Below, piece by piece: positions 1 to 56,678 of a stretch of DNA of 56,678 nt. The stretch is from IMG/VR virus record IMGVR_UViG_3300005830_000062, positions 1 to 56,678 of that record; one strand, given 5' to 3'. Each line of letters begins with the position of its first letter. Position 1 is the first letter of the stretch. The translations under genes and the position numbers were made by a program. The notes beneath the pieces are model-generated. The model worked only from the letters and a program-made list of their open reading frames with translations, had not been told where the DNA came from and did not search any database. The stretch is from a virus.

Positions 1-113
1 CACTCATGGTCGGCCTCGCGGGGTAGCGCGCCAATCTCGTCGAGCGCCATCCGCAGACGGTCGAGGTTGACGGGCCAGCTATCGGTCCCGGCGTCGCTCA
101 CGATGTCCTGACA
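1..113. repeat. Terminal direct repeat, left copy. Indicates circular closure, or a short DTR.
   Basis: nt 1-113 (cactcatggtcggcc...gatgtcctgaca) are identical to nt 56566-56678. Confidence 0.95.
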
Positions 114-311
114 GACGTGGGTCAGGAGAGTTAGCTGGCCCGATAGGCGTTCTATCTCGGCCATCGCCTCGGCCTCGATAGCCATCGACTCTTCCTCGAT
201 GGCGCGGATGGTTGCCGCCAGGTCCATTACGTCGGAGCCGGTCATGGAGGAGCCTCGCTCGGCTGCTGCCGAAAGCAGCCGCTTGCCGAGTGTCGTCCTT
301 GGTTCATTCAT
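1..311 (-). CDS. Small hypothetical protein (102 aa, MNEPRTTLGKRLL...). The last base of its stop codon lies across the circular junction.
   Basis: My own translation of the minus strand. RBS AAGGAGG precedes the ATG at 311. An 8-nt ATGAATGA overlap joins it to the upstream gene. The N-terminus is paralogous to 56249..56572. Confidence 0.6.
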   Translation of the reverse strand, partial: MNEPRTTLGKRLLSAAAERGSSMTGSDVMDLAATIRAIEEESMAIEAEAMAEIERLSGQLTLLTHVCQDIVSDAGTDSWPVNLDRLRMALDEIGALPREADHE

Positions 312-624
312 GGTCGGCCTCCTTGATGGCGGCGGAATGCAGGATCGTCACGATGGCGTTGATGTCGTTGCAGTCGAGGCGACCACACCGGAGGCACGGG
401 TGGTCGTTATACGGCGGCTTGCCGCGCTGCTCGTCCTCGGCATGAAGGGTCCCACTTCTGTAGCCGTCCCTGTAGCCGCACCCATGCACGTCATAGCGCC
501 ACTGGTTGTGCTGGCACACGGTTCCTTGCTGGTGTCGGCAGCCAAGCCCGATCAGCCACTCCGCGAACCTGACGCGCCAGCCGTAGATCGCGGGGTCTGG
601 ATAGCGGTGCTCCTGGTCAGTCAT
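304..624 (-). CDS. Cys/His-rich small protein (106 aa, MTDQEHRY...).
   Basis: C-terminal part of track ORF 304..813. Start reassigned to the ATG at 624, which follows AAGGAGGGCCACCG and shares an ATGA overlap with the upstream stop. The longer N-terminal extension is Arg-rich wrong-looking sequence. Confidence 0.6.
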   Translation of the reverse strand: MTDQEHRYPDPAIYGWRVRFAEWLIGLGCRHQQGTVCQHNQWRYDVHGCGYRDGYRSGTLHAEDEQRGKPPYNDHPCLRCGRLDCNDINAIVTILHSAAIKEADHE

Positions 625-884
625 CGGTGGCCCTCCTTGATGGCGGTGGCGGCGTCCTCCAGGATGGCGGCGCGGGCGAACGCCAACGCGCACTCGTCGC
701 ATGGCGCGACGTGCGGACAATTCAGTACGGCGGCCGGCAGCCGGAGGACGCCCATCGCGGCGTCTTGCAGGAACAGGCGACACCACTCTCGACGGCCCTC
801 GGGCGTGTGCCACGGGCTGTCGAGACCCGCGATGAAAGTGTCGAGAGCGGCCTCGCTCCGAAGGTCGATGCGCGGATCAGTCAT
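621..884 (-). CDS. Small hypothetical protein (87 aa, MTDPRIDL...).
   Basis: Track ORF 621..992 trimmed to the ATG after GGAGGCCACCG. The junction motif is the same as at 624. Confidence 0.55.
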   Translation of the reverse strand: MTDPRIDLRSEAALDTFIAGLDSPWHTPEGRREWCRLFLQDAAMGVLRLPAAVLNCPHVAPCDECALAFARAAILEDAATAIKEGHR

Positions 885-1143
885 CGGTGGCCTCCAAGGC
901 GCGGAATACTGGGTAGTCGCCGTCATAGAGCGGTCGGCAATGGATCGCGTCGTCGGGCCATCGCCGTCCCGGTCGTCCGTTGTCCACGGCAACGCGCGCC
1001 GAGGGCGGGACGCGGTACAGGCTGATGAGTTGACTCTGCCCGATGTAGTGGCGGTCGCCGTCGGTGCGGCTAATGACGACCCCCGGATGCAGGACGTACA
1101 GCGGGTCAGTCATCGGTGGCCTTGGCATCTTCGGTTCACTCAT
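877..1143 (-). CDS. Small hypothetical protein (88 aa). An alternative start at 1113 gives MTDPLYV.
   Basis: Track ORF 877..1257 trimmed. The ATG at 1143 overlaps the stop of 1140..1682 (ATGA). The third copy of the GGCCACCGATGACTGA junction lies at 1106-1121. Confidence 0.5.
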   Translation of the reverse strand: MSEPKMPRPPMTDPLYVLHPGVVISRTDGDRHYIGQSQLISLYRVPPSARVAVDNGRPGRRWPDDAIHCRPLYDGDYPVFRALEATDD

Positions 1144-1682
1144 TGTGTTTCCATCGTCATCTCTTCGCGATTGGGGAAATCCTCGCGAATGTATTTCCAA
1201 AGTCTGCTTCTTACATGGTGTGCCCAAGCCGGTACTCCATCGAACTCCTTCTCGCAATAGCAGGTTACTCGCCCGGTATCCCTATCCTCGAGCATTGGAT
1301 AGTGCGAAGCCAGAAGCCACTTACTGCCAAGCTTGAGCTGACTGTCGGATAGATCTGGGGCCTCCGGCGAAGTCGAAAGCGGCAAAGGTTGCGGTTCCTC
1401 ATCGGCCATGACGGTGTTCAACTGGTCCCCACGGGGGAGGCCCATCGCCATCTGCCACATATAGACAGCATGGGCAGCGACGTGCCACAGGTTGTCTGGG
1501 CGCTTCTTCTCCCGGAGGAAGTAATGATGGAGCAGGTCCTCGACGACGAGCTCTACTGCCTCCGGCTTGTTCTGCAGCGGCGATAGCCCGCGCAGCTTGG
1601 TCATGAGAAGATCAATGCTCGGTCTAAATTTTGGATTGCTCGCATCCTCACTAAACGTAGGTTGGAATGCCGCCCGTCTCAC
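1140..1682 (-). CDS. Hypothetical early protein (180 aa).
   Basis: Track ORF. GTG start overlaps the stop of the upstream small ORF (GTGA). Composition shifts from about 66% GC to about 50% GC at its 3' end. Confidence 0.6.
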   Translation of the reverse strand: MRRAAFQPTFSEDASNPKFRPSIDLLMTKLRGLSPLQNKPEAVELVVEDLLHHYFLREKKRPDNLWHVAAHAVYMWQMAMGLPRGDQLNTVMADEEPQPLPLSTSPEAPDLSDSQLKLGSKWLLASHYPMLEDRDTGRVTCYCEKEFDGVPAWAHHVRSRLWKYIREDFPNREEMTMETQ

Positions 1683-1846
1683 GTGTTCCTAGTCCTCCTG
1701 AGATTCAGTGCCACCACAATGATGAAGATGGAAATGGCGAGGATCGCCGTCATGCCGCCCAGTTGAAGCTTCTCCTGCCAGTGCTCCCCGCCCACAGCTA
1801 CAAACAGGGAGAGTGCCCAGGATTCAAGATCATTCAGCGGCGCCAT
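1679..1846 (-). CDS. Small membrane protein (55 aa). Not in the ORF track.
   Basis: My own translation: MAPLNDLESWALSLFVAVGGEHWQEKLQLGGMTAILAISIFIIVVALNLRRTRNT. GAGG lies upstream. One C-terminal TM helix. It fills an otherwise empty gap. Confidence 0.45.
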   Translation of the reverse strand: MAPLNDLESWALSLFVAVGGEHWQEKLQLGGMTAILAISIFIIVVALNLRRTRNT

Positions 1847-2169
1847 CCCCACTTACCTCTGCGCTTTCTCCTCGACCGTTCGCGAAGCATCTGTTTGACG
1901 ATGGGGTAGTGGCGGATGGCGAAATGGACTTCGCTGTCAGTTCCCTCGAAGGCCAGATTGTCCAGTCGTGCCGCTTCTAGGGATCGTGCAGACCAGCGGA
2001 TGGATCTGGATTGCCGAGCTGCATTGGCCTCGCTAAGGATAAGTTTACGGCCATTGCGGAATGCAAATAGGAGGACATTCTCAAGATGCGTATCTGTCAT
2101 CTCTCTAGCCCGAAGGGCTCTGCCGTCCTCCGTGAACCAACGCGGTTCTGGCTCTGGGACGAAGTTCAT
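1834..2169 (-). CDS. Hypothetical protein (111 aa).
   Basis: Track ORF, abutting the neighbouring genes. Confidence 0.55.
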   Translation of the reverse strand: MNFVPEPEPRWFTEDGRALRAREMTDTHLENVLLFAFRNGRKLILSEANAARQSRSIRWSARSLEAARLDNLAFEGTDSEVHFAIRHYPIVKQMLRERSRRKRRGKWGWRR

Positions 2170-2423
2170 TACTCCTCCAGGGCCTCGTCAAACTCTTTCT
2201 TCAACCGACGTACCGCTCGCTGTGCCCGGTCGGCTTTATCGATCGCCTCGTCCACGTTCTGAGTGAGGCGGTCGTCGACCTCCCCAAGCTTGAGGAAGGC
2301 GTCGTCGATCAGACCCTCTAGGAATTTGAGCTTTCTAATGACCTTCCGGCGGAAGTCATCCCATTCCTCACGACTGATACCGTTCTCGGCACCAATCTCG
2401 TAGGATACTTTGGCTTCGCTCAT
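2169..2423 (-). CDS. Hypothetical coiled-coil protein (84 aa).
   Basis: Track ORF. 4-nt overlap with the upstream gene. Confidence 0.6.
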   Translation of the reverse strand: MSEAKVSYEIGAENGISREEWDDFRRKVIRKLKFLEGLIDDAFLKLGEVDDRLTQNVDEAIDKADRAQRAVRRLKKEFDEALEE

Positions 2424-2746
2424 TTCTTCCTCTTCTTATCCTTCTTCCTACGCAATTCATAGCCCTGCGTATCGAGATGGTCGAGGAATGCGCCGGCCCA
2501 AATCAGATCATGTACCTGAATATCGCGGTCGTTGTCATTACTCAATTCCGTGATGGCCAGCACTGTGGCAACGACCTTGTGGTCATCATATCCTAGATGT
2601 CCAGCGAGCCCGTCCTCCACTGTCTTGTCTTCTTCTTGACGGCAATCCTCGAGGAGCTCGAGTACGTCCGCTTGACGTTCCATCATGGTTCGGAGCAAAT
2701 CCTTCACCCTCCTGTATCTAGGTAGGACGGTCTTGTCCCTGTCCAT
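2420..2746 (-). CDS. Hypothetical protein (108 aa). Start uncertain.
   Basis: Track ORF. The ATG at 2746 lies only 1-2 nt from the -10 hexamer and has no SD, so an internal start (M21/M22) is possible. Confidence 0.5.
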   Translation of the reverse strand: MDRDKTVLPRYRRVKDLLRTMMERQADVLELLEDCRQEEDKTVEDGLAGHLGYDDHKVVATVLAITELSNDNDRDIQVHDLIWAGAFLDHLDTQGYELRRKKDKKRKK

Positions 2747-2747
2747 T

Positions 2748-2777
2748 ATTATATAATACAGGAGCGGGGTTTGTCAA
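2748..2777 (-). promoter_or_regulatory. Sigma70-type promoter, TTGACA-N18-TATAAT.
   Basis: Minus strand: TTGACAaaccccgctcctgtattaTATAAT. The -35-proximal AAACC is shared with the other family members. Confidence 0.55.
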
Positions 2778-2782
2778 ACGAA

Positions 2783-4717
2783 CTACTCCTGAGGAGGAGG
2801 CTCCTGCTCAGGCAGCCAGTACACGGTGGGTTTATTTCTACCGCCTCCTTTCCTTGCCATTAGGATCTTGGCCCGGACAAGACGACCGGCTATCTCAACG
2901 AAGTCAGGACGGCGATATCCAGAAGCGGCAACGAGCTCAGGAGTGGTAGAGGGGCCGGCTCCAGCGATCAGATCGAGGATCAATTGCTCCTTGGTGCCTA
3001 CCTTGGTGTTCTCCTCGAACTCGACCTCATAGGTGTAGTTCTTTATCGTGTCGATATTGAACTTGAGCTTGAGGGCTCTGCCGGAAGGTGCCGCCTTGAA
3101 CTCCCTCTCAACGATGACCCGATCGATTCTTTCCTGGTCTTCCTCTATCACGGGCATTACATGCAGGGCACTTTCTAGCCACGCGTGGAAAGCGAAGCTC
3201 CCGTACATGTGTTGAGCGAATCTTTCTCCATCCTCGCTCTTGCCCTTGTTCCAATGGTGGACGATAGATACGGAGCATCCGAATTCCTCCCGCCACATCT
3301 TGACGGATTGAAGAACGGCACTGACTTCGTTCGCCTTATACTCATCGATCCCCTGTCCTAGCATGACAATCAGGGGATCGAGGATAACCATGACCGGGTT
3401 GATTTCTGCGATTAGCTTGCGAACCTGGGCTACTTTCTCTGGTGCGCCTAGGCTGAAGCTTTGTAGGTTGATAATGTGAAGAGGATAATCGGGATACTCA
3501 ATCTTCAGAAAATCTGATCTCTCTTCTGTAACTTTTGGAAGCATCCCTTTTGCTTTTGCGATCAGCCTGAGTCGTTCCTGTAGTACCGCTGCCGGATCCT
3601 CTTCCTGGACCAGAAGTACTGGACCGGGATTCCTAACGGGATACCGACCGAGGAAGGGAGCTCCAGATACGAGAGATAGGGCCAGATCTAACGCGATCCA
3701 AGTCTTGTAGGACTTAGATCGTCCCGATATAAATCCGACCGAAGAGTCTACCCAAGCCTCATCTATCAGCCACCTCAGATGAGTTGGGATCTGCATGAAG
3801 GCTCCCCATTCCTGGACCTTCATGTCCTCGATTTCTTCCAGCTGGGGGACTTCACGGGGTTTCTTTGCCCGTTCAGCGACGGCGGCAACAGCTGAAGAAA
3901 CCTGTTTCAGGAGCTGAGAGTGTTCGTCCCTTCGTCCAGCGAACTTATTCCAAGTACTTCGTTGGATGATATGAAGGACAATCTCGGGGCTTACGCCGAA
4001 GCGCACCAGGTCCCGCGTCAGCTTCTGTAGCTCGAGGCTTCTATCTCCATTTGGTTCTTGGAAAAGCCGTTTTCTAAAACCGACAGGTAACGCCGTGATC
4101 GCCATTTGGATCACCGGCTCGTCAATCTCAGTCCATTCCGAGCCATTCAACTCGGCTGGAGTTTCTCCGTTAACTGGAGGATAAGCGCCTTTTACTTCTT
4201 CGACAGAATAAGCGCGAGTTCTAGCCCATAGAAGCTTGACTTCCGGCGCTGACTCGTATTTGAAGTTATGCGTACCGGGAATGCGAAGAACCTGGGTGAG
4301 GTCCCATCCTCCTTTATCTCCACCATCCGCATAAGCAATTCTCTTTGATAAGGCTGCAGCGTCGTTAGGGTCGACTTCAGTAGTAAGGAACCAGAGTGCG
4401 TGATATCGTCCCGGCGAGCTTTCCCAGGCAACAGATGGTTTGAGCCGACACGAGTTCGGGTCGACGGGATCCAAGTCAGCCCACAGGACGTTCGTCGGGA
4501 GTGCATTCTCCTTCTTTCTATGAGGCTGTGAGAATACTACTGGACAGAAATACTGGTCTGCTCGCCCTTGCGGTTCTGGCAGTTGTGGCAGGGAACCCGT
4601 GTAAGGAATTCCAGGACGTTCATGCCACTTGTCCGGCTGTTCTTTGTACGGCAGAAAGACATAGCCATTCCTGTCACCCCAAACCGCGGCGAGCAGACGC
4701 TCAACGCGTCCCTCCAC
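2783..4717 (-). CDS. Bifunctional primase-polymerase / RepA-like (RecA-fold) helicase with a C-terminal wHTH.
   Basis: Prim-pol motifs LWADLD, SSPGRYHALW, RIPGTHNFK. P-loop GFISGRSKSYKTW. Walker B VMVILDPL. Confidence 0.8.
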   Translation of the reverse strand: MEGRVERLLAAVWGDRNGYVFLPYKEQPDKWHERPGIPYTGSLPQLPEPQGRADQYFCPVVFSQPHRKKENALPTNVLWADLDPVDPNSCRLKPSVAWESSPGRYHALWFLTTEVDPNDAAALSKRIAYADGGDKGGWDLTQVLRIPGTHNFKYESAPEVKLLWARTRAYSVEEVKGAYPPVNGETPAELNGSEWTEIDEPVIQMAITALPVGFRKRLFQEPNGDRSLELQKLTRDLVRFGVSPEIVLHIIQRSTWNKFAGRRDEHSQLLKQVSSAVAAVAERAKKPREVPQLEEIEDMKVQEWGAFMQIPTHLRWLIDEAWVDSSVGFISGRSKSYKTWIALDLALSLVSGAPFLGRYPVRNPGPVLLVQEEDPAAVLQERLRLIAKAKGMLPKVTEERSDFLKIEYPDYPLHIINLQSFSLGAPEKVAQVRKLIAEINPVMVILDPLIVMLGQGIDEYKANEVSAVLQSVKMWREEFGCSVSIVHHWNKGKSEDGERFAQHMYGSFAFHAWLESALHVMPVIEEDQERIDRVIVEREFKAAPSGRALKLKFNIDTIKNYTYEVEFEENTKVGTKEQLILDLIAGAGPSTTPELVAASGYRRPDFVEIAGRLVRAKILMARKGGGRNKPTVYWLPEQEPPPQE

Positions 4718-4729
4718 CTCGGATCAGGT

Positions 4730-4945
4730 CTAAGAAGACGCGGCGGCTGGTTGTTCACCATGCCGGGCTAAGCGCCGCTGATACCAATCACTCTGCTTAG
4801 CCTCCTCTACCGCATCGTCGGTAATTACCCAGTTCCAGTCTAACTTTCGAGCTCGGATATCGTTTCGTCGGATCCGTCGGATAACCTCCTGGTGCGGTAA
4901 TCCGAGCATCTCCCCGACCATCCTGGCCGAATAGATCTTAGCCAT
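4730..4945 (-). CDS. Excisionase/MerR-like HTH DNA-binding protein (71 aa).
   Basis: ARMVGEMLGLPHQEVIRRIRRNDIRARKL helix-turn-helix pattern. RBS GAGGAG. First gene after the minus-arm promoter. Confidence 0.55.
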   Translation of the reverse strand: MAKIYSARMVGEMLGLPHQEVIRRIRRNDIRARKLDWNWVITDDAVEEAKQSDWYQRRLARHGEQPAAASS

Positions 4946-5000
4946 CTAACTCCTCGTACGCGTGGTCAATATTCCGCGCAATGGTCGCGGTCCATTCTGT

Positions 5001-5029
5001 ATTATATTATTCCAAGATGCCCTTGTCAA
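5001..5029 (-). promoter_or_regulatory. Sigma70-type promoter, TTGACA-N17-TATAAT (start of the minus arm).
   Basis: Minus strand: TTGACAagggcatcttggaataaTATAAT, in the divergent intergenic region. Confidence 0.65.
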
Positions 5030-5048
5030 TAGGGCAAAATCTACCACC

Positions 5049-5077
5049 TTGACAGGAGATCCGTGATGTCTTAATAT
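5049..5077 (+). promoter_or_regulatory. Sigma70-type promoter, TTGACA-N17-TAATAT (start of the plus arm).
   Basis: TTGACAggagatccgtgatgtctTAATAT, about 70 nt upstream of the first plus-strand gene. Confidence 0.65.
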
Positions 5078-5150
5078 ATTACTGCGGCCGACCGGGACCG
5101 AGTGACTCCCCCCTCTCTTCTGTCCCTCGGCCGCACAGGTAGGGGTGAAG

Positions 5151-5579
5151 ATGACCAACGGTTGGAACGTAGTTTGGTTCGAGCACGGGAAGAAGTACGT
5201 TCGCCACTTCGACGGCGAGCGACCCCGTGAAAGTGGGGCCATCGACTTTGGGAAGGAACTGCAAGGTCGTGGCCTCACAGATGTGCATATCGTGTCCAGA
5301 AGGAAAGCCTTCGCCCCGCCCATCAAACAAAGGCTAGGACCCCCCGGCCACCTGTGGTGCCCATTCTGTCTGAAATGGAGAGAGTTTGTAGAAAGGGCTG
5401 TCCGCTTTCCAGATGGTGTGGTCAGTCCATTAGAATGGCGATGCCCCATCTGTACTATTAGTATCAATGAATATTGGATCAGGAGATATAACCCATCGAT
5501 GGTGGAACGACTTTCCCACAGAGCTAGGGTGAAGGTACCTAGTGAGAAGCAGATACGAAAGGTTACGAGGCGGCGATGA
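5151..5579 (+). CDS. Zn-ribbon protein (142 aa).
   Basis: Track ORF 5145..5579, with ATG at 5151 preferred. Contains CPFC...CPIC. Confidence 0.6.
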   Translation: MTNGWNVVWFEHGKKYVRHFDGERPRESGAIDFGKELQGRGLTDVHIVSRRKAFAPPIKQRLGPPGHLWCPFCLKWREFVERAVRFPDGVVSPLEWRCPICTISINEYWIRRYNPSMVERLSHRARVKVPSEKQIRKVTRRR

Positions 5580-5797
5580 CTGACGAGAAAAGGTTCTGCG
5601 CCCTCTGTGATCAGTCGGTGAGACTGGTCAACAAGTCAGATAAGATTTGGGGTAAGGGAGAGAATGCGGGGGTATTCATCCATGTCAAATCATCGGAACA
5701 CGGGGTACCCGGCTGCGGTCGGCAGTTCCTGAGGGAACATCAGACATACACTGAGGGCGACAGTGATCTCAATCCCCCAAGTGAAACCCAGTACTAA
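5576..5797 (+). CDS. Small Cys-containing protein (73 aa).
   Basis: Track ORF. ATGA overlap with the upstream gene. CALC motif. Confidence 0.5.
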   Translation: MTDEKRFCALCDQSVRLVNKSDKIWGKGENAGVFIHVKSSEHGVPGCGRQFLREHQTYTEGDSDLNPPSETQY

Positions 5798-7229
5798 ACT
5801 GAAGTACACTTATAAGACTGAACCCTTCTCCCATCAAAAGAAGGCTCTTAAGAAGCTTTTCGAACTGGATGGGATCGGGGCTCTTCTTATGGAGATGGGT
5901 ACCGGAAAGACGAAGGTTGCGATTGATTGGGCGGGAATCGGCTTCTACAATTGGGGATTACGAAAAGTTCTTGTCGTCGCTCCTCTCTCGGTGCTCGGCG
6001 TGTGGCCGAGGCAGATCCGCCAACATTCGGGTGCTCCCGCACGGATCATACGGCTCGACGGTTCGAGTAGTAATCGAATACGGATGCTACAACGTATTCT
6101 GTTGGCGGAGGCATCTGGACCGAACGACGCTATCCGCTACCTTATCATTAACTACGAAGGAATATGGCGTGAAGACAATAACGGAGTTTCTATTGAAGAA
6201 CTCCTTAAGCGATGGCGACCGGATCTTGTTATCTTCGACGAGTCGCATAGGCTAAAGAGCCCGACTTCTAGGCAGAGTAAGTCGGCTTATCGAATCTCGA
6301 AGGAATCTAAACAGAGGTTGCTTCTTACCGGGACTCCAATCACAAAAGCCCCCCTGGATATCTTCGGTCAATTTAAATCGATGGATGATAGAATCTTCGG
6401 GACTAATTGGTTCTACTTCAAGAACCTCTATGGTGTGTGGGGCGGCTTTGGTCGGTATCAACTGAAGGGCTACCGCAACCTGAAAGAGCTGACGGCTAAG
6501 GTAAGAGCACACTCTTTCCGCATCAAGAAGGAACAGTGTCTAGATCTACCCCCTAAACTGTTCGAAACTGTCCCCGTGACACTTCCAGACAGTATTATGA
6601 AACTCTATAAGCAGATGGCAGAAGAGATGATCATCGAGATCGAGGAGACTCACGCCACAGCTGCCATCGTTTTGGTGAAGCTTCTCCGACTTTCTCAGAT
6701 TACTAACGGCTTCGTCAAGGATGTAGACGGAAATATCCGTATTTTGGATAGTTCCAAGTTGAATACCTGCCTAGATCTACTGGACGATCTTCTAGAAGAG
6801 GATCATAAGGTAGTTATTTTCGCAAGATTCAAATCAGATATGGAGAGAATCTCAGATCAACTAGATAAGCGTAAGGTAGATTACGTAATACTGTCCGGAA
6901 GTGTCCCCGGTAACAAACGGGACAGTTTAGTGGAGAGATTCCATCGTGATCCGAAGTTACGAGTATTCATCGCACAAATACAAGCGGGTTCGCTTGGCAT
7001 CGATCTCACTCCAGCCAGTGCCGCTATCTTTTACAGTTTGGACTACAATGCTGCGAACTACTGGCAAGCCCAGGATCGACTACACCGTCATGGTCAGAAT
7101 CGGAAAGTTACGTACTATCATCTCATCGCTCCCCGCACCATTGATCAGGTGGTTCTTTCCGTTTTGAAGGCTAAAGGGAACTTGGCTGAGGCTATTATCC
7201 ACAATCCGAGAAGGCTACTTGAAATCTGA
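5763..7229 (+). CDS. SNF2-family (SF2) DNA helicase/translocase.
   Basis: Motifs MEMGTGKT (I), FDESHRLK (II), LLLTGTPI (III), QAQDRLHRHGQ (VI). Confidence 0.85.
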   Translation: MISIPQVKPSTKLKYTYKTEPFSHQKKALKKLFELDGIGALLMEMGTGKTKVAIDWAGIGFYNWGLRKVLVVAPLSVLGVWPRQIRQHSGAPARIIRLDGSSSNRIRMLQRILLAEASGPNDAIRYLIINYEGIWREDNNGVSIEELLKRWRPDLVIFDESHRLKSPTSRQSKSAYRISKESKQRLLLTGTPITKAPLDIFGQFKSMDDRIFGTNWFYFKNLYGVWGGFGRYQLKGYRNLKELTAKVRAHSFRIKKEQCLDLPPKLFETVPVTLPDSIMKLYKQMAEEMIIEIEETHATAAIVLVKLLRLSQITNGFVKDVDGNIRILDSSKLNTCLDLLDDLLEEDHKVVIFARFKSDMERISDQLDKRKVDYVILSGSVPGNKRDSLVERFHRDPKLRVFIAQIQAGSLGIDLTPASAAIFYSLDYNAANYWQAQDRLHRHGQNRKVTYYHLIAPRTIDQVVLSVLKAKGNLAEAIIHNPRRLLEI

Positions 7230-7232
7230 CCC

Positions 7233-7261
7233 TTTACAAGGAAAACTATATGTCATATAAT
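7233..7261 (+). promoter_or_regulatory. Sigma70-type promoter, TTTACA-N17-TATAAT.
   Basis: Lies in the 50-nt gap between the SNF2 stop and the kinase gene. Confidence 0.55.
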
Positions 7262-7279
7262 ATGTAGGTAGGAGGGAAA

Positions 7280-7816
7280 ATGGCTAGGCAGAAGAAGAGG
7301 ATCATCGTCGAAGGGGTCGATGGCTCTGGTAAGACCACCCTCGTAGATGCTTTGATAGACCGGATAGGCAATATGAAGTTGGTCAGGAATGTTCATGGGC
7401 CTGACCAAGATTTCGATACCTGGTGGAAACAAATTCTCCTGGCACCACCAGACGGGCAGACTCCTATCCATGACAGGTTTTTCTATTCTGAGCTGGTATA
7501 CGGACCAGTAATCCGGGGAACGATAAATGCTGATCTTAATCTAGTACTTGATATCCAGAAGTTGCTGGCTAATGAGGCTCTTCTAATCTACGCCCGTCCA
7601 GATATTCGAAGGCTGGAGTTAGGCGCGAAAGTCAATGAACAGATGGAAGGAGTACACGAGAGATTCATTCAACTTCTCGAGCTGTATGACCAGACGATGG
7701 CTATCGAAGCTGTTCACTTCGGAAACAGATTCGTGCAATATGTCTGGTATCGGGATAATGAGCTCGAGAGAGTGGAGGGAATCGTAAGGAGATACATAGC
7801 TGGTGGCCTATCATGA
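7280..7816 (+). CDS. Thymidylate-kinase-like dNMP kinase.
   Basis: P-loop IIVEGVDGSGKTTL and a DRFFYSELVYG segment, as in the Tmk family. Confidence 0.7.
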   Translation: MARQKKRIIVEGVDGSGKTTLVDALIDRIGNMKLVRNVHGPDQDFDTWWKQILLAPPDGQTPIHDRFFYSELVYGPVIRGTINADLNLVLDIQKLLANEALLIYARPDIRRLELGAKVNEQMEGVHERFIQLLELYDQTMAIEAVHFGNRFVQYVWYRDNELERVEGIVRRYIAGGLS

Positions 7817-8282
7817 GTTACTTCGATTCATTGGTACACTTATATCTACAATTGCTCTGCTCTTGGGGTTCCAATACTCACCAAACACAACCATTTACGA
7901 CTTCCATACACCAACTGGCACTAAACCAAGCCATTCGTTTGCACCGGTACGTGTGCCCAACCCAACACCACAAGTTCATTCTAGGGCTATAGCATCATGG
8001 CACAGGGATTCACGAGTAAGTTGGTATGGGCCAGGGTTCTATGGTAAACGAACCGCCTGCGGCAAAACTCTCACCAAAACAATCCTCGGGGTCGCGCATA
8101 GGACGCTACCGTGTGGAACTCTCGTTACTTTCAGGTGGAAAGGAGTCCAAGTCACGGTTCCTGTTATCGATCGAGGTCCCTTCACTAAAGGTAGGACTTG
8201 GGATCTGTCAGGCGGTCTCTGTGTATATCTTTCGCATTGCTTCACAGGGCCAATCGAATGGAGATTGAATGAACATAACTGA
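7803..8282 (+). CDS. Membrane-anchored RlpA-like double-psi beta-barrel (lytic transglycosylase-like) protein.
   Basis: N-terminal TM (LISTIALLLGF). Then SWYGPGFYGKRTACGKTL...GVAHRTLPCGTLV...VPVIDRGPF, typical of the RlpA/DPBB family. Confidence 0.65.
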   Translation: MAYHELLRFIGTLISTIALLLGFQYSPNTTIYDFHTPTGTKPSHSFAPVRVPNPTPQVHSRAIASWHRDSRVSWYGPGFYGKRTACGKTLTKTILGVAHRTLPCGTLVTFRWKGVQVTVPVIDRGPFTKGRTWDLSGGLCVYLSHCFTGPIEWRLNEHN

Positions 8283-8733
8283 CATCAAGGCTGAGGCCCC
8301 CGAACTCTTCAAGGCGGACGGTGTTCGAGTAAGAGATATGCTCGAACTGATGTTTGAACGACAGTATCAACTAGAACTCAAATACGAGCAGATTGAGTTA
8401 GATAACGGGTTCTTCGTCCCAGATAATCTTAGAAGTCTTACCCCATTAGATCTGAACAACGCGAAAAATCAAGACTTCCTCAAAAACGCAGCTTACCGAA
8501 TGATTGAGGAACTCTCCGAGGCGACTAACACACTGAAGAACAAGCCTTGGAAAGTAACCCAGATTATCACCGACGAAGTACATTTCATCGAGGAAATGGC
8601 GGACGCCACCCATTTCTTCATCAGAATGTGGCTTTACATCTTCGGCAATCCTACTGATGCCGCAGAAGCTATGTATCGTACCTATTTCAAGAAATCTGAA
8701 GTTAACAAGTTCCGTCAGGAGTCGAATTACTAA
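8269..8733 (+). CDS. MazG-like all-alpha NTP pyrophosphohydrolase.
   Basis: IEELSEATN and FIEEMADATHF acidic metal-binding motifs. Confidence 0.6.
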   Translation: MNITDIKAEAPELFKADGVRVRDMLELMFERQYQLELKYEQIELDNGFFVPDNLRSLTPLDLNNAKNQDFLKNAAYRMIEELSEATNTLKNKPWKVTQIITDEVHFIEEMADATHFFIRMWLYIFGNPTDAAEAMYRTYFKKSEVNKFRQESNY

Positions 8734-8990
8734 TGAGCATGGGCAGCCGCAAGATCTACGTCCCCATGCCACAGAGCGAGATGTATCGTCGCACTCTGAA
8801 TCGGGACGAGCTTGTCAATAAATATGGAGAATCTACTGTTCTAAGAGCCGAGATTTCAGTCATTCTGAATCTCCTAATGATCACGAAGATCATCCATCCG
8901 TCAGAATTCGTGGATGCTATGGTCAGTCAATGTGAAAGAATTGAAGACGAGCGACGCAAGGAAGCTCGTTTGGAGGCCGACAGAGGGTGA
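8733..8990 (+). CDS. Hypothetical protein (85 aa).
   Basis: Track ORF with 1-4 nt overlaps on both sides. Confidence 0.5.
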   Translation: MSMGSRKIYVPMPQSEMYRRTLNRDELVNKYGESTVLRAEISVILNLLMITKIIHPSEFVDAMVSQCERIEDERRKEARLEADRG

Positions 8991-9892
8991 TAATCAAAAC
9001 CTTCCCCGACATCCGTGCCCTGTGGGAGGGAGCCTACTTCGGGATGTTAGAAGATCGTCCCGGATATATCGACTACTACCAGCGTAATATCCTTCACTCT
9101 CACCAAAATCACCTAATCGCCAAGAGTGCCGTATTTGATTTCGATCTTGGGGATATCGGCCTCACGCCTACTAAGTGGTCGAAGTTCACCGGGCAGTATG
9201 TGGATGTTGAACAGCTCCATGCCTGGGTGAATAACGCGATGAATGTGAAGACCTATGACGCACTCTGGACCTTCAAGATCGTCCCGCCTAATTTTGATGG
9301 TAAGAAAGCAGTGCATCAATGGGGTAACTGCCTGCTGGGTTTCAGTTTTCGGAGACAGCCCAAACCACCAACTCTCACGTTATATACTCGGGCTCAATCC
9401 CTCGGATTTTCTGGGGTGGCTGATTACGCTCTATGTGATTTCGTTGCCAGAAAGCTCGCTGAGCGGATGGGAATTGCCCAGTCCAGTATCCGACTCCAGA
9501 TCTACTGCCCCAATTTCATCATCAAAACTGTAGAAACTGTTCATACTCTTCATAAGTTTGGAAGACTCCAAGAATTCATGGAGGCTGAGGGCCGAGTACC
9601 AGATGCCGTCCGATACTACTACAACTATATGACGAGGGATGAAGAGGATATCAAATGGAGAGCTGCTAGGAGAATGCGGACTAAGTTCCTGAATGCCCAA
9701 GATGATATCTATAGGTCCTTCCCGGTGAAGGATCTAACCATCAAAGGCTGGCATGGGCATACCAGAATCAATCGCCAGATGACTTCAAGAGAAGTCTCCA
9801 AATTGGTTCTGACAGGAGAAGGCCGCCGAGTCCCAGAACCGTTGGAAATCCAGGAGGATGCACCGGGTGAGGATTTACTCATCGTTCCCTGA
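8987..9892 (+). CDS. Divergent thymidylate-synthase-fold protein (301 aa).
   Basis: WGNCLLGFSF...TLTLYTRAQSLGFSGVADYALCDFVARKLAERMG aligns by eye to the ThyA core PCH..QF...YQRS.D..LG.PFNI.SYALL. Cys is retained but QRSxD is degenerate. Confidence 0.45.
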   Translation: MIIKTFPDIRALWEGAYFGMLEDRPGYIDYYQRNILHSHQNHLIAKSAVFDFDLGDIGLTPTKWSKFTGQYVDVEQLHAWVNNAMNVKTYDALWTFKIVPPNFDGKKAVHQWGNCLLGFSFRRQPKPPTLTLYTRAQSLGFSGVADYALCDFVARKLAERMGIAQSSIRLQIYCPNFIIKTVETVHTLHKFGRLQEFMEAEGRVPDAVRYYYNYMTRDEEDIKWRAARRMRTKFLNAQDDIYRSFPVKDLTIKGWHGHTRINRQMTSREVSKLVLTGEGRRVPEPLEIQEDAPGEDLLIVP

Positions 9893-10544
9893 CGCCCTAA
9901 ATGAACTCAAGCGAGATATCGCTGAGCTTGGGATTAAGGTTCATCCACAGACGATGCAGGATAAGAACATCGCGGATGATCCTGACTACGAGACAATGGA
10001 ATACAACAACATGATCTACACGGTTACCCAGCCGAGACTGAAAGACCTTCATGATCATGTTAAAACTCTGGATTGGTGCGAGGCCGAGTGGATAGAGAGA
10101 TTAAGCTTCATCGGTCCAGGGAAGGCTAGCGCTTGGCAACTTCGACCAGAGGTCTGGGAAGAATTTGCTGAAAGAGGTTTCGACTACACCTACGGACAAA
10201 GATATGCTGACTCCCTATGGCGGATCATCTCAGAACTTAGGGATCATCCGGACTCTCGACAACTTTTCATGTCAGTCTGGGATCCAGTTGTTGACATCGC
10301 TCGACTTGGAAATCGTCGAGTTCCTTGTTCATTAGGGTATTGGTTCCTCCTACGCCAAGGCAAACTTCATATCACCTATCTTCAGCGATCGGCTGACTAT
10401 TTCACACATCTGGCCAATGATCTGTACTTGACTAGAAGGTTGCAAGAATTTGTTGCGGAGGAGATAGGGGCTTCGCCGGGGAATTTCACCCATTGGATTG
10501 GTTCCCTGCACGTCTACAAAAAGGACGTGGCGGATGTCTTCTAG
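9858..10544 (+). CDS. Thymidylate synthase / pyrimidine hydroxymethylase family enzyme (228 aa).
   Basis: SRQLFMSVWDP, RVPCSLGYWF, YLQRSADYFTHLANDLYLT and GSLHVY match the ThyA/dCMP-HMase signature. A GTG at 9867 is an alternative start. Confidence 0.75.
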   Translation: MHRVRIYSSFPDALNELKRDIAELGIKVHPQTMQDKNIADDPDYETMEYNNMIYTVTQPRLKDLHDHVKTLDWCEAEWIERLSFIGPGKASAWQLRPEVWEEFAERGFDYTYGQRYADSLWRIISELRDHPDSRQLFMSVWDPVVDIARLGNRRVPCSLGYWFLLRQGKLHITYLQRSADYFTHLANDLYLTRRLQEFVAEEIGASPGNFTHWIGSLHVYKKDVADVF

Positions 10545-10968
10545 AATATCGAGAGATGAACTTCTTATCAGGATTGCAGACATCGTGGCAGGTCGTGGAA
10601 CCTGCAACCGGGCCGCGGTCGGAGCAGTTATCTCTATGGGCGGCCGGATCATCTCTACTGGATATGTCGGAGCCCCCTCTGGGCTACCCCACTGTACTTC
10701 AGTTGGATGTGACCCATCGAACTCTACTGGTTGCTTACGGACCGTTCACGCAGAAGCAAACGCTATTGCTTTCGCCGCCCGCAATGGAATCGCTACTGGA
10801 GATGCTGAACTCCATTGTACTCATAGCCCGTGCAACAGTTGTGCCAAACTCATTATCAACTCGGGAATCAGACGAGTTGTCTTTGACTCTGAATACCGCG
10901 ACAGAGAACCTCTTAAGTTACTTGAAATGGCTGGAATCCAGGTAGTAAAGCATGTCCCTGAACACTGA
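10534..10968 (+). CDS. dCMP deaminase (zinc cytidine/deoxycytidylate deaminase family).
   Basis: VHAEANAI and THSPCNSCAKLI motifs. Start moved to the ATG at 10534, overlapping the upstream stop. Confidence 0.85.
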   Translation: MSSRISRDELLIRIADIVAGRGTCNRAAVGAVISMGGRIISTGYVGAPSGLPHCTSVGCDPSNSTGCLRTVHAEANAIAFAARNGIATGDAELHCTHSPCNSCAKLIINSGIRRVVFDSEYRDREPLKLLEMAGIQVVKHVPEH

Positions 10969-13366
10969 GGCTCGAGAAAAGGTTTGGCTTCCTGTAAGAG
11001 AAGCAGACTGCGTTCGCTGTAACCTCCACAGGGGAGCGAAAACTATTTGTCTTCTGGGTGATGGGCCAGTCCCAAGCAAGGTGATGCTAGTGGGGGAGGC
11101 CCCTGGTGCACGTGAAGATGATGTGGAAAGGCCATTTTCCGGAGTTGCAGGCCAGTATCTGGACCGCATCCTATCAGAAGTCGGATTACCCAGAGATTCG
11201 GTTTACATCACCAATGCGGTTCGTTGCCGACCGCCGGACAATCGGACTCCCACGAAAACAGAGCTCAAGGCTTGCTCAGTTTTCATGCAGCGTGAACTTG
11301 AAATTGTTGATCCTAGCCATATCCTTCTCCTTGGAAATGCGGCGCTACAAGCCCTGACTGGTAAGACTGGGATCATGACCAAACATGGGATCTCAGTCAA
11401 GATAGGTAACCGGATTTTCTTCCCCACAGTCCACCCGGCCGCTGTGCTACGAAACCCGGCTCACGAGGGTATCTTCAAGGCCGACCTACTGGCATTTGCC
11501 CGCCTTGTCCGTGGAGTAGATTCCCGCCCGGAAACTCAAACGGCGCTAATTCGCAGCTCAAAGGGGCTCGCGAAACTTTGCTCAATGCTAGCGGCTGTGG
11601 ATACTCCTATCTCCTTTGATGTGGAGACGGGAACGAAGGAGATGGATAGAGATGAAGGTGGTCTTCAGCCTTGGGCTCCTGATGGGGTTATTCATACAGT
11701 TTCGTTTTCTTGGGAAGAAGGAAGATCGTATGTCGTGTCCCTGGAACACCCAGCTACCGAATGGGACATCCCCATCGAGAGAGTATACGCTGCCCTTGAC
11801 GTAGCTCTAGCTGGCAAGAAGATGGTCGGACACAACATCAAGTTCGACTGTCAGTGGATGGCGGCGAAGGGGGTCCATCTCTATGCTCATTTCGATACCA
11901 AGCTCGCTGCTCATCTCCTTGACGAAAATCGACCTCAGGGTCTTAAACCTCTATCTAGATCTTATCTCGGAGCTGACGAGTACGAAGCCGGAATCTCCTT
12001 TACTGGATCTGCTACCTCACTTACGCGACTTGCGATTTACAACGGTAAGGATACAGATTACACCCTTAGATTATACCACATCTTTAGAGACGAACTAAAG
12101 AAGAACCAACGACTGGCGCGGCTTTTCATGAAATTGACCATGCCCGCCTGTCGAGCTTTCATTGAGTTTGAAACTACTGGCTTCCCGATCAATATAGAAC
12201 GACTCAGAGAACGCCACAAGGAGATTAAAGCCAAGATCGTAGAAATAGAGGATAAGCTACTCTCCTTCGTTCCCGAGGAGAAAAGGGGTATCGCCAACTT
12301 CCGCTCTGTGGTCTTCCTCGGTTGGTTCTTCTTCGATCATCTTGGACTCCCGGTTATCATCACAACTAAGACTGGAAGACCGTCCACAGCAGAGCCAGTA
12401 CTCCTCCAACTTCGTAAGAAGCATAAAGCGGTTGACCTTCTAATGGAGCTGCGGAAGTGGCAGAAATATGAATCGACGTATACTCGAAACTGGCTCACTC
12501 GAGTTGGAATTGCTCGCAAGCCACGACTTTACACCTCTTACAATCTTTCGGGGACCGTCACTGGGCGCCTCTCCTCTGATATGCAACAGGTGCCAAGGGA
12601 CGTATACATTCGATCTATCATCGGCACCAAGCCAGGATGGAAATTTATTGAGGCTGACTTTTCTCAGATCGAACTACGCATTGCTGCTATGTTTTCCCGG
12701 GACCCCGCGCTCACGAGAGCGTTCAAAACAGGAGGTGACCCGCATCGTGAAACAGCGGCAAAGGTCCTCGGAAAAGCCCCGGACCTAATCTCTAAAGAAG
12801 AAAGGAAGATGGCGAAAGCCGTTAACTTCGGGTTCCTCTACGGAATGGGGGCTAGAAAGTTCAAGACCTACGCGGACGAGAAGTATGACGTGCAGGTTTC
12901 AATGGAAGAAGCTTACCGATACAGAGAAGCCTTCTTCGAGCAATACCGAGGATTACCTGCTTGGCATGAAAGGCAACGTCGTCTTGTACGAAATCTTCAG
13001 GCAGTCAATTCTCCGCTCGGGCGTATCCGCCACCTTCCCACCATCTTGTCAACTGACGAGGAGATACAGGCTCAAGCAGAACGTGATGCTATTAACTCAC
13101 CCGTTCAGGGCATGGCATCTGACCTCACAGTCCTATCAATGGTCTATCTACATCAACGACTCGATCCGCGTAAAGCTAGAATCATAGGTAATGTGCATGA
13201 TTCGATTCTCCTTGAAGCAAGAGAAGCTTATGCCGAGGAGACGGCCAATATTGTAAAAGAAGTGATGGAGAATTTGCCTCTTAAGAAGCTCTTTGGATAT
13301 TCTCCATCTATTCCCATTGAAGCAGAAGTTACAATCAGTCAACATTGGGGAGAGGTTGAACCTTGA
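10952..13366 (+). CDS. polA: Family-A DNA polymerase with 3'-5' exonuclease and an N-terminal family-4 UDG-like domain.
   Basis: UDG motifs GEAPGAREDDVERPFSGVAG and HPAAVLRNP. Exo motif FDVETG. Pol motifs DFSQIELRIAA, KAVNFGFLYGMG, NVHDSILLE. Confidence 0.9.
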   Translation: MSLNTEAREKVWLPVREADCVRCNLHRGAKTICLLGDGPVPSKVMLVGEAPGAREDDVERPFSGVAGQYLDRILSEVGLPRDSVYITNAVRCRPPDNRTPTKTELKACSVFMQRELEIVDPSHILLLGNAALQALTGKTGIMTKHGISVKIGNRIFFPTVHPAAVLRNPAHEGIFKADLLAFARLVRGVDSRPETQTALIRSSKGLAKLCSMLAAVDTPISFDVETGTKEMDRDEGGLQPWAPDGVIHTVSFSWEEGRSYVVSLEHPATEWDIPIERVYAALDVALAGKKMVGHNIKFDCQWMAAKGVHLYAHFDTKLAAHLLDENRPQGLKPLSRSYLGADEYEAGISFTGSATSLTRLAIYNGKDTDYTLRLYHIFRDELKKNQRLARLFMKLTMPACRAFIEFETTGFPINIERLRERHKEIKAKIVEIEDKLLSFVPEEKRGIANFRSVVFLGWFFFDHLGLPVIITTKTGRPSTAEPVLLQLRKKHKAVDLLMELRKWQKYESTYTRNWLTRVGIARKPRLYTSYNLSGTVTGRLSSDMQQVPRDVYIRSIIGTKPGWKFIEADFSQIELRIAAMFSRDPALTRAFKTGGDPHRETAAKVLGKAPDLISKEERKMAKAVNFGFLYGMGARKFKTYADEKYDVQVSMEEAYRYREAFFEQYRGLPAWHERQRRLVRNLQAVNSPLGRIRHLPTILSTDEEIQAQAERDAINSPVQGMASDLTVLSMVYLHQRLDPRKARIIGNVHDSILLEAREAYAEETANIVKEVMENLPLKKLFGYSPSIPIEAEVTISQHWGEVEP

Positions 13367-13392
13367 CAGCGGAGGCCTAGGTATATTATAAT
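13363..13392 (+). promoter_or_regulatory. Sigma70-type promoter, TTGACA-N18-TATAAT.
   Basis: The polA TGA stop is embedded in the -35 hexamer. RBS AGGAGG and GTG of the next gene follow. Confidence 0.6.
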
Positions 13393-13411
13393 AGATAGGT
13401 CAGGAGGCACG

Positions 13412-14455
13412 GTGGCAGATCTTATTGACGTTAACTTCAACCAATCACGACTGAAATATTTCAACCGTTGCCCAAAGCAGTATGAATACAAATACATCCA
13501 ACTTCTAGAGCCTAAGAAGAAACAAAGACCTCTCTTCTTAGGTTCTTGGGTTCATGCCGCCTTGGAAACCTACTATACTCAGGGTGATTGGAAGGTTGGT
13601 CATCTTCAATACGTCAATGAATGGAATAAGCTATTCGAAGAAGAGCGACTAGCCCTGAGAACTAGAGGGAAGACAGTCGGTCCGCCTCTGCCACAGGTGG
13701 TGGAGAGGATTATGAAGTCCTATCTCTGGTACTACCGTAATGATGGCTGGGAACCATATCTGGTAGAACAGGTTCTTGAAGTTCCAACCCCTCTTCGTGT
13801 AAATGGAAAACAGTTCATTTTCAAGGGGCGATTGGACCTGATTGTCAGGGACGAGGAAGACCTCCTGTGGCTAGTAGATCACAAGACTGCTAGTCAGATT
13901 CCGATGCCGACCTCATTCCATGCGATGGACCCACAGTTAATGCTCTATCCTTGGGCAGCTAAAATACAGTATGATCTAGATATTGCTGGAGTAATCTACA
14001 ACTACGTAAAGAGTAAGCCTCCATCCATCCCTCAGATCAATAAAGACGGATCCATCAGTCGTAGAAAGATTGTTACTGACTATCCGACTCTATTGAGATT
14101 TCTAAAACAACACAATAGGGATCCTAGGGACTACATCGAAATTCTCCGGCCGATGGCCCGGAAGTCAGAATTCTTACGGAGATACAAACTTCCACGAGAG
14201 CCTGTAGTTACTAAAGAAATCCTGCTTGATACCCTATCGGTGGTCAAGAGGATCGATGAGACTAGGCGATTTACCAGAACGATTACTCGAGATTGCGTCA
14301 GATGTGCCTACCATGATCTTTGTCGGTCAGAACTGAATGGGTTCGATACCAAGATTATGAGGGACCAGATGTTCGTTATCTCAGAGGAGGATTACGTAAG
14401 TGGCAGTGACTCTGGAACCGTCCTCGAAGACGACGACGAAAACGACGAGGGATGA
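13412..14455 (+). CDS. PD-(D/E)XK exonuclease, Cas4/RecB-like, with a Cys cluster.
   Basis: GRLDLIVRDEEDLLWLVDHKT nuclease core. N-terminal C (FNRCP) plus CVRCAYHDLC. Confidence 0.75.
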   Translation: MADLIDVNFNQSRLKYFNRCPKQYEYKYIQLLEPKKKQRPLFLGSWVHAALETYYTQGDWKVGHLQYVNEWNKLFEEERLALRTRGKTVGPPLPQVVERIMKSYLWYYRNDGWEPYLVEQVLEVPTPLRVNGKQFIFKGRLDLIVRDEEDLLWLVDHKTASQIPMPTSFHAMDPQLMLYPWAAKIQYDLDIAGVIYNYVKSKPPSIPQINKDGSISRRKIVTDYPTLLRFLKQHNRDPRDYIEILRPMARKSEFLRRYKLPREPVVTKEILLDTLSVVKRIDETRRFTRTITRDCVRCAYHDLCRSELNGFDTKIMRDQMFVISEEDYVSGSDSGTVLEDDDENDEG

Positions 14456-15221
14456 GTCAGCAACGAAGGCGGCTACTAGAATCACTCCTGTAGATAAGAT
14501 CGATGACAAGTACTTCAAGATGTGCCTTTATGGGAGAAATAAGGTCGGGAAAACCGTCTTCTCCTGCAGTTCTGAATTGAAGACTTTGATCATTGATTGC
14601 AATGAGAAAGGCTACGCTTCTGTCAGGGGGAAGCCGAATGTAGATATCTATGAAGTAACTCGCTGGGAAGAAATCGATCCTATCTACTGGTATCTTCGCA
14701 GTGGTAAGCACGACTATCAGGTTATAGTTTTAGATACCATCACGATGTTAGCATCTATCGGAATGAAATGGGTACTCAAGGACGATCTCGATAGAGATAT
14801 GACACGGGATCCATTGACTCCAGATAGGCGGAGCTATCTCAAGCTTGGGGAGATGCTCAAAGATGCTATCATCAAGTTCAGAAACCTACCTTACCACATA
14901 ATCTTCAATGCTCAGGAGAAGACTTCCACAGACGACGATGAGGAAGGGAACACTCTTATTGAAACACACCCTGAATTGTCGCCGGCTCCCAGGTCGGTTC
15001 TTCTCTCGGCAACTAATATCATCGGACGTATCTACGTGAGGGAGGTAGAGGTCAAAGGTAAGAAAGTTATGGAACGGAGGATGCTCTTAGGATCATTCCC
15101 CAAGTACGTTTCTGGTAATAGGTTCCATGAGCTCAGAGCAATTGAGCGGAACCCAACCCTCCAGGATTTCCTGGATCGAGTATACGGAGGCAAGGATGCC
15201 AGCCCCGAAAGTCCCGAGTAA
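14400..15221 (+). CDS. RecA-like AAA_24 (Sak4-like) ATPase.
   Basis: P-loop LYGRNKVGKT. VIVLDTIT Walker B. GAGGAGG lies 9 nt before the GTG. Confidence 0.65.
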   Translation: MAVTLEPSSKTTTKTTRDESATKAATRITPVDKIDDKYFKMCLYGRNKVGKTVFSCSSELKTLIIDCNEKGYASVRGKPNVDIYEVTRWEEIDPIYWYLRSGKHDYQVIVLDTITMLASIGMKWVLKDDLDRDMTRDPLTPDRRSYLKLGEMLKDAIIKFRNLPYHIIFNAQEKTSTDDDEEGNTLIETHPELSPAPRSVLLSATNIIGRIYVREVEVKGKKVMERRMLLGSFPKYVSGNRFHELRAIERNPTLQDFLDRVYGGKDASPESPE

Positions 15222-15726
15222 GCTTAGCATTGACTTCTCTAACGTCGAAGATCGACGCGAGGGCGGCAAGGCAGCTCATGTCCCGCCGGGAGATTATCTC
15301 GTTCAGGTCGTCGGTTGTGAACTGAAGACCAAGAAGGATGACGAGACCTCCAAATATCTCAGCTGGAGACTCCAGATCGTAACGCCCGAGAAGTACAAGG
15401 GGGCGGGGACAATCTGGCATACCACTAGCCTCAAGCCCGAGGCCCTGTGGAATCTCCGCAATTTCCTCGAGGATCTGGGTATCTCAGTTCCTAAGAAGTC
15501 AGTGGACGTTCCCATCCAGGCTATCGTCGCCAAGAAGTTGATCATTGGGGTGACTCTGGATGATGACACTTACAACGAAAAGACGAAGTCGAAGGTCCAA
15601 GCGACTTTCAAGAAGGCTGATTACGAAGGGACCAGTGAAGACGAGGAGACTTCTGACGGGGGCTCCGCCGAGCTCGACGCGGAAGACGAGGAAGACCTCG
15701 AGGAACTGGATGTAGACGACATCTAG
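15196..15726 (+). CDS. DUF669-like putative ssDNA-binding protein with an acidic tail.
   Basis: Internal ATG of track ORF 15127..15726. Its position after AAA_24 is a conserved pairing. C-terminus is DAEDEEDLEELDVDDI. Confidence 0.5.
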   Translation: MPAPKVPSKLSIDFSNVEDRREGGKAAHVPPGDYLVQVVGCELKTKKDDETSKYLSWRLQIVTPEKYKGAGTIWHTTSLKPEALWNLRNFLEDLGISVPKKSVDVPIQAIVAKKLIIGVTLDDDTYNEKTKSKVQATFKKADYEGTSEDEETSDGGSAELDAEDEEDLEELDVDDI

Positions 15727-15810
15727 GCCGGAGTGGTGGAACGGCAGACACAACGGACTTAAAATCCGTCGGCGAAAGCCATGAGGGTTCGAGTCCCTCC
15801 TCCGGTACCA
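15727..15810 (+). tRNA. tRNA-Leu (anticodon UAA), class II, CCA encoded.
   Basis: Hand-folded cloverleaf. Acceptor GCCGGAG/CTCCGGT. Anticodon arm ACGGA-CTTAAAA-TCCGT. Long variable arm GGCgaaaGCC. T arm GAGGG-TTCGAGT-CCCTC. Confidence 0.9.
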
Positions 15811-15811
15811 T

Positions 15812-15887
15812 AGGGGAGTAGCTCAGTGGTTAGAGCACCTGTCTTATACACAGTTGGTCCTGGGTTCGAATCCCAGCTCCCCTACCA
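15812..15887 (+). tRNA. tRNA-Ile (anticodon UAU), CCA encoded.
   Basis: Acceptor AGGGGAG/CTCCCCT. D arm GCTC-AGTGGTTA-GAGC. Anticodon loop CTTATAC. T arm CTGGG-TTCGAAT-CCCAG. Confidence 0.85.
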
Positions 15888-16223
15888 ATGAACACACGAA
15901 AACCGCCCCTAGAGAGCAGGATCGTCAAGAAAGTTCTTGAGGCCCTACGCGCTAGGGGCGGCTTCTGGGCAAAAACTCATGGCAGTCCAGTCGTTACAAG
16001 AGGACTCCCAGATATCATTGGCTGCTATAAAGGTCGGTATATAGCCTTTGAGGTAAAAAGAGATTCCTCCGGGAAACCTACCTTGTTGCAAGAATACCGG
16101 ATGAAAGAGATCAGGGCCGCGGGCGGCATCGCGACCCTGATCCACTCAGTCGAGCAGGCACTTGCCGTCATCGACCGGCTTGACGAGCTCCAGGAGGCCC
16201 GAGCCCGTAAGCGTAATTCTTAG
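15888..16223 (+). CDS. VRR-NUC domain nuclease (possible junction resolvase).
   Basis: GLPDIIGCYKGRYIAFEVK, the D...E.K core of VRR-NUC. Its ATG directly abuts the tRNA CCA. Confidence 0.75.
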   Translation: MNTRKPPLESRIVKKVLEALRARGGFWAKTHGSPVVTRGLPDIIGCYKGRYIAFEVKRDSSGKPTLLQEYRMKEIRAAGGIATLIHSVEQALAVIDRLDELQEARARKRNS

Positions 16224-16265
16224 CAGCCCTTGGAGCCGCTGTGCCGCTTCTTCTTCTTAGCCATC

Positions 16266-16508
16266 TTACTTGGTAAGATTAGCTACGGTAGCGGGGGAAT
16301 AGACAATGAACCGACCGACGATCAGTGCGATCATGGGCCACAGGAGGCCTGGAGGATCGACACCGAGCCAGGTCTGAACCAGCTCGTTGACGTTATCCGA
16401 GATGAGTCCCTGCCCGTTTGCGAAGGCAACGGCTCCGAGGATAAAGGTCAATACAGCACCGATCCAAACCAAAGGTTCTCGTTGGAACGCGTTCCAAATA
16501 GCTGACAT
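16266..16508 (-). CDS. Small two-TM membrane protein (lysis-cassette member).
   Basis: Track ORF with hydrophobic stretches. Last gene of the minus arm. Confidence 0.5.
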   Translation of the reverse strand: MSAIWNAFQREPLVWIGAVLTFILGAVAFANGQGLISDNVNELVQTWLGVDPPGLLWPMIALIVGRFIVYSPATVANLTK

Positions 16509-16520
16509 TCTCTCCCTCTC

Positions 16521-17366
16521 CTAGACGCTTCCACTCCACGTGGTCTTCCCATCAACAGTCACGGCAACAGTATGCTTGGTATCGCCACCGCCATATGGCT
16601 TGATATCTTTCGCGGCCGTCTTCCGGGCTCGCATGATCTGCTTGACTGACTGAGAAGTAACGGTGACTGCGTAATCAGAACCAACGGCGTATGGGCTATA
16701 AAGATCGTTGCCGCCTACGTAGATCTGAGTCAGTTTCTTGGTGCCAGTCTCGGCATCATAGAGGGGTGTCCCGATCGCCAGATCCAAGGTCCTGGGAGTC
16801 GGGTCATCAATCTTGACCACGTCGGATGCCTCCTGTAAGAATTCTCCCTCCCTAGCAACTGATGCATGAATTGTACCGAGTCCTAGGGCATAAGCTTTTA
16901 CAATCCCTTCCTCGATATATTCTCCCTTGTAAGTTCCTCTGCCGAGGGGATCCATCCACCACAGTTTACCATCTCTGTGGCGTTCGATATATACAGCGTG
17001 TGCGGAATCATTCCCCTTGGCGGCAAATTTTGGATCCCACCTTATATAGTGTGCTGGAAGTCGGCTATACAATCCTTGAAGCAGTGCCCCGGAATCTGGC
17101 GCCAGCTCAACTATGAAAGCACTCCAGGTCAAGGGGGCTCGCCGGAATACGAAACCATAGCGAGCTTTGGTGCCTCGGTCTACGTCGTTCAGATTACTGC
17201 CGCCGACCAAATCACCGCTCGCTGCCCTCAGAGCTTCTCTTTCCGCCCTAGTCGCTGGATACTTGTTAAGAGTTGCCTCGTTAGCAAGCATCAGGGCACT
17301 GCACCAAGAACAGTCAGTCCAATACTTCTCATCAGTTTCTGTTACGAATACCGGAGTAATGCTCAT
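16521..17366 (-). CDS. Putative endolysin (cysteine-peptidase-like N-terminal domain).
   Basis: Track ORF 16521..17489 trimmed to the ATG at 17366 (ATGA overlap). TDCSWCSALM and DSAHAVY form a Cys/His pair. It is flanked by membrane proteins. Confidence 0.4.
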   Translation of the reverse strand: MSITPVFVTETDEKYWTDCSWCSALMLANEATLNKYPATRAEREALRAASGDLVGGSNLNDVDRGTKARYGFVFRRAPLTWSAFIVELAPDSGALLQGLYSRLPAHYIRWDPKFAAKGNDSAHAVYIERHRDGKLWWMDPLGRGTYKGEYIEEGIVKAYALGLGTIHASVAREGEFLQEASDVVKIDDPTPRTLDLAIGTPLYDAETGTKKLTQIYVGGNDLYSPYAVGSDYAVTVTSQSVKQIMRARKTAAKDIKPYGGGDTKHTVAVTVDGKTTWSGSV

Positions 17367-17695
17367 TCTGATGTCTCTCGCCAAACTACTAGGAGGAGGG
17401 CCGCAACTATGAAGACTCTCAATGCGGTCAGAGCAATCCTGAAAGCCGAGTCTTCCCATCCGTATCCAGTAGGGGAAGATCCAACCCAAACTCTTAGACC
17501 AGATAGAAGAGTAGCCGATATCGCCGCTACCAAGACGAAAGTTACAAGTTTATCATTTTCATCAGATAAACCTGACGGCCTGTTCACCAGTCTGAAAGTG
17601 ATCAGGGCTATGACTAGGGCAACGGCAGATAGGACTGTTACTACAGCACCATAGCCAGAGCCTAGAAACACCTCTCCTTCTGTACTCATTATCAC
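17363..17695 (-). CDS. Holin-like multi-TM protein (110 aa).
   Basis: Three hydrophobic segments. Adjacent to the putative endolysin. Confidence 0.5.
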   Translation of the reverse strand: MIMSTEGEVFLGSGYGAVVTVLSAVALVIALITFRLVNRPSGLSDENDKLVTFVLVAAISATLLSGLRVWVGSSPTGYGWEDSAFRIALTALRVFIVAALLLVVWRETSE

Positions 17696-17940
17696 TATCC
17701 CCTCGGTCTCTTCGCCTGATCGATCCCAAGGGCAAGCAATAAAGCTCCTATCAGGGATCCTAACATCAAATCAGATATATGGAAATTAGGATTTATAAAC
17801 AACCTCCCTCCTATATCTGAGATGGTGACAAAGATAACTAGTAAAGAGAGAATTATAACGACTACCAACCTCAGCCTAGGATCTGGTTTGGTCTTTTCGT
17901 TTTCTTCGTCTTCTTCCATTGCCCCCTCACACGGTTCCAC
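17695..17940 (-). CDS. Two-TM membrane protein (81 aa).
   Basis: Acidic N-terminus followed by two TM helices. Part of the lysis cluster. Confidence 0.5.
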   Translation of the reverse strand: MEPCEGAMEEDEENEKTKPDPRLRLVVVIILSLLVIFVTISDIGGRLFINPNFHISDLMLGSLIGALLLALGIDQAKRPRG

Positions 17941-18045
17941 CGTTTATATCTAATCTCATCTGAGCCCAGTTAGGATTGGAGCCCCAACTACCGTGTAATC
18001 CGGAGTCAATAGCTCGTCTTTGAAAACCTTTGGGGGTTTTTTCTT

Positions 18046-18957
18046 CTAACATATCTTAAGATGATCAAAAGTTCGATTCATTGTTTGACCATTCTGTAGT
18101 TCATTTGTGAAATCCCACAAGATACACTCGCTAACGTCAGTCTCTGGTATTCCATCTACTAAATCTATCAACCACTCAATTGGTTCACCAGATGATTCTT
18201 CCCAAATCTTCAATCGACTATATTCACCTGAATAGAATTCAACTTTTAGGATATACCACTCATTCACTCTTATGGATCCGAAAGGAAATGGTGTATTATC
18301 TGATGATACACTACGAAGAGATAATGAGGCCATACTATCAGAAATAGGATTCCAACCTTGATTTAAGTTAAGTTGAATCCTAATCTGTTGTTCAAATCCA
18401 GGCCCATACCATAAGAATCGAACAGTATCTAATCCATTAGAGATAATAGCATCCTGTTTGAATCGTGTTAGAAATTGAAACTGATTTAGTTTTAAAGGTG
18501 GGGGTACTTCATTAGATGTATCAAAAAAGCCATATTGAGTTCGATTAGTTGAGGTGAAATCAACTACAAATTCTGCACCATTTGTATAGCCATCTACATA
18601 GCCAGTACCAGTTCCCCAATTCCAATCATAATTATCTGGTGTAGTTGCAACTAATCCAACTCCTAGACGATCAAAACTGTCGAACATGCATGATAATCCT
18701 CGATTACCTAAAGTAAGGATTTCTACCTGTCCCCGATTAGAATGAATAACAACTGGAGTTCCCTCTGGAAAGACTCGACGACCCCCAAAATCTCCAGCTG
18801 CTACTTTTGCTTTGATCGCGGCTGAAGTAGAAGTTCTAGCCATCGTAACTAGAACATATTGACCAATTCCATCATAAGGTTCTGCCAAATAAGCACGATG
18901 TAATCGATTAGGAATCTGTAATCGTTCGACAATTGAAGCAAGACTAGAACTACTCAT
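18046..18957 (-). CDS. Putative receptor-binding / tail fiber protein (303 aa).
   Basis: Last structural gene. AT-rich. Its N-terminal ~85 aa are homologous to the preceding 88-aa protein. Confidence 0.45.
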   Translation of the reverse strand: MSSSSLASIVERLQIPNRLHRAYLAEPYDGIGQYVLVTMARTSTSAAIKAKVAAGDFGGRRVFPEGTPVVIHSNRGQVEILTLGNRGLSCMFDSFDRLGVGLVATTPDNYDWNWGTGTGYVDGYTNGAEFVVDFTSTNRTQYGFFDTSNEVPPPLKLNQFQFLTRFKQDAIISNGLDTVRFLWYGPGFEQQIRIQLNLNQGWNPISDSMASLSLRSVSSDNTPFPFGSIRVNEWYILKVEFYSGEYSRLKIWEESSGEPIEWLIDLVDGIPETDVSECILWDFTNELQNGQTMNRTFDHLKIC

Positions 18958-19220
18958 TTCATTCCTAATGAAAGAATCTCAACCTGACCTCTATAAACAA
19001 ATACACTAACTGGAGTACCTACTGGAATAATCTGCCCAGTTCCAAAATCACCAGATGCGACTTTGGCTTTAACTCCAGCAGATGTAGAAGTTCTAGCAAA
19101 GGTTACTAATACATATTGACCGATTCCATCATAGTCCTCACCAAGATAGGCTCGGTGAATACGGTGCTGATTTGTTTGAGTACTGAGTTCAGTTAATCGC
19201 CTTGATGGTTGTATCTTCAT
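18954..19220 (-). CDS. Small tail-associated protein, paralog of the N-terminal domain of 18046..18957.
   Basis: Shared string HRAYL.E.YDGIGQYVLVT.ARTSTSA..KAKVA.GDFG...GTPV...RGQVEIL.LG. Confidence 0.5.
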   Translation of the reverse strand: MKIQPSRRLTELSTQTNQHRIHRAYLGEDYDGIGQYVLVTFARTSTSAGVKAKVASGDFGTGQIIPVGTPVSVFVYRGQVEILSLGMK

Positions 19221-21781
19221 GGGATTAGGCTATTATCAAGAGTAAGAAGTTGACGAGGTTCTTTGGATTGATTAATCCGAATAGACATTCCTTCAATTCT
19301 TACAATTGTAGTATTACCCAGATTATCAACCCACTCAATAGCATCCATCCTATTCAAATCGAAGAATAGGATAACTGTTCCACCAGGGGCAACTCCAATT
19401 TGACCTCGTCTGATTTCTTCTCTAGTTCTATCTTTTACAGAATCCCAATCTAGAAGTTCAGGCAAATCATAATAACCCACAATCTGCCTATCTCGAGATT
19501 GAGTATCTACTTCATCTACTTCTATCCAGGTATGTTCATTTCCATCAACTACAGCTAGATTAATTCTACGATTAGCCTCATCAGTATGTTCCGTAGAAAT
19601 GATACGATCCTGAATTTTCTTAACTGGAGTCTTGTCAGTGAAACGTCCGATCTGGATAAAACCATTTTTCCAAATCATTTGAAGTTTTTCAGTTTCTAGC
19701 GCCGTCTTTAAAGCTACTGCTGGACTGGGAATATCTGTCTGTGGACCCCAGATGATTGCATATGCTTTAGATTCTGCATTTCCAACTACTACATCATGAT
19801 AATCTCCCATTGATAAAGCAGTACGGATTAGATCCTCCATTGTCAGATTAGCTTCCCAATCAGTAAGTGTGAAATTAGAAATCTTGTAACTTGTCGCATT
19901 AAAACCTACATAACCAGGTTTGACATGTTCAGGATCTACTAGTTTACTATCTAATTTCAGATCATCATTATAGTAGATCTTATAAGCCCCATAAACTATA
20001 TCAACTTTAATTTTATGATTAGATGTTGACGTAATAGAAGTAGAGTCTAGGTTAGTAGAAACACCATTCTTTACCTGAGCAAGAAAGATAGTAGAACCAG
20101 ATATATAAACCTTCATATAATTGAGAGAGTTTACATATCTGAAGATCACAGTAGGAGTTCCTGTAACCCCAGACAAAGTAACTTCTATATTCGGATTATG
20201 ACCTTTCCAGCCAGTATACAAACAAATACCGCGAGATTGAAGACGATAATCTGTTGTCTCTAGAGGTGCAGAATCAGTTTCAAAGAAGTAGTTGAATGAT
20301 TTATTCCTTTTACCATCAGCCCAATCTTCCCAAAGAGTTTTACCTAGGAAATTGTAAGTATCTCTAAGTGAATTAGATAAACGATCCCAAACATCACCGA
20401 CTTGAACCCTTAGTCGACTAGATTCACCTTCTATCGAACGAGTAATTCTTCTAACCCACCAATCATTGAAATCAAAAAACTCAAACTGACCAGTTGTAGT
20501 TTTGATACCTACTTGAATTTTAGTACGTCTATCAGAAAGTGAAAGAATGTTATCGTTTACACCTAGTGGGTTTGAGACAGTATACTCACCATTACCTACT
20601 TGATTATCTGAAGGCATTTCCATGTTAACTTCTGGAACGAAGTTAGTTAAATCATACGTAACTGAAGATAATGGACGATACCAGACTTCACTATTACCAA
20701 CTAAGTAAACGTAAGATCCGGATTCGAAAACATACCAACCATGAAGACCTGAGATACCAGTATGAACTGGTTCTGACCAGTGATACAGGTCCTTAGATCG
20801 TTGCCATATAAGAGGGGAGTAGGTATCTGAGATAAGTTGATAATTTTCATCAACATGGTGTTCATTAGAGAATAGATACCAATACCCATCAGATAATAGA
20901 AACATCCTCGGGTAATTAAGTTCGTTATGACCCCAATCACTACCTACACCCCGAATTAGAGATAACGGTTCTGGTCGTGTAGTGGCACCATAGGTAGTAC
21001 TGGGAAGATAAGATATGACAATACTATCACCACGAGACTTTGCTCTGGGATCTGAAAACATTCCTATGCTTTGAAGTCGATAAAGTTTGGAGTTGATTAT
21101 ATAGCCCCAGATGGTAGTTCTATACCATTCATAGTTTAAGATATCGCTTGCTGGAGTGACCGAGTTGATATTCTCTGTGTAATATAAATCAAGAGTACGT
21201 CCGCCATGATTAGAAGTCTTCAATAAACGAAGATACATCATTCCGTTTGTGCCACCTTCTACTGGATAGATAGTGACACAATCTGCAGTTGGGTTCCAAA
21301 CTAAAGCATTATCTCGGTAAACACTTCCATCTGATTTAGAATGGTAAATGGTATAAGTACTAGCTCCTGTTGCAACTACTGCTACAGCTATATGATCACC
21401 AGAATAGAGTAATGACCAACTATTCCACTGAGCAGCTAAAGTAGGATCTGTAATAGTTTGAACATAGAGTTGGCGATCAGATTCTGATCCATCACCAACT
21501 CTTGCTCGAATGATATTACCATTTCCTAATAGTAAAGCTGAAGATTGTGCTCTATAAGATTGGGATAGAATACTAGTAACAGGCCCACCAGTAACGAAAT
21601 CTTTCTGTCTGATTTCAGTACCGGTTAGTTTTACCCATTGGTTTAGATTCTCATCGATAATAGAGATCTTTAATCCGGTTTCCCTGCTCCTTAATTCTTG
21701 GGCTGCTAATAGTTCAGCAGAAAAAGCCCCATAAGTACCAGCAGCCCCATATAAAACCGATGTTCCGTACTTTGTTGGCAT
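19217..21781 (-). CDS. Large distal tail / baseplate protein (854 aa).
   Basis: Size and position downstream of the tape measure and small tail proteins. Very AT-rich. Confidence 0.5.
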   Translation of the reverse strand: MPTKYGTSVLYGAAGTYGAFSAELLAAQELRSRETGLKISIIDENLNQWVKLTGTEIRQKDFVTGGPVTSILSQSYRAQSSALLLGNGNIIRARVGDGSESDRQLYVQTITDPTLAAQWNSWSLLYSGDHIAVAVVATGASTYTIYHSKSDGSVYRDNALVWNPTADCVTIYPVEGGTNGMMYLRLLKTSNHGGRTLDLYYTENINSVTPASDILNYEWYRTTIWGYIINSKLYRLQSIGMFSDPRAKSRGDSIVISYLPSTTYGATTRPEPLSLIRGVGSDWGHNELNYPRMFLLSDGYWYLFSNEHHVDENYQLISDTYSPLIWQRSKDLYHWSEPVHTGISGLHGWYVFESGSYVYLVGNSEVWYRPLSSVTYDLTNFVPEVNMEMPSDNQVGNGEYTVSNPLGVNDNILSLSDRRTKIQVGIKTTTGQFEFFDFNDWWVRRITRSIEGESSRLRVQVGDVWDRLSNSLRDTYNFLGKTLWEDWADGKRNKSFNYFFETDSAPLETTDYRLQSRGICLYTGWKGHNPNIEVTLSGVTGTPTVIFRYVNSLNYMKVYISGSTIFLAQVKNGVSTNLDSTSITSTSNHKIKVDIVYGAYKIYYNDDLKLDSKLVDPEHVKPGYVGFNATSYKISNFTLTDWEANLTMEDLIRTALSMGDYHDVVVGNAESKAYAIIWGPQTDIPSPAVALKTALETEKLQMIWKNGFIQIGRFTDKTPVKKIQDRIISTEHTDEANRRINLAVVDGNEHTWIEVDEVDTQSRDRQIVGYYDLPELLDWDSVKDRTREEIRRGQIGVAPGGTVILFFDLNRMDAIEWVDNLGNTTIVRIEGMSIRINQSKEPRQLLTLDNSLIP

Positions 21782-22464
21782 TATAATCGCTCGCGGAAAG
21801 TAAAGACAATAGAAAGATCTTGACCTGGATCATTAGAACCGACAGCATCTACATCAACGACAATCTGAACCCCAGACGGATAAGTAATATAGTTAGGACT
21901 AGCATGAGACCAAACTCTAATTCCGGCATTGAAGATAGGACGTAATCCGGGTGAAGCAGCATATAATGAAGTAGGTCCGAAGTTTATATCCAAAGCAGTA
22001 GTAGCACCAGATGGTGCACGACGTAATCTTGCATCAATACTTTGAATAGATAAACTTTTACCGAATGAGAAGGGAGAACCTAATGAAGCCCCATTTGGAA
22101 GAGATCCTTGATAGTACCACGGAATAACTTGTAGACCATGAACATCAGCATCCATTAAATGATCATATAAATTAGCCCCTCCCACAGGAAGGGCACCAGA
22201 GGGGAGAGTTATGGCAGTTGGATTGATTCTTGGGCCTTGTCCACTAGCTCCATCATGTTTATGCGCCCCTGTGGGATTTCCAAGCCGATAATCTAGTGTA
22301 GTTGCAACTGAGGAGCTATCTATCCCAATTTTCTTTTCGATTGCCTTGATAGCTTCCTTGATATTGTTATGATGATCATCTATAATCGCAGTTACGGTAT
22401 CGGTGACGTCGAAAAGTTCGGTATCTGTGTCCAATACGCTTGGGAAGTTAGTATTGCCAGCCAT
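21781..22464 (-). CDS. Tail fiber-like protein (227 aa).
   Basis: The N-terminus FPSVLDTDTELFDVTD...HHNNIKEAIKAIEKKIG resembles common phage fiber N-termini. Position is consistent. Confidence 0.4.
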   Translation of the reverse strand: MAGNTNFPSVLDTDTELFDVTDTVTAIIDDHHNNIKEAIKAIEKKIGIDSSSVATTLDYRLGNPTGAHKHDGASGQGPRINPTAITLPSGALPVGGANLYDHLMDADVHGLQVIPWYYQGSLPNGASLGSPFSFGKSLSIQSIDARLRRAPSGATTALDINFGPTSLYAASPGLRPIFNAGIRVWSHASPNYITYPSGVQIVVDVDAVGSNDPGQDLSIVFTFRERL

Positions 22465-22466
22465 GA

Positions 22467-22910
22467 TTACTGTCCTTCCTCAAACTGGACCACTACTTCA
22501 TATTCAACAGTATCCCCCGCTTCTCGGGGAAACACTCTGAAATTATGTTCAAGTGAAGTGTCAGACCAGTGAATTAGGTAAGTTCCTTCTGGAGCCTTCA
22601 TTCCCAATACACCAGGATGATTCCACATCTCTCGTAGTTGTGAGTATTGGGTAGCAGCAATTACTCCAAGTCGATCTAGAAATTTAGTCTCACAGGCGAT
22701 AGAAAAAGGTGACCACTTACGAAAACCTGGGCCGTTGTCGTAAATATACTTGAACTTACCGTTCTGATTCTTCACTACATCATACTGAACATATCTCTCT
22801 TCAGTGGGAGGCTTGTAATCTTTAGTGAAGAAAGAATAAGTAGCCGCTGCTGTGGCACCAGATGGACCGACATAGGTTGCATGGGAAAGTATCAACAAGT
22901 TTTGATTCAT
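22467..22910 (-). CDS. Distal tail protein candidate (147 aa).
   Basis: Lies immediately after the tape measure gene with a 4-nt overlap. Confidence 0.4.
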   Translation of the reverse strand: MNQNLLILSHATYVGPSGATAAATYSFFTKDYKPPTEERYVQYDVVKNQNGKFKYIYDNGPGFRKWSPFSIACETKFLDRLGVIAATQYSQLREMWNHPGVLGMKAPEGTYLIHWSDTSLEHNFRVFPREAGDTVEYEVVVQFEEGQ

Positions 22911-25402
22911 GTTCGAAGCGCCTCCTGCACCGCCTCTTTCACTAACCGCTTGAACTTATACGTATCTCTCAATGGATCCACAGAGCCATAGAGGTTGAAG
23001 GGTCCAATCTGTTCTGCCGCCATTTGTGAATCTCTCAAGGCTTGGGTCACGCGATTAGAAAGGATAACCCCAAGTTCAGTTCCGCCTTCTCCCACCTTGA
23101 CATTCTGTCCGAATGGTGAACTGGAGTTGTTCAATGGGATGATCCCGCCCTGCTGGAAACCGTGGAACTGGCCGGCAAGATTAGCGAGGTCATGGATCGC
23201 ATTAGAACTGTAAATAGATTGCGCTCTATAAGCAGCGGCTAAGGTGGAATCGATACCCTTCAATAACTGAGCCAACTGCTTTGGAGTCATCAAACCACTA
23301 GCAATAAGAGCGGTTCCGAAGGCTTTCAAGAAAGCTTTAGCAGAAAGCTGACCCTGGATCAATCCGCTGGTCTTGTAGATATCCTGAATTGATCTAACAT
23401 AGCTGAACTGCATCCGAACTTTAGCTTGATTTTCTGCACTAGCCGTCAGAACTGCTTTCTTAGCCGCTTCGTTGAATGCGGCCTGTTCAGCTAGCAGTGC
23501 CTTCTTCTTAGCCTCTAGAGCTTTCCTATCGGCTTCTCGGCTCGCCTCAAGTTGCTTCTGGAGGTTCTTCAAATAGGAGCTGGTGCCTGATTGCCTCAGA
23601 GCTTCTTTCTTTTGTTCGGCCAATTCAGCAAGTTGGACTTCGTCCTGAACGGCATCCTTCTGATCATTGAGTTTGTCGATCAGGGCTTGGCGTTCTAGGT
23701 CTTGCTGTTCAGCCAGCATGTTGCGATTTTCCTGGGCTCTCCGTTCCAGGAAGTCGCCGATACTTTCACCTTCTTGTCGCCGGAGTGTCTTGGACATCCG
23801 GTACTGAAGATCAAGTAACTGGTTGAGGCGAGACTGCTCGGCACCCTCTTTCTGAAGGGCATTGATCTTGGCATTTATAGCTTCGAGAAGGAACTTACCG
23901 GAATACTTCTCTAGATCTATATTCTTGCCAAGAAGTCGCAACCTCTGTCGCAGGAGAATTAGTGCTCGTTCCTCCGCGATATTCCTCAGAGCCGCAGCTC
24001 GGCTAGCGCCACCCCCGCCACCCCCACCAAAAGCGGCATCCAACTTAGCTTGGAGGGCTCTGGTTCTAGCAGACTCCCCGGAGCCGAGATTCTCAATAGC
24101 AGTATCTGTGGCCGCTGATCTAGACGCAACCACAGAGGCGACAGCTGCGGAAAGAGCTTCTTCAGCAATGGTAGCTCGTGAGGCGTCCGCCGCCATCTGA
24201 GCCTGAGCTGCTGCTGCTTGAAGGGCGGCATCTCTTAATTCTCGAAGCTGAGATTCTAGTCTCTGGGTTACTGCCTCTTCGAGAGTTATATCACCGATGT
24301 AAGTCTGAACTGCGGTAGAGGCACCGCGATATCCGCCCTGAACTCGAACCAGTATATTATGAAGAGTACCCTCCTGTCGGGCCTCTTCCGTGATTACCTC
24401 TGCGACCTTCTTCCGAAGATCAGCTTCTACGCCCTTCTGATTGACCAGTAGATCTAGGATTTTCTTTTCTTGTTCTAGTTTCTCTATGAGTCGCTGCTGT
24501 GCCGCGGCTTCACCTAGAACTCCAGTCAACTGACCAGCGAGAGCTTTATCTGAAACTCCAAAGTTAGCTACGATTTCGCTAGCGGCCTGAAGATCAGAGA
24601 TAGTTTTGGCATCGGCCAACTTCAGGACTTCGTCAGCCAACTCTTTCAGAGATTCTCTGGCATGGCGAGAAGGATCAATTAGATCCTGAATGGCTGAACC
24701 AATATTCTCTAGAGCAGTTTGAGCGAGGGTGAAGCCGATACCAAGAACAGCGCCACCGAAGATACCGCCGATAGCACCTACAGCCAAACCAGCGAGTCTT
24801 GGAGCAAAGCCAGCTCTAACCTGTTGAAGTCTGGTAAGCTGATGTTCCTGTCCTACTAGTCGTTTGTTTCTTTCGACAGTGGCTTTCTGGTATCTTTCAC
24901 TCCTGCTTTCAAGAACTGATTCTCTTTCCCTAAGTTTAGAACGGTTGAGAACTAGTTCTGTTTCTTTCGCAGTGAGCCCGACTGATCGAAGACCAGCAGC
25001 TAAAGTCGTTCGGAGAGTAGCTGCTTCCGCTTTGGCAGTTTTACTTCGTGATGATTCTTTGGCTTCTAGTACCTTGAGTTCTTTTCGTTGGCTCGCATCT
25101 AGCCGACCCCGCATAATAAGATCGGCTTGTTGGAGTTTATGACGGACCTGTCCTAATTCTGTCTGGCGCTTCTTTTCGTAGATATTGGCATTGTTCTGAG
25201 CGTGCTCAATCTGCCTAATATCATTTTGAAGCTGATCGACCTCTTTACCATCATATGTAGTAAGGAACTCAACGAAGATCCGCAGAGCGCCAGCAGCTGT
25301 ACCTCGGGCGCCACCAACTGCGCCGAGTGAAGTAGTCGCTACCGAAGATTGTCCTAGTTTTGGATTGCTTCTGGTCGAGAAAGTCACCGCGCCCTCAGCC
25401 AA
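22907..25402 (-). CDS. Tape measure protein (831 aa).
   Basis: Long Ala/Gln/Leu/Lys-rich coiled-coil sequence with a Gly tract. Lies after the chaperone gene. TTG start. Confidence 0.85.
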   Translation of the reverse strand: MAEGAVTFSTRSNPKLGQSSVATTSLGAVGGARGTAAGALRIFVEFLTTYDGKEVDQLQNDIRQIEHAQNNANIYEKKRQTELGQVRHKLQQADLIMRGRLDASQRKELKVLEAKESSRSKTAKAEAATLRTTLAAGLRSVGLTAKETELVLNRSKLRERESVLESRSERYQKATVERNKRLVGQEHQLTRLQQVRAGFAPRLAGLAVGAIGGIFGGAVLGIGFTLAQTALENIGSAIQDLIDPSRHARESLKELADEVLKLADAKTISDLQAASEIVANFGVSDKALAGQLTGVLGEAAAQQRLIEKLEQEKKILDLLVNQKGVEADLRKKVAEVITEEARQEGTLHNILVRVQGGYRGASTAVQTYIGDITLEEAVTQRLESQLRELRDAALQAAAAQAQMAADASRATIAEEALSAAVASVVASRSAATDTAIENLGSGESARTRALQAKLDAAFGGGGGGGASRAAALRNIAEERALILLRQRLRLLGKNIDLEKYSGKFLLEAINAKINALQKEGAEQSRLNQLLDLQYRMSKTLRRQEGESIGDFLERRAQENRNMLAEQQDLERQALIDKLNDQKDAVQDEVQLAELAEQKKEALRQSGTSSYLKNLQKQLEASREADRKALEAKKKALLAEQAAFNEAAKKAVLTASAENQAKVRMQFSYVRSIQDIYKTSGLIQGQLSAKAFLKAFGTALIASGLMTPKQLAQLLKGIDSTLAAAYRAQSIYSSNAIHDLANLAGQFHGFQQGGIIPLNNSSSPFGQNVKVGEGGTELGVILSNRVTQALRDSQMAAEQIGPFNLYGSVDPLRDTYKFKRLVKEAVQEALRT

Positions 25403-25547
25403 TCCTTATTCGGAAGGTCTTCTATTTCAACAGCAGTTTCAGCATCCTCTGCCGCTGAAGCAGCTTCATTATAAGCAGCCACAGGGTTGGGCGCCTTGAG
25501 TGAAAGCTCCCAATTCCTCTTATCCCATGTGGCCCGTTCTATTTCAC
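25384..25547 (-). other. -1 frame extension of the tail assembly chaperone (putative G-T type frameshift product).
   Basis: The -1 frame is open from upstream of 25680 through the chaperone stop (25548) to a TGA at 25384. It contains no ATG. Confidence 0.35.
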
Positions 25548-26078
25548 CTAGGATAAAGAGGAGTTCTCCGTAGGTGAGATCTCTGATAGTATCTCGGTCG
25601 AGTCCGCTGATGAGGAGTCTGGCCCAGATTCTGTCTTCTGAGTATTTTCCTCCCCCGGCAGTAGATCTGAAAGAATCCCAGAAAGAACTGTCGGGGTCGT
25701 CGAGTTTGGGTCTACGAGAGCCTTGACCTGTTCTAGTTCATTTACATCGCAGATGGCGATAAGAATCTCGACAACTTGATTCATGAAAAGGGGCTCCGCC
25801 ATTGCGGTTTCAAAAGCCCCAGCATCTAAACCAATCTGCAACAGCTGAACTGGGTCGGTGAACTTTTCTCCCAACTTTGCTTGAAGTTGAGGGATGTTAG
25901 TATCAGGCTCTACGTAGATCTTAACTGCGTCGTTTAGAATAGTAACATGCTGCTGAATGACTTCGTTACCAAAGTCATTCCGGCGTTCCCAAGGCAATGG
26001 AGCCACGACGATGATCCTATCGCCTCCAAGATCAACCTCGATTGGCTCCCGCCTAAACGCCTGCCGCCTCTCACCCAT
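25548..26078 (-). CDS. Tail assembly chaperone (gpG-like).
   Basis: Position between the tail tube and tape measure genes. Acidic C-terminus. Confidence 0.55.
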   Translation of the reverse strand: MGERRQAFRREPIEVDLGGDRIIVVAPLPWERRNDFGNEVIQQHVTILNDAVKIYVEPDTNIPQLQAKLGEKFTDPVQLLQIGLDAGAFETAMAEPLFMNQVVEILIAICDVNELEQVKALVDPNSTTPTVLSGILSDLLPGEENTQKTESGPDSSSADSTEILSEISPTENSSLS

Positions 26079-26090
26079 TTGAAGTTACCC

Positions 26091-26717
26091 CTACGTGTGA
26101 TCGAAGAGGGCGCCGAACGCCACCTCCGGATTGATGGTGGTAGCAATCTCCGGGAAGGCGCGAAGCTCGAAGGGCGGGCTCGCGGGATCCGTCTTGTCGA
26201 ACCGGAAGGCTTTCTCACCGCCTGAGACAGCCGCACGTCGGAAGACGAATGCGAAAACTTTCCCATTGGTGGCCTTCGGGAAGACTACAGCCCAGCGTCG
26301 TTCCTGGGTCTTGTTGTCACTATCATCCAGTGGGCGATAGGTCTGTGTAGCGGCTGTGCCAACCACGCTGGCAACACCCATATCCATCGCAACTGATAAC
26401 TGACTGGTGTCGATCATGACTTCAGCTAACTGAGTCGTGATCGTATAAGACCGGTCCGTGATGTCCTGATCATAAGCTCCAAGGATCTGATCGACATCAT
26501 CTCGGACTGCGATATCCAAGTTCTTGTTGACGTTTACCCCACCACGGGTGAGACCGAATGAAACCCAGCTGGCTCCTGGAGCTCCAGTACTGGGATTGAT
26601 TACATTCTCAATAAGAGTGGGGAACCCAACAGAGGCGTCTGCGTAGAGAATCTTCGCCGGTCCCCGAAGCGTCTTAAGGAGATCGATCGAATTCTCGAGG
26701 ATCTGACGCTGAGTCAC
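26091..26717 (-). CDS. Major tail (tube) protein candidate (208 aa).
   Basis: Gene order and size. Called by position only. Confidence 0.5.
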   Translation of the reverse strand: MTQRQILENSIDLLKTLRGPAKILYADASVGFPTLIENVINPSTGAPGASWVSFGLTRGGVNVNKNLDIAVRDDVDQILGAYDQDITDRSYTITTQLAEVMIDTSQLSVAMDMGVASVVGTAATQTYRPLDDSDNKTQERRWAVVFPKATNGKVFAFVFRRAAVSGGEKAFRFDKTDPASPPFELRAFPEIATTINPEVAFGALFDHT

Positions 26718-26727
26718 CTGTTCCTCC

Positions 26728-27318
26728 TTAGGAGATGCTAGATGTAATGGCCTTCTGGACGGCGGCTTCCATATCCCTCACGAAAAGGGCTCCCTCCTGT
26801 TCTGCTACTTCACTAATCACATCCCTGGGGAAGCCACCTGATCTTTTGCCCCACAGGACTTCTTTGACGTAGATACCTGAGCCTGGGCGACTCCCAGTAA
26901 ACTTTCCCGCTTCTCCCCGCGTGTACCTCCTTGCCAGTGAATTGGGGAATGGGATCCTCAACATCTTAGTATTTCTGGCCCGGATCGTAAAGGGTCCCAC
27001 TGGGAATCTCTTGAAGTAGCCGCCCAGCATAGCTGTTACGTATCTAAGCTCTCGCCTATCCTGGATATAGAACTTGACTTCAGCGCCTTCTGGACGGTTG
27101 AATGTTTTGAAGGTAATTCCCTGAGCTAACATCCCCGTGGCCCAAGCGCTGGTATACTCAGCTTCCATTTCGGCCTTGAATCTGAATACCGTTTGCTTGG
27201 CCCGTTCTCTTATCGCCTCCCGCAGTTCTTTGAGGGCTGCTGGAGTGAGTCGTCGCGCAGACGCTATTGCTTCATCAGCTCCAGTTACCTGAATGGTAAC
27301 TGACATCAACTCAGGCAT
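26728..27318 (-). CDS. Tail completion / head-tail joining protein candidate.
   Basis: Position only. Confidence 0.35.
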   Translation of the reverse strand: MPELMSVTIQVTGADEAIASARRLTPAALKELREAIRERAKQTVFRFKAEMEAEYTSAWATGMLAQGITFKTFNRPEGAEVKFYIQDRRELRYVTAMLGGYFKRFPVGPFTIRARNTKMLRIPFPNSLARRYTRGEAGKFTGSRPGSGIYVKEVLWGKRSGGFPRDVISEVAEQEGALFVRDMEAAVQKAITSSIS

Positions 27319-27850
27319 GATCTGATGGGCCCCCTTCGCTCACCACCCATATCAGATCAATTCTAAATCCAGCAATCCAATATTCTCGCCCATCCTGTTC
27401 GTCTACTAATTCAGCCCCAGAGAAAGCCGCGCCAGCGAAACCTAATTCTCTGATACTGAAATCATTACCCAGAGCACTAACAGTTTGATGCATATATTGA
27501 TGGGCTTTGACGAACGTTTCTACAGCCTGCTCATGGCGTTTGATTGCATCATTGACGGACTCTTCACTCATGCCGGAGAGTACTCCAGCGATATGTCCAT
27601 CATAAGTATAGAGCCATAACCCTTCGTTGGTTTCACCCGCGAAGGCTTTCGAGATGATATCTACCGCATAGGCGGGCATCTCATTGAGCTTAGCGTTATA
27701 GACTCCACCTACCAGATTAGCTGTCTCGATGCTCTTAGGAGGTTCTAGATGAACACTATCTCCATAAACGGCTGAAACTTGAGTCAGATAAGTGATGATA
27801 TGACTACGGAGATGGTCGGCGGTGATATCAGCAATTTCTTCCTGATACAT
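27311..27850 (-). CDS. Head-tail joining protein candidate.
   Basis: Position only. Confidence 0.35.
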   Translation of the reverse strand: MYQEEIADITADHLRSHIITYLTQVSAVYGDSVHLEPPKSIETANLVGGVYNAKLNEMPAYAVDIISKAFAGETNEGLWLYTYDGHIAGVLSGMSEESVNDAIKRHEQAVETFVKAHQYMHQTVSALGNDFSIRELGFAGAAFSGAELVDEQDGREYWIAGFRIDLIWVVSEGGPSDHA

Positions 27851-27853
27851 CAG

Positions 27854-28435
27854 CTAACTCTCTCTAATCAAATCTTGAGCAGTAATCTCTTGATAAGAGA
27901 ACTCATTCCAAGCAAGCTCAGTCAAACCTTCTGCTGGGATGGAAGCTCCAATGTCACCTTCCATCTCTATAAGGGCTTTGGCTGTGTTTCTGAGTTCTCT
28001 GGCGGTGACTGAGGTGTCGAGGGTAACAGCTCCGAGACCTCCACCGCCCGCCAACGACTGGCGTTGGGCGACTTTGGATGCATCTGCTGCAATAGCAAGT
28101 AGCACCTTCGCCGCCGCGATTGTTGTATTGCCGCCTGCCGCATCGACAAAGTATTGAATCTCGGCATCACTGAATATGCTCCAATAGTAGGTGAAGTCTA
28201 CTTGAGCACTAGCTGCCGGAGTGACAGTGAAGGTCACTATCCCCTGATCTGCATCTAACGTCCAGTCAGTGTTGATTGCCCCACTGACTCTTACTTCCAG
28301 AGTGGGACTGGTGGAGATATTCCTATGACCTAGTTTGAAATACTTCTGAAGTCCATCACCTTTAGCAGTCTCTCTGGTGATCAGACTCTTATCTGAAGTA
28401 AGTAATCTGACAGCATCAATATCTCCAAGGGTCAT
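27854..28435 (-). CDS. Head-tail adaptor candidate.
   Basis: Position only. Confidence 0.35.
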   Translation of the reverse strand: MTLGDIDAVRLLTSDKSLITRETAKGDGLQKYFKLGHRNISTSPTLEVRVSGAINTDWTLDADQGIVTFTVTPAASAQVDFTYYWSIFSDAEIQYFVDAAGGNTTIAAAKVLLAIAADASKVAQRQSLAGGGGLGAVTLDTSVTARELRNTAKALIEMEGDIGASIPAEGLTELAWNEFSYQEITAQDLIRES

Positions 28436-30147
28436 GAGCTTTGCCCTTCGTTACGCTTGGGACTTCCCCAACTCTCTTGAATAGATGGGAATCCGCCATC
28501 CCTTGTACTTCCGAAGGTTGGCGAAGCATTCAACCAGTACCAGTTACCCCCAACCGCAACAAGAGGCTCGAAGACAATCCCCTGCTGAGTAATCAAGCCC
28601 ACAAGGATGATGGAGGCCTGAACCATCTCCGGTTCAAAAACTTGTCCCAGGTTCTCAATAAGCGGCGGCTGTGGACCGGCAATCAGGACGGTAGGGGCGA
28701 AAATCTGAGGTACCTGGGTAATCAGAGTCAGGGCGACTTGGGTATTGACGGAGGGGGCGAATAGTTGAACGCCGCTGGGAATCAACCCCAACTGAACTTG
28801 CTGTGCAATTATAGGATCGAAGGTGGTTCCTAGCTGTTGAATAAGAGTTGGCTGTATTGATCTGAGAATATTCGGGTCGAAGGTGACGCCCAGTTGCTGG
28901 ATCAAGCCTAATCCAAGAGGAGCATTGAGACTTGGTGCGAACACCTGGCCCAATTGACTGATCAGCTGTGGAGCGATAGCCCCAGCAACAATACTAGGTG
29001 TGAAGACCTGACCAGACTGATCTATCAGAGGTATTTGAACTTGCTGGAGAATATCTGGGGCGAAGAGCTGACCTAATTGTGAGATTAGAGCAGCCTGAAC
29101 TTGTTGATTAACCTGAGGGCTGAAGACAGTCCCCAACTGACTGATCAGCCCAAGTTGAACCTGTTGAGCCACAGATGGGGCGAATGGGGATCCAAGCTGT
29201 TGGATAAGATCTGGGGTAACAAACTGAGCTTGAAGAATAGTAGGATCGAAGACTACTCCCAAGTTAGTGATCTGACCCAGGTCTATAACATTGCCTGTAG
29301 ATGGAGCGAAGACCACCCCGAGCTGAGAAATAAGATCTGGAGTTACAAACTGGGCGCCGATGACCGTGGGTGTGAAAGTTATACCAAGTTGACTAATCAG
29401 GCCCAACTGGACCTGCTGATTGATTTGCGGCGCAAATACCGAGCCCAGTTGTGAGATTAATCCGAGTTGAACCTGTTGATTGATTTGCGGACTGAAGACG
29501 GTGCCAAGTTGAGTTACCAACCCCAATTGAATCTGTTGGTTGATTTGGGGACTGAAAACCAGACCTAAGTTAGAGATTAGGTCTGGTTTAAGTTGGCCTT
29601 GTAGAACCGTCGGCTCCAGGGCAATCCCGAGTTGCTGGATAAGAGCTGGATCCACCGCCTGGGGAACTAAGACGGTAGGATCAAAGGTTACTCCCAACTG
29701 GCTGATTAACCCAGGATCAACTTGCTGATTGATTTGGGGTGCGAATAGTGAACCGAGATTAGAAATCAGATCCGGATAAATGATCTGTGCCTGCAGAAGA
29801 CTTGGTTCTAAAGCAGTACCAAGTTGAGAGATGAGGCTCGGTAGAACTTGCTGGTTAACTTGGGGAGCGAAAGTAGTCCCTAGCTGGCTGATAAGATTAG
29901 GATATATGATCTGTGCCTGAAGTAAACTAGGTGTTAAAACAGAACCTAAATTAGAAATCAGTCCGGGATCTACTCGCTGATTGATTTGTGGGGCGAAGAT
30001 AGAGGGAGTCTGTGTGATTAGTCCAACATCAACTTGTTGATTGATTTGGGGAGCAAAAACTACACCAAGATTAGAAATGAGTCCCATCGGCCCCACAGTT
30101 TGTGGGCCTGGTGCTCCCCCACTCTGAAGTAGAGTTAGAAGAGTCAC
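28432..30147 (-). CDS. Tandem-repeat protein (571 aa) built of 25 units of 20-22 aa.
   Basis: Consensus unit LISQLGxVFAPQINQQVxLG, read 25 times in the track translation. The C-terminal ~45 aa are non-repetitive. Confidence 0.8.
   Translation of the reverse strand: MTLLTLLQSGGAPGPQTVGPMGLISNLGVVFAPQINQQVDVGLITQTPSIFAPQINQRVDPGLISNLGSVLTPSLLQAQIIYPNLISQLGTTFAPQVNQQVLPSLISQLGTALEPSLLQAQIIYPDLISNLGSLFAPQINQQVDPGLISQLGVTFDPTVLVPQAVDPALIQQLGIALEPTVLQGQLKPDLISNLGLVFSPQINQQIQLGLVTQLGTVFSPQINQQVQLGLISQLGSVFAPQINQQVQLGLISQLGITFTPTVIGAQFVTPDLISQLGVVFAPSTGNVIDLGQITNLGVVFDPTILQAQFVTPDLIQQLGSPFAPSVAQQVQLGLISQLGTVFSPQVNQQVQAALISQLGQLFAPDILQQVQIPLIDQSGQVFTPSIVAGAIAPQLISQLGQVFAPSLNAPLGLGLIQQLGVTFDPNILRSIQPTLIQQLGTTFDPIIAQQVQLGLIPSGVQLFAPSVNTQVALTLITQVPQIFAPTVLIAGPQPPLIENLGQVFEPEMVQASIILVGLITQQGIVFEPLVAVGGNWYWLNASPTFGSTRDGGFPSIQESWGSPKRNEGQSS
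28570..30087 (-). repeat. Diverged in-frame tandem repeat of 60-66 nt, about 25 copies.
   Basis: Recurrent ttgatttg(g/c)gg...gaa(g/a)ac blocks on the plus strand. The protein shows the matching periodicity. Confidence 0.8.
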
Positions 30148-30842
30148 AACTTAGATCCAATCATTAGTCGAGCAAGAGGATTGCCGCCAGCTGAAAGATC
30201 GGCTAGATTTATATCATCAACCTTAAAGTTCTTGGAAGATGAACTATCTACGTTCTGTAGAGTAAGTTGGAGTATACCAGCATTCTGAGCGTTGCCGCCC
30301 GGCGCAGTATCAGTATATTCTCGACTCCATGTTCCTGGTTCTGCATCTCCGTCTTTCCACAATCGGTAGCGACAAATAACATCAGAACCACTGTTTTCTA
30401 ATTGCCATCTAATACGAACATGGTCGCTGGTAGTAATACCTGTGAGAATACCGGTGATTGTATCAAGTGTTGTGGGTGTTCCGCCTAGATTTCGGCGGAG
30501 TGAAAGCCCGATACTCCCTGTGCTTCCAAATTGAATCTGGAACCGGTAGTAATCATTTCCAGCATTCTGATATCGAGTTTCGATGCGACAATAGGCGATA
30601 TTGCCTGCTTCAGTGAAATCATCGACTAAAACTCTCAATACGCCTTCTTGATCAGCTACCGCCGTCATAGAATCAAGTCTGGCGGCTCTGTTTGTACTAG
30701 CTGCTGTACTACAAATACCTTCAGACCCATCTACAGAGAACTCAGCAGTTCCATTAACTGTCCAAGCTCCGCCAGTGTCGGCCGTACCCCACTGATTGGT
30801 ACCCAGTGTTCTGGTAAAGGTATCTGTAGCGTAGTTCGTCAT
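30144..30842 (-). CDS. Hypothetical virion-associated protein, possibly a lectin/jelly-roll fold (232 aa).
   Basis: Beta-rich Thr/Gly/Ser sequence. Position in the accessory block. Fold is a guess. Confidence 0.35.
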   Translation of the reverse strand: MTNYATDTFTRTLGTNQWGTADTGGAWTVNGTAEFSVDGSEGICSTAASTNRAARLDSMTAVADQEGVLRVLVDDFTEAGNIAYCRIETRYQNAGNDYYRFQIQFGSTGSIGLSLRRNLGGTPTTLDTITGILTGITTSDHVRIRWQLENSGSDVICRYRLWKDGDAEPGTWSREYTDTAPGGNAQNAGILQLTLQNVDSSSSKNFKVDDINLADLSAGGNPLARLMIGSKL

Positions 30843-31543
30843 GTCGGGTAATAACCTCCCCCGACGAATGGAAAGCCTTCTGCGGGAGTAGGAGCAGAAG
30901 CTTCCCTGACTGCGATGACAGCCCAGGCGCCGTCATCTGAACTCTGCGTCCACGCGAACGTGGTCAGGGCCGCCCCGGTGCCGGTGTATAGGGCCGTCCG
31001 CCGGTTGATGACCGAGACGAAGTTGCCGAAGTCCTGGGAGTGCGACCGGGTGAGGCTGGCGTTGTCGGTGATGGACGACAGCGCGTTCTCGCCGGAGTAC
31101 AGGCCGCCGTAGAGCGCGACTACCGAGCCGCTCGGGATCGTCAGAGATGTCGTGATATTACTGATCGAGGTGCTACTGCCCTCGTCATATCCAATGTTAA
31201 TTCCGCCCGGCACCACCTCAGAGTAACCTGTCGCGCTCGTTCCATCGAACGCGGTCGCGATGTAAGCAGTCGAGCCGCTACGGGTAATTTCAACCGTTTG
31301 CGCTCCGGTTCCTGGAGCATCTATCCACCAGACCGACGTCGTGCCGGACTCGCCGCTCGTGTTGGCGCCGGTGGCGATCCGCGCCATCGAGACCCCGCCC
31401 CATGTGACGTCGGAGGTTTCCTCAACCGCTCCACCTGAAATGACGACGACGCCGTACGCCTTGTTGGCAGTGGTGGGCGACGACCAGTTGCGGGTCCCGG
31501 TTCCCGACGCGAGGTTTGTGGAGCTTCCGAGGGCGATAGTCAT
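30839..31543 (-). CDS. Hypothetical Gly/Ser/Thr-rich protein (234 aa) encoded in a high-GC island.
   Basis: Track ORF. Local GC is clearly higher than the flanks. Confidence 0.45.
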   Translation of the reverse strand: MTIALGSSTNLASGTGTRNWSSPTTANKAYGVVVISGGAVEETSDVTWGGVSMARIATGANTSGESGTTSVWWIDAPGTGAQTVEITRSGSTAYIATAFDGTSATGYSEVVPGGINIGYDEGSSTSISNITTSLTIPSGSVVALYGGLYSGENALSSITDNASLTRSHSQDFGNFVSVINRRTALYTGTGAALTTFAWTQSSDDGAWAVIAVREASAPTPAEGFPFVGGGYYPT

Positions 31544-31546
31544 CGC

Positions 31547-32863
31547 TTAGGACACCAGGTAGTACCAAACGGTGACGGTTAACGGGTTGATTGCCGCTGA
31601 GGTGGTGATCCGAAGATCAGCATCAGCTGCTCCAATGAAAGGCCCCGTCATTACAACACCGGGTTTATTGGTGCTACTTGGCGCAAACTCACCATCGAAG
31701 ATGGCCGGGGTAGTACCCCGTGAATAAGCACCAGTTCCTAAGTAGAGCTGCACCGCCCCTGCTGTGGTACCGCCGGCCTGAATCTGAACACCGGTTACAA
31801 CGATCTGTTGAGAAGCGGAGGCTGTCACCATCAAAGCGCTTGTTAGAGTTGATGTAAACTGAGCAGTGAATGAAGCTAGCTGCCAAGGAGAGCTATTCAA
31901 TCCAACATGTGGAGCATTAGCTACAACTAAAGCTCCACGTCGGTTCGCCCAGAGACCGACCATATCACCATCAGCTGACATAGCCGTCGGTTGCGCAGTG
32001 CTAGCTCTGGCTCCACTAAAGAGAGGATTACCGGCAGCGGGAACATCTACGGCAACTGGACCTACTACCTGAGCATTGAACAATGATGCGGTTGCCTGAT
32101 CAACTGTCAGAGAGCCAGCATTATCCGTTACCGGCCATGGACCTGTTCCTGCGTTGGCCGTGACCGTACCACTGACCGGCTGAGTCGCCTGCCAGAACGT
32201 ACCAGTGACCGGAACTCCACTCTGGTTAGAAGCAATCGCGACCGGCATCGAGGCAGCCATAGTAGCCTGCCCGAGGGCTGTTGGGATGCCGGGAGAATCT
32301 ACTGTCAATGAATCAGCATTATCTGTAACTGGCCACGGGCCGGTTCCGGCGTCTGCGACTATGTTTCCATCATGTTTAGTCCAAAGAGCGCCTCGGTTGT
32401 TAACTCGCAAACCGATCGCATCATCTTCAACTGGGGTTAGGGTAGCAAGTGCATCATCTCGTCGAGCTACAACTAGAGTACCGGTACCAGTAGTACCTAG
32501 AGCTGAATCCTCTGCGTACTGAGTACCGGTCGAAACGGCAGCCCCAGCCGTATCTCTAATGATAACGTTCAGGGCACCGTTCAGGGAAGCCCACAGGCCG
32601 ACAGCATCCCCATCAGCTGAAACGGCGGTGGGGAGGGCGGTAGAACCCCTGGCTCCAACATAGAGAGGATTCCCGGCCACAGCCGCGTCTGCAGCAGCTG
32701 GCCCCTGTGCCCAGAGTCCGCCAGTAGAATCGCCGTTAAGATCTACAGCTGTTCCGTCGGCGCCTAATGAAACCTTTACTCGTTGATACAGGACGCCGGG
32801 GCCTACATCGTCCGCCGCGATGGTGGCCCCAGATCCTGGAGTATATCCAACGTCATCAGCCAC
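31547..32863 (-). CDS. Fiber-like Gly/Ala/Thr-rich protein with an internal duplication (438 aa).
   Basis: AGNPL(Y/F).GAR.ST..PTA.SADGD.VGLWA...GAL.V occurs twice. (D/N)AGTGPWPVTDNA.SLTVD occurs twice. Confidence 0.5.
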   Translation of the reverse strand: MADDVGYTPGSGATIAADDVGPGVLYQRVKVSLGADGTAVDLNGDSTGGLWAQGPAAADAAVAGNPLYVGARGSTALPTAVSADGDAVGLWASLNGALNVIIRDTAGAAVSTGTQYAEDSALGTTGTGTLVVARRDDALATLTPVEDDAIGLRVNNRGALWTKHDGNIVADAGTGPWPVTDNADSLTVDSPGIPTALGQATMAASMPVAIASNQSGVPVTGTFWQATQPVSGTVTANAGTGPWPVTDNAGSLTVDQATASLFNAQVVGPVAVDVPAAGNPLFSGARASTAQPTAMSADGDMVGLWANRRGALVVANAPHVGLNSSPWQLASFTAQFTSTLTSALMVTASASQQIVVTGVQIQAGGTTAGAVQLYLGTGAYSRGTTPAIFDGEFAPSSTNKPGVVMTGPFIGAADADLRITTSAAINPLTVTVWYYLVS

Positions 32864-32866
32864 GAG

Positions 32867-33034
32867 CTATTCCTCTGGCTTTTGTTCTGGCTGTTTCTCT
32901 ATTTTTGAGTTCTCGAGAGCTTGATTTAACCGGCGAATCTCTTCTTGAAGAGCGTTCATCTGGCTACGAATTACTTCTAATTCTACAGTAGCCCGCCCAA
33001 GGAGATAGATCGCGTCGTCCGCCTTGATTTCCAT
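32867..33034 (-). CDS. Small coiled-coil protein (55 aa).
   Basis: Track ORF 32867..33085 trimmed to the ATG 1 nt after the upstream stop. Confidence 0.45.
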   Translation of the reverse strand: MEIKADDAIYLLGRATVELEVIRSQMNALQEEIRRLNQALENSKIEKQPEQKPEE

Positions 33035-33035
33035 T

Positions 33036-33461
33036 TTAGATCTGGAAGATTCCCGACCCGTTCCACTGAACAGTAACATCGGCACTATTCGGGGTGAGAG
33101 GAAGTCCAGTCGCGGTATCCCAGAAAGCGATTAGGTCTGAGGTACCTTCTGTTCCAGTATCCTTGAAGAGGATAAGACTTTCGGACTGATCACCTGTAAG
33201 GGCGGTGAAGACAGTATCAGCCGCATCTGCTACGCCGGCTCCAAGAGTACCAATCGTCTTGGATCCTAATGTTGGGCAAGTAGCAATCGCAGGAACACGG
33301 GCAGCTGAGAGGATATCTGAAATAAACTGATCAGTAGCCGCGACTGGTGTATCGTCTGCATGATCGACGAACATCGCCTTGATAGTGTCGGTATCGAAGT
33401 CACAGTGCGTACCGACACCAATGATGTTCTCTCGATATTTGCGGAAAAGGGCGTTCGCCAT
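33036..33461 (-). CDS. Hypothetical virion-associated protein (141 aa).
   Basis: Track ORF in the structural operon. Confidence 0.45.
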   Translation of the reverse strand: MANALFRKYRENIIGVGTHCDFDTDTIKAMFVDHADDTPVAATDQFISDILSAARVPAIATCPTLGSKTIGTLGAGVADAADTVFTALTGDQSESLILFKDTGTEGTSDLIAFWDTATGLPLTPNSADVTVQWNGSGIFQI

Positions 33462-33464
33462 TTC

Positions 33465-33692
33465 TTATTCCTCTTCCTTATCGACTAAACGGGCGGCCTT
33501 CAGATCGTCAAGAACAGCGAGCTCGGCATCACCTACAGGCCCGAGCCGGACAAGAGCGAGTTTCTTGTCTATCTCAAACTGAATCTCCTGAAGTTCGTTC
33601 ATGAACTTGCTATCAGATTCAGCTCGGGCTTGCATGACCTTCTGTTGAGCTTTAATCAGCCCATCTAAATCAAATGTGGTATAGTTAGCCAC
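33465..33692 (-). CDS. Small coiled-coil protein (75 aa).
   Basis: Track ORF. Confidence 0.45.
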   Translation of the reverse strand: MANYTTFDLDGLIKAQQKVMQARAESDSKFMNELQEIQFEIDKKLALVRLGPVGDAELAVLDDLKAARLVDKEEE

Positions 33693-34008
33693 TTCTGATC
33701 TCCTTGCCGGTCTGTCCTACAATATGGATGGATCCGGTTGTGAAACCCATTCTAAGAATTTGAGGGGGCGGTTTCTTAACTTCGTTACTCAATGAGAATG
33801 GTTGACCGGGGATTTTCTGAAGGAAATCCCATATCTCTGGAGAGACGATTGCAGCCCCCTCCCCATCTAAATTGATGTGATAAGTTTTATGTGTGTGAGT
33901 TCTGTGGCACTGGCCACATTCATAAGGTGTTCTATAGGGTCGATCCCCGGCGACTAGAGTGAATACACAGGTTGTTTCTACTGGGTGTGTTATCCTAATC
34001 CCGGGCAT
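33685..34008 (-). CDS. Hypothetical protein (107 aa) with a CGQCHRTHTH motif.
   Basis: Track ORF overlapping both neighbours by a few nt. Confidence 0.45.
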   Translation of the reverse strand: MPGIRITHPVETTCVFTLVAGDRPYRTPYECGQCHRTHTHKTYHINLDGEGAAIVSPEIWDFLQKIPGQPFSLSNEVKKPPPQILRMGFTTGSIHIVGQTGKEIRSG

Positions 34009-36970
34009 CAGATTTACCTAAGAAAAGCCGACTCCAAGTACTGGCAACCCCAATCCAACTTATGGCTGGGGTATTCAGTTTCACCTTTTTGTGGAGATGG
34101 GCTCTTTCCTTCAGTGGAGTACTTAGTATCTGTATCACAGCTTTCGCATATAGCTCCTGAACTTCCGGGTTCCTAACATCTTCTGAAAGAATGATCCCAG
34201 AACTAACTGTCTCTTTCAAGGCTGCTAAATGATTAGTTACTGGAATGGCCCCGCCCAATTGAGCTTCTATGGCTGTGATGCAGTAAGTCTCAGTGAAGTA
34301 AGTCGGATAAAGCCAAACCGAAGATTTCTGAAATGCTTCAGCTAGTTCCTTTTGGTTAACTCTACCATGTTGAACTACCCCGGCGGTGTTGGCTTGTGCT
34401 TCTAATACTCGTTTCTTGAAATCGGCCAGATGGGGATACATAGGCGTAAACTTGTCTATGTTATTCCATCCATAGTAAAGATGCAATTCAGCTTCGGGAA
34501 TTGCTTCTATTACCTTCGGCCAGATTGATTCTAAGATAATATCTAATCCCCTATCCTGGGACGAGGAATAGATAACCCGCAGCGGATCCCTTTTCACCGC
34601 CTTATCGAACCGGCTGAAATCTATCCCATTGGGAATGATTACCAGCTTATTTGGATCCAAGAAAGGGTAGAACTTGAGCATGTAATTACGGTGCCACTCA
34701 CTGAGAACGACGATGTGATCAAACCGGTCCGCACGTTCTTTGGTGAGACGATCACCGCAGTCGGTATCGTGCATCCACAGGATGAATCGCTTCGTGTGGA
34801 TATCCCAGTCAGCAATTTCTGGCATTCTCCAGGCGATATACAGATCCGACCTCTCTTCCGGGTCGTATCTTGAGGTATCACGGTAAGCGACTCCGTTGTA
34901 GTATCCCGGGGCATCGATGTTAGAATAAACGACCGGAAGATGGCCTTGCTCAGCAAATCCTTCAGCAAGTTTTATGATGGCAGTCTCAGAGCCACCTAAC
35001 CCGCCCGTTTCGAAGACCTTGGGATTCCAGGTCTCGGGGCTTCCCATCGCTCCTATGACTATCTTCTTATCGTATGTAGCCTGAGGCTTATAGTCACAGA
35101 ACAGCCACCCAGTTCCTTGGAAATGAGGAACTTTGTATAGACTCCAGATCCGTCCTCTTGGGGCGATTAGGGCTTCAAGGTCTCTCTCATCGAAGATCCT
35201 TACATGTCCCTTCGGCTCTAATCTATCCCACTCAGGAATTCTACCTCTTTCCCAGGATAGATAAGGAGTCGTAATCGCTATATGTTTAGCGGTCTTTTCT
35301 ACATCCGCGAGAACAAGCGCCGGGTCTACAACGTGTTCTATTACTTCGAAGAAGAGAGCCAGATCCGCTCTTTCTTCTTCCCAGGCTCCGATTTCATCAA
35401 CATTAGAGACCTCGAAACGAGCTTCCACTCCCCATTCTTTCGCTCGTAACGTAGCCAGCTCAATACATCTCGGGTCGAGGTCGTACCCTTTGACCGGGAC
35501 GCCGGTTTCTTTGGCAAGTGGGAGGGTGATGAAGCCATCAGAGCAACCCCAATCTATAATAGATTTGGCTCCGATTCTTTTGGCTACTTCTATGGCAAAT
35601 TTCAAACGAGGAAAGTTAACCCAAGCTGGATCATTAATGGCTTCTTCTGCCATCGGAGTCCAATGTGGATTTCCGGTGTAGAAATCTGCCATCGCCTTTG
35701 GATCAAAGAGATGGGAAGTCTGGAAGAGAGTTCGTTCTCTAGTCTCCTTGATCTTTGGATGATCTTCTATATGCTTAGGTAAAGCATCATAGAGTTTCCG
35801 GGCCTTCACCCATTCGTCATTTCTACCGAGTTGCTCCCTTACTAGAAGGAAAGCATCTACCACTCGTTGGAGATAGATTTCGTTTCTCAGTAGATTGATT
35901 TGTTCACCAATGGTGTCATCTGGGCGAATTTCGTATGCCTTAGAATAGTTTGCAAGAGACATCTCGTAATCACCGAGATGGGCATACGCGCCCGCGAGAA
36001 CAACTAACGGAAAGAGTGTGTAATCCAGAGGATTGACGATCAGCATGGTGTCTGGAGCTGGCTTAGTAGCTCCAGCTTTTGTCATCTCAATTACAGCTCG
36101 ATAGTTTCCCATCGCGCTGTAAGTCTCCGCAAGTCCATACCAAGCATCTGGCCATTCCGGACAGATCTGAATCGCCAAATTGTCTGTATCTATAGCCTTA
36201 GAGAATTCCCCAGAAACCCGATACATGTCAGCGATTCTGTGCATCATCTGGTAGCGTTCTTCTCGCCATCCAGAGAGCTTCACAAATCTCTGACCGTGAA
36301 GAATGGCCTCTTTGAGATTACCCCGCCCGGCATTCTCCGTACAGAGATAACCCAGAATCCTTGGATCGGGATTTGGTTCTTGTTCCGCTAGTTGATCATA
36401 GAGGATATTGAGATTGCGATCTATCTCATGCTTATCCGGCGGTTTATGATGACGAACGAAGATATTATCAACTAGTTTGGATTTAGCCGCATCAAAGTTT
36501 AGTGGAACCAGAGTTTCGTGAACTTTACCTACCCATCTCCAGCCCTTGAACTCCAATTCGTCCTGAAGACGAACAACCCGTTCTCGAACGAGATAGCAGA
36601 TACAATTATCATTCTCATCACGGGCATAATCATAGCCCATGTAGAAACTATCGAGATTAGGATGAGAACGGAGTAGTTGGCGGATATTCTCACCGCCAAC
36701 CAACTCATCGTCTCCATCTAACCACAGGAAATAGTCTCCTGTGGCTCGATCTAGAACTAGATTTCTGGCCTCTGAGAAATCGTTAGTCCACTCGATCGGA
36801 AAGATCTTGTCAGTGAATTCTCGAGCGATTTGCTCGGTGTCGTCGGTGGACTCCCCTCCAAGACCGATTACGATCTCATCTACAAAGGGAGCCACCGACT
36901 CTAAACACCGACGAAGTGTCCTACCCTCGTTACGAACAATCATACCGAGGGTGATGGAGAAGTTATCCAC
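33995..36970 (-). CDS. Four-domain enzyme: GT2 glycosyltransferase, TPR, class I SAM methyltransferase, GT4-like glycosyltransferase (991 aa).
   Basis: GT2: SITLGMIVRNE...LWLDGDDE. TPR: AWYGLAETYSAMGNY, AYAHLGDYEMSLANYSKAYEIRPDD. MT: IIDWGCSDGF...LFFEVIEHV. GT-B: GGLGGSETAIIKLAEGFAEQGH. Confidence 0.75.
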   Translation of the reverse strand: MDNFSITLGMIVRNEGRTLRRCLESVAPFVDEIVIGLGGESTDDTEQIAREFTDKIFPIEWTNDFSEARNLVLDRATGDYFLWLDGDDELVGGENIRQLLRSHPNLDSFYMGYDYARDENDNCICYLVRERVVRLQDELEFKGWRWVGKVHETLVPLNFDAAKSKLVDNIFVRHHKPPDKHEIDRNLNILYDQLAEQEPNPDPRILGYLCTENAGRGNLKEAILHGQRFVKLSGWREERYQMMHRIADMYRVSGEFSKAIDTDNLAIQICPEWPDAWYGLAETYSAMGNYRAVIEMTKAGATKPAPDTMLIVNPLDYTLFPLVVLAGAYAHLGDYEMSLANYSKAYEIRPDDTIGEQINLLRNEIYLQRVVDAFLLVREQLGRNDEWVKARKLYDALPKHIEDHPKIKETRERTLFQTSHLFDPKAMADFYTGNPHWTPMAEEAINDPAWVNFPRLKFAIEVAKRIGAKSIIDWGCSDGFITLPLAKETGVPVKGYDLDPRCIELATLRAKEWGVEARFEVSNVDEIGAWEEERADLALFFEVIEHVVDPALVLADVEKTAKHIAITTPYLSWERGRIPEWDRLEPKGHVRIFDERDLEALIAPRGRIWSLYKVPHFQGTGWLFCDYKPQATYDKKIVIGAMGSPETWNPKVFETGGLGGSETAIIKLAEGFAEQGHLPVVYSNIDAPGYYNGVAYRDTSRYDPEERSDLYIAWRMPEIADWDIHTKRFILWMHDTDCGDRLTKERADRFDHIVVLSEWHRNYMLKFYPFLDPNKLVIIPNGIDFSRFDKAVKRDPLRVIYSSSQDRGLDIILESIWPKVIEAIPEAELHLYYGWNNIDKFTPMYPHLADFKKRVLEAQANTAGVVQHGRVNQKELAEAFQKSSVWLYPTYFTETYCITAIEAQLGGAIPVTNHLAALKETVSSGIILSEDVRNPEVQELYAKAVIQILSTPLKERAHLHKKVKLNTPAISWIGVASTWSRLFLGKSDARD

Positions 36971-36993
36971 CGCCGCCTACCTGATCCTTTCTA

Positions 36994-37010
36994 GTACCTC
37001 CAAGAGGTAC
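36994..37010 (-). promoter_or_regulatory. Stem-loop between the capsid gene and the GT fusion (possible attenuator).
   Basis: GTACCTC-nnn-GAGGTAC, a perfect 7-bp stem in a 56-nt gap. No U tract. Confidence 0.3.
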
Positions 37011-37026
37011 GGAGGAGAGTCACGAA

Positions 37027-38073
37027 TTACGTGACGATTGCACCGATGATCCCGCGCCACTCGATCGGCTTGAACTGGAAGTCGTGGCGGATCTTATACT
37101 TGACTTCATCGAAATCGAACGAATACGGGTCATTTCCACCGAGAACGGCCCGAACGCCCGGATCCTTCAGCCCAACGAACGGAGTGGTGTTTCCGTTGAG
37201 AGTGATGAAGGCCAGAGGCGAAAGGCTACCCGTCGGATCGGAAAGGACGTAGTAGTTGTTCGCGTCCGTGAAGAACGGTTCAATGACGATGTTACTGAAG
37301 TGACCCCTCATCAGGTTCGCTTCAAGCTGAGACGATGCGTTCGGCAGCAGCTCGTTCTCATTGATAGCACGAGCCACGAACCGAAGTTCCGTCGGAATCA
37401 GAAGAGTCCGGTTTCCAGGAGTGACGATGGTATAACCCTCATCATCCGTGAAATCGTCGAACTTCAGGTCCAATGTCTGAAGGTTAACCGCACCTTCTGC
37501 AGTCGCCGCCAAAGCTGTGGTAACGATATTGCCGTGGTTGGCGCTGATCAGGGCATTCCCGTCGAACATCGTCGGGTTGCTCTGAAGAGCGGTGATAGCA
37601 GCTCGCTTGCTCATCGTACGAGCAAGAGCCTCGGCGAGCAGTCGCGGCAGTTCAGAGATCTGGTTCAGCCGGTCAGAAATGATCAGCTGCCGGGTCACAC
37701 TGAATGCAGCGCCCCACTCCTTGAGGCGAACCTTCTCCGCCGGGAACTCGCGAATTGCGATCTCATCGTACGGAGCGTTGAGGCCACGCTCGGGAATATC
37801 CTCAAAGCGGCCGAAGCGGCTAGAGGTATATTCCTCGAAGTCCTCAAGATCTACCTGACGTGTATACTGGTTCCAAACGCCCTGGACTTCCTCGAATCGA
37901 GAAAGGAAGCTGTGTCGAACGAGCTTTCCGAGATATGTCGGAAAGTCGCTGGTCGACATCGCCTCCTGAGCGTCCAGCAAACCAGCATCGGCGGATTCCT
38001 TCGCTTCAACGTATGCGTCGAAGAGTCGGATGCGCTTACCAACTGGCAGTCCGAGCGGATTGACAGGCGGCAC
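37027..38073 (-). CDS. Major capsid protein candidate (348 aa).
   Basis: Size and position after the scaffold and decoration-like genes. No motif verified. Confidence 0.55.
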   Translation of the reverse strand: MPPVNPLGLPVGKRIRLFDAYVEAKESADAGLLDAQEAMSTSDFPTYLGKLVRHSFLSRFEEVQGVWNQYTRQVDLEDFEEYTSSRFGRFEDIPERGLNAPYDEIAIREFPAEKVRLKEWGAAFSVTRQLIISDRLNQISELPRLLAEALARTMSKRAAITALQSNPTMFDGNALISANHGNIVTTALAATAEGAVNLQTLDLKFDDFTDDEGYTIVTPGNRTLLIPTELRFVARAINENELLPNASSQLEANLMRGHFSNIVIEPFFTDANNYYVLSDPTGSLSPLAFITLNGNTTPFVGLKDPGVRAVLGGNDPYSFDFDEVKYKIRHDFQFKPIEWRGIIGAIVT

Positions 38074-38090
38074 TTTATCCCTCCTCTGTT

Positions 38091-38483
38091 CTAGTACTGA
38101 TTCTCAGGGCCGAAGAGAACAACACGAACCTGGGTAGCCCCAGCCACAGCTGTTGCCCAAGTACGACCGATCGCCACAGCAGAAGCCGCGAGGGAGGCCG
38201 TGTTATGGAACAGCTGAAGTGTCGTTGCCTGAGTGATCGGCACTGAATAGATCTTCTTGCCTGCGTAGATAAGCGAGGCGTCGAAGAGGTTACCCTTCAG
38301 ATCCCAGACCCCGTCGAGAATCTGAACAACCGGACGGTCAGCCGCAGTAGGAGCAGATGAGAAAGCGGCGTCATCCTGGACGACTCCGTAGTACCCATCC
38401 TTGTAAACCAAATCTCCGGCCATATGACCGAGAGTTGGTGTCCACTGGCGCCGGCGACCGGCATTGACGAAAGTGCGGGCCAT
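38091..38483 (-). CDS. Head decoration-like protein (130 aa).
   Basis: A small beta-rich protein between the scaffold and capsid genes, the usual place for DUF2190-type decoration proteins. Confidence 0.4.
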   Translation of the reverse strand: MARTFVNAGRRRQWTPTLGHMAGDLVYKDGYYGVVQDDAAFSSAPTAADRPVVQILDGVWDLKGNLFDASLIYAGKKIYSVPITQATTLQLFHNTASLAASAVAIGRTWATAVAGATQVRVVLFGPENQY

Positions 38484-38515
38484 CTTTTAAGCTCCTTGAA
38501 GCAACTCTAGTGGCT

Positions 38516-39679
38516 CTACTTCTTGTCCTTGTCAGCTTCCTTCTTGATACCGAAGGTCGCTTCCACGGACTCCATCACGCTGACGGTGGAACGGCTCTCA
38601 CCGCCACTGCCTTCAGAAGCACCCATCCCAACGATCTTAGGACCGGCGCCGGCTTCCTTGAGTTCAGCCTTGGCGTCCTCAACGGACTCCTTCACGCTGT
38701 CCTCATCATACTCAAGAGCGTCTGCGAAGAGGTTGATGAGCCGAGCCTGAGTCCGAGCCGGAAGCCCTGACTTCGAGACATACTCTCGAACCCTCTTAGT
38801 CGTCGCATCCTTCTGAGATGCCTTCTTGGTCATCTCGTCCTGAATGCTCTGGACCTGCTCCTGAACCAGCTTCTCGATCTGCTCTGCAGTCAAAGAAACT
38901 CCTTCTGTGCTATCCTTCTTATCCTCGGTGCCCTCTCCATCGTCATCAGAATCTTCACTCTCCTTGGCGAGCTCAGTACGTAACTGAGCAATCACCTGGG
39001 GAGCGTTCTCCCGAATCTGATCGAGAGTGACCTCGTTCCACTCCACGTCTTCTGCTCCTTCGCTCTCCTTGGCAAATGAGATGACCTCACCACCAGCTGA
39101 TGGGTAGACTACCCAATCAACTGAATGAACGCCGACTATCTCCTGAACGTCCTCGATAGTCTGTAAACCTTCTTTTACATACCCAACCCGGATCCGATGA
39201 TTGGCAGAAACCCCCATATAAGGCTTCGCTCGCTGAGCGTAGTCGAAGAAATCCTTATTGAAGAATTCTACCTTACCAATGATCGCATCCCGCTTAGGAT
39301 CGTAGGTGGTCTCTTCCACAGCCGAGACCATCTCCTGAAGTGATCGCTTCAGGGGCGGCTGATTGCTGTGGTTAACGAACATACGAACCCCATTATAGAT
39401 CCCTTCCTTAGCGGCTTTCCGCAAAGTAGTAGATCGATAATTCCTGGGATTCTTGGCTCGTCCAGCTTTGATGATGACGACACTGGCACTCATCTTGCCA
39501 GTTTCTTCATCGGTATGGAAGGTGGCTTCCGAGGCGTCAACTACTTCAGAGGCAAGAATCGGTCCCATACCCTCCTCTTCTGTGGCTCGCATGATCGTAG
39601 CGCAATAAGCTTTAGGATCAGACTTGCCTGAGTTCTTTCTGACACAGTCAGCGAAGTTTTTGTACCCAGCGAATGGCAT
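38516..39679 (-). CDS. Scaffold / prohead maturation protein (387 aa).
   Basis: N-terminal YKNFADCVRKN...DPKAYCATI box seen in phage scaffold/protease fusions. Acidic coiled-coil C-terminal half. Confidence 0.45.
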   Translation of the reverse strand: MPFAGYKNFADCVRKNSGKSDPKAYCATIMRATEEEGMGPILASEVVDASEATFHTDEETGKMSASVVIIKAGRAKNPRNYRSTTLRKAAKEGIYNGVRMFVNHSNQPPLKRSLQEMVSAVEETTYDPKRDAIIGKVEFFNKDFFDYAQRAKPYMGVSANHRIRVGYVKEGLQTIEDVQEIVGVHSVDWVVYPSAGGEVISFAKESEGAEDVEWNEVTLDQIRENAPQVIAQLRTELAKESEDSDDDGEGTEDKKDSTEGVSLTAEQIEKLVQEQVQSIQDEMTKKASQKDATTKRVREYVSKSGLPARTQARLINLFADALEYDEDSVKESVEDAKAELKEAGAGPKIVGMGASEGSGGESRSTVSVMESVEATFGIKKEADKDKK

Positions 39680-39694
39680 CTTCTTTCCTCCGGA

Positions 39695-39913
39695 TTAAAC
39701 CTCCGGTTCAACGTACTTCGGATACCAGGGGCCGTGGATACGACGGATAGCACCCTTCTTGGTGAGCTGGTACTTCCCACCATTAGAAGTAGCAAAGACG
39801 AGGGTCTTCAGGTTGTAACTGATGATATCCTCGTCGATATATCCAGAACGAGAAAGGAAAACAGCCATAGGAGTATTGCGGCTCTTAGGCTTAGGGGCCG
39901 GTTCAGCAACCAT
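39695..39913 (-). CDS. Small protein (72 aa), paralog of 39924..40154.
   Basis: Track ORF trimmed to the ATG after AAGGAGG. Shared pattern FL...GY...D..S....T..F.T.NGG.Y.....G.I..I.GP. Confidence 0.5.
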   Translation of the reverse strand: MVAEPAPKPKSRNTPMAVFLSRSGYIDEDIISYNLKTLVFATSNGGKYQLTKKGAIRRIHGPWYPKYVEPEV

Positions 39914-39923
39914 TTCAGCCTCC

Positions 39924-40154
39924 TTAGATTTCGAGTCGGTCCTCAACCCCAACTGGCGGACCGCTGATATGATCGATATTCCCATCTTCACTCACGCGAT
40001 ATGTGCCGCCATTCCTAGTGAGGAAGGTACGGGTTTCATAACTCAACGAAAGGACATCTCCTGAGCCATATCCGGTAGCTTCAAGAAACTGCCGGCGGAG
40101 CTCTTCTTGCCCCTCATTCAGTCGTGGTTCTTGAAGCAGGGCGGCTAGACCCAT
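39924..40154 (-). CDS. Small protein (76 aa), paralog of 39695..39913.
   Basis: Track ORF with the start at the ATG after GGAGG. Confidence 0.5.
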   Translation of the reverse strand: MGLAALLQEPRLNEGQEELRRQFLEATGYGSGDVLSLSYETRTFLTRNGGTYRVSEDGNIDHISGPPVGVEDRLEI

Positions 40155-40872
40155 GAGCAACCTCCAGTAACAGCCCTCTCATTCTATTGGCGAGCTCCTC
40201 ATTCGGCATTGGGATGCCGGATGCGAGTTCAATCCTACAGCCACAGCGGGTGAGGCCAAGGCAGACAGAACCATCACCAGGAGCTCCGGGCAGAACAGGA
40301 AGTCCAAGCCCGCTGGTCCTTTCTCGCTGATAAGGACCTTCAAATGCAGCTCTTTGACATTCTAGGCAATGTTCTGTGTTTCCCAGTCGCCATCTATAAG
40401 GGCCGGGAGGCATTGCCTCAAGGCGGCCCCGCTCAAAGATTCCCCTGAGTGCCAGAAGATAGAGCCTGGACCTCTGGATGGGGTCCAAAGCGACTGCGTT
40501 AGAGGCCAGATCTTTCCCGAACTGACGAAGAAAACCAGTTTCCTGGCTCAACTCCTCGTCTAAAATCCGGATATCACGATCTGTTAAAGTATAGAATGGG
40601 AAGACACTAATGGCGCCTAGTGCATAGGTAACGAAGTATGCTCTTCGGATGACAGCACGGGAGCTGTTAATGAATCTTTGAACACTAATAGAATTGGAGG
40701 CAACACCATCAGTGAGACGTAAGAGGTCACGACGAAGTCGTCGGCTAGCAGCCAAGAAAGATCGCTCAATGTCTCTTCCGTCAAACGTGCCAAAGGAATC
40801 GCTTGTAGGTTGTAAGAATGGCGCAAAGGGTCGTCGAAACGAACTAAAGGAGTCATGTCGGTTTCGGACCAT
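40114..40872 (-). CDS. Head morphogenesis (MuF/SPP1 gp7-like) protein candidate.
   Basis: Follows the portal gene. Contains a GNTEHCLECQRAAFEGPY Cys box of the kind found in the MuF domain. Confidence 0.45.
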   Translation of the reverse strand: MVRNRHDSFSSFRRPFAPFLQPTSDSFGTFDGRDIERSFLAASRRLRRDLLRLTDGVASNSISVQRFINSSRAVIRRAYFVTYALGAISVFPFYTLTDRDIRILDEELSQETGFLRQFGKDLASNAVALDPIQRSRLYLLALRGIFERGRLEAMPPGPYRWRLGNTEHCLECQRAAFEGPYQRERTSGLGLPVLPGAPGDGSVCLGLTRCGCRIELASGIPMPNEELANRMRGLLLEVAHGSSRPASRTTTE

Positions 40873-42700
40873 TACTTACCTTCTCACCGCGGCCCGCTAC
40901 CAACTTCTTCATATTCGGACCCATCGCGGCGTTTGGAGTTTTTCCAGCCACCGGAGGCTTGTTGCCATTCCCATTCGCGTCATCCGAGTTGTTCAATCCA
41001 TTGAGCAAAGCCTGTTGCTGCTGCTGGCGGAGTACTTCAGCGGCAGCCGCTTCAGCCTCGACCTGGGGCATGAGCCCGTCGATATTAGGAACGCCCATGA
41101 TAGTGAGAACGGCCCGAATGGCCTGTTCACGAACCGTCATGTTATTGGGCGCGATATCCCGAACGATCTGAGCCCAAGAGGTAGTATACTTGACGATGTC
41201 CTGACTGATGATCGGCGGGAAGGAGAATCCAATCCGTTCTAGGACCTCGTGTGTGGCTTCCTCATCCTTCAAAGCCACCATCAGGACGTACTCGAACCAA
41301 TCCTTGTAGAAATCCTCGATGAATTGCTGCCAGTCCTCGTAGGACTTCACCATCGGCAATTCCATCGACTGAGCTGTGGCTAGGTTCGCGTCCCCACCCT
41401 CACCAAAGTAGTGAACCATGGTCCCAACGCCAGCACCGGCTGACATCAGGATCATTCTTGCATCTTCCTTGGCGTTAGCAGCTCCAGTGTCGGTCTTCAT
41501 CCACTCAAGATCGACGGCCTGATTGGAGTCGTAGATGGCTCCAGGGATGGGTCGAGTGAGTTTCCTAATCTCAGTACCGCTATCGCTCCCAGTATCACCA
41601 CCGACGGTCAGACCACCAAACTTACCGCCGAACTGAGCCACAGAGGTGGGTCCGCCCTTGATCTTCCTAACGTAGGATATTGCCTGAGCGGCTGAGTTGA
41701 TAGAAGCCCGGCCTTCCATGAACTCACGGAAAACCCGGAACCATTCCCTAGAGGCGTAAAGCTCTGAAAGTCCCCTCTTGCCTGACTTCGTCCAGAGCTC
41801 GTTGATCATGACATGACGGATCCTAGCCGTCTTGTCGATCTTAGCCGCCGGAATCTTAATATTCTTCTTGATATCAGCCAACATCTCGTCTGTGATGCGG
41901 TAGTCAAGATAATACTTCGATTTGGGCTGGCCTTTTGGTCGATACTGATCAGCCTGTCCGTCGTACTCCATCTCTTGGTACTGACGCTTGTAGTACACCG
42001 GGCGGAGTTTGTTATTCGGATCGTAAATGACCTGAACGATTTCTTCGAGCGGAATCTCGCTTACCTTGACGTAAGGCTCAGCTTCCCCCTCGAAACAAGC
42101 GTAGAACTTCTCCCCATCCGTCACCATCTCATCCAGCATTGTCTGCATGGTATGATGAGTAGTGAAGGCGAGCTTATTGTCCTGATCCTCCCAGAAGGCC
42201 TCAAGGATTTCTCGGCCCTGATCTGTGGCACCAACGATCTGTTCCTGTCGGGAGCGGGCTGCACGTGGAAGCTGCACGAGCTTTGTGGGGGGTGGCGGTA
42301 AGGCCGTCCCACGAGCGGGCTCCAAGTTGTTCCCGACAGGAACAGTCTCGTCCATTTCTGGCGACTCAGATTCTGGTGAAGCCAGAACCCACTGGACCCC
42401 CTTGCCAAGTGTGAATCTAACGACTAGCTTCACTGCCTGCTTGGCAAGGGGGTTGTCGTGGCGCAGTCGGCGGAGTCTCGCAAGAACTTTCTTACGATCC
42501 CCAATGGGAAGGACTTCCGCGATCTGATTGATGTCGAATAAGTTCAGATAGTCAAGATCCTCGATCTGACGCTGCAACAGTGCATTGTCAGACACGAGGT
42601 GTTCCATGGTATCTGCGAGTTCCATCCTCTCGGTCTGGAACTCCTCGATAACATCATCGAGTCCTATTAGGTTTGCGATGGCTTCCTGGATTGTATTCAC
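40853..42700 (-). CDS. Portal protein candidate (615 aa).
   Basis: Size and position directly after terminase. Confidence 0.6.
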   Translation of the reverse strand: MNTIQEAIANLIGLDDVIEEFQTERMELADTMEHLVSDNALLQRQIEDLDYLNLFDINQIAEVLPIGDRKKVLARLRRLRHDNPLAKQAVKLVVRFTLGKGVQWVLASPESESPEMDETVPVGNNLEPARGTALPPPPTKLVQLPRAARSRQEQIVGATDQGREILEAFWEDQDNKLAFTTHHTMQTMLDEMVTDGEKFYACFEGEAEPYVKVSEIPLEEIVQVIYDPNNKLRPVYYKRQYQEMEYDGQADQYRPKGQPKSKYYLDYRITDEMLADIKKNIKIPAAKIDKTARIRHVMINELWTKSGKRGLSELYASREWFRVFREFMEGRASINSAAQAISYVRKIKGGPTSVAQFGGKFGGLTVGGDTGSDSGTEIRKLTRPIPGAIYDSNQAVDLEWMKTDTGAANAKEDARMILMSAGAGVGTMVHYFGEGGDANLATAQSMELPMVKSYEDWQQFIEDFYKDWFEYVLMVALKDEEATHEVLERIGFSFPPIISQDIVKYTTSWAQIVRDIAPNNMTVREQAIRAVLTIMGVPNIDGLMPQVEAEAAAAEVLRQQQQQALLNGLNNSDDANGNGNKPPVAGKTPNAAMGPNMKKLVAGRGEKVSNGPKPT

Positions 42701-42736
42701 GCCATCATCCTTGTAGATCTTTCTCCGCTGCCGCCA

Positions 42737-42937
42737 TTACTGCTCTAGATGGCAAGGTGGAGAGGCGAGGATGAGGTCCGGCTTCCAGGGTAAGTGAGTG
42801 ATGCCCAACTCTCTTACATCAAGCACAAGGTCGACCTCGAACGAGGGATCGAAGTCTACCGTGAAGACCTCATGCCCCGCCTCTCGGAATGGGTTGCTCC
42901 AACCTCCATACCCTGCGAACAGATCCAAGACCTTCAA
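42737..42937 (-). pseudogene. Truncated C5 cytosine DNA methyltransferase (N-terminal 66 aa only).
   Basis: Motif I DLFAGYGGW and motif IV ASPPC are present. A stop follows 4 codons after PPC. Only 36 nt remain before the portal start. Confidence 0.65.
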
Positions 42938-44355
42938 TAATCTAATCCAAGACTGACGTTTGCCCGGAAGTCCGGAATGATTTCATCCCAGTCCACGTGC
43001 TCTATTATCTCAATCTCTGGAGTCTGATTGAAGAGCTCGGGGAAGTTGTTGTAGTACCCGTAACGAACAGCATCCAGTGCGTGGTTATCCACGTCCACAG
43101 GGCGTTCAGTCGGTGAGGATTCTACCCTTTTTCGCGCATCGTCCGGATAATGATAGAGGTTGTGTTCTTTGATGGCATTGACGCATCTCGGATCGTATGT
43201 GATCCTTGGAACCACCAGCGTATCGGTCGACCGGATGGGGTCTCTGAGGAACATATGATGGACCTCGATACCCCGTGTGATGCTCGTCGGTTTCTCGTTT
43301 CTCGTCCTATAGCCGCGAAGTCTCCAAGTAGCAACTGCTTCAGCCGCCGCCTTATCAACGATGACATCGATGTCCTCCGAGGGATTTCCGAAGTCGTTGA
43401 TCAAGTAGGGCCGCCACTTTTCTTCTGCTAGTTTGATTACCTGGGCAGTTGTCTTCTGGGTGACGTAAATCTCATCCAGAACGTGAATTTCCTCTTCCGG
43501 AGTCAACTGAACGAGAAGTGCAGCATAAGGCGCGGTAGAACCTGGGTCGCACCAGACCTGAGTACGGAGCAAAGGATTGTAGTTATGCACCCGAACGTGG
43601 ATGTTCTCATCAAACTCGTAGTAGACGAGGCCACCGTATGCGATGAACTTAGCTTCCCATTCCTGGGCGAACGATTCCGGAGTGCTCGATCGTTTCGCCT
43701 CTTCAATCTCCTCGGGAGGGAGGATTGGGTTCATGCGCGATGGGACGGTCCAGCTCTCCCACCACGCGCTATCCGGGTCATCCCGATCCTGGCCTTTGAG
43801 GAAGAAGTTATAGAACCAGTTGAAGCCGCGCGGCGTGCTCGAGAACAGAGCGCGTCCCTGGCGATCTGCCAATGCCGGGCGGATGTACTGATGCCAAGTC
43901 CGTTCTTTGAGTCGGGCGGCTTCTGCGAGAATAACAAGATCGAGACCTTCTCCAATGAGCTGGTCTGGGTTCTCCTCCGACCGGCACTCGATCATTGAGC
44001 CGTTCTCGAACTGAATGAACAGCTCACGTTCTGACTTACGCCGAACGGGGATATTCTGTAGTTCTACCGCATATCGCCAAACGGTCCGGAACTCTTTCTC
44101 GGCAAGGTCCATCGTCGGACCCACAACCCAGATGTAAGAGCCTGGAACGACGCACTGCGCGAAGGCTTCATGTCCGCCTAGTTTTGATTTTCCAATCCGG
44201 CGCCCGCCATTGAAGATGCGGAATCTAGCCCTCGACCGGTGTACTAGTTCCTGGTATGGTAGTACCTGGATCCCCGTACTGCGGAAAATCCGCGCCATCG
44301 CCGCTGGAGTCAGTATTGAAGAGCGCGTTGAGGATTCCTTCATACTTGGTAACAT
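42934..44355 (-). CDS. terL: Terminase large subunit.
   Basis: Walker A GGRRIGKSKLGG. Size 473 aa. Follows the HTH-type small subunit. The exact start is uncertain (overlap with terS). Confidence 0.8.
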   Translation of the reverse strand: MLPSMKESSTRSSILTPAAMARIFRSTGIQVLPYQELVHRSRARFRIFNGGRRIGKSKLGGHEAFAQCVVPGSYIWVVGPTMDLAEKEFRTVWRYAVELQNIPVRRKSERELFIQFENGSMIECRSEENPDQLIGEGLDLVILAEAARLKERTWHQYIRPALADRQGRALFSSTPRGFNWFYNFFLKGQDRDDPDSAWWESWTVPSRMNPILPPEEIEEAKRSSTPESFAQEWEAKFIAYGGLVYYEFDENIHVRVHNYNPLLRTQVWCDPGSTAPYAALLVQLTPEEEIHVLDEIYVTQKTTAQVIKLAEEKWRPYLINDFGNPSEDIDVIVDKAAAEAVATWRLRGYRTRNEKPTSITRGIEVHHMFLRDPIRSTDTLVVPRITYDPRCVNAIKEHNLYHYPDDARKRVESSPTERPVDVDNHALDAVRYGYYNNFPELFNQTPEIEIIEHVDWDEIIPDFRANVSLGLDY

Positions 44356-44839
44356 TCACATCGCCCTCGACCGTTATCGCCATCCCCTTGCCGCCCTGAG
44401 GTCCTGTTCGATCGAGAATACGAACGAGGTCCATAACTTCCAGATTCACGATGAACGGCTTGGAAGTGCGACGATCCAACTCGCGATAGATCTTACCACG
44501 AATTTTGGAAGCTAGAACGCCTCTCAGCTCTTCAATACGAGTTCTAAACTCTGGGTCCGTATAGTACTTCTTAATCTGCCGGGGGCTAACGCCGGCGTAT
44601 TTCGCAGCGAGCTTCTGCGTAGCTCCAACTGCTAAAGCTTGTGCTGCCATCTCTTGATGCGCCCGCATCGCCGCGTAACGCAACCGGGGCTGCTTGCGGA
44701 AGCCCTCTGCGTAATCCTCGTCGCTCTTCCCCGTAGGGTTCAACAGACGAAGTCCTCGATTAGTGGGTTCCAGTCGGTTCCGGATTTGACTGGTCATCTC
44801 CTCTGGTTCGACCTTGACCAGTTCTTTCCTCGTTGCCAC
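44225..44839 (-). CDS. terS: Terminase small subunit candidate (HTH).
   Basis: ATQKLAAKYAGVSPRQIKKYY HTH. Located immediately upstream of terL. Confidence 0.6.
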   Translation of the reverse strand: MATRKELVKVEPEEMTSQIRNRLEPTNRGLRLLNPTGKSDEDYAEGFRKQPRLRYAAMRAHQEMAAQALAVGATQKLAAKYAGVSPRQIKKYYTDPEFRTRIEELRGVLASKIRGKIYRELDRRTSKPFIVNLEVMDLVRILDRTGPQGGKGMAITVEGDVNVTKYEGILNALFNTDSSGDGADFPQYGDPGTTIPGTSTPVEG

Positions 44840-45455
44840 GTGGAAGATACCCCATCGCTGTCCGAATCGCCTTTGCCATCCTGATATGAATGTTCACTAA
44901 TGAAGTATCGAGTTCAGCGGCGATTTCTGCCTCGGTCCTTCCACTAACTCCTCTCACGAGAACAATCCCTAGCGGAGGTTGATGCCCCATCAGCTTCCAC
45001 AGGGCAGAAGCGATAGGGAAGAGCCGCCATGCCGGGCTAGTATATTGCTCACGCGCGCGAGGGAGTTTGTGATATAGTGACCCCCGTCTCCGACGATATT
45101 CATGAAGAGGCTCATCTTTGTCCGGGGGTTTGAGGCCCATTACCAGATAAAGATGAGCTATGAACTTCGGAGTTGTCTGTGGGTTTCCGTTATCAGCGAG
45201 GGTTTTGAAGAGATGGATCCTGGTCGGGATTTCTGAAGCCCAGCCTTCACGGAAGAAACATAGGCCACAGAGAAGGGGTTGGTCTGGATGATTGCTGATA
45301 AGATAGATCGGGGAATGGGAGCAAACTGTTCTAACCCTGAGGGCTTCATAGGGCAGAGTTTGAAAATAATCTCTTCCCTTAGAATGTTTAGTTTGCTGAT
45401 CTAATCTCTTCCTCGGTCCCTTTGGAAGGTTGATTGAGTTTACCAGGCCCGTCAA
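44760..45455 (-). CDS. HTH regulator with a sigma-70 region-4-like C-terminus (231 aa).
   Basis: VRGVSGRTEAEIAAELDTSLVNIHIRMAKAIRTA. First gene of the late operon. Confidence 0.35.
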   Translation of the reverse strand: MTGLVNSINLPKGPRKRLDQQTKHSKGRDYFQTLPYEALRVRTVCSHSPIYLISNHPDQPLLCGLCFFREGWASEIPTRIHLFKTLADNGNPQTTPKFIAHLYLVMGLKPPDKDEPLHEYRRRRGSLYHKLPRAREQYTSPAWRLFPIASALWKLMGHQPPLGIVLVRGVSGRTEAEIAAELDTSLVNIHIRMAKAIRTAMGYLPRGNEERTGQGRTRGDDQSNPEPTGTH

Positions 45456-45635
45456 CTTGATCCACCCTCTAAGTTCGATGGGGAAGAGATTAGATAAGGA
45501 ATCTCCTTCCCCACCAGTGGAGGTCAGAACCGGTAGCTCCGGAAGTTTTGGGTTCTATCTCTTCCCCGGTATTGTCCGTGGGTTGATGTTGAACCTACTC
45601 TCCTGGCCTAGCCTAGGATCATCAGCTACCCTATC

Positions 45636-45664
45636 ATATTATGTCATCTTGAGGTTTTTGTCAA
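45636..45664 (-). promoter_or_regulatory. Sigma70-type promoter, TTGACA-N17-TAATAT, upstream of the late operon.
   Basis: Minus strand: TTGACAaaaacctcaagatgacaTAATAT. Confidence 0.55.
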
Positions 45665-45693
45665 GGTATGGGATTATCATGTGTTTTCGGAGT

Positions 45694-45718
45694 GAAGAGC
45701 TTAGGGGTTAAGCTCTTC
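45694..45718 (-). terminator. Perfect 10-bp stem hairpin just upstream of the late promoter.
   Basis: GAAGAGCTTA-ggggt-TAAGCTCTTC. No clear U tract. Confidence 0.35.
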
Positions 45719-45981
45719 CCATCTCTTCCCAGATCAAACTTGGGTCTGCCACAGGGAGGCTAACCTCAGATTGATGGGTAAAAGTTTCCCGGCAAGGATC
45801 ACATTTAGTCCACCCTAGTCAATAGACCTCTAGGGGGTATTGGAGATTTCTAGGCTCCTTCTAGGCCCATCACCGAGACATCTGCAATAGCCGTCTGTCC
45901 CTGCCTGGTATAGGGGGAAACACATCTTCAGAAAACATCTACATCTTCTAATCCGGCAACACCGGCTCAGAGGCCATATGG

Positions 45982-46014
45982 GGGACGGGATACTCTAGGG
46001 GAGTATCCCGTCCC
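45982..46014 (-). terminator. GC-rich 14-bp perfect hairpin at the edge of the high-GC island.
   Basis: GGGACGGGATACTC-taggg-GAGTATCCCGTCCC. Lies downstream of the 46175..46501 gene. Confidence 0.4.
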
Positions 46015-46174
46015 GTGCTAGCGGGCTAGCCTGCGACGACCCTGTAGCACGTCCCGCACAATGGGACTCGCGTCCCCTGTGCCGTGGGCCAGAGTCGCCA
46101 CGCTTGGCCTAGCAGCGCGTGGCACGCGGCGCAGCGCGGCGGGAGTCGTCGCGCGATACGCTCGCGCAGACCTG

Positions 46175-46501
46175 TCACGACGCGTCGTCCTGTGGCGCGC
46201 TCTGCGCCACGCTGGCGGGCTTGCGGGTCGTCTTGGGCTTGCGGGTCGTCCCCGTCCCATTCGTCCCGCTACGGCCGACACTGGCGGCCGTGGCGCGTCC
46301 TGCGCGTCCCTTGGCAACGAGCGCGGACACAATGCGCTGATACAGGCGGGCATCGTATAGATGCGCGGTGTACGCGTCGTCCTGATACGCGCTCACGTTA
46401 TCCCGAACCCATGCGCGGACACGCTTGTCCGAGTAGGGGCGTCCTAGTCGCTTGGCGACCTCGCGCGCCGTCTGGCGAGCGGTGTAGGTCTGTCCGGCCA
46501 T
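46175..46501 (-). CDS. Basic hypothetical protein (108 aa) in the high-GC island.
   Basis: Track ORF 46175..46735 trimmed to the ATG after GGGAGG. C-terminus is basic (RKPKTTRKP). Confidence 0.5.
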   Translation of the reverse strand: MAGQTYTARQTAREVAKRLGRPYSDKRVRAWVRDNVSAYQDDAYTAHLYDARLYQRIVSALVAKGRAGRATAASVGRSGTNGTGTTRKPKTTRKPASVAQSAPQDDAS

Positions 46502-46684
46502 TCTGGCCTCCCGTGCTAGTCGCGCCGTCCCATGCGGCGCTGACGGGACGGACCGTAGCACGGTCGCGCGTGGCGTGTCAACGGTCGCGCGATCCAGACG
46601 GACGCGCCGCGCCAGACGGACGGGACCAGACGCGCCGCGCGCAAGCTGCCCATTGACGACTAGGACATTTGGGAAAGTTTGGCG

Positions 46685-46731
46685 GATGCTGGGGATCCTT
46701 AAGGTTGTTTTAGATGTAGAACCGCAGCATC
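46685..46731 (-). repeat. Hairpin-repeat element, copy A (47 nt).
   Basis: GATGCTGGGGATCCTTAAG-N15-GAACCGCAGCATC. The outer 7 nt are inverted repeats. Confidence 0.7.
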
Positions 46732-46795
46732 TCAATGCAGCCCCATATAAACGGATGTTTATATGTGATGATGATTGAGAAGTTTTAGACGGAGG

Positions 46796-47116
46796 CTAGC
46801 GGCGGCAGTAGTCGATTAGTTTGGGAGCCACCCCATCGCAAGCGTAGTTGTCGATTTCGCGGAGGATGATGTCGTCGTAGGCATAGGTTTGATCCTCCAG
46901 TGGCTTAGAGAGGTCGCGGAGGGTTTGTAGTAGATCCCCATCCACCCAGGCGTTGGTGAGGAGGATGGAGAGGTCAAGGGCGGATTGAAGGTAGTCGAGG
47001 CCGTCGTCGCTGTAGCCGATGTTGAGGTCGTGGCAATGGCGGATGTAGTTGGCGGTATATAGAAGTTGTTCTTCCCAAACTTCCTTTGCCTCTACCTCTT
47101 CCTTTGTCATTGTCAT
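46796..47116 (-). CDS. Hypothetical acidic protein (106 aa). A stand-alone cassette.
   Basis: Track ORF with its own promoter (47194-47223), RBS GGGAGG, and hairpin element A downstream. Confidence 0.6.
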   Translation of the reverse strand: MTMTKEEVEAKEVWEEQLLYTANYIRHCHDLNIGYSDDGLDYLQSALDLSILLTNAWVDGDLLQTLRDLSKPLEDQTYAYDDIILREIDNYACDGVAPKLIDYCRR

Positions 47117-47193
47117 TTTGGATGTACCTCCCTATGGTTTTTGGTGGCTATGATGTAGAACCTTTTGTCTGGCCCGTCTGGCCGGTCAATAAT

Positions 47194-47223
47194 ATTATAA
47201 TATATAGAAGTTGGGTTTGTCAA
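47194..47223 (-). promoter_or_regulatory. Sigma70-type promoter, TTGACA-N18-TATAAT.
   Basis: Minus strand: TTGACAaacccaacttctatatatTATAAT. The first 20 nt are identical to the promoter at 52951-52980. Confidence 0.65.
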
Positions 47224-47269
47224 GACGATGTTTCATGGAGGTTTGCCCACGGACAGGGATGTTTACTGG

Positions 47270-47308
47270 GATGCTGCAGTTCGTCTGTCCCGTAGGAACC
47301 GCAGCATC
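47270..47308 (-). repeat. Hairpin-repeat element, copy B (39 nt, 13-bp stem).
   Basis: GATGCTGCAGTTC-N13-GAACCGCAGCATC. The single mismatch is G.U only in the minus-strand RNA. Confidence 0.7.
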
Positions 47309-47359
47309 TGAAGCCCCTAGGTATAAACAACCAAAGCTTTTTACCTAAAATCACATGCT

Positions 47360-47405
47360 GATGCTGGGGATCCTTAAGCGACTTTAGTTTGGGAACCGCA
47401 GCATC
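47360..47405 (-). repeat. Hairpin-repeat element, copy C (46 nt).
   Basis: Shares the first 19 nt and the last 13 nt with copy A. Confidence 0.7.
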
Positions 47406-47518
47406 TTCATCACAACCACAGCCGCAACTTTTCCTCCGGCCCTGTGAAGCTGCGGAACATGGTGTTTGGAGGAGGAGATCTACGTGGCTATTAGGCGGCT
47501 GAGGTTTCAGGAACACAC

Positions 47519-47561
47519 AAAAAGAAGAGGCAGGGGGTGGAGGCTCCCTACCTCTTCTTTT
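47519..47561 (-). terminator. Rho-independent terminator (bidirectional shape).
   Basis: AAAAAGAAGAGGcAGGGGG-loop-CTCCCTaCCTCTTCTTTT. On the minus strand the stem is followed by TTTTTGTGTG. Confidence 0.7.
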
Positions 47562-47705
47562 GGGAAGGAATATGCGGTTACCGTTCGCGGATGGGCTTAG
47601 ACCCAATAATCTTCTAAGCTACGATAGGGTTTGGAAGCTCCTATCCAAGTTCCCGGAAGCCCTGATCAATGAGCCTCGTAACTTGCTTCCCCATCCGTGA
47701 GTAGA

Positions 47706-48197
47706 TTACTCGTCCTCCTCCTCGTCCTCATCCTCCTCGTCGAGGTCGAGGTCAAGATCCTCTCCCTCATCGACCTCGTCCTCAAGATCGGAGAGCTCCT
47801 CCCCCACCTCTTCTGCGGCATTCTCAGTCGCGGCGGACTTCTTGCTCTTCCGGGTCTTCTTCTCCGCCTTCTCAGCGGCTCCGGACTCGAGGAGGGCTCG
47901 GATGTTCTCGATGTTCTCGTCTGTCAGATCGTAGCGGGTGTACTCCTTGTCCGGGAACCCGCCATCCTCTGAACGAAGGATCCGGCGAAGACGAACCGGG
48001 GTGATCCCGAGGATCTCAGCCGCCTCCTTGGTAGACTTCCCGGTGCGGGCAGGCTTCTCAACCTTGGCCTTCCGGGTTCGCTTCTTCTTCGGGGCCTCTT
48101 CCTCTGAAGCCTCAGCCGTTGCCTCCACCTCGTCGAGTTCCTCGAGCTCGTCCTCGGGCTCTTCGACGACGGGGGCTGCGGTCTTCTTCGTTGCCAC
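47706..48197 (-). CDS. Highly charged protein with a central HTH-like segment and poly-acidic tails (163 aa).
   Basis: Track ORF trimmed to the GTG 7 nt after AGGAGG. KEAAEILGITPVRLRRILR core. C-terminus is DLDLDLDEEDEDEEEDE. Confidence 0.6.
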   Translation of the reverse strand: MATKKTAAPVVEEPEDELEELDEVEATAEASEEEAPKKKRTRKAKVEKPARTGKSTKEAAEILGITPVRLRRILRSEDGGFPDKEYTRYDLTDENIENIRALLESGAAEKAEKKTRKSKKSAATENAAEEVGEELSDLEDEVDEGEDLDLDLDEEDEDEEEDE

Positions 48198-48244
48198 CTT
48201 CTGGCCTCCTGTTCCTTGGGACTTCTGTCCCAACTTATGTACCC

Positions 48245-48274
48245 ATTATATTAGCCCGGAGATGGGCTTGTCAA
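48245..48274 (-). promoter_or_regulatory. Sigma70-type promoter, TTGACA-N18-TATAAT.
   Basis: Minus strand: TTGACAagcccatctccgggctaaTATAAT. Confidence 0.6.
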
Positions 48275-48308
48275 GGTGCCTCTTTCTAAGAGGAGTGCTA
48301 GAACTTAT

Positions 48309-48617
48309 CTACCGGCTCACCTCCTCTACTCGCTCAATGATGCTCGGGGGAACTCGGATGTCTGAATGGAAGCGGCCCATAGGACGATCCAATTTGATAA
48401 TCAACTTTGACACCTTCTTCCCAACCACAGTGCCTTGGGCACCTCTAAGGTAGGTTGGGCGAACGGTGGAGACGAACCTAACCCTATCCCCTGACTTCAA
48501 CTCTGCGAAGATCATGGAAGCCAGAGACTTCTTGCGCATCATGGCGTACTGAATGATGTCATCCAGTTCGTCATCATGCAGCCCCTGCCTGATCTGAACT
48601 AGAACATTATCGCTCAC
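48309..48617 (-). CDS. Hypothetical protein (102 aa).
   Basis: Track ORF with a 4-nt overlap. Confidence 0.55.
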   Translation of the reverse strand: MSDNVLVQIRQGLHDDELDDIIQYAMMRKKSLASMIFAELKSGDRVRFVSTVRPTYLRGAQGTVVGKKVSKLIIKLDRPMGRFHSDIRVPPSIIERVEEVSR

Positions 48618-48838
48618 CGATCCCTCCTTGGATCAAACCCTGTCTTCATCTTCTCAATGAAGTCTGCAGCTGGAACTGGATCATTGAACCATCTACTGAT
48701 GAAAGGAGGTCTACCCTCATCAGAGACATGAACCCTAAATCTAATTCCTCCGTTGTCCAGTTCTACCTCCTCTAGCCTGGCAGTTCTTTCAACGAGCCAC
48801 CTTTCCTCCTTCAGTAGCTCTCTAACCTCTCCAGCCAT
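48614..48838 (-). CDS. Hypothetical protein (74 aa).
   Basis: Track ORF. RBS GAAGGAG. Confidence 0.55.
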   Translation of the reverse strand: MAGEVRELLKEERWLVERTARLEEVELDNGGIRFRVHVSDEGRPPFISRWFNDPVPAADFIEKMKTGFDPRRDR

Positions 48839-48849
48839 CTAAACTCCTT

Positions 48850-48954
48850 CTACTGACAAATCTGGGCGGCAAGAAGATGGGCGGAAAAGTACCAGATTGC
48901 CACCACAATGGCTGCCCATGAGAGGACCCTAAAGATCTTCTCGATGTTCTCCAT
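48850..48954 (-). CDS. Possible 34-aa membrane peptide. Not in the ORF track.
   Basis: My own translation: MENIEKIFRVLSWAAIVVAIWYFSAHLLAAQICQ. It fills a gap but has a weak RBS. Confidence 0.3.
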   Translation of the reverse strand: MENIEKIFRVLSWAAIVVAIWYFSAHLLAAQICQ

Positions 48955-49111
48955 GTGCCTCTGCGATCCTTTCTAGGGCTTGAAGGATTAAATCTGCGTC
49001 CTCTTCGTCGGCCCAAGGATAATCTTCCACTAACGCCCAGCCATCCTCCATATTGCCTTGAATATCCCAAACTTCCTGGGCGACCTCTTCGGCCTCTGCT
49101 TTGGTAATCAT
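48929..49111 (-). CDS. Small acidic protein (60 aa).
   Basis: Track ORF. ATGA overlap with the upstream gene. The competing 104-aa ORF is Arg-rich and looks spurious. Confidence 0.5.
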   Translation of the reverse strand: MITKAEAEEVAQEVWDIQGNMEDGWALVEDYPWADEEDADLILQALERIAEAHGEHREDL

Positions 49112-49344
49112 TCGTAGTCATCCCAACTATCCACATAGTCTCTTCCCTCCATGTGAGTAGTTAGGATCAGCCCCCTCCCATAGATCTTGGAACTAACTAT
49201 GGGCTTCCCGCCTCCTTCATCTACTCCCCACCCGTAGTTCACGTTGCTGGCTTGTTCTTCTCCCCACCTCTTCCTGATCACTCCTGCCTGATGGGCAATA
49301 ATGTGATCTTCAATTTCTGCGGGATCCATTTCCTCATTCATCAT
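49108..49344 (-). CDS. Hypothetical protein (78 aa).
   Basis: Track ORF 49108..49488 trimmed to the ATG overlapping the upstream stop (TATGATGAATGA). Confidence 0.5.
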   Translation of the reverse strand: MMNEEMDPAEIEDHIIAHQAGVIRKRWGEEQASNVNYGWGVDEGGGKPIVSSKIYGRGLILTTHMEGRDYVDSWDDYE

Positions 49345-49630
49345 AATCACCAAACTCGCAAGCTCCACAGGGGATGTCGTAGTCAGTGTGGAGGTAAACT
49401 CCGTGGCGGCAGTAGCAGCAGCCTTCCTTCGGGTTGTGGAATACCGCGTGGCTCTGAGTACTGCCGCAGTCAGCCCCTCGAACTCCATGCCTGATGAGGT
49501 ATGCCCGGCATTTCCCTGTCTGAGGATCTGGGTCGTAGTCGTGCATCGACTCTGCCATATCTAGTCGTAGTTCTAGATCGTCAGGGTGTTCGGGACCAAC
49601 ATCTTCTAAATCTCGGCTGAAGTCAAGCAT
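49334..49630 (-). CDS. Cys-rich small protein (98 aa).
   Basis: Track ORF. Contains GKCRAY...CGSTQSH...CCYCRH...CGAC. Confidence 0.55.
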   Translation of the reverse strand: MLDFSRDLEDVGPEHPDDLELRLDMAESMHDYDPDPQTGKCRAYLIRHGVRGADCGSTQSHAVFHNPKEGCCYCRHGVYLHTDYDIPCGACEFGDYDE

Positions 49631-49642
49631 TTCTTTCCTTCT

Positions 49643-49966
49643 CTACTTCTTGTATCCTAACTCTTCCGTCCAGATGAGATCCCAGCGAAGGTCGAACTGG
49701 GAAATCTGCATGGTCATCACCCACTTCTCAGTATCATCCGACCAATAGAAGTGGCTGATTACCAGAGCCGGGCCACCTTCATCCAATGGATCGTTGATGA
49801 GAGTGGTAACTACCCTGTTCGGACCGGGCAGGCCTTCTCGGCAGTAAGTGAACTCTGTGTCGTTGATCGTAGTGATAGTAAGTTCATCTGGGAAGGCTTG
49901 ACCTTCCGCCCAGAGTTCCAACCAGCCCTTGTACTTCTTGACGATCTGATCTTCTATAGTTAGCAT
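49643..49966 (-). CDS. Hypothetical protein (107 aa).
   Basis: Track ORF. Confidence 0.55.
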   Translation of the reverse strand: MLTIEDQIVKKYKGWLELWAEGQAFPDELTITTINDTEFTYCREGLPGPNRVVTTLINDPLDEGGPALVISHFYWSDDTEKWVMTMQISQFDLRWDLIWTEELGYKK

Positions 49967-50178
49967 CCGTGTGCCTTCCTATGAGCCCTGATCACCAGAG
50001 GTGCACATTCGCTTCCAACTCCATAGGCAATGGTAATTGGATCATCGTAGAAAGCTTCAAGAACTTTGTTCAGTTCCGGGCAGTCGGTTTCGTCGGAGGT
50101 GTCCGTGGGATCCTCTTCCCTTTCCTTGGCTGCCAAATCTGCCGCCCTTGCGACGGCTTTCCACCCAGTGAGGATCAT
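49960..50178 (-). CDS. Hypothetical protein (72 aa).
   Basis: Track ORF. RBS AGGAGGAGGAG. Lies downstream of the promoter at 50239-50268. Confidence 0.55.
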   Translation of the reverse strand: MILTGWKAVARAADLAAKEREEDPTDTSDETDCPELNKVLEAFYDDPITIAYGVGSECAPLVIRAHRKAHGC

Positions 50179-50238
50179 CTTCTTCTCCTCCTCCTAAATC
50201 TTCTTCCGGGCAATGGTCGTCCATTGTCCCGTCAATAT

Positions 50239-50268
50239 ATTATATAAGAACTAAGTTTGGTTTGTCAA
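50239..50268 (-). promoter_or_regulatory. Sigma70-type promoter, TTGACA-N18-TATAAT.
   Basis: Minus strand: TTGACAaaccaaacttagttcttaTATAAT. The TGA stop of the upstream gene lies inside the -35 hexamer. Confidence 0.65.
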
Positions 50269-50609
50269 TAGGCAAGTTTAAAATGATCCGATCCCAAAAT
50301 GTGGGCAGTAAACCAAGCTCTAGGAAGAGTTGTATCGTTCCCTTCTACATCAGGTGGACCAACCAGAACTACATTCCCGGCGATGTAGTCATGTTCGAAG
50401 ATGGCTTGGGAGATGTGCGCCAAGTAATCTGCCATCTCGTTCTTGATCAGCCCTTCCAACTTCCCCTGTTCGTTTAGGTACATCACGGCAGATCTATCTG
50501 GGAACATCACGGCTTCCAGATATCCCTCAACCGCATCTGAGATATCCTGGTAGTTTGGTAGTCCGGGATGGATCTCGATCGTAGCCTCTACTGAGATTTT
50601 AACCCACAT
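50265..50609 (-). CDS. Hypothetical protein (114 aa).
   Basis: Track ORF. Confidence 0.55.
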   Translation of the reverse strand: MWVKISVEATIEIHPGLPNYQDISDAVEGYLEAVMFPDRSAVMYLNEQGKLEGLIKNEMADYLAHISQAIFEHDYIAGNVVLVGPPDVEGNDTTLPRAWFTAHILGSDHFKLAY

Positions 50610-50976
50610 CTAGTTTCTCCTCCTCCCAAAGAAGTTCCCAACGATTTGATTTTGGTTTCCTAAGTTTACCACCGTAATGAAACTCTCTAACTACCCTTCC
50701 CCGACTTCGAAGTTCTTTTAGACGTTCATTCTTCATAGCCTCATCATAGAAAACTTCTCGCCTCTTCTCAATTTCTAGAAGCCGCCACTCATTACATGGG
50801 CACTCGGGAAAGAAGCAATTCCCAGAATGAGCTTCGTGTAGTCCAGATCGATGCTGGCATCTACACATTGGATCCACTACATTATGAACAGCTGATTGAA
50901 TGGAGGCTCCACAATAAGAACATTCCCCTCTCCAATGGATTGGAGAATGGTAGGGAACCTCAATCGTCTTCGTCAT
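50599..50976 (-). CDS. Cys/His-rich (Zn-binding-like) protein (125 aa).
   Basis: Track ORF trimmed to M14. Contains CSYCG...CRCQH...HSGNCFFPECPC. Confidence 0.5.
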   Translation of the reverse strand: MTKTIEVPYHSPIHWRGECSYCGASIQSAVHNVVDPMCRCQHRSGLHEAHSGNCFFPECPCNEWRLLEIEKRREVFYDEAMKNERLKELRSRGRVVREFHYGGKLRKPKSNRWELLWEEEKLDVG

Positions 50977-51460
50977 AGAACCGTGGCTCCTCATCGTCGA
51001 TGATTTCATCGGCATGTTCCATGTCGTACTTGTTCTCTAGGTACCAAACTGCCTCCGCGTCTTCATTCCAGTGTGAGTAGTCGGAAACTGGAGGGATATC
51101 ATCCCCTCTTCGCTTCGGCCTATCATGCAGTCTGATGCTATCATCCGGCATTAGATCCCCCGTCGTGGTTCCATCTGGAGTGATTACGGTAACTGGGCCG
51201 AAGTACTCGGTGTAGTATCCATCTGGGCGGGTCCACCACAGGAGGCTCCCATTTGGGAATGGAGGCGTCCGAGGGATCTCGTTCATCCATCTATTGAGCT
51301 TATCTCTCATGGTACTTTCATGAAGATCGGTATCCACCAGAACGAAGGATTGCTGCCATCCTGGCAACTGCCTGACTTCCCTGATCGCCACCATGTCACC
51401 CAACTTCTGATGGCAAATCTCGGAAATATCCTCGTTCCCCTTCACTACCAATTGATACAT
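50960..51460 (-). CDS. Hypothetical protein (166 aa).
   Basis: Track ORF. 1-nt overlap with the ruvB-like gene. Confidence 0.55.
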   Translation of the reverse strand: MYQLVVKGNEDISEICHQKLGDMVAIREVRQLPGWQQSFVLVDTDLHESTMRDKLNRWMNEIPRTPPFPNGSLLWWTRPDGYYTEYFGPVTVITPDGTTTGDLMPDDSIRLHDRPKRRGDDIPPVSDYSHWNEDAEAVWYLENKYDMEHADEIIDDEEPRFYDEDD

Positions 51461-52410
51461 CAGGTCCTCCGCATAGATCTAAAACTGTGAATATGTTCTC
51501 TGCCTGCTTCTGTGATTACCCTCCCATTCCTGATTCTTTCAATCAACCCCGAATACATGAGGTATGGCTCGACGGTGTTCTCCAGAGTTACATCCGCTTG
51601 ACGAAGCCTGGAGGCAATCGAGTCGATGCCGAGCGGTCCAGGCGCCTCCTCCAATACTCTAAGATATTGCCTGTCCAATGTTCTCAATCCTAGTCCATCT
51701 ACCCTGAGTTTCTTCCACAAGATGTTTTGGACGAAGGGCAGATCTGTGATGTCTGAATCGGTATAGAGTTTGAAATCCCTAATCCATTTCAGAAAGTTGT
51801 TCATGTACCTTGGCGTTCCCCGAGCCCGGACGGCGATTACTTCTAGGACTTCGATTGGAATGGAGAGCCCTAGTTTCTCTGAAGTTATTACCCCAATATC
51901 CGCCAATACATCTGGGTCATAGAATTGAAGTTCGAATTGGAGTTGGAACCTATCAATGAATGGTTGGGCGAGTTTTCCCAGATCTGTGGTGGCGCCAATC
52001 ACGGTCAATGGCGGCAATGGAGGCGTCGGAACTGAAACATTTCCGAACTTATAAAGTACTCGGTTGTCCTCCAAAACTGGGTATAGAACTTCTTGGGTTG
52101 GTTTTCTCAAGGCATGAATCTCGTCGATGAAGAAAGCCGTCTTTGGCTCTACCCTCATGATCTTCATGGCCAGTGCCTGAGGATTTCCGACGGTTGAGCC
52201 GATTAGGTCCTCCATCTTGTAGTTCATTTCCCTGGCAATGATCAAGGCTAGTGTTGTCTTCCCCAATCCTGGGGGTCCACTCAATAGAACATGAGCAAGC
52301 GGCTTATCCCTATGTTTTGCAGAGAAGATAGCCGCTGAAAGCTGTTCTTTGATTTGATCCTGTCCAAGGTATTCTTGGAGGCTTTTGGGTCTAAGGTTGT
52401 CAGCCTTCAT
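51460..52410 (-). CDS. ruvB: RuvB-like AAA+ Holliday-junction branch-migration ATPase.
   Basis: LRPKSLQEYLGQDQIKEQL, Walker A GPPGLGKTTLA, Walker B FFIDEIH, sensor RGTPRYMNN, C-terminal VEPYLMYSGLIERIRNGRVIT. Confidence 0.85.
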   Translation of the reverse strand: MKADNLRPKSLQEYLGQDQIKEQLSAAIFSAKHRDKPLAHVLLSGPPGLGKTTLALIIAREMNYKMEDLIGSTVGNPQALAMKIMRVEPKTAFFIDEIHALRKPTQEVLYPVLEDNRVLYKFGNVSVPTPPLPPLTVIGATTDLGKLAQPFIDRFQLQFELQFYDPDVLADIGVITSEKLGLSIPIEVLEVIAVRARGTPRYMNNFLKWIRDFKLYTDSDITDLPFVQNILWKKLRVDGLGLRTLDRQYLRVLEEAPGPLGIDSIASRLRQADVTLENTVEPYLMYSGLIERIRNGRVITEAGREHIHSFRSMRRT

Positions 52411-52418
52411 CCACCCTC

Positions 52419-52625
52419 CTACTTGAAACTAGCGTACCTCCTTGTGTAGCAGCAAGAATGACGGATCATGGAAGCGTGGGGGCATTCCAAGAAAGCTCTA
52501 GCCATCCATCTGCCACAAGTATCACACTGCCTTGTCGGGCTCTCAATCTGAATTGTAGGTTCGCAGTAGTGATCGAAGTGGCGACGAACCTCTTCCGCCA
52601 TATCGATGAGTTTTGCCACTACCAA
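52419..52625 (-). CDS. Cys-rich small protein (68 aa).
   Basis: Track ORF. Contains CDTCGRW...CPH...CC. Confidence 0.5.
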   Translation of the reverse strand: MVVAKLIDMAEEVRRHFDHYCEPTIQIESPTRQCDTCGRWMARAFLECPHASMIRHSCCYTRRYASFK

Positions 52626-52655
52626 CCTCCTGAGTCCGTGGGCTATCCTCGAAGA

Positions 52656-52904
52656 TCATCCCACCAACCATTCCTGAGCCCATTCCTGAAGTTCTTGGTG
52701 AACCTCTCCCGGGAACCCATCCCTGATATCATCCTCCAGATTTACCCAAGAGGCAATGGCTCCTCCGATTAGATCCATCAAGGCTTGGAGTTTCTTCCTC
52801 CCATCTTCTGTATCATCTGGCAGATCAGAACCCGGGCTGAAGGTGAACCCCAATACCTGCAGCCTCTCATTGGTTTCTGCCCTAGTGAGGTAGGGCCGTT
52901 CCAC
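52656..52904 (-). CDS. Hypothetical protein (82 aa).
   Basis: Track ORF. GTG after GGAAGGAGG. Lies downstream of the promoter at 52951-52980. Confidence 0.55.
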   Translation of the reverse strand: MERPYLTRAETNERLQVLGFTFSPGSDLPDDTEDGRKKLQALMDLIGGAIASWVNLEDDIRDGFPGEVHQELQEWAQEWLVG

Positions 52905-52950
52905 CTATGCCTCCTTCCGGCTTTGGACGGTCTGGTCCCGTCCCGACAAT

Positions 52951-52980
52951 ATTATATATTATAGAAGTTGGGTTTGTCAA
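52951..52980 (-). promoter_or_regulatory. Sigma70-type promoter, TTGACA-N18-TATAAT.
   Basis: Minus strand: TTGACAaacccaacttctataataTATAAT, followed by ATTGTCGGGACGGGACC. The upstream stop lies inside the -35 hexamer. Confidence 0.65.
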
Positions 52981-53249
52981 CTCAGGCTCAGGAATCGGTA
53001 CCCAACCGTAATCCGGTAGCTTCTGTAGTTGAATAGGATCTGATCGATCTTCAGAGTGAAGGGAACCTCATCCACAATCGTTCCACGATACATGGGAAGC
53101 TCATGCTTTGCCCAAACTAGGCGAGAGATTTGATCCTTGACGTACTTCCCATTTCGAGTAGCGTGATTGATGAAAAGCTCCTTGGCATCTTCGTCATCTA
53201 CTGTGAACTTTAGATCCTTTTCGATTGGAGGTGTTTCAAACGTCACCAT
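52977..53249 (-). CDS. Hypothetical protein (90 aa).
   Basis: Track ORF. Confidence 0.55.
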   Translation of the reverse strand: MVTFETPPIEKDLKFTVDDEDAKELFINHATRNGKYVKDQISRLVWAKHELPMYRGTIVDEVPFTLKIDQILFNYRSYRITVGYRFLSLS

Positions 53250-53412
53250 TGAGAATCCTCCCCAACTTTGACTGATTTAGGATCTCCCTAACGATCTCTC
53301 CTACAGACTTCTCAGAAAGCCTCGCCACCTCCGTCAGTTGCGATTTTAGAACTGGCGGTACCATCACCACAAGGGGTACCATTCTGCTTTCCTTCAGGGG
53401 TCTGCCCCTCAT
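53236..53412 (-). CDS. Ribbon-helix-helix (Arc/CopG-like) DNA-binding protein (58 aa). Not in the ORF track.
   Basis: My own translation: MRGRPLKESRMVPLVVMVPPVLKSQLTEVARLSEKSVGEIVREILNQSKLGRILNGDV. GGGAGG lies 6 nt upstream. Strand-helix-helix pattern. Confidence 0.55.
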   Translation of the reverse strand: MRGRPLKESRMVPLVVMVPPVLKSQLTEVARLSEKSVGEIVREILNQSKLGRILNGDV

Positions 53413-53479
53413 TCTTTTCCTCCCTCATCAACTCTTCCCTGAGTAGATCGTCCACATGGTAAGGTTAGAACCCAAGTCA

Positions 53480-53773
53480 TCAGATCGATTCCTCCCCTAC
53501 TAACCCATAGACCTGGATGAGGGCAGCATCGTGCCCAGAGAACTTCACGATGAAGTTATCCATGATCTTGTAATCCCCCTTCCAACTTCCGAACCTCTCC
53601 AGAATGAGGATCAACCTGTCTCCATCATCATTGACGATCCATTCTGGATTGAACCCCATCCCTTCCAAATGTTCATTTGCTCGAGCCATTCCATCTTCAC
53701 CCTCCTCCCTGAGAATGAAATGCTCGGCGATTTCCATAGCCAAAGCCATCTTTTCCAGATCTGAGATTGCCAT
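53480..53773 (-). CDS. Hypothetical acidic protein (97 aa). Start uncertain (the track gives 53890).
   Basis: The ATG at 53773 lies 1 nt after the upstream TGA. The longer version would overlap a Cys motif of the upstream gene by 115 nt. Confidence 0.45.
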   Translation of the reverse strand: MAISDLEKMALAMEIAEHFILREEGEDGMARANEHLEGMGFNPEWIVNDDGDRLILILERFGSWKGDYKIMDNFIVKFSGHDAALIQVYGLVGEESI

Positions 53774-53774
53774 G

Positions 53775-54074
53775 TCAGAAGCAGTGATCGCATGTGCAGT
53801 GAGGTCGACCTTCGAACTCGAGAGTTTCAAGGTTGAACCTTCTGGAGTTTGATCCGCAGTCCATACCTCCAACCAGTTTTGGAATCCCATCTAGGATCAC
53901 ATAAGATCGACCGTGGGGTACGATGTTGTGTAGATCGTGGCATGTAGGGCAGTTCCCCAGTTCTTCCTTCCGCTTTTCCTCGTAGATTTTGATGATCCTT
54001 GCATCCGTGGTTGACCATTGTCCCGTCAATATATTATATAAGAACGTGGGCTTTTCTTCCCAACTAGGCAGCAT
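53775..54074 (-). CDS. Zn-ribbon-like protein (99 aa).
   Basis: Track ORF 53775..54119 trimmed to the ATG 6 nt after GGAGGA. Contains CPTCH...HCTCDHC. Confidence 0.5.
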   Translation of the reverse strand: MLPSWEEKPTFLYNILTGQWSTTDARIIKIYEEKRKEELGNCPTCHDLHNIVPHGRSYVILDGIPKLVGGMDCGSNSRRFNLETLEFEGRPHCTCDHCF

Positions 54075-54222
54075 TGAACTTCCTCCGACAAGGGCAGTCG
54101 ATCGTCTCAGTTGATCCATCTCCGTTCTTTACCCGACAGCCTCCCTGATCATGCATCTCTTTCCGATGCCCACATCCAGGGCACCTATTGGCAAGTTTGT
54201 TGTAGTTAGTTGGGGTCCTCAA
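54064..54222 (-). CDS. Zn-ribbon protein (52 aa). Not in the ORF track.
   Basis: TTG 5 nt after AGGAGG. Translation: MRTPTNYNKLANRCPGCGHRKEMHDQGGCRVKNGDGSTETIDCPCRRKFNAA. Confidence 0.5.
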   Translation of the reverse strand: MRTPTNYNKLANRCPGCGHRKEMHDQGGCRVKNGDGSTETIDCPCRRKFNAA

Positions 54223-54231
54223 CTTATCCTC

Positions 54232-54546
54232 CTAGTTCACTGGGCAGATGCAATTGTGTAGAACGTTATGGCAGCCTCCGCACCAGCTATGTGTGATGTA
54301 TAGTTCTACCTCCTGGAGTTTGTTGATTTCTCGGCGGATCTTTTTAGCGGCTGAGTACTTTCCCAGTGCCTCCGCTTGGCATAGGGCGATCCTCAAAGCT
54401 GAAAGATCCTCCAAGTTCTCCTGGAGGCGCCGATTGTGATTGTTTGAAGGCTCGATCTTCTCTAAATCTAACCCTAGCTTTTTCCCTCCCGACTTCTTCT
54501 TCTGTCGGATGAAAGGATTTGGGGATCGAAAGCCTCCTGGCCTCAT
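54232..54546 (-). CDS. Basic protein with a C-terminal Cys cluster (104 aa).
   Basis: Track ORF. Contains WCGGCHNVLHNCICP. Confidence 0.55.
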   Translation of the reverse strand: MRPGGFRSPNPFIRQKKKSGGKKLGLDLEKIEPSNNHNRRLQENLEDLSALRIALCQAEALGKYSAAKKIRREINKLQEVELYITHSWCGGCHNVLHNCICPVN

Positions 54547-54547
54547 C

Positions 54548-54814
54548 TCATCCGTCCGTGGGATCGAAGCCTAGTTGTGCCACGATCTCTTGACGTAGTT
54601 TGACGGTGGCTCCCAATGTTCCTCCAATCATATCCCCGAGGCTGTCATCCCCAGGCTCTACTCCCTTCCCCTTGAGTTCTCTGAGTAGATCTGTTTCGTG
54701 GATGACGTAGACGGCAAGGGCATTGGTAAGTAGTTCCAGTTCCTCAGCCCCCACCTCCAGGTGGAATTTCCAGTTGTAGAATCCGCCTGAATCTTTCTCA
54801 GTGTAGATCTTCAT
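54548..54814 (-). CDS. Hypothetical protein (88 aa).
   Basis: Track ORF 54548..55039 trimmed to MKIYTEKD, because a promoter lies inside the long version. No clear SD. Confidence 0.4.
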   Translation of the reverse strand: MKIYTEKDSGGFYNWKFHLEVGAEELELLTNALAVYVIHETDLLRELKGKGVEPGDDSLGDMIGGTLGATVKLRQEIVAQLGFDPTDG

Positions 54815-54818
54815 TGGG

Positions 54819-54962
54819 CTAGCGGAGGGCTCGGAACTTGTCGGGAACGTTGACGATCCCTGGGCGAAGTGGAGTTTCAATCGGGAGGTGTCGATGTCCC
54901 TTGATCTGGCAACCTGGTTGGTGGCAAACCGGCCAGGTGGCTCGCTTCTTCCCCTTTTCCAT
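54819..54962 (-). CDS. Small protein (47 aa).
   Basis: Internal ATG of track ORF 54819..55052, after AGGAGG. First ORF downstream of the promoter at 55011-55039. Confidence 0.4.
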   Translation of the reverse strand: MEKGKKRATWPVCHQPGCQIKGHRHLPIETPLRPGIVNVPDKFRALR

Positions 54963-55010
54963 TTCCCTGTAGCCTCCTTCTTGGCTTGGTCCGTCCCTTT
55001 GGACAATATA

Positions 55011-55039
55011 ATAATATAATACCACGAAAATCCCGTCAA
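55011..55039 (-). promoter_or_regulatory. Sigma70-type promoter, TTGACG-N17-TATTAT.
   Basis: Minus strand: TTGACGggattttcgtggtattaTATTAT, then TATATTGTCCAAAGGGACGG. The upstream stop lies inside the -35 hexamer. Confidence 0.5.
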
Positions 55040-55263
55040 GGGGCTGTTTCAATCCGTTCCCAGGGTAGTTTCGAGCCCACGGACTCCGGATGTCGCCTAA
55101 ACTTGATCTTGAGAAAACCAGACATCCCCTCGTCGAAGTTTTTTTGAGCCCCGATTGGAACTTCTAGAGCGGGGGGAACCCGGGGGGATGTTTGGGAACC
55201 TTTGTCCGTGGGATCTTTAGATGCTGGGGATTTGACTATAAGAAAAAAATTCTCATCGGCCAA
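55036..55263 (-). CDS. Hypothetical protein (75 aa).
   Basis: Track ORF. Confidence 0.5.
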   Translation of the reverse strand: MADENFFLIVKSPASKDPTDKGSQTSPRVPPALEVPIGAQKNFDEGMSGFLKIKFRRHPESVGSKLPWERIETAP

Positions 55264-55272
55264 ATCAGCTCC

Positions 55273-55548
55273 TTAAGGAACTTTTTTCAGCACCTTCCAA
55301 CAAAGCGGGCAGACAAGTGCTTCAGAAAGAAATTCTCCGTCGAAGTTGCCCTTATGAAATGTGACAAGTTCGACTCTAACCACAGGGGAGCCTGGCGGGT
55401 GCTCTTCGCAATGGTTTACATAGATCGCGTTCTCTCCAAGCCATCTACTTTTATGGATAGGCCTGATCCGCTTCCTCCCACCAGCCGACGTTCTAATCGC
55501 CGAGATGGTATCGTGGTCGGAGTTTCTAACCCAGGCTTTGATCTTCAC
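55273..55548 (-). CDS. Basic small protein (91 aa) adjacent to the ACTGTC site array.
   Basis: Track ORF with a GTG start. Its RBS region overlaps the palindrome ACTGTCTCCAGACAGT. Confidence 0.5.
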   Translation of the reverse strand: MKIKAWVRNSDHDTISAIRTSAGGRKRIRPIHKSRWLGENAIYVNHCEEHPPGSPVVRVELVTFHKGNFDGEFLSEALVCPLCWKVLKKVP

Positions 55549-55553
55549 GCTTT

Positions 55554-55717
55554 ACTGTCTCCAGACAGTTAAATCTCCTGAGCAACGGACGGGACAATAT
55601 ACTGTCTTTGGGTAAGGCCCTATAAGGGGCCATTACCCAGACAGACAGTATATTGTCCGTTTCCGTCCGAAGCTTGAATATACTGTCCCTATACTGTCCC
55701 CCTGTGGTTTAGACAGT
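55554..55717. promoter_or_regulatory. Array of ACTGTC/GACAGT sites including a 67-nt near-perfect palindrome. Candidate operator cluster or replication origin.
   Basis: Sites at 55554-60, 55563-69, 55601-07, 55643-49, 55682-88, 55693-99 and 55711-17. 16-bp arms at 55592-55607 and 55643-55658. Confidence 0.6.
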
Positions 55718-55869
55718 TTATCGGCAGGTTTAGAATACATATACATCAGCTTTGAAGTAGATGTAGTTTCCCGGCGACCAGCCAATCTCAGGCAAATGGT
55801 CTAGTGACACGGGGGTCCCTATAGGGAGGCCACTGATGGTCATCACGCATCGACTAGATGGCCTCTAGA

Positions 55870-56007
55870 TTAGGGCCTGTGGCGCGGTGGTGGCCCGTCA
55901 AGTTCATCAGTTCTGGTGCCAAGAATATAACCGACGATGATAACCCCGAGGAATACCAGCATGAAGACTGTGAAGACCGCGAGAAGATAACATCCCATGA
56001 GTTTCAT
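55870..56007 (-). CDS. Small membrane protein (45 aa). Not in the ORF track.
   Basis: ATGA-coupled to the upstream ORF. Translation: MKLMGCYLLAVFTVFMLVFLGVIIVGYILGTRTDELDGPPPRHRP. Confidence 0.5.
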   Translation of the reverse strand: MKLMGCYLLAVFTVFMLVFLGVIIVGYILGTRTDELDGPPPRHRP

Positions 56008-56123
56008 TCCTTCTTTCCCGGACGGATTAGCTTTCCATTCTTCCGTTCATTTCTACAGACATAGCACATCTCAGAATCATGGTTCTTCGGTCTACCGCAG
56101 ATGGGGCACTGGTTCTTCGCCAT
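56004..56123 (-). CDS. Zn-ribbon peptide (39 aa). Not in the ORF track.
   Basis: AAGGAGG lies 5 nt before the ATG. Translation: MAKNQCPICGRPKNHDSEMCYVCRNERKNGKLIRPGKKE. Confidence 0.55.
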   Translation of the reverse strand: MAKNQCPICGRPKNHDSEMCYVCRNERKNGKLIRPGKKE

Positions 56124-56214
56124 TAGTTCCTCCTTATCAAGTTGATCGTCGGCCAAGAGAAATAGGCGTCCTCCTCAGCTGTGGCGAGGATTGACAGTCG
56201 AATGAGTATGCGTT

Positions 56215-56256
56215 CTAGAAGGGTCGCCTTCCCGCCTCGGTCCTCGGTTCACTCAT
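56215..56256 (-). pseudogene. 13-codon remnant of an MSEPRT-family gene at the high-GC/low-GC boundary.
   Basis: MSEPRTEAGRRPF-stop. Preceded by the same 37-nt junction sequence as the intact copy (36/37 identical). Confidence 0.5.
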
Positions 56257-56572
56257 GGTCGATCTCCTCGTGGTCGATCAGCGCATAGACCTCTTGGTGG
56301 GCGGCGTGGGCACGCAGAATGTCCCGATAGCCGCGACCAAGCGCCTCGGGGGACTCCTCGTCGTACTGCCACTCTCCGCATGAACAGAGCGCGGATGCGT
56401 GCCAGACATCGTTGGGGTGCGGGGGCATCAAGAGCCGATGCACCCCAGACAGCCGCTCCACGTCGAGGCGAGCGGCCTCGTCCTCGATGTCGAGGACGGC
56501 CCCAAAGAAGTCGTCATACTCGCTGATGGTTGCCAGCAGCCGCCTTCCCGCCTTGGTCCTCGGTTCACTCAT
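56249..56572 (-). CDS. Small hypothetical protein (107 aa, MSEPRTKAGRRLL...).
   Basis: Track ORF 56249..56599 trimmed to the ATG that overlaps the upstream stop (ATGAGTGA). Confidence 0.55.
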   Translation of the reverse strand: MSEPRTKAGRRLLATISEYDDFFGAVLDIEDEAARLDVERLSGVHRLLMPPHPNDVWHASALCSCGEWQYDEESPEALGRGYRDILRAHAAHQEVYALIDHEEIDHE

Positions 56573-56678
56573 GGTCGGCCTCGCGGGGTAGCGCGCCAAT
56601 CTCGTCGAGCGCCATCCGCAGACGGTCGAGGTTGACGGGCCAGCTATCGGTCCCGGCGTCGCTCACGATGTCCTGACA
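56566..56678. repeat. Terminal direct repeat, right copy (identical to 1..113).
   Basis: Exact 113-nt match with the window start. Confidence 0.95.

Follow-up and report, generated by a model that had tools for sequence, protein, structure and literature searches.

Which product would a phage make with two tandem thymidylate-synthase-fold (TS-fold) paralogs encoded among genes of nucleotide metabolism? We put this question to IMG/VR record IMGVR_UViG_3300005830_000062, a siphovirus-type genome of ~57 kb with a PolA replicase, whose whole 56,678-nucleotide stretch we refer to as the window. A first-pass annotation had pointed out the two paralogs, here called X (upstream) and TS* (downstream), within a T4-like toolkit of kinase, NTP pyrophosphohydrolase, and dCMP deaminase that adjoins the polymerase gene. 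The toolkit is indeed there, the motifs listed for the open reading frames are all present in the translations at their coordinates, and the proposed noncanonical pyrimidine pathway is still the best reading, with Asp177 in TS* and X and a cassette neighborhood tied to C-modified contigs. More specifically, we consider it on balance probable that the row from 7280 to 13366 would be a pre-replicative pathway that replaces dC by a C5-modified dC and is organized like the T4 hydroxymethyl-C toolkit. The observed base of this reading comprises fold, family membership, residue signatures, and gene order and its conservation; from it we infer the substrates, the product, and the role of X.

The gene row from 7280 to 13366

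Judged by the open reading frame coordinates in the window, every gene of the row overlaps or abuts its next neighbor (Table 1), which fits the single transcription unit proposed earlier. Only two intergenic gaps flank the row, and one of them holds a promoter candidate; it is weak evidence, because the region contains no more promoter-like sites in total than expected from shuffled sequence.

Table 1. Features of the gene row in the window
Feature	Coordinates	Strand	Basis
Sigma-70-like promoter candidate, TTTACA-17-TATAAT	7233..7261	+	11/12 matches; gap upstream of kinase gene
P-loop nucleotide kinase, weakly Tmk-like	7280..7816	+	Pfam Thymidylate_kin, phrog_761
DPBB/RlpA-like protein, hydrophobic N-terminus	7803..8282	+	Pfam DPBB_1, E 1.2e-10
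All-alpha NTP pyrophosphohydrolase, MazG/dimeric dUTPase/PRA-PH type	8269..8733	+	dUTPase_2, phrog_12184
85-aa ORF between pyrophosphohydrolase and X	8733..8990	+	No significant family match
X, divergent TS-fold protein, 301 aa	8987..9892	+	phrog_13667; AlphaFold2, Foldseek, hhalign
TS*, thymidylate-synthase-family enzyme, 228 aa	9858..10544	+	Pfam PF00303, PDB alignments
Zinc dCMP-deaminase-family enzyme	10498..10968	+	dCMP_cyt_deam_1, phrog_174, PDB 2hvv
Family-4 UDG domain, 3'-5' exonuclease, and family A DNA polymerase	10952..13366	+	Pfam

The neighbors of the two paralogs are those first described: a weakly Tmk-like kinase, a dUTPase_2/MazG-type enzyme, and a zinc dCMP deaminase, followed by a UDG-PolA fusion. 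For the kinase, the Pfam Thymidylate_kin match is confined to the N-terminal P-loop and falls slightly short of the cutoff (E = 5e-6), phrog_761 (thymidylate kinase) matches with E = 3.5e-13, and PDB matches are weak only; its gene holds the same position in all 62 X-seeded IMG/VR loci that reach far enough upstream (64 loci in total). In almost every related locus the pyrophosphohydrolase gene lies directly 5' of X; the enzyme matches dUTPase_2 at the cutoff (E = 1.1e-4) and phrog_12184, a nucleotide pyrophosphohydrolase, with E = 1.8e-26. Assignment of the deaminase, probably translated from the ATG at 10534, comes from Pfam (E = 1.4e-20), phrog_174 (E = 9e-48), and the dCMP deaminase 2hvv (E = 3.7e-28); its gene is found after TS* in every X-seeded locus of sufficient length, but many TS*-seeded gut-type loci lack it. 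The polymerase matches Pfam UDG (E = 3.8e-32), DNA_pol_A_exo1 (E = 9.7e-17), and DNA_pol_A (E = 1.6e-85), and the annotated phages and metagenome contig examined likewise have a PolA gene downstream of the cassette.

Two further genes stand in the row. The DPBB/RlpA-like gene, left out of the first-pass annotation, has no counterpart in the cassettes of the actinophages, CPD4, or PMBT14 and is probably a passenger outside the pathway. The 85-aa open reading frame gave no significant match in Pfam or phrog family searches; small open reading frames occur at the same spot in SteamedHams.

Family and active-site residues of TS* and X

The TS-family core assigned to the downstream gene was borne out by a match to Pfam Thymidylat_synt at 65.9 bits (cutoff 24.3; E = 4.3e-18) and by alignments to PDB chains of ThyA, MilA, and AfhB (E = 5e-13 to 1e-11). 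On sequence grounds TS* is nevertheless distinct from ordinary ThyA: it falls far under the cutoffs of all NCBIfam ThyA equivalogs and belongs to a subfamily of its own, whose members share 26 to 65% identity among themselves, compared to 16 to 27% with ThyA, PaMx74 TS, T4 gp42, or AfhB. Aligned with these four, TS* has, in ThyA numbering, Q127, R143, C146, S147, R166, S167, D169, H173, and D177. The subfamily signature recurs in 52 of 53 IMG/VR homologs—as do D177, D169, and R143 individually—with Ser or Thr at position 147. TS* ends 9 residues past the H207/Y209 motif and lacks a ThyA-type closure segment; in its homologs this tail measures 7 to 37 aa, compared to ~55 aa in ThyA. A single-sequence AlphaFold2 prediction of TS* reached a pLDDT of 42.5, too low for a structural model. 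A canonical ThyA accompanies TS* in Huwbert as well as at loci L151 and L154, which argues that TS* is not the dTMP synthase.

By sequence, X has no match in Pfam, NCBIfam, or PDB, and Pfam matched 0 of 118 family members. Its AlphaFold2 model (pLDDT 88.8, pTM 0.86) led to the TS superfamily in all 50 Foldseek PDB matches listed, the best being the dCMP hydroxylase AfhB (9iqu, E = 7.6e-6), then MilA and T4 dCMP hydroxymethylase; in BFVD, every match was a TS superfamily member or an X homolog. This agrees with hhalign, which in two independent runs, each with P = 4e-4, placed C115, R135, and D146 of X on TS Cys146, Arg166, and position 177. Taken together, model and alignments support the earlier call of a second TS-fold paralog and indicate that X is a TS-fold member of an uncharacterized family (phrog_13667), on which we found no literature and which is labeled "hypothetical" in cultured phage records.

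Y71 and D146 of X stand for Tyr94 and N177 of ThyA, an equivalent of Asp169 is missing, and an extra helical region (~181-276) is found toward the C-terminus. The earlier statement that X keeps the Cys and has lost QRSxD is accurate, with the Arg kept and S167 and D169 gone, but "degenerate copy" is a misnomer: a family of 324 clusters at 50% identity, with key residues 96 to 100% conserved, is no relic. Across 118 to 120 diverse representatives and 76 further loci, the Cys, Arg, and Tyr equivalents are 100% and the Asp177 equivalent is 96 to 100% conserved. Such conservation among >190 diverse members with a mean identity of 18% suggests an active-site pattern rather than a scaffold, and it weighs against X being a noncatalytic pseudoenzyme, whether it served TS* as scaffold, regulatory subunit, or nucleotide-binding partner or instead formed heterodimers with host ThyA to act as a decoy or inhibitor. 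We regard this alternative as unlikely but worth taking seriously. It would account for the absence of a D169 counterpart from the clades of the window and of the actinophages, the missing H207/Y209 equivalents in the window clade, the lack of a sequence-level TS match, and the tight, often translationally coupled, linkage to TS*; yet position 169 varies among X homologs (S, Y, E, or D), an acidic residue is kept there in the gut/CPD4-like clade, and some phages have duplicated X. The best reading of the residues is that X would either catalyze a reaction of its own, as the second TS-fold enzyme, or be an obligate TS* partner.

A predicted route to C5-modified deoxycytidine

Both TS* and X carry Asp at ThyA position 177, which suggests that cytosine, not thymine, is the target base. 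The substitution N177D moves TS specificity to dCMP, and position 143 correlates with a methyl versus hydroxymethyl product (PMC13326640); positions 177 and 147 are the TS residues most associated with C-modified contigs (PMC8670742). The neighborhood of TS(D177), deaminase, PRA-PH, and PolA, enriched in cytosine-modified metavirome contigs (70% versus 6%; bioRxiv 10.1101/2024.12.05.627091), is known already. Replacement of either C or T had been envisaged; the C option stands, while Asp177 in both paralogs points to cytosine nucleotides and away from the dUMP/5-hmdU route of SPO1, ViI, and M6.

The T4 toolkit consists of gp42 (dCMP hydroxymethylase), gp56 (dCTPase/dUTPase), gp1 (dNMP kinase), and cd (dCMP deaminase). 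By analogy, we propose that the MazG-type enzyme takes the role of gp56, hydrolyzing dCTP (and dUTP) to the monophosphate, which would remove canonical dNTP and feed dCMP. TS* is predicted to be a dCMP-specific, folate-dependent, nonreductive C5 transferase: Cys157 (ThyA C146) would attack C6 of dCMP, and the methylene of methylene-tetrahydrofolate would be moved to C5. The intermediate would most likely be resolved by water, so that the product is probably of the hydroxymethyl type (5-hydroxymethyl-dCMP or a close relative) and not methyl, because TS* has no closing C-terminal segment for hydride transfer and a nonhydrophobic residue, Arg instead of Leu, at 143. In ThyA, the closure segment is needed for hydride transfer, and Carreras, Climie and Santi reportedly found in 1992 that C-terminally truncated L. 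casei TS forms no dTMP but keeps the early partial reactions. X, with its nucleophilic Cys, phosphate-binding Arg, Tyr base, and cytosine-reading Asp but no folate-binding Asp169, would draw on the nucleotide pool that TS* uses. It could be an indispensable partner of TS*, as enzymes of this fold form dimers and share their active sites, or it could carry out a second step that reworks the C5 substituent. For the latter, clade 2 aGPT-Pplase may offer a chemical precedent, in which a Cys-C6 Michael adduct regenerates an exocyclic C5 methylene from 5-hydroxymethyl without folate (PMC8989533), albeit with a helix-hairpin-helix glycosylase-like fold that has no such Pfam match in X and on 5-hmdU in DNA. 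The kinase, in the proposed role of gp1, would phosphorylate the modified dNMP; the deaminase, acting on dCMP or on a C5-modified dC nucleotide, could feed the T branch; and the UDG-PolA fusion would be the replicase that has to take and incorporate the modified dNTP.

This route resembles that of T4 in its matching enzyme roles and adjoining DNA polymerase, and TS* shares with gp42 D177, a polar residue 147 (Thr in gp42, Ser/Thr in TS*) instead of His, and the lack of a ThyA-type C-terminal closure. It differs in the siphovirus-type genome with a PolA replicase, in adding X, in having no glucosyltransferase, and in TS* itself (22% identity to gp42, His173, and Arg143 instead of Asp). Arg143 counts against a hydroxymethyl product, since Asp or Glu occupies this position in the known hydroxymethylases; no published product rule extends to R143 or H173. 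The lack of a DNA glycosyltransferase or any other post-replicative tailoring gene in the cassette also speaks against the proposed route. The first-pass annotation held that methyl and hydroxymethyl transfer could not be told apart by eye: the residues allow the matter to be argued, not decided.

A possible, though less probable, alternative is a 5mC pathway of the Xp12/PaMx74 type, in which TS* would be a reductive dCMP methylase making 5-methyl-dCMP, the deaminase would turn part of the 5-methyl-dC pool into dT, C would be fully replaced, and X would be accessory. The cassettes of Xp12, PaMx74, and mSCD-B5 likewise pair a D177-bearing TS with a pyrophosphohydrolase and a 5mC-selective dCMP-deaminase-family enzyme near PolA, and in a MetaGPA-derived screen of modified contigs all seven deaminase-linked TS homologs tested, which may or may not include the TS* type, had D177 and five of the seven made 5-methyl-dCMP, not 5-hm-dCMP, with deaminases preferring 5mC (bioRxiv 10.1101/2024.12.05.627091). 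D177 with a nonacidic residue 143 would also fit, and a 5mdC-to-dT route would be useful where, as among the window ORFs scanned, no canonical ThyA is found. However, PaMx74 TS is ThyA-like (full C-terminus, G173, and 31% identity to ThyA, compared to 17 to 24% to TS*), and it has a DHFR gene nearby but neither X nor an adjacent kinase; the ORFs scanned here yielded no DHFR. Moreover, TS* lacks the closure needed for hydride transfer, and the canonical ThyA beside TS* in Huwbert makes a dT bypass unnecessary there.

Improbable, in our view, is a pool booster with virion DNA of only A, C, G, and T, in which dTTP would be raised via dCMP to dUMP or 5mdCMP to dTMP and dUTP sanitized. The database labels (thymidylate kinase, dUTPase, thymidylate synthase, and dCMP deaminase) and the lack of a published modification that we could find for carriers agree with it. 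Against it speak the Asp177 signature in both proteins, the distance of TS* from every curated ThyA equivalog and its presence next to true ThyA in some phages, the enrichment of such neighborhoods in C-modified contigs, and a dedicated kinase and second conserved catalytic TS-fold protein that plain dTMP synthesis would hardly justify.

Quite doubtful is a flavin-dependent dCMP 5-hydroxylase role for TS* or X, which would yield 5-hydroxycytosine as an anchor for later tailoring, as with RB69 gp48, DLP3 gp80, and HY126 AfhB (PDB 9iqu/9iqc). AfhB is the best listed structural match of X and a full-length sequence match of TS*, and these enzymes are similarly short (~230-240 aa), with a truncated C-terminus and D177, T147 also being common to AfhB and the TS* family. 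Yet the reported diagnostic D169N is absent from both TS* and X, AfhB-type enzymes have E143 and are only 25% identical to TS*, and the cassette contains no DNA glycosyltransferase, NDP-sugar, arabinosylation, or other post-replicative tailoring genes. The CMP 5-hydroxymethylase MilA (PDB 5b6d/5jnh), among the top structural matches of X, is likewise TS-fold and cytosine-specific and matches TS* about as ThyA does (E = 1e-12), but it is a cellular enzyme of antibiotic biosynthesis with a ribonucleotide substrate, Asp143, and no paralog partner. Thymidine replacement or hypermodification by the 5-hmdU route is hardly credible: its toolkit is alike in outline (kinase, pyrophosphohydrolase, dCMP deaminase, and TS homolog; PMC8989533), but position 177 is Asp rather than Asn in TS* and X alike, and the window scan gave no aGPT-Pplase, 5-HMUDK, or PLP-enzyme matches.

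Spread of the cassette

The arrangement, a five-gene nucleotide cassette, is widespread and not peculiar to the phage of the window. Hundreds of IMG/VR contigs show the order kinase, MazG-type pyrophosphohydrolase, X, and TS*, with dCMP deaminase and PolA usually coming next. TS* comes directly after X in all 63 X-seeded loci that extend past X, with frequent stop/start overlaps; conversely, X lies within 600 nt upstream of TS* in 61 of 76 TS*-seeded loci and ~870 nt upstream in one more, a divergent X-like ORF is found in seven, and the remaining seven have no X nearby, which suggests that TS* may work alone. Literature searches returned no report of modified DNA in cultured carriers, which include phages of Gordonia (SteamedHams), Mycobacterium (NoShow), Streptomyces (Zuko), Microbacterium (Huwbert), Clostridium (CPD4), and Pseudomonas (PMBT14). 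These cultured phages make the proposed replacement of dC by a C5-modified dC directly testable.

Gene row and fold of X

The window carries a phage genome of ~57 kb, with capsid, portal, terminase, and tail genes and a replication module, in which the plus-strand genes from 7280 to 13366 form an unbroken row, each abutting or overlapping its neighbor. The only intergenic gaps of this row lie before its first and after its last gene, and each holds a near-consensus σ70-like site, a type of site whose frequency in the region is not above chance expectation. Two members of the row concern us here: X, a divergent protein of the thymidylate synthase (TS) fold, and TS*, the TS-family protein encoded directly downstream. 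A DPBB/RlpA-like gene also sits inside this nucleotide-metabolism operon, and in Gordonia phage SteamedHams a lysin B gene is similarly placed, separating TS* from the deaminase. The uracil-DNA-glycosylase domain located at the N terminus of the window's DNA polymerase I belongs to family 4 (Pfam UDG, E 3.8e-32). A DNA-level search of phage genomes with the 3.7-kb region gave no match, an NCBIfam search with the pyrophosphohydrolase gave none, and the 40 window ORFs scanned yielded neither DHFR nor canonical ThyA.

Features of the window discussed in the text
Feature	Position	Strand
RepB-type primase fused to AAA_25 (DnaB/RecA-like) ATPase	2783-4717	-
P-loop kinase, Tmk-like N terminus	7280-7816	+
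DPBB/RlpA-like (lytic transglycosylase-type) protein, hydrophobic N terminus	7803-8282	+
All-alpha MazG/dimeric-dUTPase-type pyrophosphohydrolase	8269-8733	+
85-aa ORF	8733-8990	+
X, 301 aa	8987-9892	+
TS*, 228 aa, thymidylate synthase family	9858-10544	+
Zinc dCMP deaminase	10498-10968	+
UDG-exonuclease-PolA fusion	10952-13366	+
tRNA-Leu(TAA) and tRNA-Ile(TAT), adjacent	15727-15887	+
Low-GC island	18000-22000	
991-aa multidomain protein	33995-36970	-
Major capsid gene	37027-38073	
RuvB-like AAA+ ATPase	51460-52410	-

Elsewhere in the window, the primase-ATPase fusion lies upstream of the helicase-to-polymerase row on the opposite strand, the two tRNA genes follow a DUF669 gene, and the RuvB-like protein is full length (RuvB_N, AAA_lid_4, and RuvB_C), which is unusual at a siphovirus genome size. 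The first 2 kb are GC rich (0.62). The low-GC island (0.38 versus ~0.50 elsewhere) encodes minus-strand ORFs of 303 and 854 aa with no Pfam match and may be a recently acquired tail fiber or receptor-binding module. The 991-aa protein combines GT2 glycosyltransferase, TPR, class I methyltransferase, and GT4/GT1 domains and adjoins the major capsid gene; it is a candidate for glycosylation or methylation of virion proteins, DNA tailoring being less likely.

Sequence searches of Pfam, NCBIfam, and the PDB assigned X to no family, with only chance matches in the PDB for either the single sequence or a 112-sequence profile, and 118 diverse members of the X family, when scanned against Pfam, likewise matched no family, PF00303 and the other TS models included. 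We built the X alignment from three homolog searches; the second, run with a mixed alignment, listed almost only the same close relatives, and it was the third, seeded only with actinophage sequences and those of Clostridium perfringens phage CPD4, that supplied diversity. The AF2 model derived from this diverse alignment (pLDDT 88.8, pTM 0.86) was compared with the PDB by Foldseek, and all 50 matches listed belong to the TS superfamily (best E 7.6e-6, TM 0.42/0.56), led by the dCMP hydroxylase AfhB of phage HY126 (E 7.6e-6), the CMP hydroxymethylase MilA, and the T4 dCMP hydroxymethylase. Against viral models, the top matches were uncharacterized X homologs, followed by TSs and dCMP hydroxymethylases. 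Two profile-profile comparisons (hhalign with different alignments, each P 4e-4) placed C115, R135, and D146 of X in register with Cys146, Arg166, and position 177 of ThyA, whose numbering we use unless a window protein is named. These fold matches and this register, together with the Pfam and PDB matches of TS*, establish that the two tandem TS-fold paralogs proposed by the first-pass annotation are real, and every motif that it quoted is present in the window translations.

An HMMER scan delimits the X family at 324 clusters (50% identity) with E <= 1e-3, 213 of them with E <= 1e-10. Across 118 to 120 diverse members, with a mean column identity of 18%, Y71, G113, C115, and R135 are invariant and D146, S/T134, R/K63, and R229 are 92 to 97% conserved; among 76 further X or X-like ORFs adjoining TS* genes, the Cys, Arg, and Asp are kept in all and the Tyr in 75. 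Judged by its position, the Y71 motif (Q-Y-x-D, then a helix) would take the place of ThyA Tyr94, so that equivalents of the residue set of a competent enzyme—Cys146, Arg166, Tyr94, and position 177—are present and 96 to 100% conserved. Position 169 is occupied by Ser (S138) in the window clade and by Tyr in that of the actinophages, and 59 of the 76 ORFs from TS*-seeded loci have Glu or Asp there; the segment between the Tyr94 equivalent and the core is shortened in the AF2 model, and a C-terminal helical region with a conserved R228-R229 is added. X therefore appears, on these residues, to keep that half of the TS active site in which a cytosine nucleotide is bound and activated, with the folate half variable or lost. 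That X serves as a noncatalytic partner, an alternative that concerns the role of X only, we regard as doubtful; the X family is conserved and probably catalytic.

TS* and its predicted chemistry

TS* scores well above the Pfam cutoff for PF00303 (65.9 bits versus 24.3; E 4.3e-18) and matches PDB chains of ThyA, MilA, and AfhB at E 5e-13 to 1e-11; its single-sequence AF2 model reached a pLDDT of 42.5. Its RVPCS and QRSAD motifs align with those of ThyA, with the Pro-Cys catalytic Cys, Arg166, Ser167, and Asp169 all present, and these motifs are kept in 52 to 53 of 53 homologs. When aligned with canonical ThyA (gp68 of Microbacterium phage Huwbert), the TS homolog of phage PaMx74, T4 gp42, and AfhB, TS* and its relatives stand apart: they are 26 to 65% identical among themselves and only 16 to 27% identical to these four proteins. 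They share Q127, R143 (in RVPC), C146, S/T147 (Ser in the window protein), R166-S167, D169, H173, and D177, and their chains end 7 to 37 residues past the H207/Y209 motif—9 aa past GSLHVY in the window protein. R143, D169, and D177 each occur in 52 of the 53 IMG/VR homologs, and the window protein has all three; an eight-member alignment has 35 invariant columns, among them those of R154 (position 143), H184 (position 173), and D188 (position 177) in the window protein. By this signature (R143, H173, and no lid), which is new, TS* is a distinct TS subfamily. Its best NCBIfam match, below cutoff, is TIGR03283, a short methanogen-type TS (model positions 34 to 200 of 201, E 1.3e-21); a match over nearly the whole model hints that short, lidless TS-fold enzymes are an old lineage.

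A role for TS* as a bona fide dTMP synthase fails at several points: Asp replaces the Asn177 of ThyA, Leu143, His147, and the closing segment of ~55 aa after H207/Y209 are missing, and the curated NCBIfam ThyA equivalogs all score far below cutoff (best, 77 bits versus 174.55). Moreover, a canonical ThyA with N177 and a full C terminus is encoded beside TS* in Huwbert and at two related metagenome loci (L151 and L154), so TS* is not the dTMP synthase. The predicted target is instead cytosine. The N177D change makes TS specific for dCMP instead of dUMP, the residue at position 143 correlates with the product (Leu with methyl, Asp or Glu with hydroxymethyl or hydroxy), and D169N marks flavin-dependent 5-hydroxy-dCMP synthases (PMC13326640); positions 177 and 147 have the strongest residue associations with cytosine-modified metavirome contigs (PMC8670742). 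D177 and S/T147 thus point to a cytosine-type enzyme, a prediction from residues that follows published rules, and the retained D169 points to a folate-type rather than an AfhB-type one, whereas R143 lies outside the published product rules for its position. With a T4-type dCMP hydroxymethylase, TS* shares Asp177 but not the Asp or Glu at position 143.

Which product TS* would make depends largely on how the C5 adduct is resolved. An Xp12-type pathway, in which TS* would methylate dCMP for a 5mC genome, would fit D177, but TS* lacks the ThyA-like full-length C terminus, unlike gp52 of PaMx74, a phage in which all C is replaced by 5mC (bioRxiv 10.1101/2024.12.05.627091). We consider such a pathway unlikely. 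In 1992, Carreras, Climie, and Santi reportedly found that hydride transfer in ThyA depends on closure of the active site by the C-terminal segment. Because TS* has no such segment, because the PaMx74 TS keeps it and has a DHFR gene close by, and because neither DHFR nor canonical ThyA turned up in the 40 ORFs scanned, we favor a nonreductive, hydroxymethyl-type outcome over methylation.

Spread of the X-TS* pair

In GenBank phages, X homologs have a constant context of kinase, pyrophosphohydrolase, X, TS*, deaminase, PolA, and Cas4-like nuclease, as in Gordonia SteamedHams, Streptomyces Zuko, Microbacterium Huwbert, Mycobacterium NoShow, Pseudomonas PMBT14, and a metagenome contig (L006). The closest TS* is that of CPD4 (41% identity by tblastn), and an X-like ORF precedes it. 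For the 64 IMG/VR loci retrieved by X, the order kinase, pyrophosphohydrolase, X, TS*, deaminase holds in every locus that extends far enough. A reciprocal view comes from the TS*-seeded IMG/VR search, which returned at least 501 loci: in the closest 76 with enough upstream sequence, X lies <=600 nt upstream of TS* in 61 and ~870 nt upstream in one (L134), a more divergent X-like ORF (QGYC...YRSTE...GAD) is present in 7, and 7 have no X and the order TS*-kinase-pyrophosphohydrolase. This X-less minority comprises L132, L133, L137, and L142 to L145, some of them on ~245-kb contigs. The deaminase is absent from many gut-type loci, so the conserved core is kinase, pyrophosphohydrolase, X, and TS*. 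Across 144 loci, stop/start overlaps between X and TS* are common but not universal, and no natural X-TS* fusion was found.

Some phages carry two tandem X paralogs before TS* or the four-gene row X-ThyA-X'-TS*, which suggests a diversification of X and possible pairing with more than one TS-type enzyme. Such loci are L151 (2065-5771), L154 (1905-5765), L098, L146 to L150, and L152, some with two X genes and others with four TS-fold genes. We found no literature on X, and searches for publications on Emalynvirus, Zukovirus, Mapvirus, CPD4, PMBT14, actinophage DNA modification, and AfhB turned up neither X nor any account of its carriers' DNA chemistry; what is new is that TS* is paired, almost obligately and in hundreds of phages, with a TS-fold family that is uncharacterized and apparently catalytic.

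Candidate pathway and its meaning for phage DNA

From folds, signatures, and synteny we infer a T4-like pre-replicative pathway, every substrate and product of which is predicted. The pyrophosphohydrolase would remove dCTP and dUTP and yield dCMP, on which TS*, with Cys157 as nucleophile and Asp188 reading N3/N4 of cytosine, would form a C5 one-carbon adduct that is resolved nonreductively. X (Cys115, Arg135, Asp146, and Tyr71) would act as the partner of TS* or modify the C5 substituent in a second step; the kinase would phosphorylate the modified dNMP, the deaminase would feed the T branch, and PolA would insert the modified product into DNA. Enzymes of the TS fold are dimeric, with phosphate-binding arginines shared between the subunits; TS* retains R126 but carries Q127, and counterparts are lacking in X. 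For a second step by X, the folate-independent Cys-C6 chemistry of clade 2 aGPT-Pplases offers a precedent (PMC8989533). Tentatively, and as one reading that is itself unlikely, we propose a two-component TS-fold system in which X and TS* make an undescribed C5-substituted deoxycytidine, either as a heterodimer with a composite active site or as consecutive Cys-C6 enzymes. In such a system X could, for example, attach a new group by regenerating the exocyclic methylene of 5-hm-dCMP or with the help of a nonfolate cofactor.

A link between cassettes of this type and modified cytosine comes from the NEB MetaGPA follow-up, in which a TS gene was located at most 3 kb away from 70% of the dCMP-deaminase genes on cytosine-modified contigs, compared with 6% of those on unmodified ones; PRA-PH, DNA_pol_A, and DNA_pol_A_exo1 were other top deaminase neighbors, 85% of the TS genes linked to a deaminase on modified contigs were predicted from active-site residues, mainly 177, to make 5mdC or 5hmdC, 5 of 7 TSs tested produced 5mdCMP, and many TS-linked deaminases prefer 5mC or 5hmC (bioRxiv 10.1101/2024.12.05.627091). 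By analogy, since that neighborhood is of the same kind as the one in the window, these data are independent, phenotype-based support for such a link. That the cassette merely boosts nucleotide pools for canonical DNA seems to us improbable. An AfhB-like hydroxylation is very improbable: the Asn169 of the 5-hydroxy-dCMP synthases AfhB and RB69 gp48 is absent from TS* (Asp) and from X (Ser, Tyr, Glu, or Asp). The first-pass annotation's candidate noncanonical pyrimidine pathway is partly supported, its type being known from T4 and Xp12, but a thymidine (5-hmdU) route is contradicted by Asp177 in both TS-fold proteins and can hardly be credited. We also rejected X as an aGPT-Pplase and the kinase as a 5-hmU DNA kinase, given the same Asp177 and no Pfam match to aGPT-Pplase or 5-HMUDK among the 40 window ORFs scanned.

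For phages, replacing pyrimidines ahead of replication is a major counterdefense, and it also supplies epigenetic sequencing with enzymes; this cassette adds two unexplored TS-fold branches: a predicted cytosine-type, lidless one with Arg143 and His173 and a family outside Pfam and NCBIfam that seems to retain only the nucleotide-activating half. The X-TS* pair is widespread, in soil actinophages, Clostridium and Pseudomonas phages, and gut viromes, where routine annotation labels it "thymidylate synthase" and "hypothetical protein". If the prediction is true, many cultured phages would contain an unrecognized modified cytosine, affecting restriction and CRISPR sensitivity, sequencing, and phage therapy design; if X and TS* do form a two-component system, hundreds of siphophages, many cultured SEA-PHAGES actinophages now annotated with an ordinary thymidylate synthase among them, would carry a new base in their DNA.

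Follow-up and report, generated by a model that had tools for sequence, protein, structure and literature searches.

What might a phage do with a protein built almost entirely from one short motif, repeated in tandem 25 times and encoded among its structural genes? Such a protein is specified by the window, by which we mean the whole stretch of DNA analysed, all 56,678 nucleotides of IMG/VR virus record IMGVR_UViG_3300005830_000062; at 56.7 kb it looks like the near-complete genome of an uncultured tailed phage. The repeat gene is a real late (structural-module) gene of this phage, and we consider in turn its repeats, its relatives and neighbours, its predicted fold and the roles that it might have.

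The repeat gene and its units

The gene overlaps both flanking structural genes by 4 nt and is divided as follows.

28432..30147, minus strand: complete coding sequence of the 571-aa repeat protein, GTG start at 30147, stop codon included; homologues P0001-P0021
30082..30147, minus strand: N-terminal leader MTLLTLLQSGGAPGPQTVGPMG, 22 aa (aa 1-22)
28537..30081, minus strand: array of 25 tandem units (aa 23-537), delimited by unit mapping, periodicity and AF2 strands
28432..28536, minus strand: unique C-terminal tail (aa 538-571, ...WLNASPTFGSTRDGGFPSIQESWGSPKRNEGQSS) and stop codon, a possible anchor or cap

The earlier note on this DNA had given no strand for the gene; it is the minus strand. 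The reading frame is closed two codons upstream of the GTG. Two family members whose repeats begin after no more than a short stretch, P0110 ('MSLLLLLKGAAGGNVTVTPG') and P0117 ('MLLLLFASS'), have N-termini resembling the leader, which supports the GTG start, and the 'QTV.PG' linker in which the leader ends also precedes the first repeat in relatives. A scan for promoters and terminators around the gene found nothing convincing. In the metagenome scan the only matches were two short fragments of the same phage (L016 and L017), 100% identical to it.

The earlier note had described 25 tandem units of 20-22 residues behind a 22-aa leader, and unit mapping confirms this description. Sixteen units are of 20 aa, three of 21 and six of 22; units 1-13 begin at aa 23, 43, 63, 85, 105, 127, 147, 169, 190, 210, 230, 250 and 272, and units 14-25 at aa 292, 314, 334, 354, 374, 395, 415, 435, 455, 475, 496 and 518. 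Residue identity at a lag of 20 is 0.303, against 0.091 +/- 0.012 in 1000 shuffles (z = 17). The consensus is LISQLGxVFAPQINQQVQLG, in which P11 is conserved in all 25 units, L1 and I2 in 24 each, G6 and F9 in 22 each and L5 in 20. Hydrophobic residues recur every four positions (1, 5, 9, 13 and 17), and each 20-aa unit has eight conserved hydrophobic positions together with a conserved Asn at position 14. Ser and Thr make up 13% of the protein and charged residues 5%.

Some details of the earlier description need correction. Its statement that QINQQV follows in most units does not hold, the canonical form PQ[IV]NQ[QR][IV] being present in eight of the 25. The unique C-terminus spans 34-38 aa rather than ~45. 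This tail shows weak similarity to the C-terminal ends of P0001 and P0025 and is collinear in the global alignment; in BLASTP, aa 521-571 (the last repeat unit plus the tail) match P0001 at 2e-6 and P0025 at 2e-5.

The DNA copies have diverged, as had been claimed. Mean identity between units is 51% for nucleotides and 52% for amino acids, identical residues share a codon in only 37% of cases, and TRF reports a 60-bp period with only 2.9 copies at 71% match. In the orthologue P0001, which is 46% identical, the array is collinear except for unit-scale gaps. The scrambled synonymous sites and this collinearity together argue that the array is old and selected, again in agreement with the earlier view, and as judged from the sequences it is under purifying selection.

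Family and genomic context

The repeat protein has no credible match in Pfam, PHROGs or NCBIfam, including the named phage fibre repeats Phage_fiber_2 and Collar (in related contigs, Collar occurs in other genes only). A Pfam scan of the 571 aa at E <= 0.01 gave only a spurious sub-threshold match to TagA, the repeat region of 59 relatives had no Pfam match, a PDB sequence search with the repeat profile returned 0 matches at E <= 10, and the repeat motif strings occur in none of about 8 million papers. The repeat had not been recognised before as a member of any named family, and on this sequence evidence it is a previously unnamed one.

It is not a solitary protein. A hunt for the unit among metagenomic proteins had been proposed earlier, and the repeat profile, run against 1.84 billion representatives, finds 753 clusters at E <= 1e-3, 66 of them at E <= 1e-30; with proteins clustered at 50% identity, the family thus numbers 753 clusters or more. 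As defined here, the family comprises phage structural-module proteins with at least 3-4 tandem 20-aa units (variants 21-25) that match the A2 profile; its motif is LIxQxG-x2-F-x-P-Q-V-N-Q-x-V, and the window protein, with 25 units, belongs to it. Among 155 members the modal unit spacing is 20 aa (266 spacings), and the number of coils per protein across the family runs from 4 to 25. The C-terminal tails are heterogeneous (18 of 40 basic, 12 of 40 acidic) and no universal anchor motif was found among them; a universal basic C-terminal anchor was rejected because the tail charges are mixed.

Searches of other collections gave little. The repeat is absent from 50,697 GenBank phage records, where a single tblastn match, in Mycobacterium phage prophiGD102-1, falls antisense to gp38 and is dismissed as spurious; the more typical members P0008 and P0005 gave nothing against GenBank phages, or a LamG-domain match only. 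These searches revealed no cultured phage with the repeat. The degenerate DNA pattern F[AS]PQ[IVM]NQQV had no match in IMG/VR and two in 185,579 reference genomes, both in genomes assembled from metagenomes (Microcoleaceae and Oscillospiraceae). Neither locus has a repeat-protein-like ORF of >= 150 aa, and we therefore treat both as chance matches. A single-protein scan of IMG/VR found no relative.

The neighbouring genes place the repeat protein in a structural setting.

27854..28435, minus strand: 193-aa gene directly downstream, putative head-tail adaptor from its position
30144..30842, minus strand: 232-aa globular protein, probable lectin-like or adhesin module
30839..31543, minus strand: 234-aa globular protein, matching part of PHROG 553, 'minor tail protein'
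33995..36970, minus strand: 991-aa fusion of GT2, TPR, SAM-methyltransferase and GT4/GT1 (Pfam)
37027..38073, minus strand: major capsid protein (PF25209 Phage_capsid_4 3e-31; PHROGs 4523 and 133)
38091-38483: cement/decoration protein, PF09956-like

Upstream of the repeat gene are the terminase, portal, protease, decoration and capsid genes, with the capsid gene as the upstream boundary of its position, and downstream are Neck1-like, Ig-domain tail and tape-measure-sized genes. The 193-aa gene is the first of the connector-region genes; hhalign of its product against SU10-type adaptors was negative, so that its putative adaptor role derives from position. The L007 orthologue of the gene two positions beyond it matches PHROG 5, 'tail completion or Neck1' (3.5e-4). 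The 991-aa fusion gene belongs to the stretch that runs from the capsid gene to the repeat module; its product is a possible virion-glycosylation enzyme and may be tied to the repeat protein.

The 234-aa, 232-aa and repeat genes form a three-gene module, and all three are a single gene in the relative P0001 (972 aa), where the 234-type domain has the same order relative to the repeat. The stop of the 232-aa gene overlaps the start of the repeat gene by 4 nt (GTGA), and the 234-aa gene overlaps the next gene by 4 nt (ATGA). In our judgement the split is unlikely to stem from a frameshift or a sequencing artefact, given the ~29 extra junction residues, the clean GTGA overlap and the shared leader. 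The 234-type domain forms the N-terminus of repeat proteins in relatives, and the 232-type domain is fused to the repeat in 11 of 155 fetched family members and also occurs in PKD-domain proteins of Actinobacteria. The 232-aa protein matches the C-terminal region of phrog_24476 (2e-13), and found only itself in a word-indexed homologue search. PDB profile searches with the two domain types gave only weak matches (FimA at 0.026 and the tail-fibre protein 4qnl at 0.051).

Other relatives carry domains with a more evident connection to sugars. In them the repeat is joined to domains of the ConA-like lectin, CBM and pectate-lyase kinds: among 59 members, Pfam finds Laminin_G_3 in nine, and also Laminin_G_2, CBM96, a GH59 lectin domain, Beta_helix and Pect-lyase. 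Pectate-lyase or beta-helix genes adjoin the repeat gene in L001, L006 and L008. Sugar or glycosyltransferase genes lie within a few genes of it in 4 of 13 contexts, namely the window (the 991-aa GT2-TPR-MTase-GT4 fusion), L007 (GT1), L011 (two GT1 genes and an epimerase) and the P0003 contig (epimerase, DegT, acetyltransferase, MTase and GT4 genes).

A position between the capsid and connector genes, noted earlier for the window, holds more widely and is a stronger argument than could then be known. Of 13 contigs with relatives, nine (window, L007, L001, L002/L003, L012/L013, L005, L006, L018 and L014), with three capsid types, have the repeat gene in the capsid-to-adaptor/connector position. 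The exceptions are L008 and the P0003 contig, in which it is found upstream of the terminase gene and of the capsid module, respectively; L015 is uninformative, and L011 allows no judgement of position, as the contig breaks off right behind the repeat gene. It is from gene order that we infer presence in the virion and an attachment site on head, neck or tail; the role in head or neck suggested earlier is of this kind.

Predicted fold and possible roles

AF2 was run on the monomer, both at full length and on aa 186-398 (ten units). The ten-unit model has a mean pLDDT of 75 and a pTM of 0.59, with pLDDT 88-91 over three perfect units, and predicts one beta coil per unit, the strand pattern recurring in each (unit positions 17-19, 1-5, 8-9 and 12-13, that is, one strand of ~9 residues and two of 2 residues per coil), with a break at aa 295-305. 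The full-length model is poor (mean pLDDT 53.7), with the tail below 45 and the last units (aa 500-540) at 76-80. Helices of at least four residues are absent from both models.

Foldseek found no significant structural neighbour among solved structures or predicted viral ones. The highest-ranking neighbours, none of them significant, are without exception solenoids: MfpA, Qnr and AlbG (each coil 20 aa), ice-binding proteins, LpxD, GlmU and the HK620 and P22 tailspikes. The best match of the ten-unit model is MfpA (E = 0.22, TM 0.28-0.31, insignificant), and that of the full-length model is CsgA 8c50 (E = 0.35, TM 0.14-0.17, insignificant). The hydrophobic pattern and Asn14 would fit the filled core of a beta-solenoid with an Asn ladder. 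Each unit most likely forms one beta-solenoid coil, which bears out the earlier suggestion of a solenoid or fibre as far as the predicted coils and these insignificant neighbours go.

Our preferred reading, held tentatively and with somewhat less than even confidence, is that the protein is the solenoid stalk of an adhesin carried on the head or neck. In the predicted coil, L1, I2, L5, F9, I13, V17 and L19 would fill the core and G6, P11 and N14 would make the turns, leaving an almost uncharged, Gln/Ser/Thr-rich surface facing the solvent. If the solenoid model is right, the 25 coils would stack into a stiff rod of only ~12 nm, not a long fibre, closed by the distinct C-terminal cap and tail. 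Such a rod probably holds sugar-binding domains out from the virus particle. The repeat would then be a length-adjustable stalk or spacer for globular carbohydrate-binding or -cutting modules, which in the window phage may be the separate 234-aa and 232-aa proteins and in a relative are part of one polypeptide. From the capsid-to-adaptor position of the gene we would place the rod on the head or where head and neck meet, in the form of a head fibre, a decoration spike or a collar fibre; there it could mediate weak, multivalent and reversible adhesion of the virion to polysaccharide on or around the host. What the analysis shows is the repeat, its age, its lack of a named family, its setting among phage structural genes and its fusion partners; its fold is what is predicted, and its location in the virion, its stoichiometry and its adhesive function are what we infer.

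The repeat might instead be the shaft of a side fibre or spike attached to the tail or the adaptor, which with its lectin and depolymerase modules would be a host-range receptor-binding protein. We regard this as rather unlikely, although several observations point to it. T7 fibres dock on the adaptor, pectate-lyase neighbours are typical of tailspikes, and in five SU10-like contexts the repeat gene lies 0-2 genes upstream of the adaptor; adaptors of the SU10 type also dock fibres (PMC9509320). Given the match of the 234-type domain to PHROG 553 and the adjacent pectate-lyase and beta-helix genes, a tail location would fit equally well, and the L008 repeat gene lies outside the head module. 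In SU10 itself, however, the tail fibres are encoded after the adaptor, and the slot before it belongs to an Ig-like protein, gp10, for which a likeness to a minor capsid protein and to the N-terminal domain of the phi29 head fibre is predicted (PMC9509320); BLAST shows no similarity between SU10 gp10 or gp11 and the ORFs of the related loci. In the siphovirus contexts (window, L007 and L001) a complete tail and tip module also follows far downstream, and the window has a separate low-GC 854-aa gene that is itself a candidate tip or fibre gene.

An unlikely variant keeps the family and role and changes the architecture: the protein would form an intertwined homotrimeric fibre of 30-50 nm, a triple beta-helix or beta-spiral on the model of the shafts of adenovirus, reovirus and T4 gp12. 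Most phage fibres are trimers, and conserved Gly/Pro turns with alternating hydrophobics are typical of fibrous beta repeats. Because AF2 was run only on the monomer, a trimeric fold stays compatible with its models; the full-length one is of low confidence, and no solenoid match is significant. A monomer that reaches pLDDT ~90 on ideal units, with a compact coil for each, speaks for the solenoid instead, as do the fit of Asn14 and the eight hydrophobic positions to a filled core and the lack of any PDB fibre sequence match.

We consider it improbable that the rod is a glycoprotein scaffold, a substrate of phage glycosyltransferases that displays glycans rather than binding them, so that phage-made sugars on the particle serve adhesion, shielding or immune evasion. 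The four contexts with sugar genes and the Ser/Thr-rich, nearly uncharged composition would suit such a role, and the glycosyltransferase genes that mycobacteriophage genomes carry have been taken to suggest that capsids are glycosylated (PMC11256854). Most contexts, however, have no glycosyltransferase, no conserved glycosylation sequon is found across the family, and the enzymes could modify the capsid protein or host structures instead. Least probable of all, and by our estimate very unlikely, is a non-adhesive capsid cement or stabilising decoration, or a non-virion cell-surface or exclusion factor in the late operon: the gene does adjoin capsid and decoration genes, but a PF09956-like cement protein is already present, the 4-nt overlaps link the gene to structural neighbours on both sides, and the variation from 4 to 25 coils with inserted lectin, CBM and lyase domains argues for an outward-projecting structure that contacts a ligand.

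Electron microscopy reveals fibres on the head or neck of many phages, but the genes behind them, being diverse and unannotated, have seldom been pinned down. The 20-residue repeat profile provides a sequence signature for at least 753 clusters of a family that occupies one conserved place in the structural operon in most of the informative contexts examined, across three capsid types. If its members are virion adhesin stalks, the signature would help to annotate phage 'dark matter' and would describe a natural scaffold of tunable length (4-25 coils) with exchangeable glycan-binding heads; if they are ordinary tail-fibre shafts, its value is limited to better annotation. As a virion stalk the repeat protein may also be a substrate of phage-encoded glycosylation, which is known from few phages. 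Its structure, once determined, would probably bring to light a new kind of regular beta-solenoid geometry that could interest protein designers. It is possible, though we hold it doubtful, that the repeat represents a new beta-solenoid class, with a coil for every 20-residue unit and no significant structural neighbour, and serves as a modular display stalk anchored on capsid or neck. Unrelated sipho- and podoviruses would then have adopted it in the capsid-to-adaptor position, exchanging the lectin or depolymerase heads that it bears and in some lineages glycosylating the stalk with enzymes of their own, and it would amount to a widespread but unrecognised 'head adhesin' system in environmental phages.

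Comparison with known systems

Several known repeat proteins may be compared with the window protein. Pentapeptide-repeat proteins (MfpA, Qnr and AlbG), which form a quadrilateral beta-helix, have 20 residues per coil, the number predicted for the window protein; they imply a spacing of five, whereas that of the window protein is four, the predicted strand layout differs from the pentapeptide helix and the biology is unrelated. No pentapeptide Pfam model matches the window protein or any of 59 relatives. Curli CsgA and other Gln/Asn-rich functional-amyloid solenoids have Gln/Asn-rich units of 19-23 residues, each forming one coil. Unlike curli, the window protein has no signal peptide and is encoded in a phage structural operon; Curlin_rpt has no Pfam match in it, and its conserved F-x-P and L-I-x-Q-L-G motifs are not known to be part of the curlin repeat consensus.

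Tailspike and pectate-lyase beta-helices and the shafts of TpsA/FHA-type adhesins are, like the proposed stalk, solenoid rods bearing glycan-binding or -cutting sites, and HMW1, EtpA and the HK620 and P22 tailspikes are among the insignificant Foldseek neighbours. Right-handed beta-helix tailspikes and adhesins have irregular coils of ~22-25 aa and no repeat at the sequence level. PF13229 (Beta_helix) and PF12708 (Pect-lyase) match neither the window protein nor the repeat regions of 59 relatives, and such domains occur in relatives only as separate partner domains or neighbouring genes; in the window protein the repeat would be a spacer rather than a catalytic body. The shafts of adenovirus fibre, reovirus sigma1 and T4 gp12/gp5C are homotrimers of 8- or 15-16-residue repeats, a period that differs from the 20-22 aa of the window protein.

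Other likenesses are of placement and presumed function. The genes of phi29 gp8.5 and SU10 gp10 come right behind that of the major capsid protein and ahead of those for tail or adaptor, and this phi29-type placement is found for the repeat gene in the window and eight further contig groups. Gp8.5 may also be compared with the window protein as a dispensable-looking accessory of elongated repeat architecture with a presumed part in auxiliary attachment. The phi29 head fibre consists of an Ig-like base and a trimeric helix-turn-helix supercoil, whereas for the window protein the prediction is an all-beta chain that completes a coil every 20 aa; the lack of PDB sequence matches and of helix in the AF2 models, reported above, also means that no gp8.5-type similarity was detected. 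T4 Hoc, which is mounted on the head, non-essential and outward-projecting, and has been proposed as a glycan-binding adhesin, offers a functional analogy, although Hoc is Ig-like and the window protein, which has no Pfam Ig-domain match, is predicted to be a beta-solenoid stalk. If the analogy holds, the repeat protein would act much as phi29 head fibres or Hoc-type decorations do, and unlike a primary tail receptor-binding protein.

The repeat array and its family

The repeat gene is one long open reading frame (28432..30147, minus strand, GTG start, 571 aa); the frame is closed two codons 5′ of the GTG, and the opposite, plus-strand frame contains many stops. In its product, 25 units follow one another directly between a 22-aa leader and a unique 34-aa tail; they are 20 aa (16 units), 21 aa (three) or 22 aa (six) long. 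Unit parsing, together with a lag-20 residue identity of 0.303 vs 0.091 ± 0.012 in shuffled sequences (z = 17), confirms the description in an earlier, sequence-only note of 25 tandem units of 20–22 residues behind a 22-aa leader. Over these units, L1 and I2 are each conserved in 24, G6 and F9 in 22 and P11 in all 25. That note overstated the occurrence of QINQQV, which it placed in most units; the canonical half-unit PQ[IV]NQ[QR][IV] is present in only eight of the 25.

Mean identity between units is 51% for nucleotides and 52% for amino acids, only 37% of the residues common to two units use the same codon, and TRF analysis of the DNA reports a 60-bp period with only 2.9 copies. The low nucleotide identity, codon sharing and TRF copy number indicate that the array is old and is kept up at the protein level, as had been proposed from the divergence of the DNA copies. 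Two short metagenome contigs match the gene at 100%. Samples from which this phage derives include the JGI metagenomes Ga0210334 and Ga0210339, and the contig of one homologue belongs to an ENA assembly with ‘forest’ in its record name.

The repeat had not been recognized as a named family, and we found no credible match for the protein in Pfam, PHROGs or NCBIfam, while a profile of three consecutive units gave zero matches to PDB sequences even at E ≤ 10. The motif strings are absent from ∼8 million papers. Searching 5.8 billion proteins by word index brought up 21 relatives, all unnamed or ‘hypothetical’. A unit-profile HMM, run in full over 1.84 billion representative proteins, identified 753 clusters with an E-value of 1e-3 or better; 316 of these pass 1e-10 and 66 pass 1e-30. 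Members have from ∼4 to 25 units, and among the 155 members fetched the dominant spacing is exactly 20 (266 spacings), with minor variants of 21–25. The repeat was found in 0 of 50,697 GenBank phage records, and nothing real was found in IMG/VR or in 185,579 reference genomes. The sole tblastn match in GenBank phages (L004, MW584211.1, 16795–17349) is a compositional artefact, antisense to the annotated gp38 of Mycobacterium phage prophiGD102-1. The family is so far purely metagenomic; it is undescribed, fairly large and without a significant sequence or structural neighbour.

Gene position in the window and across contigs

The window has the appearance of a nearly complete phage genome. A plus-strand replication module contains a UDG–PolA fusion, a thymidylate-synthase-like gene, a PD-(D/E)XK nuclease, an SNF2 helicase and a primase-helicase. 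The late operon lies on the minus strand and reads, in order:

42934–44355 (−), large terminase, late operon
40853–42700 (−), portal
38516–39679 (−), protease or scaffold
38091–38483 (−), cement or decoration protein
37027–38073 (−), major capsid protein (PF25209)
33995–36970 (−), GT2–TPR–methyltransferase–GT4 fusion, 991 aa, directly after the capsid gene
(−), two small genes, between the 991-aa fusion and the 438-aa gene
31547–32863 (−), 438-aa protein
30839–31543 (−), 234-aa protein
30144–30842 (−), 232-aa protein
28432–30147 (−), repeat protein
(−), 193-, 179- and 196-aa proteins, next after the repeat gene
(−), 208-aa Ig-domain protein, after the 196-aa gene
(−), chaperone-sized genes and an 831-aa protein of tape-measure size, after the 208-aa gene

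Four consecutive genes, from the 234-aa gene through the 232-aa and repeat genes to the 193-aa gene, are chained by 4-nt overlaps, and the orthologue of the 196-aa protein on the syntenic contig L007 matches ‘tail completion/Neck1’. The 438-aa protein, which has no family match and whose gene directly precedes the 234/232/repeat module, has a clear internal twofold duplication (GNPL[YF].GAR.ST..PTA.SADGD.VGLWA and TGPWPVTDNA.SLTVD, each twice) and may be a further component of the same structure. Elsewhere in the genome, an 804-aa family-A DNA polymerase with an N-terminal uracil-DNA-glycosylase-superfamily domain and a 3′–5′ exonuclease domain is encoded at 10952–13366 (+), and the replication module ends with adjoining tRNA-Leu(TAA) and tRNA-Ile(TAT) genes (15727–15887, +). 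GC content falls to ∼0.38 at 18000–22000, compared with ∼0.50 in the remaining genome; this stretch takes in two ORFs at the tail module's distal end, of 854 aa (19217–21781) and 303 aa (18046–18957), neither with a match in Pfam or PHROG, and may be a host-specificity cassette subject to horizontal exchange.

We read the gene neighbourhoods of 13 contig groups. The placement between capsid and connector genes pointed out in the earlier note recurs in nine of the 13, and this capsid-to-adaptor position holds in most informative contexts and across three capsid types. The window and L007 are siphovirus-like; L001 has an HK97-type Phage_capsid and a Phage_tube_2 tail; in the five SU10-like podovirus groups (L002/L003, L012/L013, L005, L006 and L018) the repeat gene is 0–2 genes ahead of the SU10_adaptor gene; and in L014, read as P22-like from its Phage_stabilise gene, it lies upstream of that gene. 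In L008 the repeat gene is upstream of the terminase gene and next to a pectate-lyase gene, and in the contig encoding the homologue P0003 it precedes both a cluster of sugar-biosynthesis genes and the capsid module. L011 ends right past the repeat gene, and L015 is uninformative on position.

In phage SU10, the capsid protein is gp9, the adaptor gp11, and the fibres gp12 and gp13 follow the adaptor; the only gene in the capsid-to-adaptor position encodes gp10, an Ig-like protein likened to the Epsilon15 minor capsid protein and to the N-terminal domain of the phi29 head fibre (PMC9509320). The SU10 arrangement is the best available argument that this position would hold head accessories rather than tail fibres. 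A rival reading has the protein anchored to the adaptor or tail as a fibre and acting as a true receptor-binding protein. A match of the 234-type domain to the PHROG ‘minor tail protein’ and the pectate-lyase genes found as neighbours favour such a fibre, whereas the SU10 gene order speaks against it. We infer that mounting on the head or head–neck junction is most likely.

Predicted fold of the repeat

The proposal of a solenoid or fibre was explored by AlphaFold2, used on monomers only. The full-length protein (16-row alignment) gave a weak model (mean pLDDT 53.7), all-β with a repeating strand pattern, in which the last units (aa 500–540) reached pLDDT 76–80. Ten units (aa 186–398, 37-row in-register alignment) gave a mean pLDDT of 75 and a pTM of 0.59, with three perfect units at pLDDT 88–91. 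Every unit of this model has strands at positions 17–19 and 1–5, often fused across the unit boundary (9–10 residues), and further strands at 8–9 and 12–13, with turns at G6, P11 and N14–Q16. Each unit is thus modelled as one solenoid coil. The sequence fits a solenoid, as judged from eight conserved hydrophobic positions and a conserved Asn at position 14 per coil, and from a charged content of only 5%; Gln makes up 15%, Ser and Thr together 13%, and Cys and His are absent. β-Solenoids rise ∼4.8 Å per coil, and 25 coils would form a rod of ∼12 nm. A trimeric, intertwined fold is the rival to this monomeric one.

Foldseek searches of the models against PDB and BFVD yielded nothing significant. 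The top, insignificant matches are all β-solenoids. Among them are the pentapeptide-repeat proteins MfpA, Qnr and AlbG, whose coils, like the repeat unit, have 20 residues; others are LpxD, GlmU and ice-binding proteins, the tailspikes of HK620 and P22, and HMW1, EtpA and curli CsgA.

Domain partners and a proposed stalk-forming role

The commonest layout in the family is a globular N-terminal domain of ∼225 aa followed by 4–15 units and a short tail. The closest relative, P0001 (972 aa, 46% identical; L007, 2351–5269), joins in one chain homologues of the 234-aa and 232-aa proteins, in that order, with a single unit between them; 24 units with a related C-terminus follow. The window's 234-aa, 232-aa and repeat genes, which overlap by ATGA and GTGA, correspond in order to this single fused gene; the difference is a gene fission or fusion event, and the fused counterpart argues that the three proteins would act together.

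Iterated searches of the 155 fetched members found the 234-type domain in seven others and the 232-type in 11, the latter often in multiple copies strung between repeat blocks. Proteins of Microbacterium and Cellulomonas also carry the 232-type domain, there beside PKD domains. In 59 members scanned with Pfam, we identified Laminin_G_3 (ConA-like lectin) in nine, Laminin_G_2 in three, and CBM96, GH59 lectin, Beta_helix and pectate-lyase domains once each. These domains, and the PKD neighbours of the 232-type domain, suggest that the partners are carbohydrate-binding or -cutting extracellular modules, with the repeat as the connecting stalk. On unrelated contigs, genes for pectate lyases or right-handed β-helices, putative depolymerases, adjoin the repeat gene (L001, 6460–9990; L006, 2156–3223; L008, 8954–9997).

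The termini of P0110, P0117, P0003, P0005, P0009, P0017, P0018, P0007 and P0008 fall into recurring types. Members with a short pre-repeat stretch have short hydrophobic N-termini (MTLLTLLQSGG in the window, MSLLLLLKGAAGG, MLLLLFASS), another subgroup has MARFGRGFPPST, and several SU10-like members have strongly basic C-tails (RRRKRR). These may be docking peptides but are not universal.

Sugar genes lie close to the repeat gene in four of 13 contexts (the window, L007, L011 and the P0003 contig); that of the window joins GT2 glycosyltransferase, TPR, SAM methyltransferase and GT4/GT1 glycosyltransferase domains in one polypeptide. Together they hint at virion glycosylation, and mycobacteriophage glycosyltransferase genes have been taken to suggest capsid glycosylation (PMC11256854). 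The same genes would favour a rival in which the repeat is a glycan-displaying scaffold. A last alternative would make the protein purely a stabilising decoration.

We read the protein as a putative stalk-forming repeat of a modular virion adhesin. The stalk would hold out lectin-like modules, which in this phage are the 234-aa and 232-aa proteins with genes of their own, and these would provide weak multivalent binding to polysaccharide. Where the context is informative, the family mostly keeps to one conserved place in the operon, and it does so with three capsid types. A β-rich repeat rod in a phage structural protein is an already known kind of element; the repeat family that builds it here is undescribed.

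Follow-up and report, generated by a model that had tools for sequence, protein, structure and literature searches.

A run of genes on the minus strand (positions 28432-36970) interrupts the late operon of an uncultured phage between the major capsid gene and the gene for a predicted T5-type head-to-tail adaptor. The stretch of DNA analyzed, hereafter the window, is the 56,678-nt IMG/VR record IMGVR_UViG_3300005830_000062. The arrangement raises the question of whether these genes form one functional unit for capsid-surface decoration, as the initial annotation proposed, and where on the virion their products would act. The block is composed of two adjacent units, a conserved enzyme and a mosaic fibre cassette; the explanation favored here, with a probability of about one half, is that the enzyme glycosylates virion proteins and the cassette supplies accessory host-adhesin fibres, possibly anchored at the neck.

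Gene Content and Boundaries

The source phage is a member of an uncultured siphovirus family, and the block lies within its late operon. The upstream edge is the gene for the 348-aa major capsid protein (37027..38073, minus strand; PF25209, E = 3e-31; phrog_4523 and phrog_133, E = 1e-40), which is 56-77% identical across 16 IMG/VR contigs; genes for terminase, portal, protease/scaffold, and cement protein are located upstream of it. The downstream edge is p193 (27854..28435, minus strand), assigned as the head-to-tail adaptor from an AlphaFold model and Foldseek comparison. Pfam and the adaptor fold thus bear out the existence of an accessory block with the flanking genes originally described. 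The ten ORFs first counted reduce to nine non-overlapping genes (encoding 991, 107, 75, 141, 55, 438, 234, 232, and 571 aa); the other minus-strand ORFs of 40 aa or more all fall inside one of the nine. All nine are on the minus strand, with intergenic gaps of -50 to +56 nt, and no promoter or terminator signal above chance was found within the block. The features initially recorded for individual genes (a glycosyltransferase/methyltransferase fusion, a 141-aa protein, a 55-aa coiled-coil protein, and a 571-aa repeat protein) were recovered.

The layout running from the capsid gene into the block is shared by all 14 related viral contigs that reach past the capsid gene, and by loci L106 and L107; because the layout recurs in all of these, the interruption of the capsid-adaptor order is no chance insertion. 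The synteny comparison that had been suggested for relatives therefore yields a constant capsid-glycosyltransferase order, although the content of the cassette varies throughout. L023, more distantly related but with a capsid and an adaptor that belong to these families, has a 7.8-kb fibre-containing interval between the two genes, without a glycosyltransferase.

The Conserved Enzyme

The gene immediately after the capsid gene encodes a soluble protein of 991 aa with four regions in the order GT2, TPR, methyltransferase, and GT4 (all minus strand). The GT2 (GT-A) domain (aa 1 to about 235; 36266..36970) matches PF00535 (E = 1.7e-14) and carries DGD at residues 85-87; its best solved relatives in the PDB are GmaR (E = 3e-19) and SunS (E = 1.4e-14). 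Against the NCBIfam SunS family it scores 57 bits (E = 1.6e-15), far under the cut-off of 350, and so is a relative rather than a member of that family. The TPR region (aa about 236-440; 35651..36265) matches TPR_1, TPR_11, TPR_2, TPR_12, and TPR_14 at aa 241-352 (E = 1e-7 to 1e-9) and shows a weak likeness to the TPRs of OGT in the PDB comparison. It is followed by a class I SAM-dependent methyltransferase domain (aa about 441-625; 35096..35650; PF13489, E = 7.7e-14; PF13847, E = 1.7e-10) with UbiG-like O-methyltransferase matches and motif I, IDWGCSDG, at residue 472. The GT4/GT1 (GT-B) domain (aa about 626-991; 33995..35095, including the stop codon) matches PF13439 (E = 3.5e-9), PF13692, PF00534, and phrog_2170 (E = 2.9e-15) and contains the motif E894-x7-E902. 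Neither a transmembrane segment in the fusion nor Gtr-type partner genes were found.

More than 100 full-length orthologues are 44-70% identical to the fusion, many of them on contigs of 50-62 kb, and by sequence comparison the fusion is a core gene of the phage family. Glycosyltransferase islands also adjoin capsid genes in other phage lineages (MW202524, L019, and L103). The GT-A and TPR combination, the relationship to GmaR and SunS, and the lack of a transmembrane segment mark the fusion as the type of enzyme expected to act on proteins.

The Fibre Cassette

Directly downstream of the enzyme gene are four genes for small proteins (all minus strand). The Cys/His-rich p107 (33685..34008) overlaps the glycosyltransferase stop codon by 14 nt, and its homologues in L005 and L014, 42-44% identical, are also found straight after the glycosyltransferase. 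The small acidic p75 (33465..33692), which reads as helical, weakly matches a 102-aa ORF of L014 (E = 1.6e-4); coiled-coil-looking small ORFs take its place in L010 and L014, and p75 may be an assembly helper. The coiled-coil-looking p55 (32867..33034), described from a reading of its sequence, has a longest ORF of 72 aa extending up to 33085, but translation probably begins with the ATG just past the p141 stop, at 33034, for a product of 55 aa. Searches for family matches, which for p107 and p55 included NCBIfam, returned none for p107, p75, or p55.

The fourth, the "arm" protein p141 (33036..33461), matches Bxb1 gp31 (PDB 9d93, E = 6e-11) and phrog_644 (E = 3e-32), and its similarity identifies it as a homologue of this tail wing arm; the initial statement that no protein of the block had a standard structural assignment no longer holds for p141, given this match to a solved virion protein. 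With Corndog gp63 and JangDynasty gp60, which carry the annotation minor tail protein, it shares 49% identity. Homologues are present in L002, L005, L008, L012, L014, L106, and L107, with a candidate distant copy in L010 found on reading the sequence by eye, and p141 thereby appears as the most conserved component of the cassette. At least seven other, unrelated loci have p141 homologues adjoining p438-type genes. The closest characterized homologue of p141 is located at the tail tip and not at the neck, an observation that counts against the favored explanation.

The remaining genes encode fibre proteins (all minus strand). The N-terminal part of p438 (31547..32863) is rich in Gly, Ala, and Thr and carries the internal duplication noted at first (local alignment score 174, against 49 +/- 10 for shuffled sequences). 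AlphaFold is confident solely at residues 325-438 (114 residues, pLDDT above 90; nt 31550-31891), which would form a conserved jelly-roll knob: in Foldseek, jelly rolls of cement proteins, of TNF-like lectins, and of CBM6 are weak matches (E about 2e-3). The protein has at least 1605 metagenomic homologues, all of them unnamed and nearly all lacking a Pfam domain, among which the C-terminal 170 aa are nearly invariant; it is absent from all close relatives. A glycosyltransferase is nearby in just a few of 51 non-redundant p438-encoding loci, and this, together with the L023 fibre interval, argues that the enzyme and the fibres are not interdependent. A glycosyltransferase and a p438-type fibre do occur as a pair right after the capsid gene in unrelated phages (L019/L020 and L103).

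The Ser/Thr/Gly-rich beta module p234 (30839..31543) weakly matches the minor tail protein family phrog_553 (E = 2e-8). The GC island reported for its gene is confirmed (GC 0.62, GC3 0.74; GC3 of the adjoining gene, 0.34). Its homologues form 214 representative clusters; p234 aligns at 72% identity with residues 1-230 of a 2380-aa protein and at 63% with the N-terminus of a 1988-aa protein, which places it elsewhere as the N-terminal domain of giant phage fibre proteins. The module is also fused to tail-like proteins whose C-terminal part, judged by eye, resembles a distal tail protein. The beta-rich p232 (30144..30842; GC3 0.34) matches the C-terminal region of phrog_24476 (E = 2e-13) and is 28% identical to the N-terminal domain of a 1046-aa protein of L037, which itself comes after a p141 homologue; it may have a lectin-like role. 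In P0361 a p234-type domain and then a p232 equivalent are joined with repeats in one polypeptide (order read by eye). The terminal fibre p571 (28432..30147) consists of about 25 repeats of 20-22 aa (LISQLGxxFxPxxNQQVxxx), similar at the repeat level to giant proteins of L005 and L014, and ends in a conserved tail at its C-terminus (aa about 535-571; nt 28435-28545). Otherwise unrelated terminal fibres (L005, L010, L012, L013, L106, L107, and L108) share the motif of this tail, W-x-W ... K/R-R-N/D-E-G; in L014 the tail is degenerate. Conserved C-termini with variable N-termini are the opposite of the usual tail-fibre polarity, which likewise counts against the favored explanation.

Modular Exchange and the Adaptor Junction

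The cassette is different in each relative, ranging from two genes (L107) to the eight found here; its constants are the Bxb1 gp31-like small protein and the short C-terminal tail with which the last fibre ends. Other phages also carry the modules p141, p438, p234, and p232, in some cases right behind the capsid gene and in others within tail-tip proteins, and GC3 shifts along adjacent cassette genes (0.44, 0.74, 0.34, 0.45). As far as sequence can tell, the cassette is a hot spot of modular exchange. The proposal of one functional unit does not fit this pattern, since the glycosyltransferase is a conserved core gene and the fibre genes, strongly different in codon composition, are swapped wholesale between close relatives. 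The description as an enzyme with fibrous or lectin-like proteins fares better and is partly supported: the enzyme is of a presumed protein-acting type, and a ConA-like lectin domain is found at the cassette position in relatives (Laminin_G_3, E = 8e-38), again in L107.

At the downstream edge the p571 stop codon overlaps the adaptor start codon, and the adaptor start overlaps the preceding fibre gene in eight of nine family members. The p193 model (pLDDT 81) best matches T5-like neck chains of DT57C and T5 (8hqo_P, E = 9e-5; 9ilp_a, E = 5e-4), with further matches to P74-26, T4 gp13/14 (weaker), and Mycofy1 neck entries; the TM-score of the p193 fold match is modest (0.34-0.38), which counts against the favored explanation. 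The 140 homologues of p193 are each at least 50% identical to it.

Comparison with Known Systems

GmaR, the Listeria flagellin O-GlcNAc transferase, and the peptide S-/O-glycosyltransferases SunS and ThuS have a helical-repeat substrate-binding region. Like them, the fusion is a soluble enzyme in which TPR-type repeats come after a GT-A catalytic domain that has a DxD motif; unlike them, it has additional methyltransferase and GT-B domains. In AIDA-I/Aah, TibA/TibC, and HMW1/HMW1C, a transferase gene adjoins that of an adhesin with imperfect repeats of about 19-20 aa; the analogy is functional alone and makes no claim of homology; those transferases belong to other families, and their context is bacterial secretion. 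T4 fibritin (wac) is encoded by a non-essential fibre gene that adjoins genes 13 and 14, upstream of a neck gene, and the head fibre gp8.5 of phi29 is encoded right after the capsid gene. The analogy with both is positional alone, the fibres having no sequence or fold similarity; moreover, fibritin has an N-terminal anchor, and it is at the C-terminus that the present fibres are conserved.

Mycobacteriophages of Cluster O (Corndog) and Cluster F (Che8) offer a parallel in virion glycosylation, a subject reportedly treated by Freeman et al. in 2023 (Cell Host Microbe 31:1216; cited in PMC13313380). These phages and the present one are alike in having a glycosyltransferase and an O-methyltransferase in the structural operon, and in Corndog gp63 as a homologue of p141. 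Here, however, the enzyme is one four-domain polypeptide with TPRs and no detectable similarity to theirs: tblastn with the fusion at E = 1e-5 retrieved 32 phage records, with no Mycobacterium phage among them. The present genome has a GC content of about 50%, and in Corndog the homologue of p141 lies away from the enzyme, within the tail-tip cluster. The Corndog O-methyltransferase and glycosyltransferases are encoded within the virion operon beside the head genes, were not found in virions, and are proposed to modify structural proteins; the minor tail proteins gp58-gp67, a group that includes gp63, were reported from purified virions (Cresawn et al., 2015; PMC4351075).

Alternative Placements and Roles

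The tail wing of Bxb1 consists of a gp30 base, a gp31 arm, and a gp33 brush (PDB 9d93; PMC12646305). It is a non-essential accessory appendage, and its dispensability fits a cassette that varies freely among relatives. It is conceivable, if doubtful, that the products are such side fibres or "wings" of the tail tip whose genes lie upstream of the connector genes by chance, with the glycosyltransferase an unrelated neighbor modifying the capsid or tail tube. The homology of p141 to gp31 points this way, as do the Corndog-like homologue that closes the minor-tail cluster, the p234-type domain N-terminal to distal-tail-like sequence (by eye), and the p438 homologue that in L021 follows the tape-measure gene. 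Yet no homologue of the gp30 base (a D-Ala-D-Ala carboxypeptidase) or gp33 brush was found in the block, the p141 gene lies between capsid and adaptor instead of after the tape-measure gene, and its partners are p438-type and repeat fibres. Behind the tape-measure gene the phage has a tail-tip module of its own (18046-22910), and the position of the cassette and its overlap with the adaptor gene are kept across the family and in distant L023 as well.

That the products are head fibres, with the p438 knob binding cement-like at capsid symmetry axes and, with the enzyme, forming a capsid glycan/lectin display, is unlikely. Such genes do immediately follow the capsid gene, in this phage as in L019, L023, L037, and L103, an arrangement for which phi29 gp8.5 is a precedent, and Foldseek places the knob near the cement or turret jelly rolls of KHP40, Pam1, and HFTV1 and many phage proteins of about 110 aa. 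Those matches are weak, however, TNF-like lectins and CBM6 score equally, and profile comparison of the knob with the phage's own cement protein family revealed no similarity (probability 0.1%). In podoviruses the tail genes simply begin after the capsid gene, and p438 homologues follow a tape-measure gene in one locus and an SU10-type adaptor in five. As p141, the sole cassette protein with a characterized homologue, matches a tail-tip accessory protein, the capsid-surface decoration first proposed is unsupported. Homology to tail fibres or baseplates, which the initial annotation held would tell against it, is present in part, in p141, the p234 tail fusions seen by eye, and the one p438 homologue after a tape-measure gene.

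Many temperate phages carry O-antigen-modifying glycosyltransferases, and the block might by that precedent be a moron-type accessory region whose enzyme modifies either a polysaccharide on the surface of the host, for serotype conversion or superinfection exclusion, or the phage DNA. The PHROGs class of the matching families ("moron, auxiliary metabolic gene and host takeover") and the JGI orthologue name ("glycosyltransferase involved in cell wall biosynthesis") agree with such a role, but it is very improbable for a fusion that is without a membrane segment or Gtr-type partners, lies mid-operon among late structural genes without its own promoter or terminator signal, is a family core gene rather than a variable moron, and has a TPR region and nearest solved relatives that glycosylate proteins or peptides.

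Proposed Function

The favored explanation remains virion-protein glycosylation with accessory host-adhesin fibres. The data support the gene content, domain identities, conservation pattern, module distribution, and adaptor fold (as a predicted model); from these we infer the protein substrate, the glycan, incorporation of the fibres into the virion, and their place of attachment. The enzyme would be active in the cytoplasm late in infection, where its TPR region would recognize and bind a structural protein of the phage as substrate, its GT-A domain would attach the initial sugar as an initiating protein glycosyltransferase, and its GT-B and methyltransferase domains would lengthen and methylate the glycan; the Ser/Thr-rich repeats of the fibres are plausible targets.

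The cassette would encode accessory virion appendages that bind the host surface, made up of the p141 arm, small helpers, and one or more fibres built from interchangeable modules: here p438 as a shaft and jelly-roll knob, p234 and p232 as beta modules, and p571 as a shaft of 20-aa repeats. The conserved C-terminal tail may serve as an unvarying handle by which the changeable fibres are fastened to a part of the phage that does not change. The likeliest partner is the head-to-tail adaptor at the neck, with p193 as the candidate docking protein; the enzyme's TPR domain may be bound instead or as well. The block thus probably equips the virion with sugar-coated accessory fibres for attachment to the host.

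Genome Layout and Block Boundaries

At 56.7 kb, the window has the appearance of a complete phage genome. The plus strand carries replication genes that encode a RepB-primase/AAA_25 protein, an SNF2 helicase, a PD-(D/E)XK nuclease, and a UDG-exonuclease-PolA fusion; the last is an 804-aa DNA polymerase A (10952-13366, plus strand) that combines an N-terminal uracil-DNA-glycosylase-superfamily domain (PF03167, E 4e-32), a 3'-5' exonuclease, and the polymerase in a single polypeptide. Adjacent genes for tRNA-Leu(TAA) and tRNA-Ile(TAT) are found at 15727-15887 (plus strand), where the plus- and minus-strand gene blocks meet; both tRNAs read A-ending codons, which fits the AT-rich tail-tip genes. 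The minus strand also encodes a RuvB-like AAA+ ATPase (51460-52410; RuvB_N, E 6e-42, and RuvB_C) with no obvious RuvA partner nearby; such an ATPase is believed to be uncommon for a 57-kb siphovirus. Two short stretches, 1-1000 and 46000-47000, have a GC content of 0.64-0.66 versus about 50% for the genome, and the ORF at 199-1260 has no Pfam match.

The late operon, on the minus strand, encodes the large terminase (42934-44355), portal (40853-42700), protease/scaffold (38516-39679), cement protein (38091-38483; PF09956), and major capsid protein (37027-38073; PF25209, E 3e-31). A small gene, p98 (39695-39991 in the window), lies upstream of the protease gene; it has two adjacent matches in most relatives (L001-L015), which suggests a tandem duplication there.

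Between the capsid gene and the connector candidate there is indeed a distinct block, 28432-36970, filled by tightly packed minus-strand genes for proteins of 991, 107, 75, 141, 55, 438, 234, 232, and 571 aa (named below by length, e.g., p141). The initial annotation counted ten genes; all remaining minus-strand ORFs of at least 40 aa are nested within these nine, so that count was one too many. A promoter/terminator scan of the block found no internal transcription signal above chance level.

The gene that follows the block, p193 (27854-28435), had been proposed as the first connector gene. Sequence searches of the PDB with p193, as a single sequence and as a profile, found nothing. Its AlphaFold model is confident (pLDDT 81) and the best Foldseek matches in the PDB are T5-like neck/adaptor chains (8hqo_P, E 9e-5, and 9ilp_a, E 5e-4; probability 1.0, TM 0.34-0.38), with further matches to the phage neck entries P74-26, T4 gp13/14, and Mycofy1. 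The proposal is thus supported at the fold level, and p193 shares with the T5/DT57C neck-type adaptors both the adaptor fold and a gene position ahead of the other neck/tail-tube genes. Downstream of p193 the operon continues with p179 and p196, then p208, which has an Ig domain and is probably the tail tube, then p176, a tape-measure-sized protein of 831 aa, and a tail-tip module of low GC.

The tail-tip module (18046-22910, minus strand) comprises p147, p227, p854, and p303, with GC of 0.38-0.43 and GC3 of 0.21-0.37 versus GC3 of 0.58-0.65 in the head genes. PHROG matches are absent for p147, p854, and p303 and weak for p227, and p854 and p303 also lack Pfam matches. Its appearance is that of a second host-recognition module, acquired independently.

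An Uncultured Family with a Conserved Enzyme

Close cultured relatives were not found: megablast with the 12-kb region returned no match among cultured phages, identity between the capsid protein and its counterparts in F10-like Pseudomonas phages is only about 26%, and a scan of the capsid protein against 185,579 species genomes found nothing. The window phage itself appears elsewhere in two short contigs only. Capsid proteins 56-77% identical occur on 16 IMG/VR contigs, and an orthologue of the 991-aa enzyme is the next gene in every contig that reaches past the capsid gene (14/14), as it also is in L106 and L107, closer relatives found via the adaptor. In a large protein database there are more than 100 full-length enzyme orthologues (44-70% identity), many on contigs of 50-62 kb, and at least 140 homologues or clusters of p193, each at least 50% identical. 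By these sequence comparisons, the window belongs to a sizeable uncultured siphovirus family with the enzyme as a core gene.

The 991-aa enzyme consists, by Pfam, of a GT2 (GT-A) domain (aa 10-101; PF00535, E 1.7e-14), TPRs matching several TPR families (241-352), a class I methyltransferase (467-602), and a GT4/GT1 domain (741-962). Catalytic motifs are present (D85-G-D87, IDWGCSDG at 472, and E894-x7-E902), and no membrane segment is found. Among solved structures, the N-terminal part is closest to the Listeria flagellin glycosyltransferase GmaR (E 3e-19) and the peptide S-glycosyltransferase SunS (E 1.4e-14), with which the enzyme shares an N-terminal GT-A domain with a DxD motif followed by a TPR/helical-repeat region. 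The best NCBIfam model is the SunS family (TIGR04195); at 56.9 bits the score is far below the curated cut-off of 350, so the enzyme is a relative and not a member. A soluble GT-A and TPR enzyme amid a late structural operon is most simply read as a putative protein glycosyltransferase, with GT-B and methyltransferase domains that would lengthen the glycan and add methyl groups to it.

Experimental support for virion glycosylation has so far come mainly from actinobacteriophages, in which it alters antibody recognition. [quoted passage not shown] The Corndog and Che8 enzymes, however, have no detectable sequence relationship to the window enzyme, and a tblastn search with the 991-aa protein through 50,697 phage records gave 32 matches, none to a Mycobacterium phage. 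The window enzyme is different: a single polypeptide that bears TPRs. Comparable arrangements are found in other lineages. A spring-water podovirus has a capsid-adjacent glycosyltransferase island whose enzyme is 34% identical to that of the window over 80% of its length; locus L103 has a GT2-TPR-GT4 enzyme after its major head protein gene, with a p438-like gene next; and in L019, an SU10-like phage, the order is capsid gene, epimerase, glycosyltransferase, p438-like gene, and adaptor.

An Exchangeable Fiber Cassette

Between enzyme and adaptor, almost every family member carries different DNA. This cassette holds, in L107, a p141-like protein and a 544-aa protein with Laminin_G_3; in L106, proteins of 83 (matching the C-terminal half of p141), 147, 204, and 754 aa; and in L005, p107-like and p141-like proteins and a 1207-aa protein with two Laminin_G_3 domains (E 8e-38). 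L012 has a p141-like protein with proteins of 111 and 1349 aa, and L008 a p141-like protein with proteins of 107 and at least 2083 aa. Larger sets are found in L010 (101, 155, 394, 163, and 1004 aa), L013 (105, 262, 226, 548, and 763 aa), and L014 (p107-like, 102, p141-like, 474, 106, and 1171 aa). No clear counterpart of p438, p234, p232, p75, or p55 occurs in these eight relatives, and the only trace is a weak match to p75 in L014 (E 1.6e-4). GC3 also jumps from gene to gene within the block (p438, 0.44; p234, 0.74; p232, 0.34; p571, 0.45), beside values of 0.58-0.65 in head genes and 0.21-0.27 in tail-tip genes. The block thus amounts to a conserved slot whose content is exchangeable, and not to a conserved ten-gene unit. 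A single frameshifted gene for p234, p232, and p571 was also considered; the 4-nt ATGA-type overlaps and the three unlike GC3 values argue for separate genes of separate origin.

Over residues 36-139, p141 matches the tail wing arm gp31 of Bxb1 (PDB 9d93, E 6e-11), and its identity is about 49% with Corndog gp63 and JangDynasty gp60, at the end of the minor-tail cluster. In Bxb1 the base gp30 binds the tail spike, the arm and brush attach to the base, and the base gene can be deleted (PMC12646305). The window has the arm homologue, but homologues of the base (gp30, a D-Ala-D-Ala carboxypeptidase) and brush (gp33) were not found: no 9d93 chain came up when the PDB was searched with the sequences of p234, p438, and p232, and a Pfam search of the block found no peptidase domain. 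Gene position also differs, p141 lying in the capsid-adaptor interval in the window and its relatives and after the tape-measure gene in JangDynasty. Homologues of p141 adjoin p438-type genes in at least seven unrelated loci, and in the F116-like Pseudomonas phage Epa33 one is found a few genes past the capsid gene.

The p438 family, which has no name or Pfam domain, includes at least 1605 metagenomic proteins (more than 1,600 matches at E <= 0.001 among 90%-identity clusters) and has no real counterpart among the 50,697 phage records. Its N-terminal shaft is variable and repeat-rich, while the C-terminal ~170 aa are nearly invariant. The protein is internally duplicated (score 174 versus 49 +/- 10 for shuffles), and its AlphaFold model is confident only at residues 325-438, an 8-strand beta sandwich. 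Fold matches of this knob are weak and of a generic jelly-roll kind (KHP40 cement, Pam1 chain H, and HFTV1 turret; E about 2e-3, TM 0.37-0.55), and TNF-like lectins, CBM6, and nucleoplasmin score equally. That the knob is paralogous to the cement protein encoded by this phage (PF09956) was tested and rejected, as family-versus-family hhalign gave a probability of 0.1%; Pfam and PHROG searches place no block protein in a decoration family. The first 31-43 residues of p438 (beginning MADDVGYTPGSGATIAADDVG; minus strand from 32863; window 31547-31640) are 77% identical to the N-termini of hypothetical proteins from large Rhizobium phages and 53% identical to one protein of Pseudanabaena phage Pam2, and the remainder has no match in either phage group. 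This short conserved tag may be a second attachment element.

The p234 gene forms a GC island and has 214 relatives among 50%-identity representatives, in which the domain stands alone or at the N-terminus of giant proteins. As read by eye, one 2380-aa relative (P0361) joins a p234-like domain, a p232-like domain, and ~20-aa repeats in one chain, and the C-terminal regions of two others look tail-protein-like. p232 matches the N-terminal domain of a 1046-aa protein encoded after the p141 homologue in L037, a locus with the order capsid gene, p438-type gene, p141. The repeat region of p571 has about 25 units of 20-22 aa. Searched for tandem repeats as DNA, p571 yields only a single short, diverged array; the repeats are therefore old and conserved at the protein level, not an artefact of recent slippage. 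PDB sequence searches with p234, p232, p571, and p438 (single sequence and profile) were negative. Judged by these matches, the cassette modules form a recurring kit, found in published and metagenomic genomes at both tail-tip and capsid-proximal positions. The p438 and p234 types are two large protein families for which the 50,697 phage records contain no cultured-phage counterpart.

The cassette ends with a gene for a terminal fiber whose repeats differ wholly between relatives: LISQLGxxFxPxxNQQV in p571, LIDSGSAIYAPTV in L005, IASAEAVGTPTLLPGNVNI in L012, L106, and L108, and TDSITYADVATRT in L013. Despite unlike repeats, these fibers share a short tail, W-x-W followed after ~25-40 residues by K/R-R-N/D-E-G at the extreme C-terminus, and in a regular-expression search of every other retrieved locus the motif proved confined to the window family. 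In 8 of 9 members the stop codon of the terminal fiber overlaps the start codon of the adaptor. The tail may be a constant recognition element of exchangeable fibers, read by the neck adaptor, the TPR domain of the enzyme, or both. L108, a close relative, has a reverse-strand Endonuclease VII gene (6154-6570) just upstream of a 794-aa tape-measure-sized gene; absent from the window, it looks like a mobile nuclease insertion.

How the Enzyme and the Fibers May Be Related

The genes had been viewed as one functional unit, an enzyme with fibrous or lectin-like proteins that could decorate the capsid surface or display glycans. That view is partly right. Apart from the gene count, the composition of the block was described correctly, including the duplication in p438, the GC island, and the repeats of p571, and the enzyme is best read as glycan-related in function. 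Synteny divides the block: the enzyme keeps its place after the capsid gene and the cassette does not, so that a conserved enzyme stands beside a mosaic adhesin cassette instead of within a single unit. Capsid-surface placement is no better supported than placement at the neck or tail tip. Tail-tip contexts are found for the p141, p438, and p234 types, and capsid-proximal contexts occur too (L019, L023, L037, L103, and Epa33). An obligate pairing of enzyme and fiber would predict that p438-type genes generally travel with glycosyltransferases. Such a link is seen in the window family and in loci L019, L021, L024, and L103, but in a Pfam census of 120 upstream neighbours of p438-type genes only three were sugar-related (GT6, GT17, and an epimerase); local iterative HMM searches lacked the sensitivity for this linkage test. 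L023, a distant relative with the same capsid, cement, and adaptor families, has 7.8 kb of fiber genes, including a p438 homologue, between capsid and adaptor, an interval without a glycosyltransferase. Since the link holds in some lineages and is not general, the obligate pairing was dropped. L023 is a 99-kb contig that also encodes, just upstream of its head genes (1-1399), a 5869-aa protein with NUDIX and faint kinase-like matches.

A speculative joint reading, with a probability of roughly 0.15, is a viral glycosylated-adhesin system into which fibers plug. The constant tail of the resident repeat fiber would serve as an address for the TPR domain of the enzyme, the enzyme would place a methylated glycan on the Ser/Thr-rich fiber repeats, and the same tail would next dock the fiber to the head-to-tail adaptor, giving the siphovirus a collar of glycosylated neck fibers. 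With this design, the family could exchange adhesins freely and still keep one enzyme and one docking site.

The block is a variant of two known themes, virion glycosylation and mosaic fiber cassettes. It resembles mosaic receptor-binding and tail-fiber cassettes in its fibrous repeats and carbohydrate-binding modules, fast exchange of modules among close relatives, and a conserved anchor segment. The usual cassettes follow the tape-measure, Dit, and Tal genes and are anchored N-terminally, whereas this one lies upstream of the adaptor and its conserved segment is C-terminal, the reverse of the polarity of most tail fibers. A C-terminal constant tail in a fiber gene that overlaps the start of the adaptor gene is an unusual design for adhesin exchange. 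Two features are worth experiments: a TPR glycosyltransferase of four domains that is a core gene throughout the family, and a C-terminal-anchor exchange slot upstream of the adaptor. The enzyme as a core gene of an abundant uncultured siphovirus family, together with similar capsid-adjacent glycosyltransferase islands in at least three other lineages, suggests that virion glycosylation is wider than cultured phages show. If the anchor site and the substrate were established, the family would provide a testable model of how siphoviruses add and swap accessory fibers, and parts for engineering phage host range or immune visibility.
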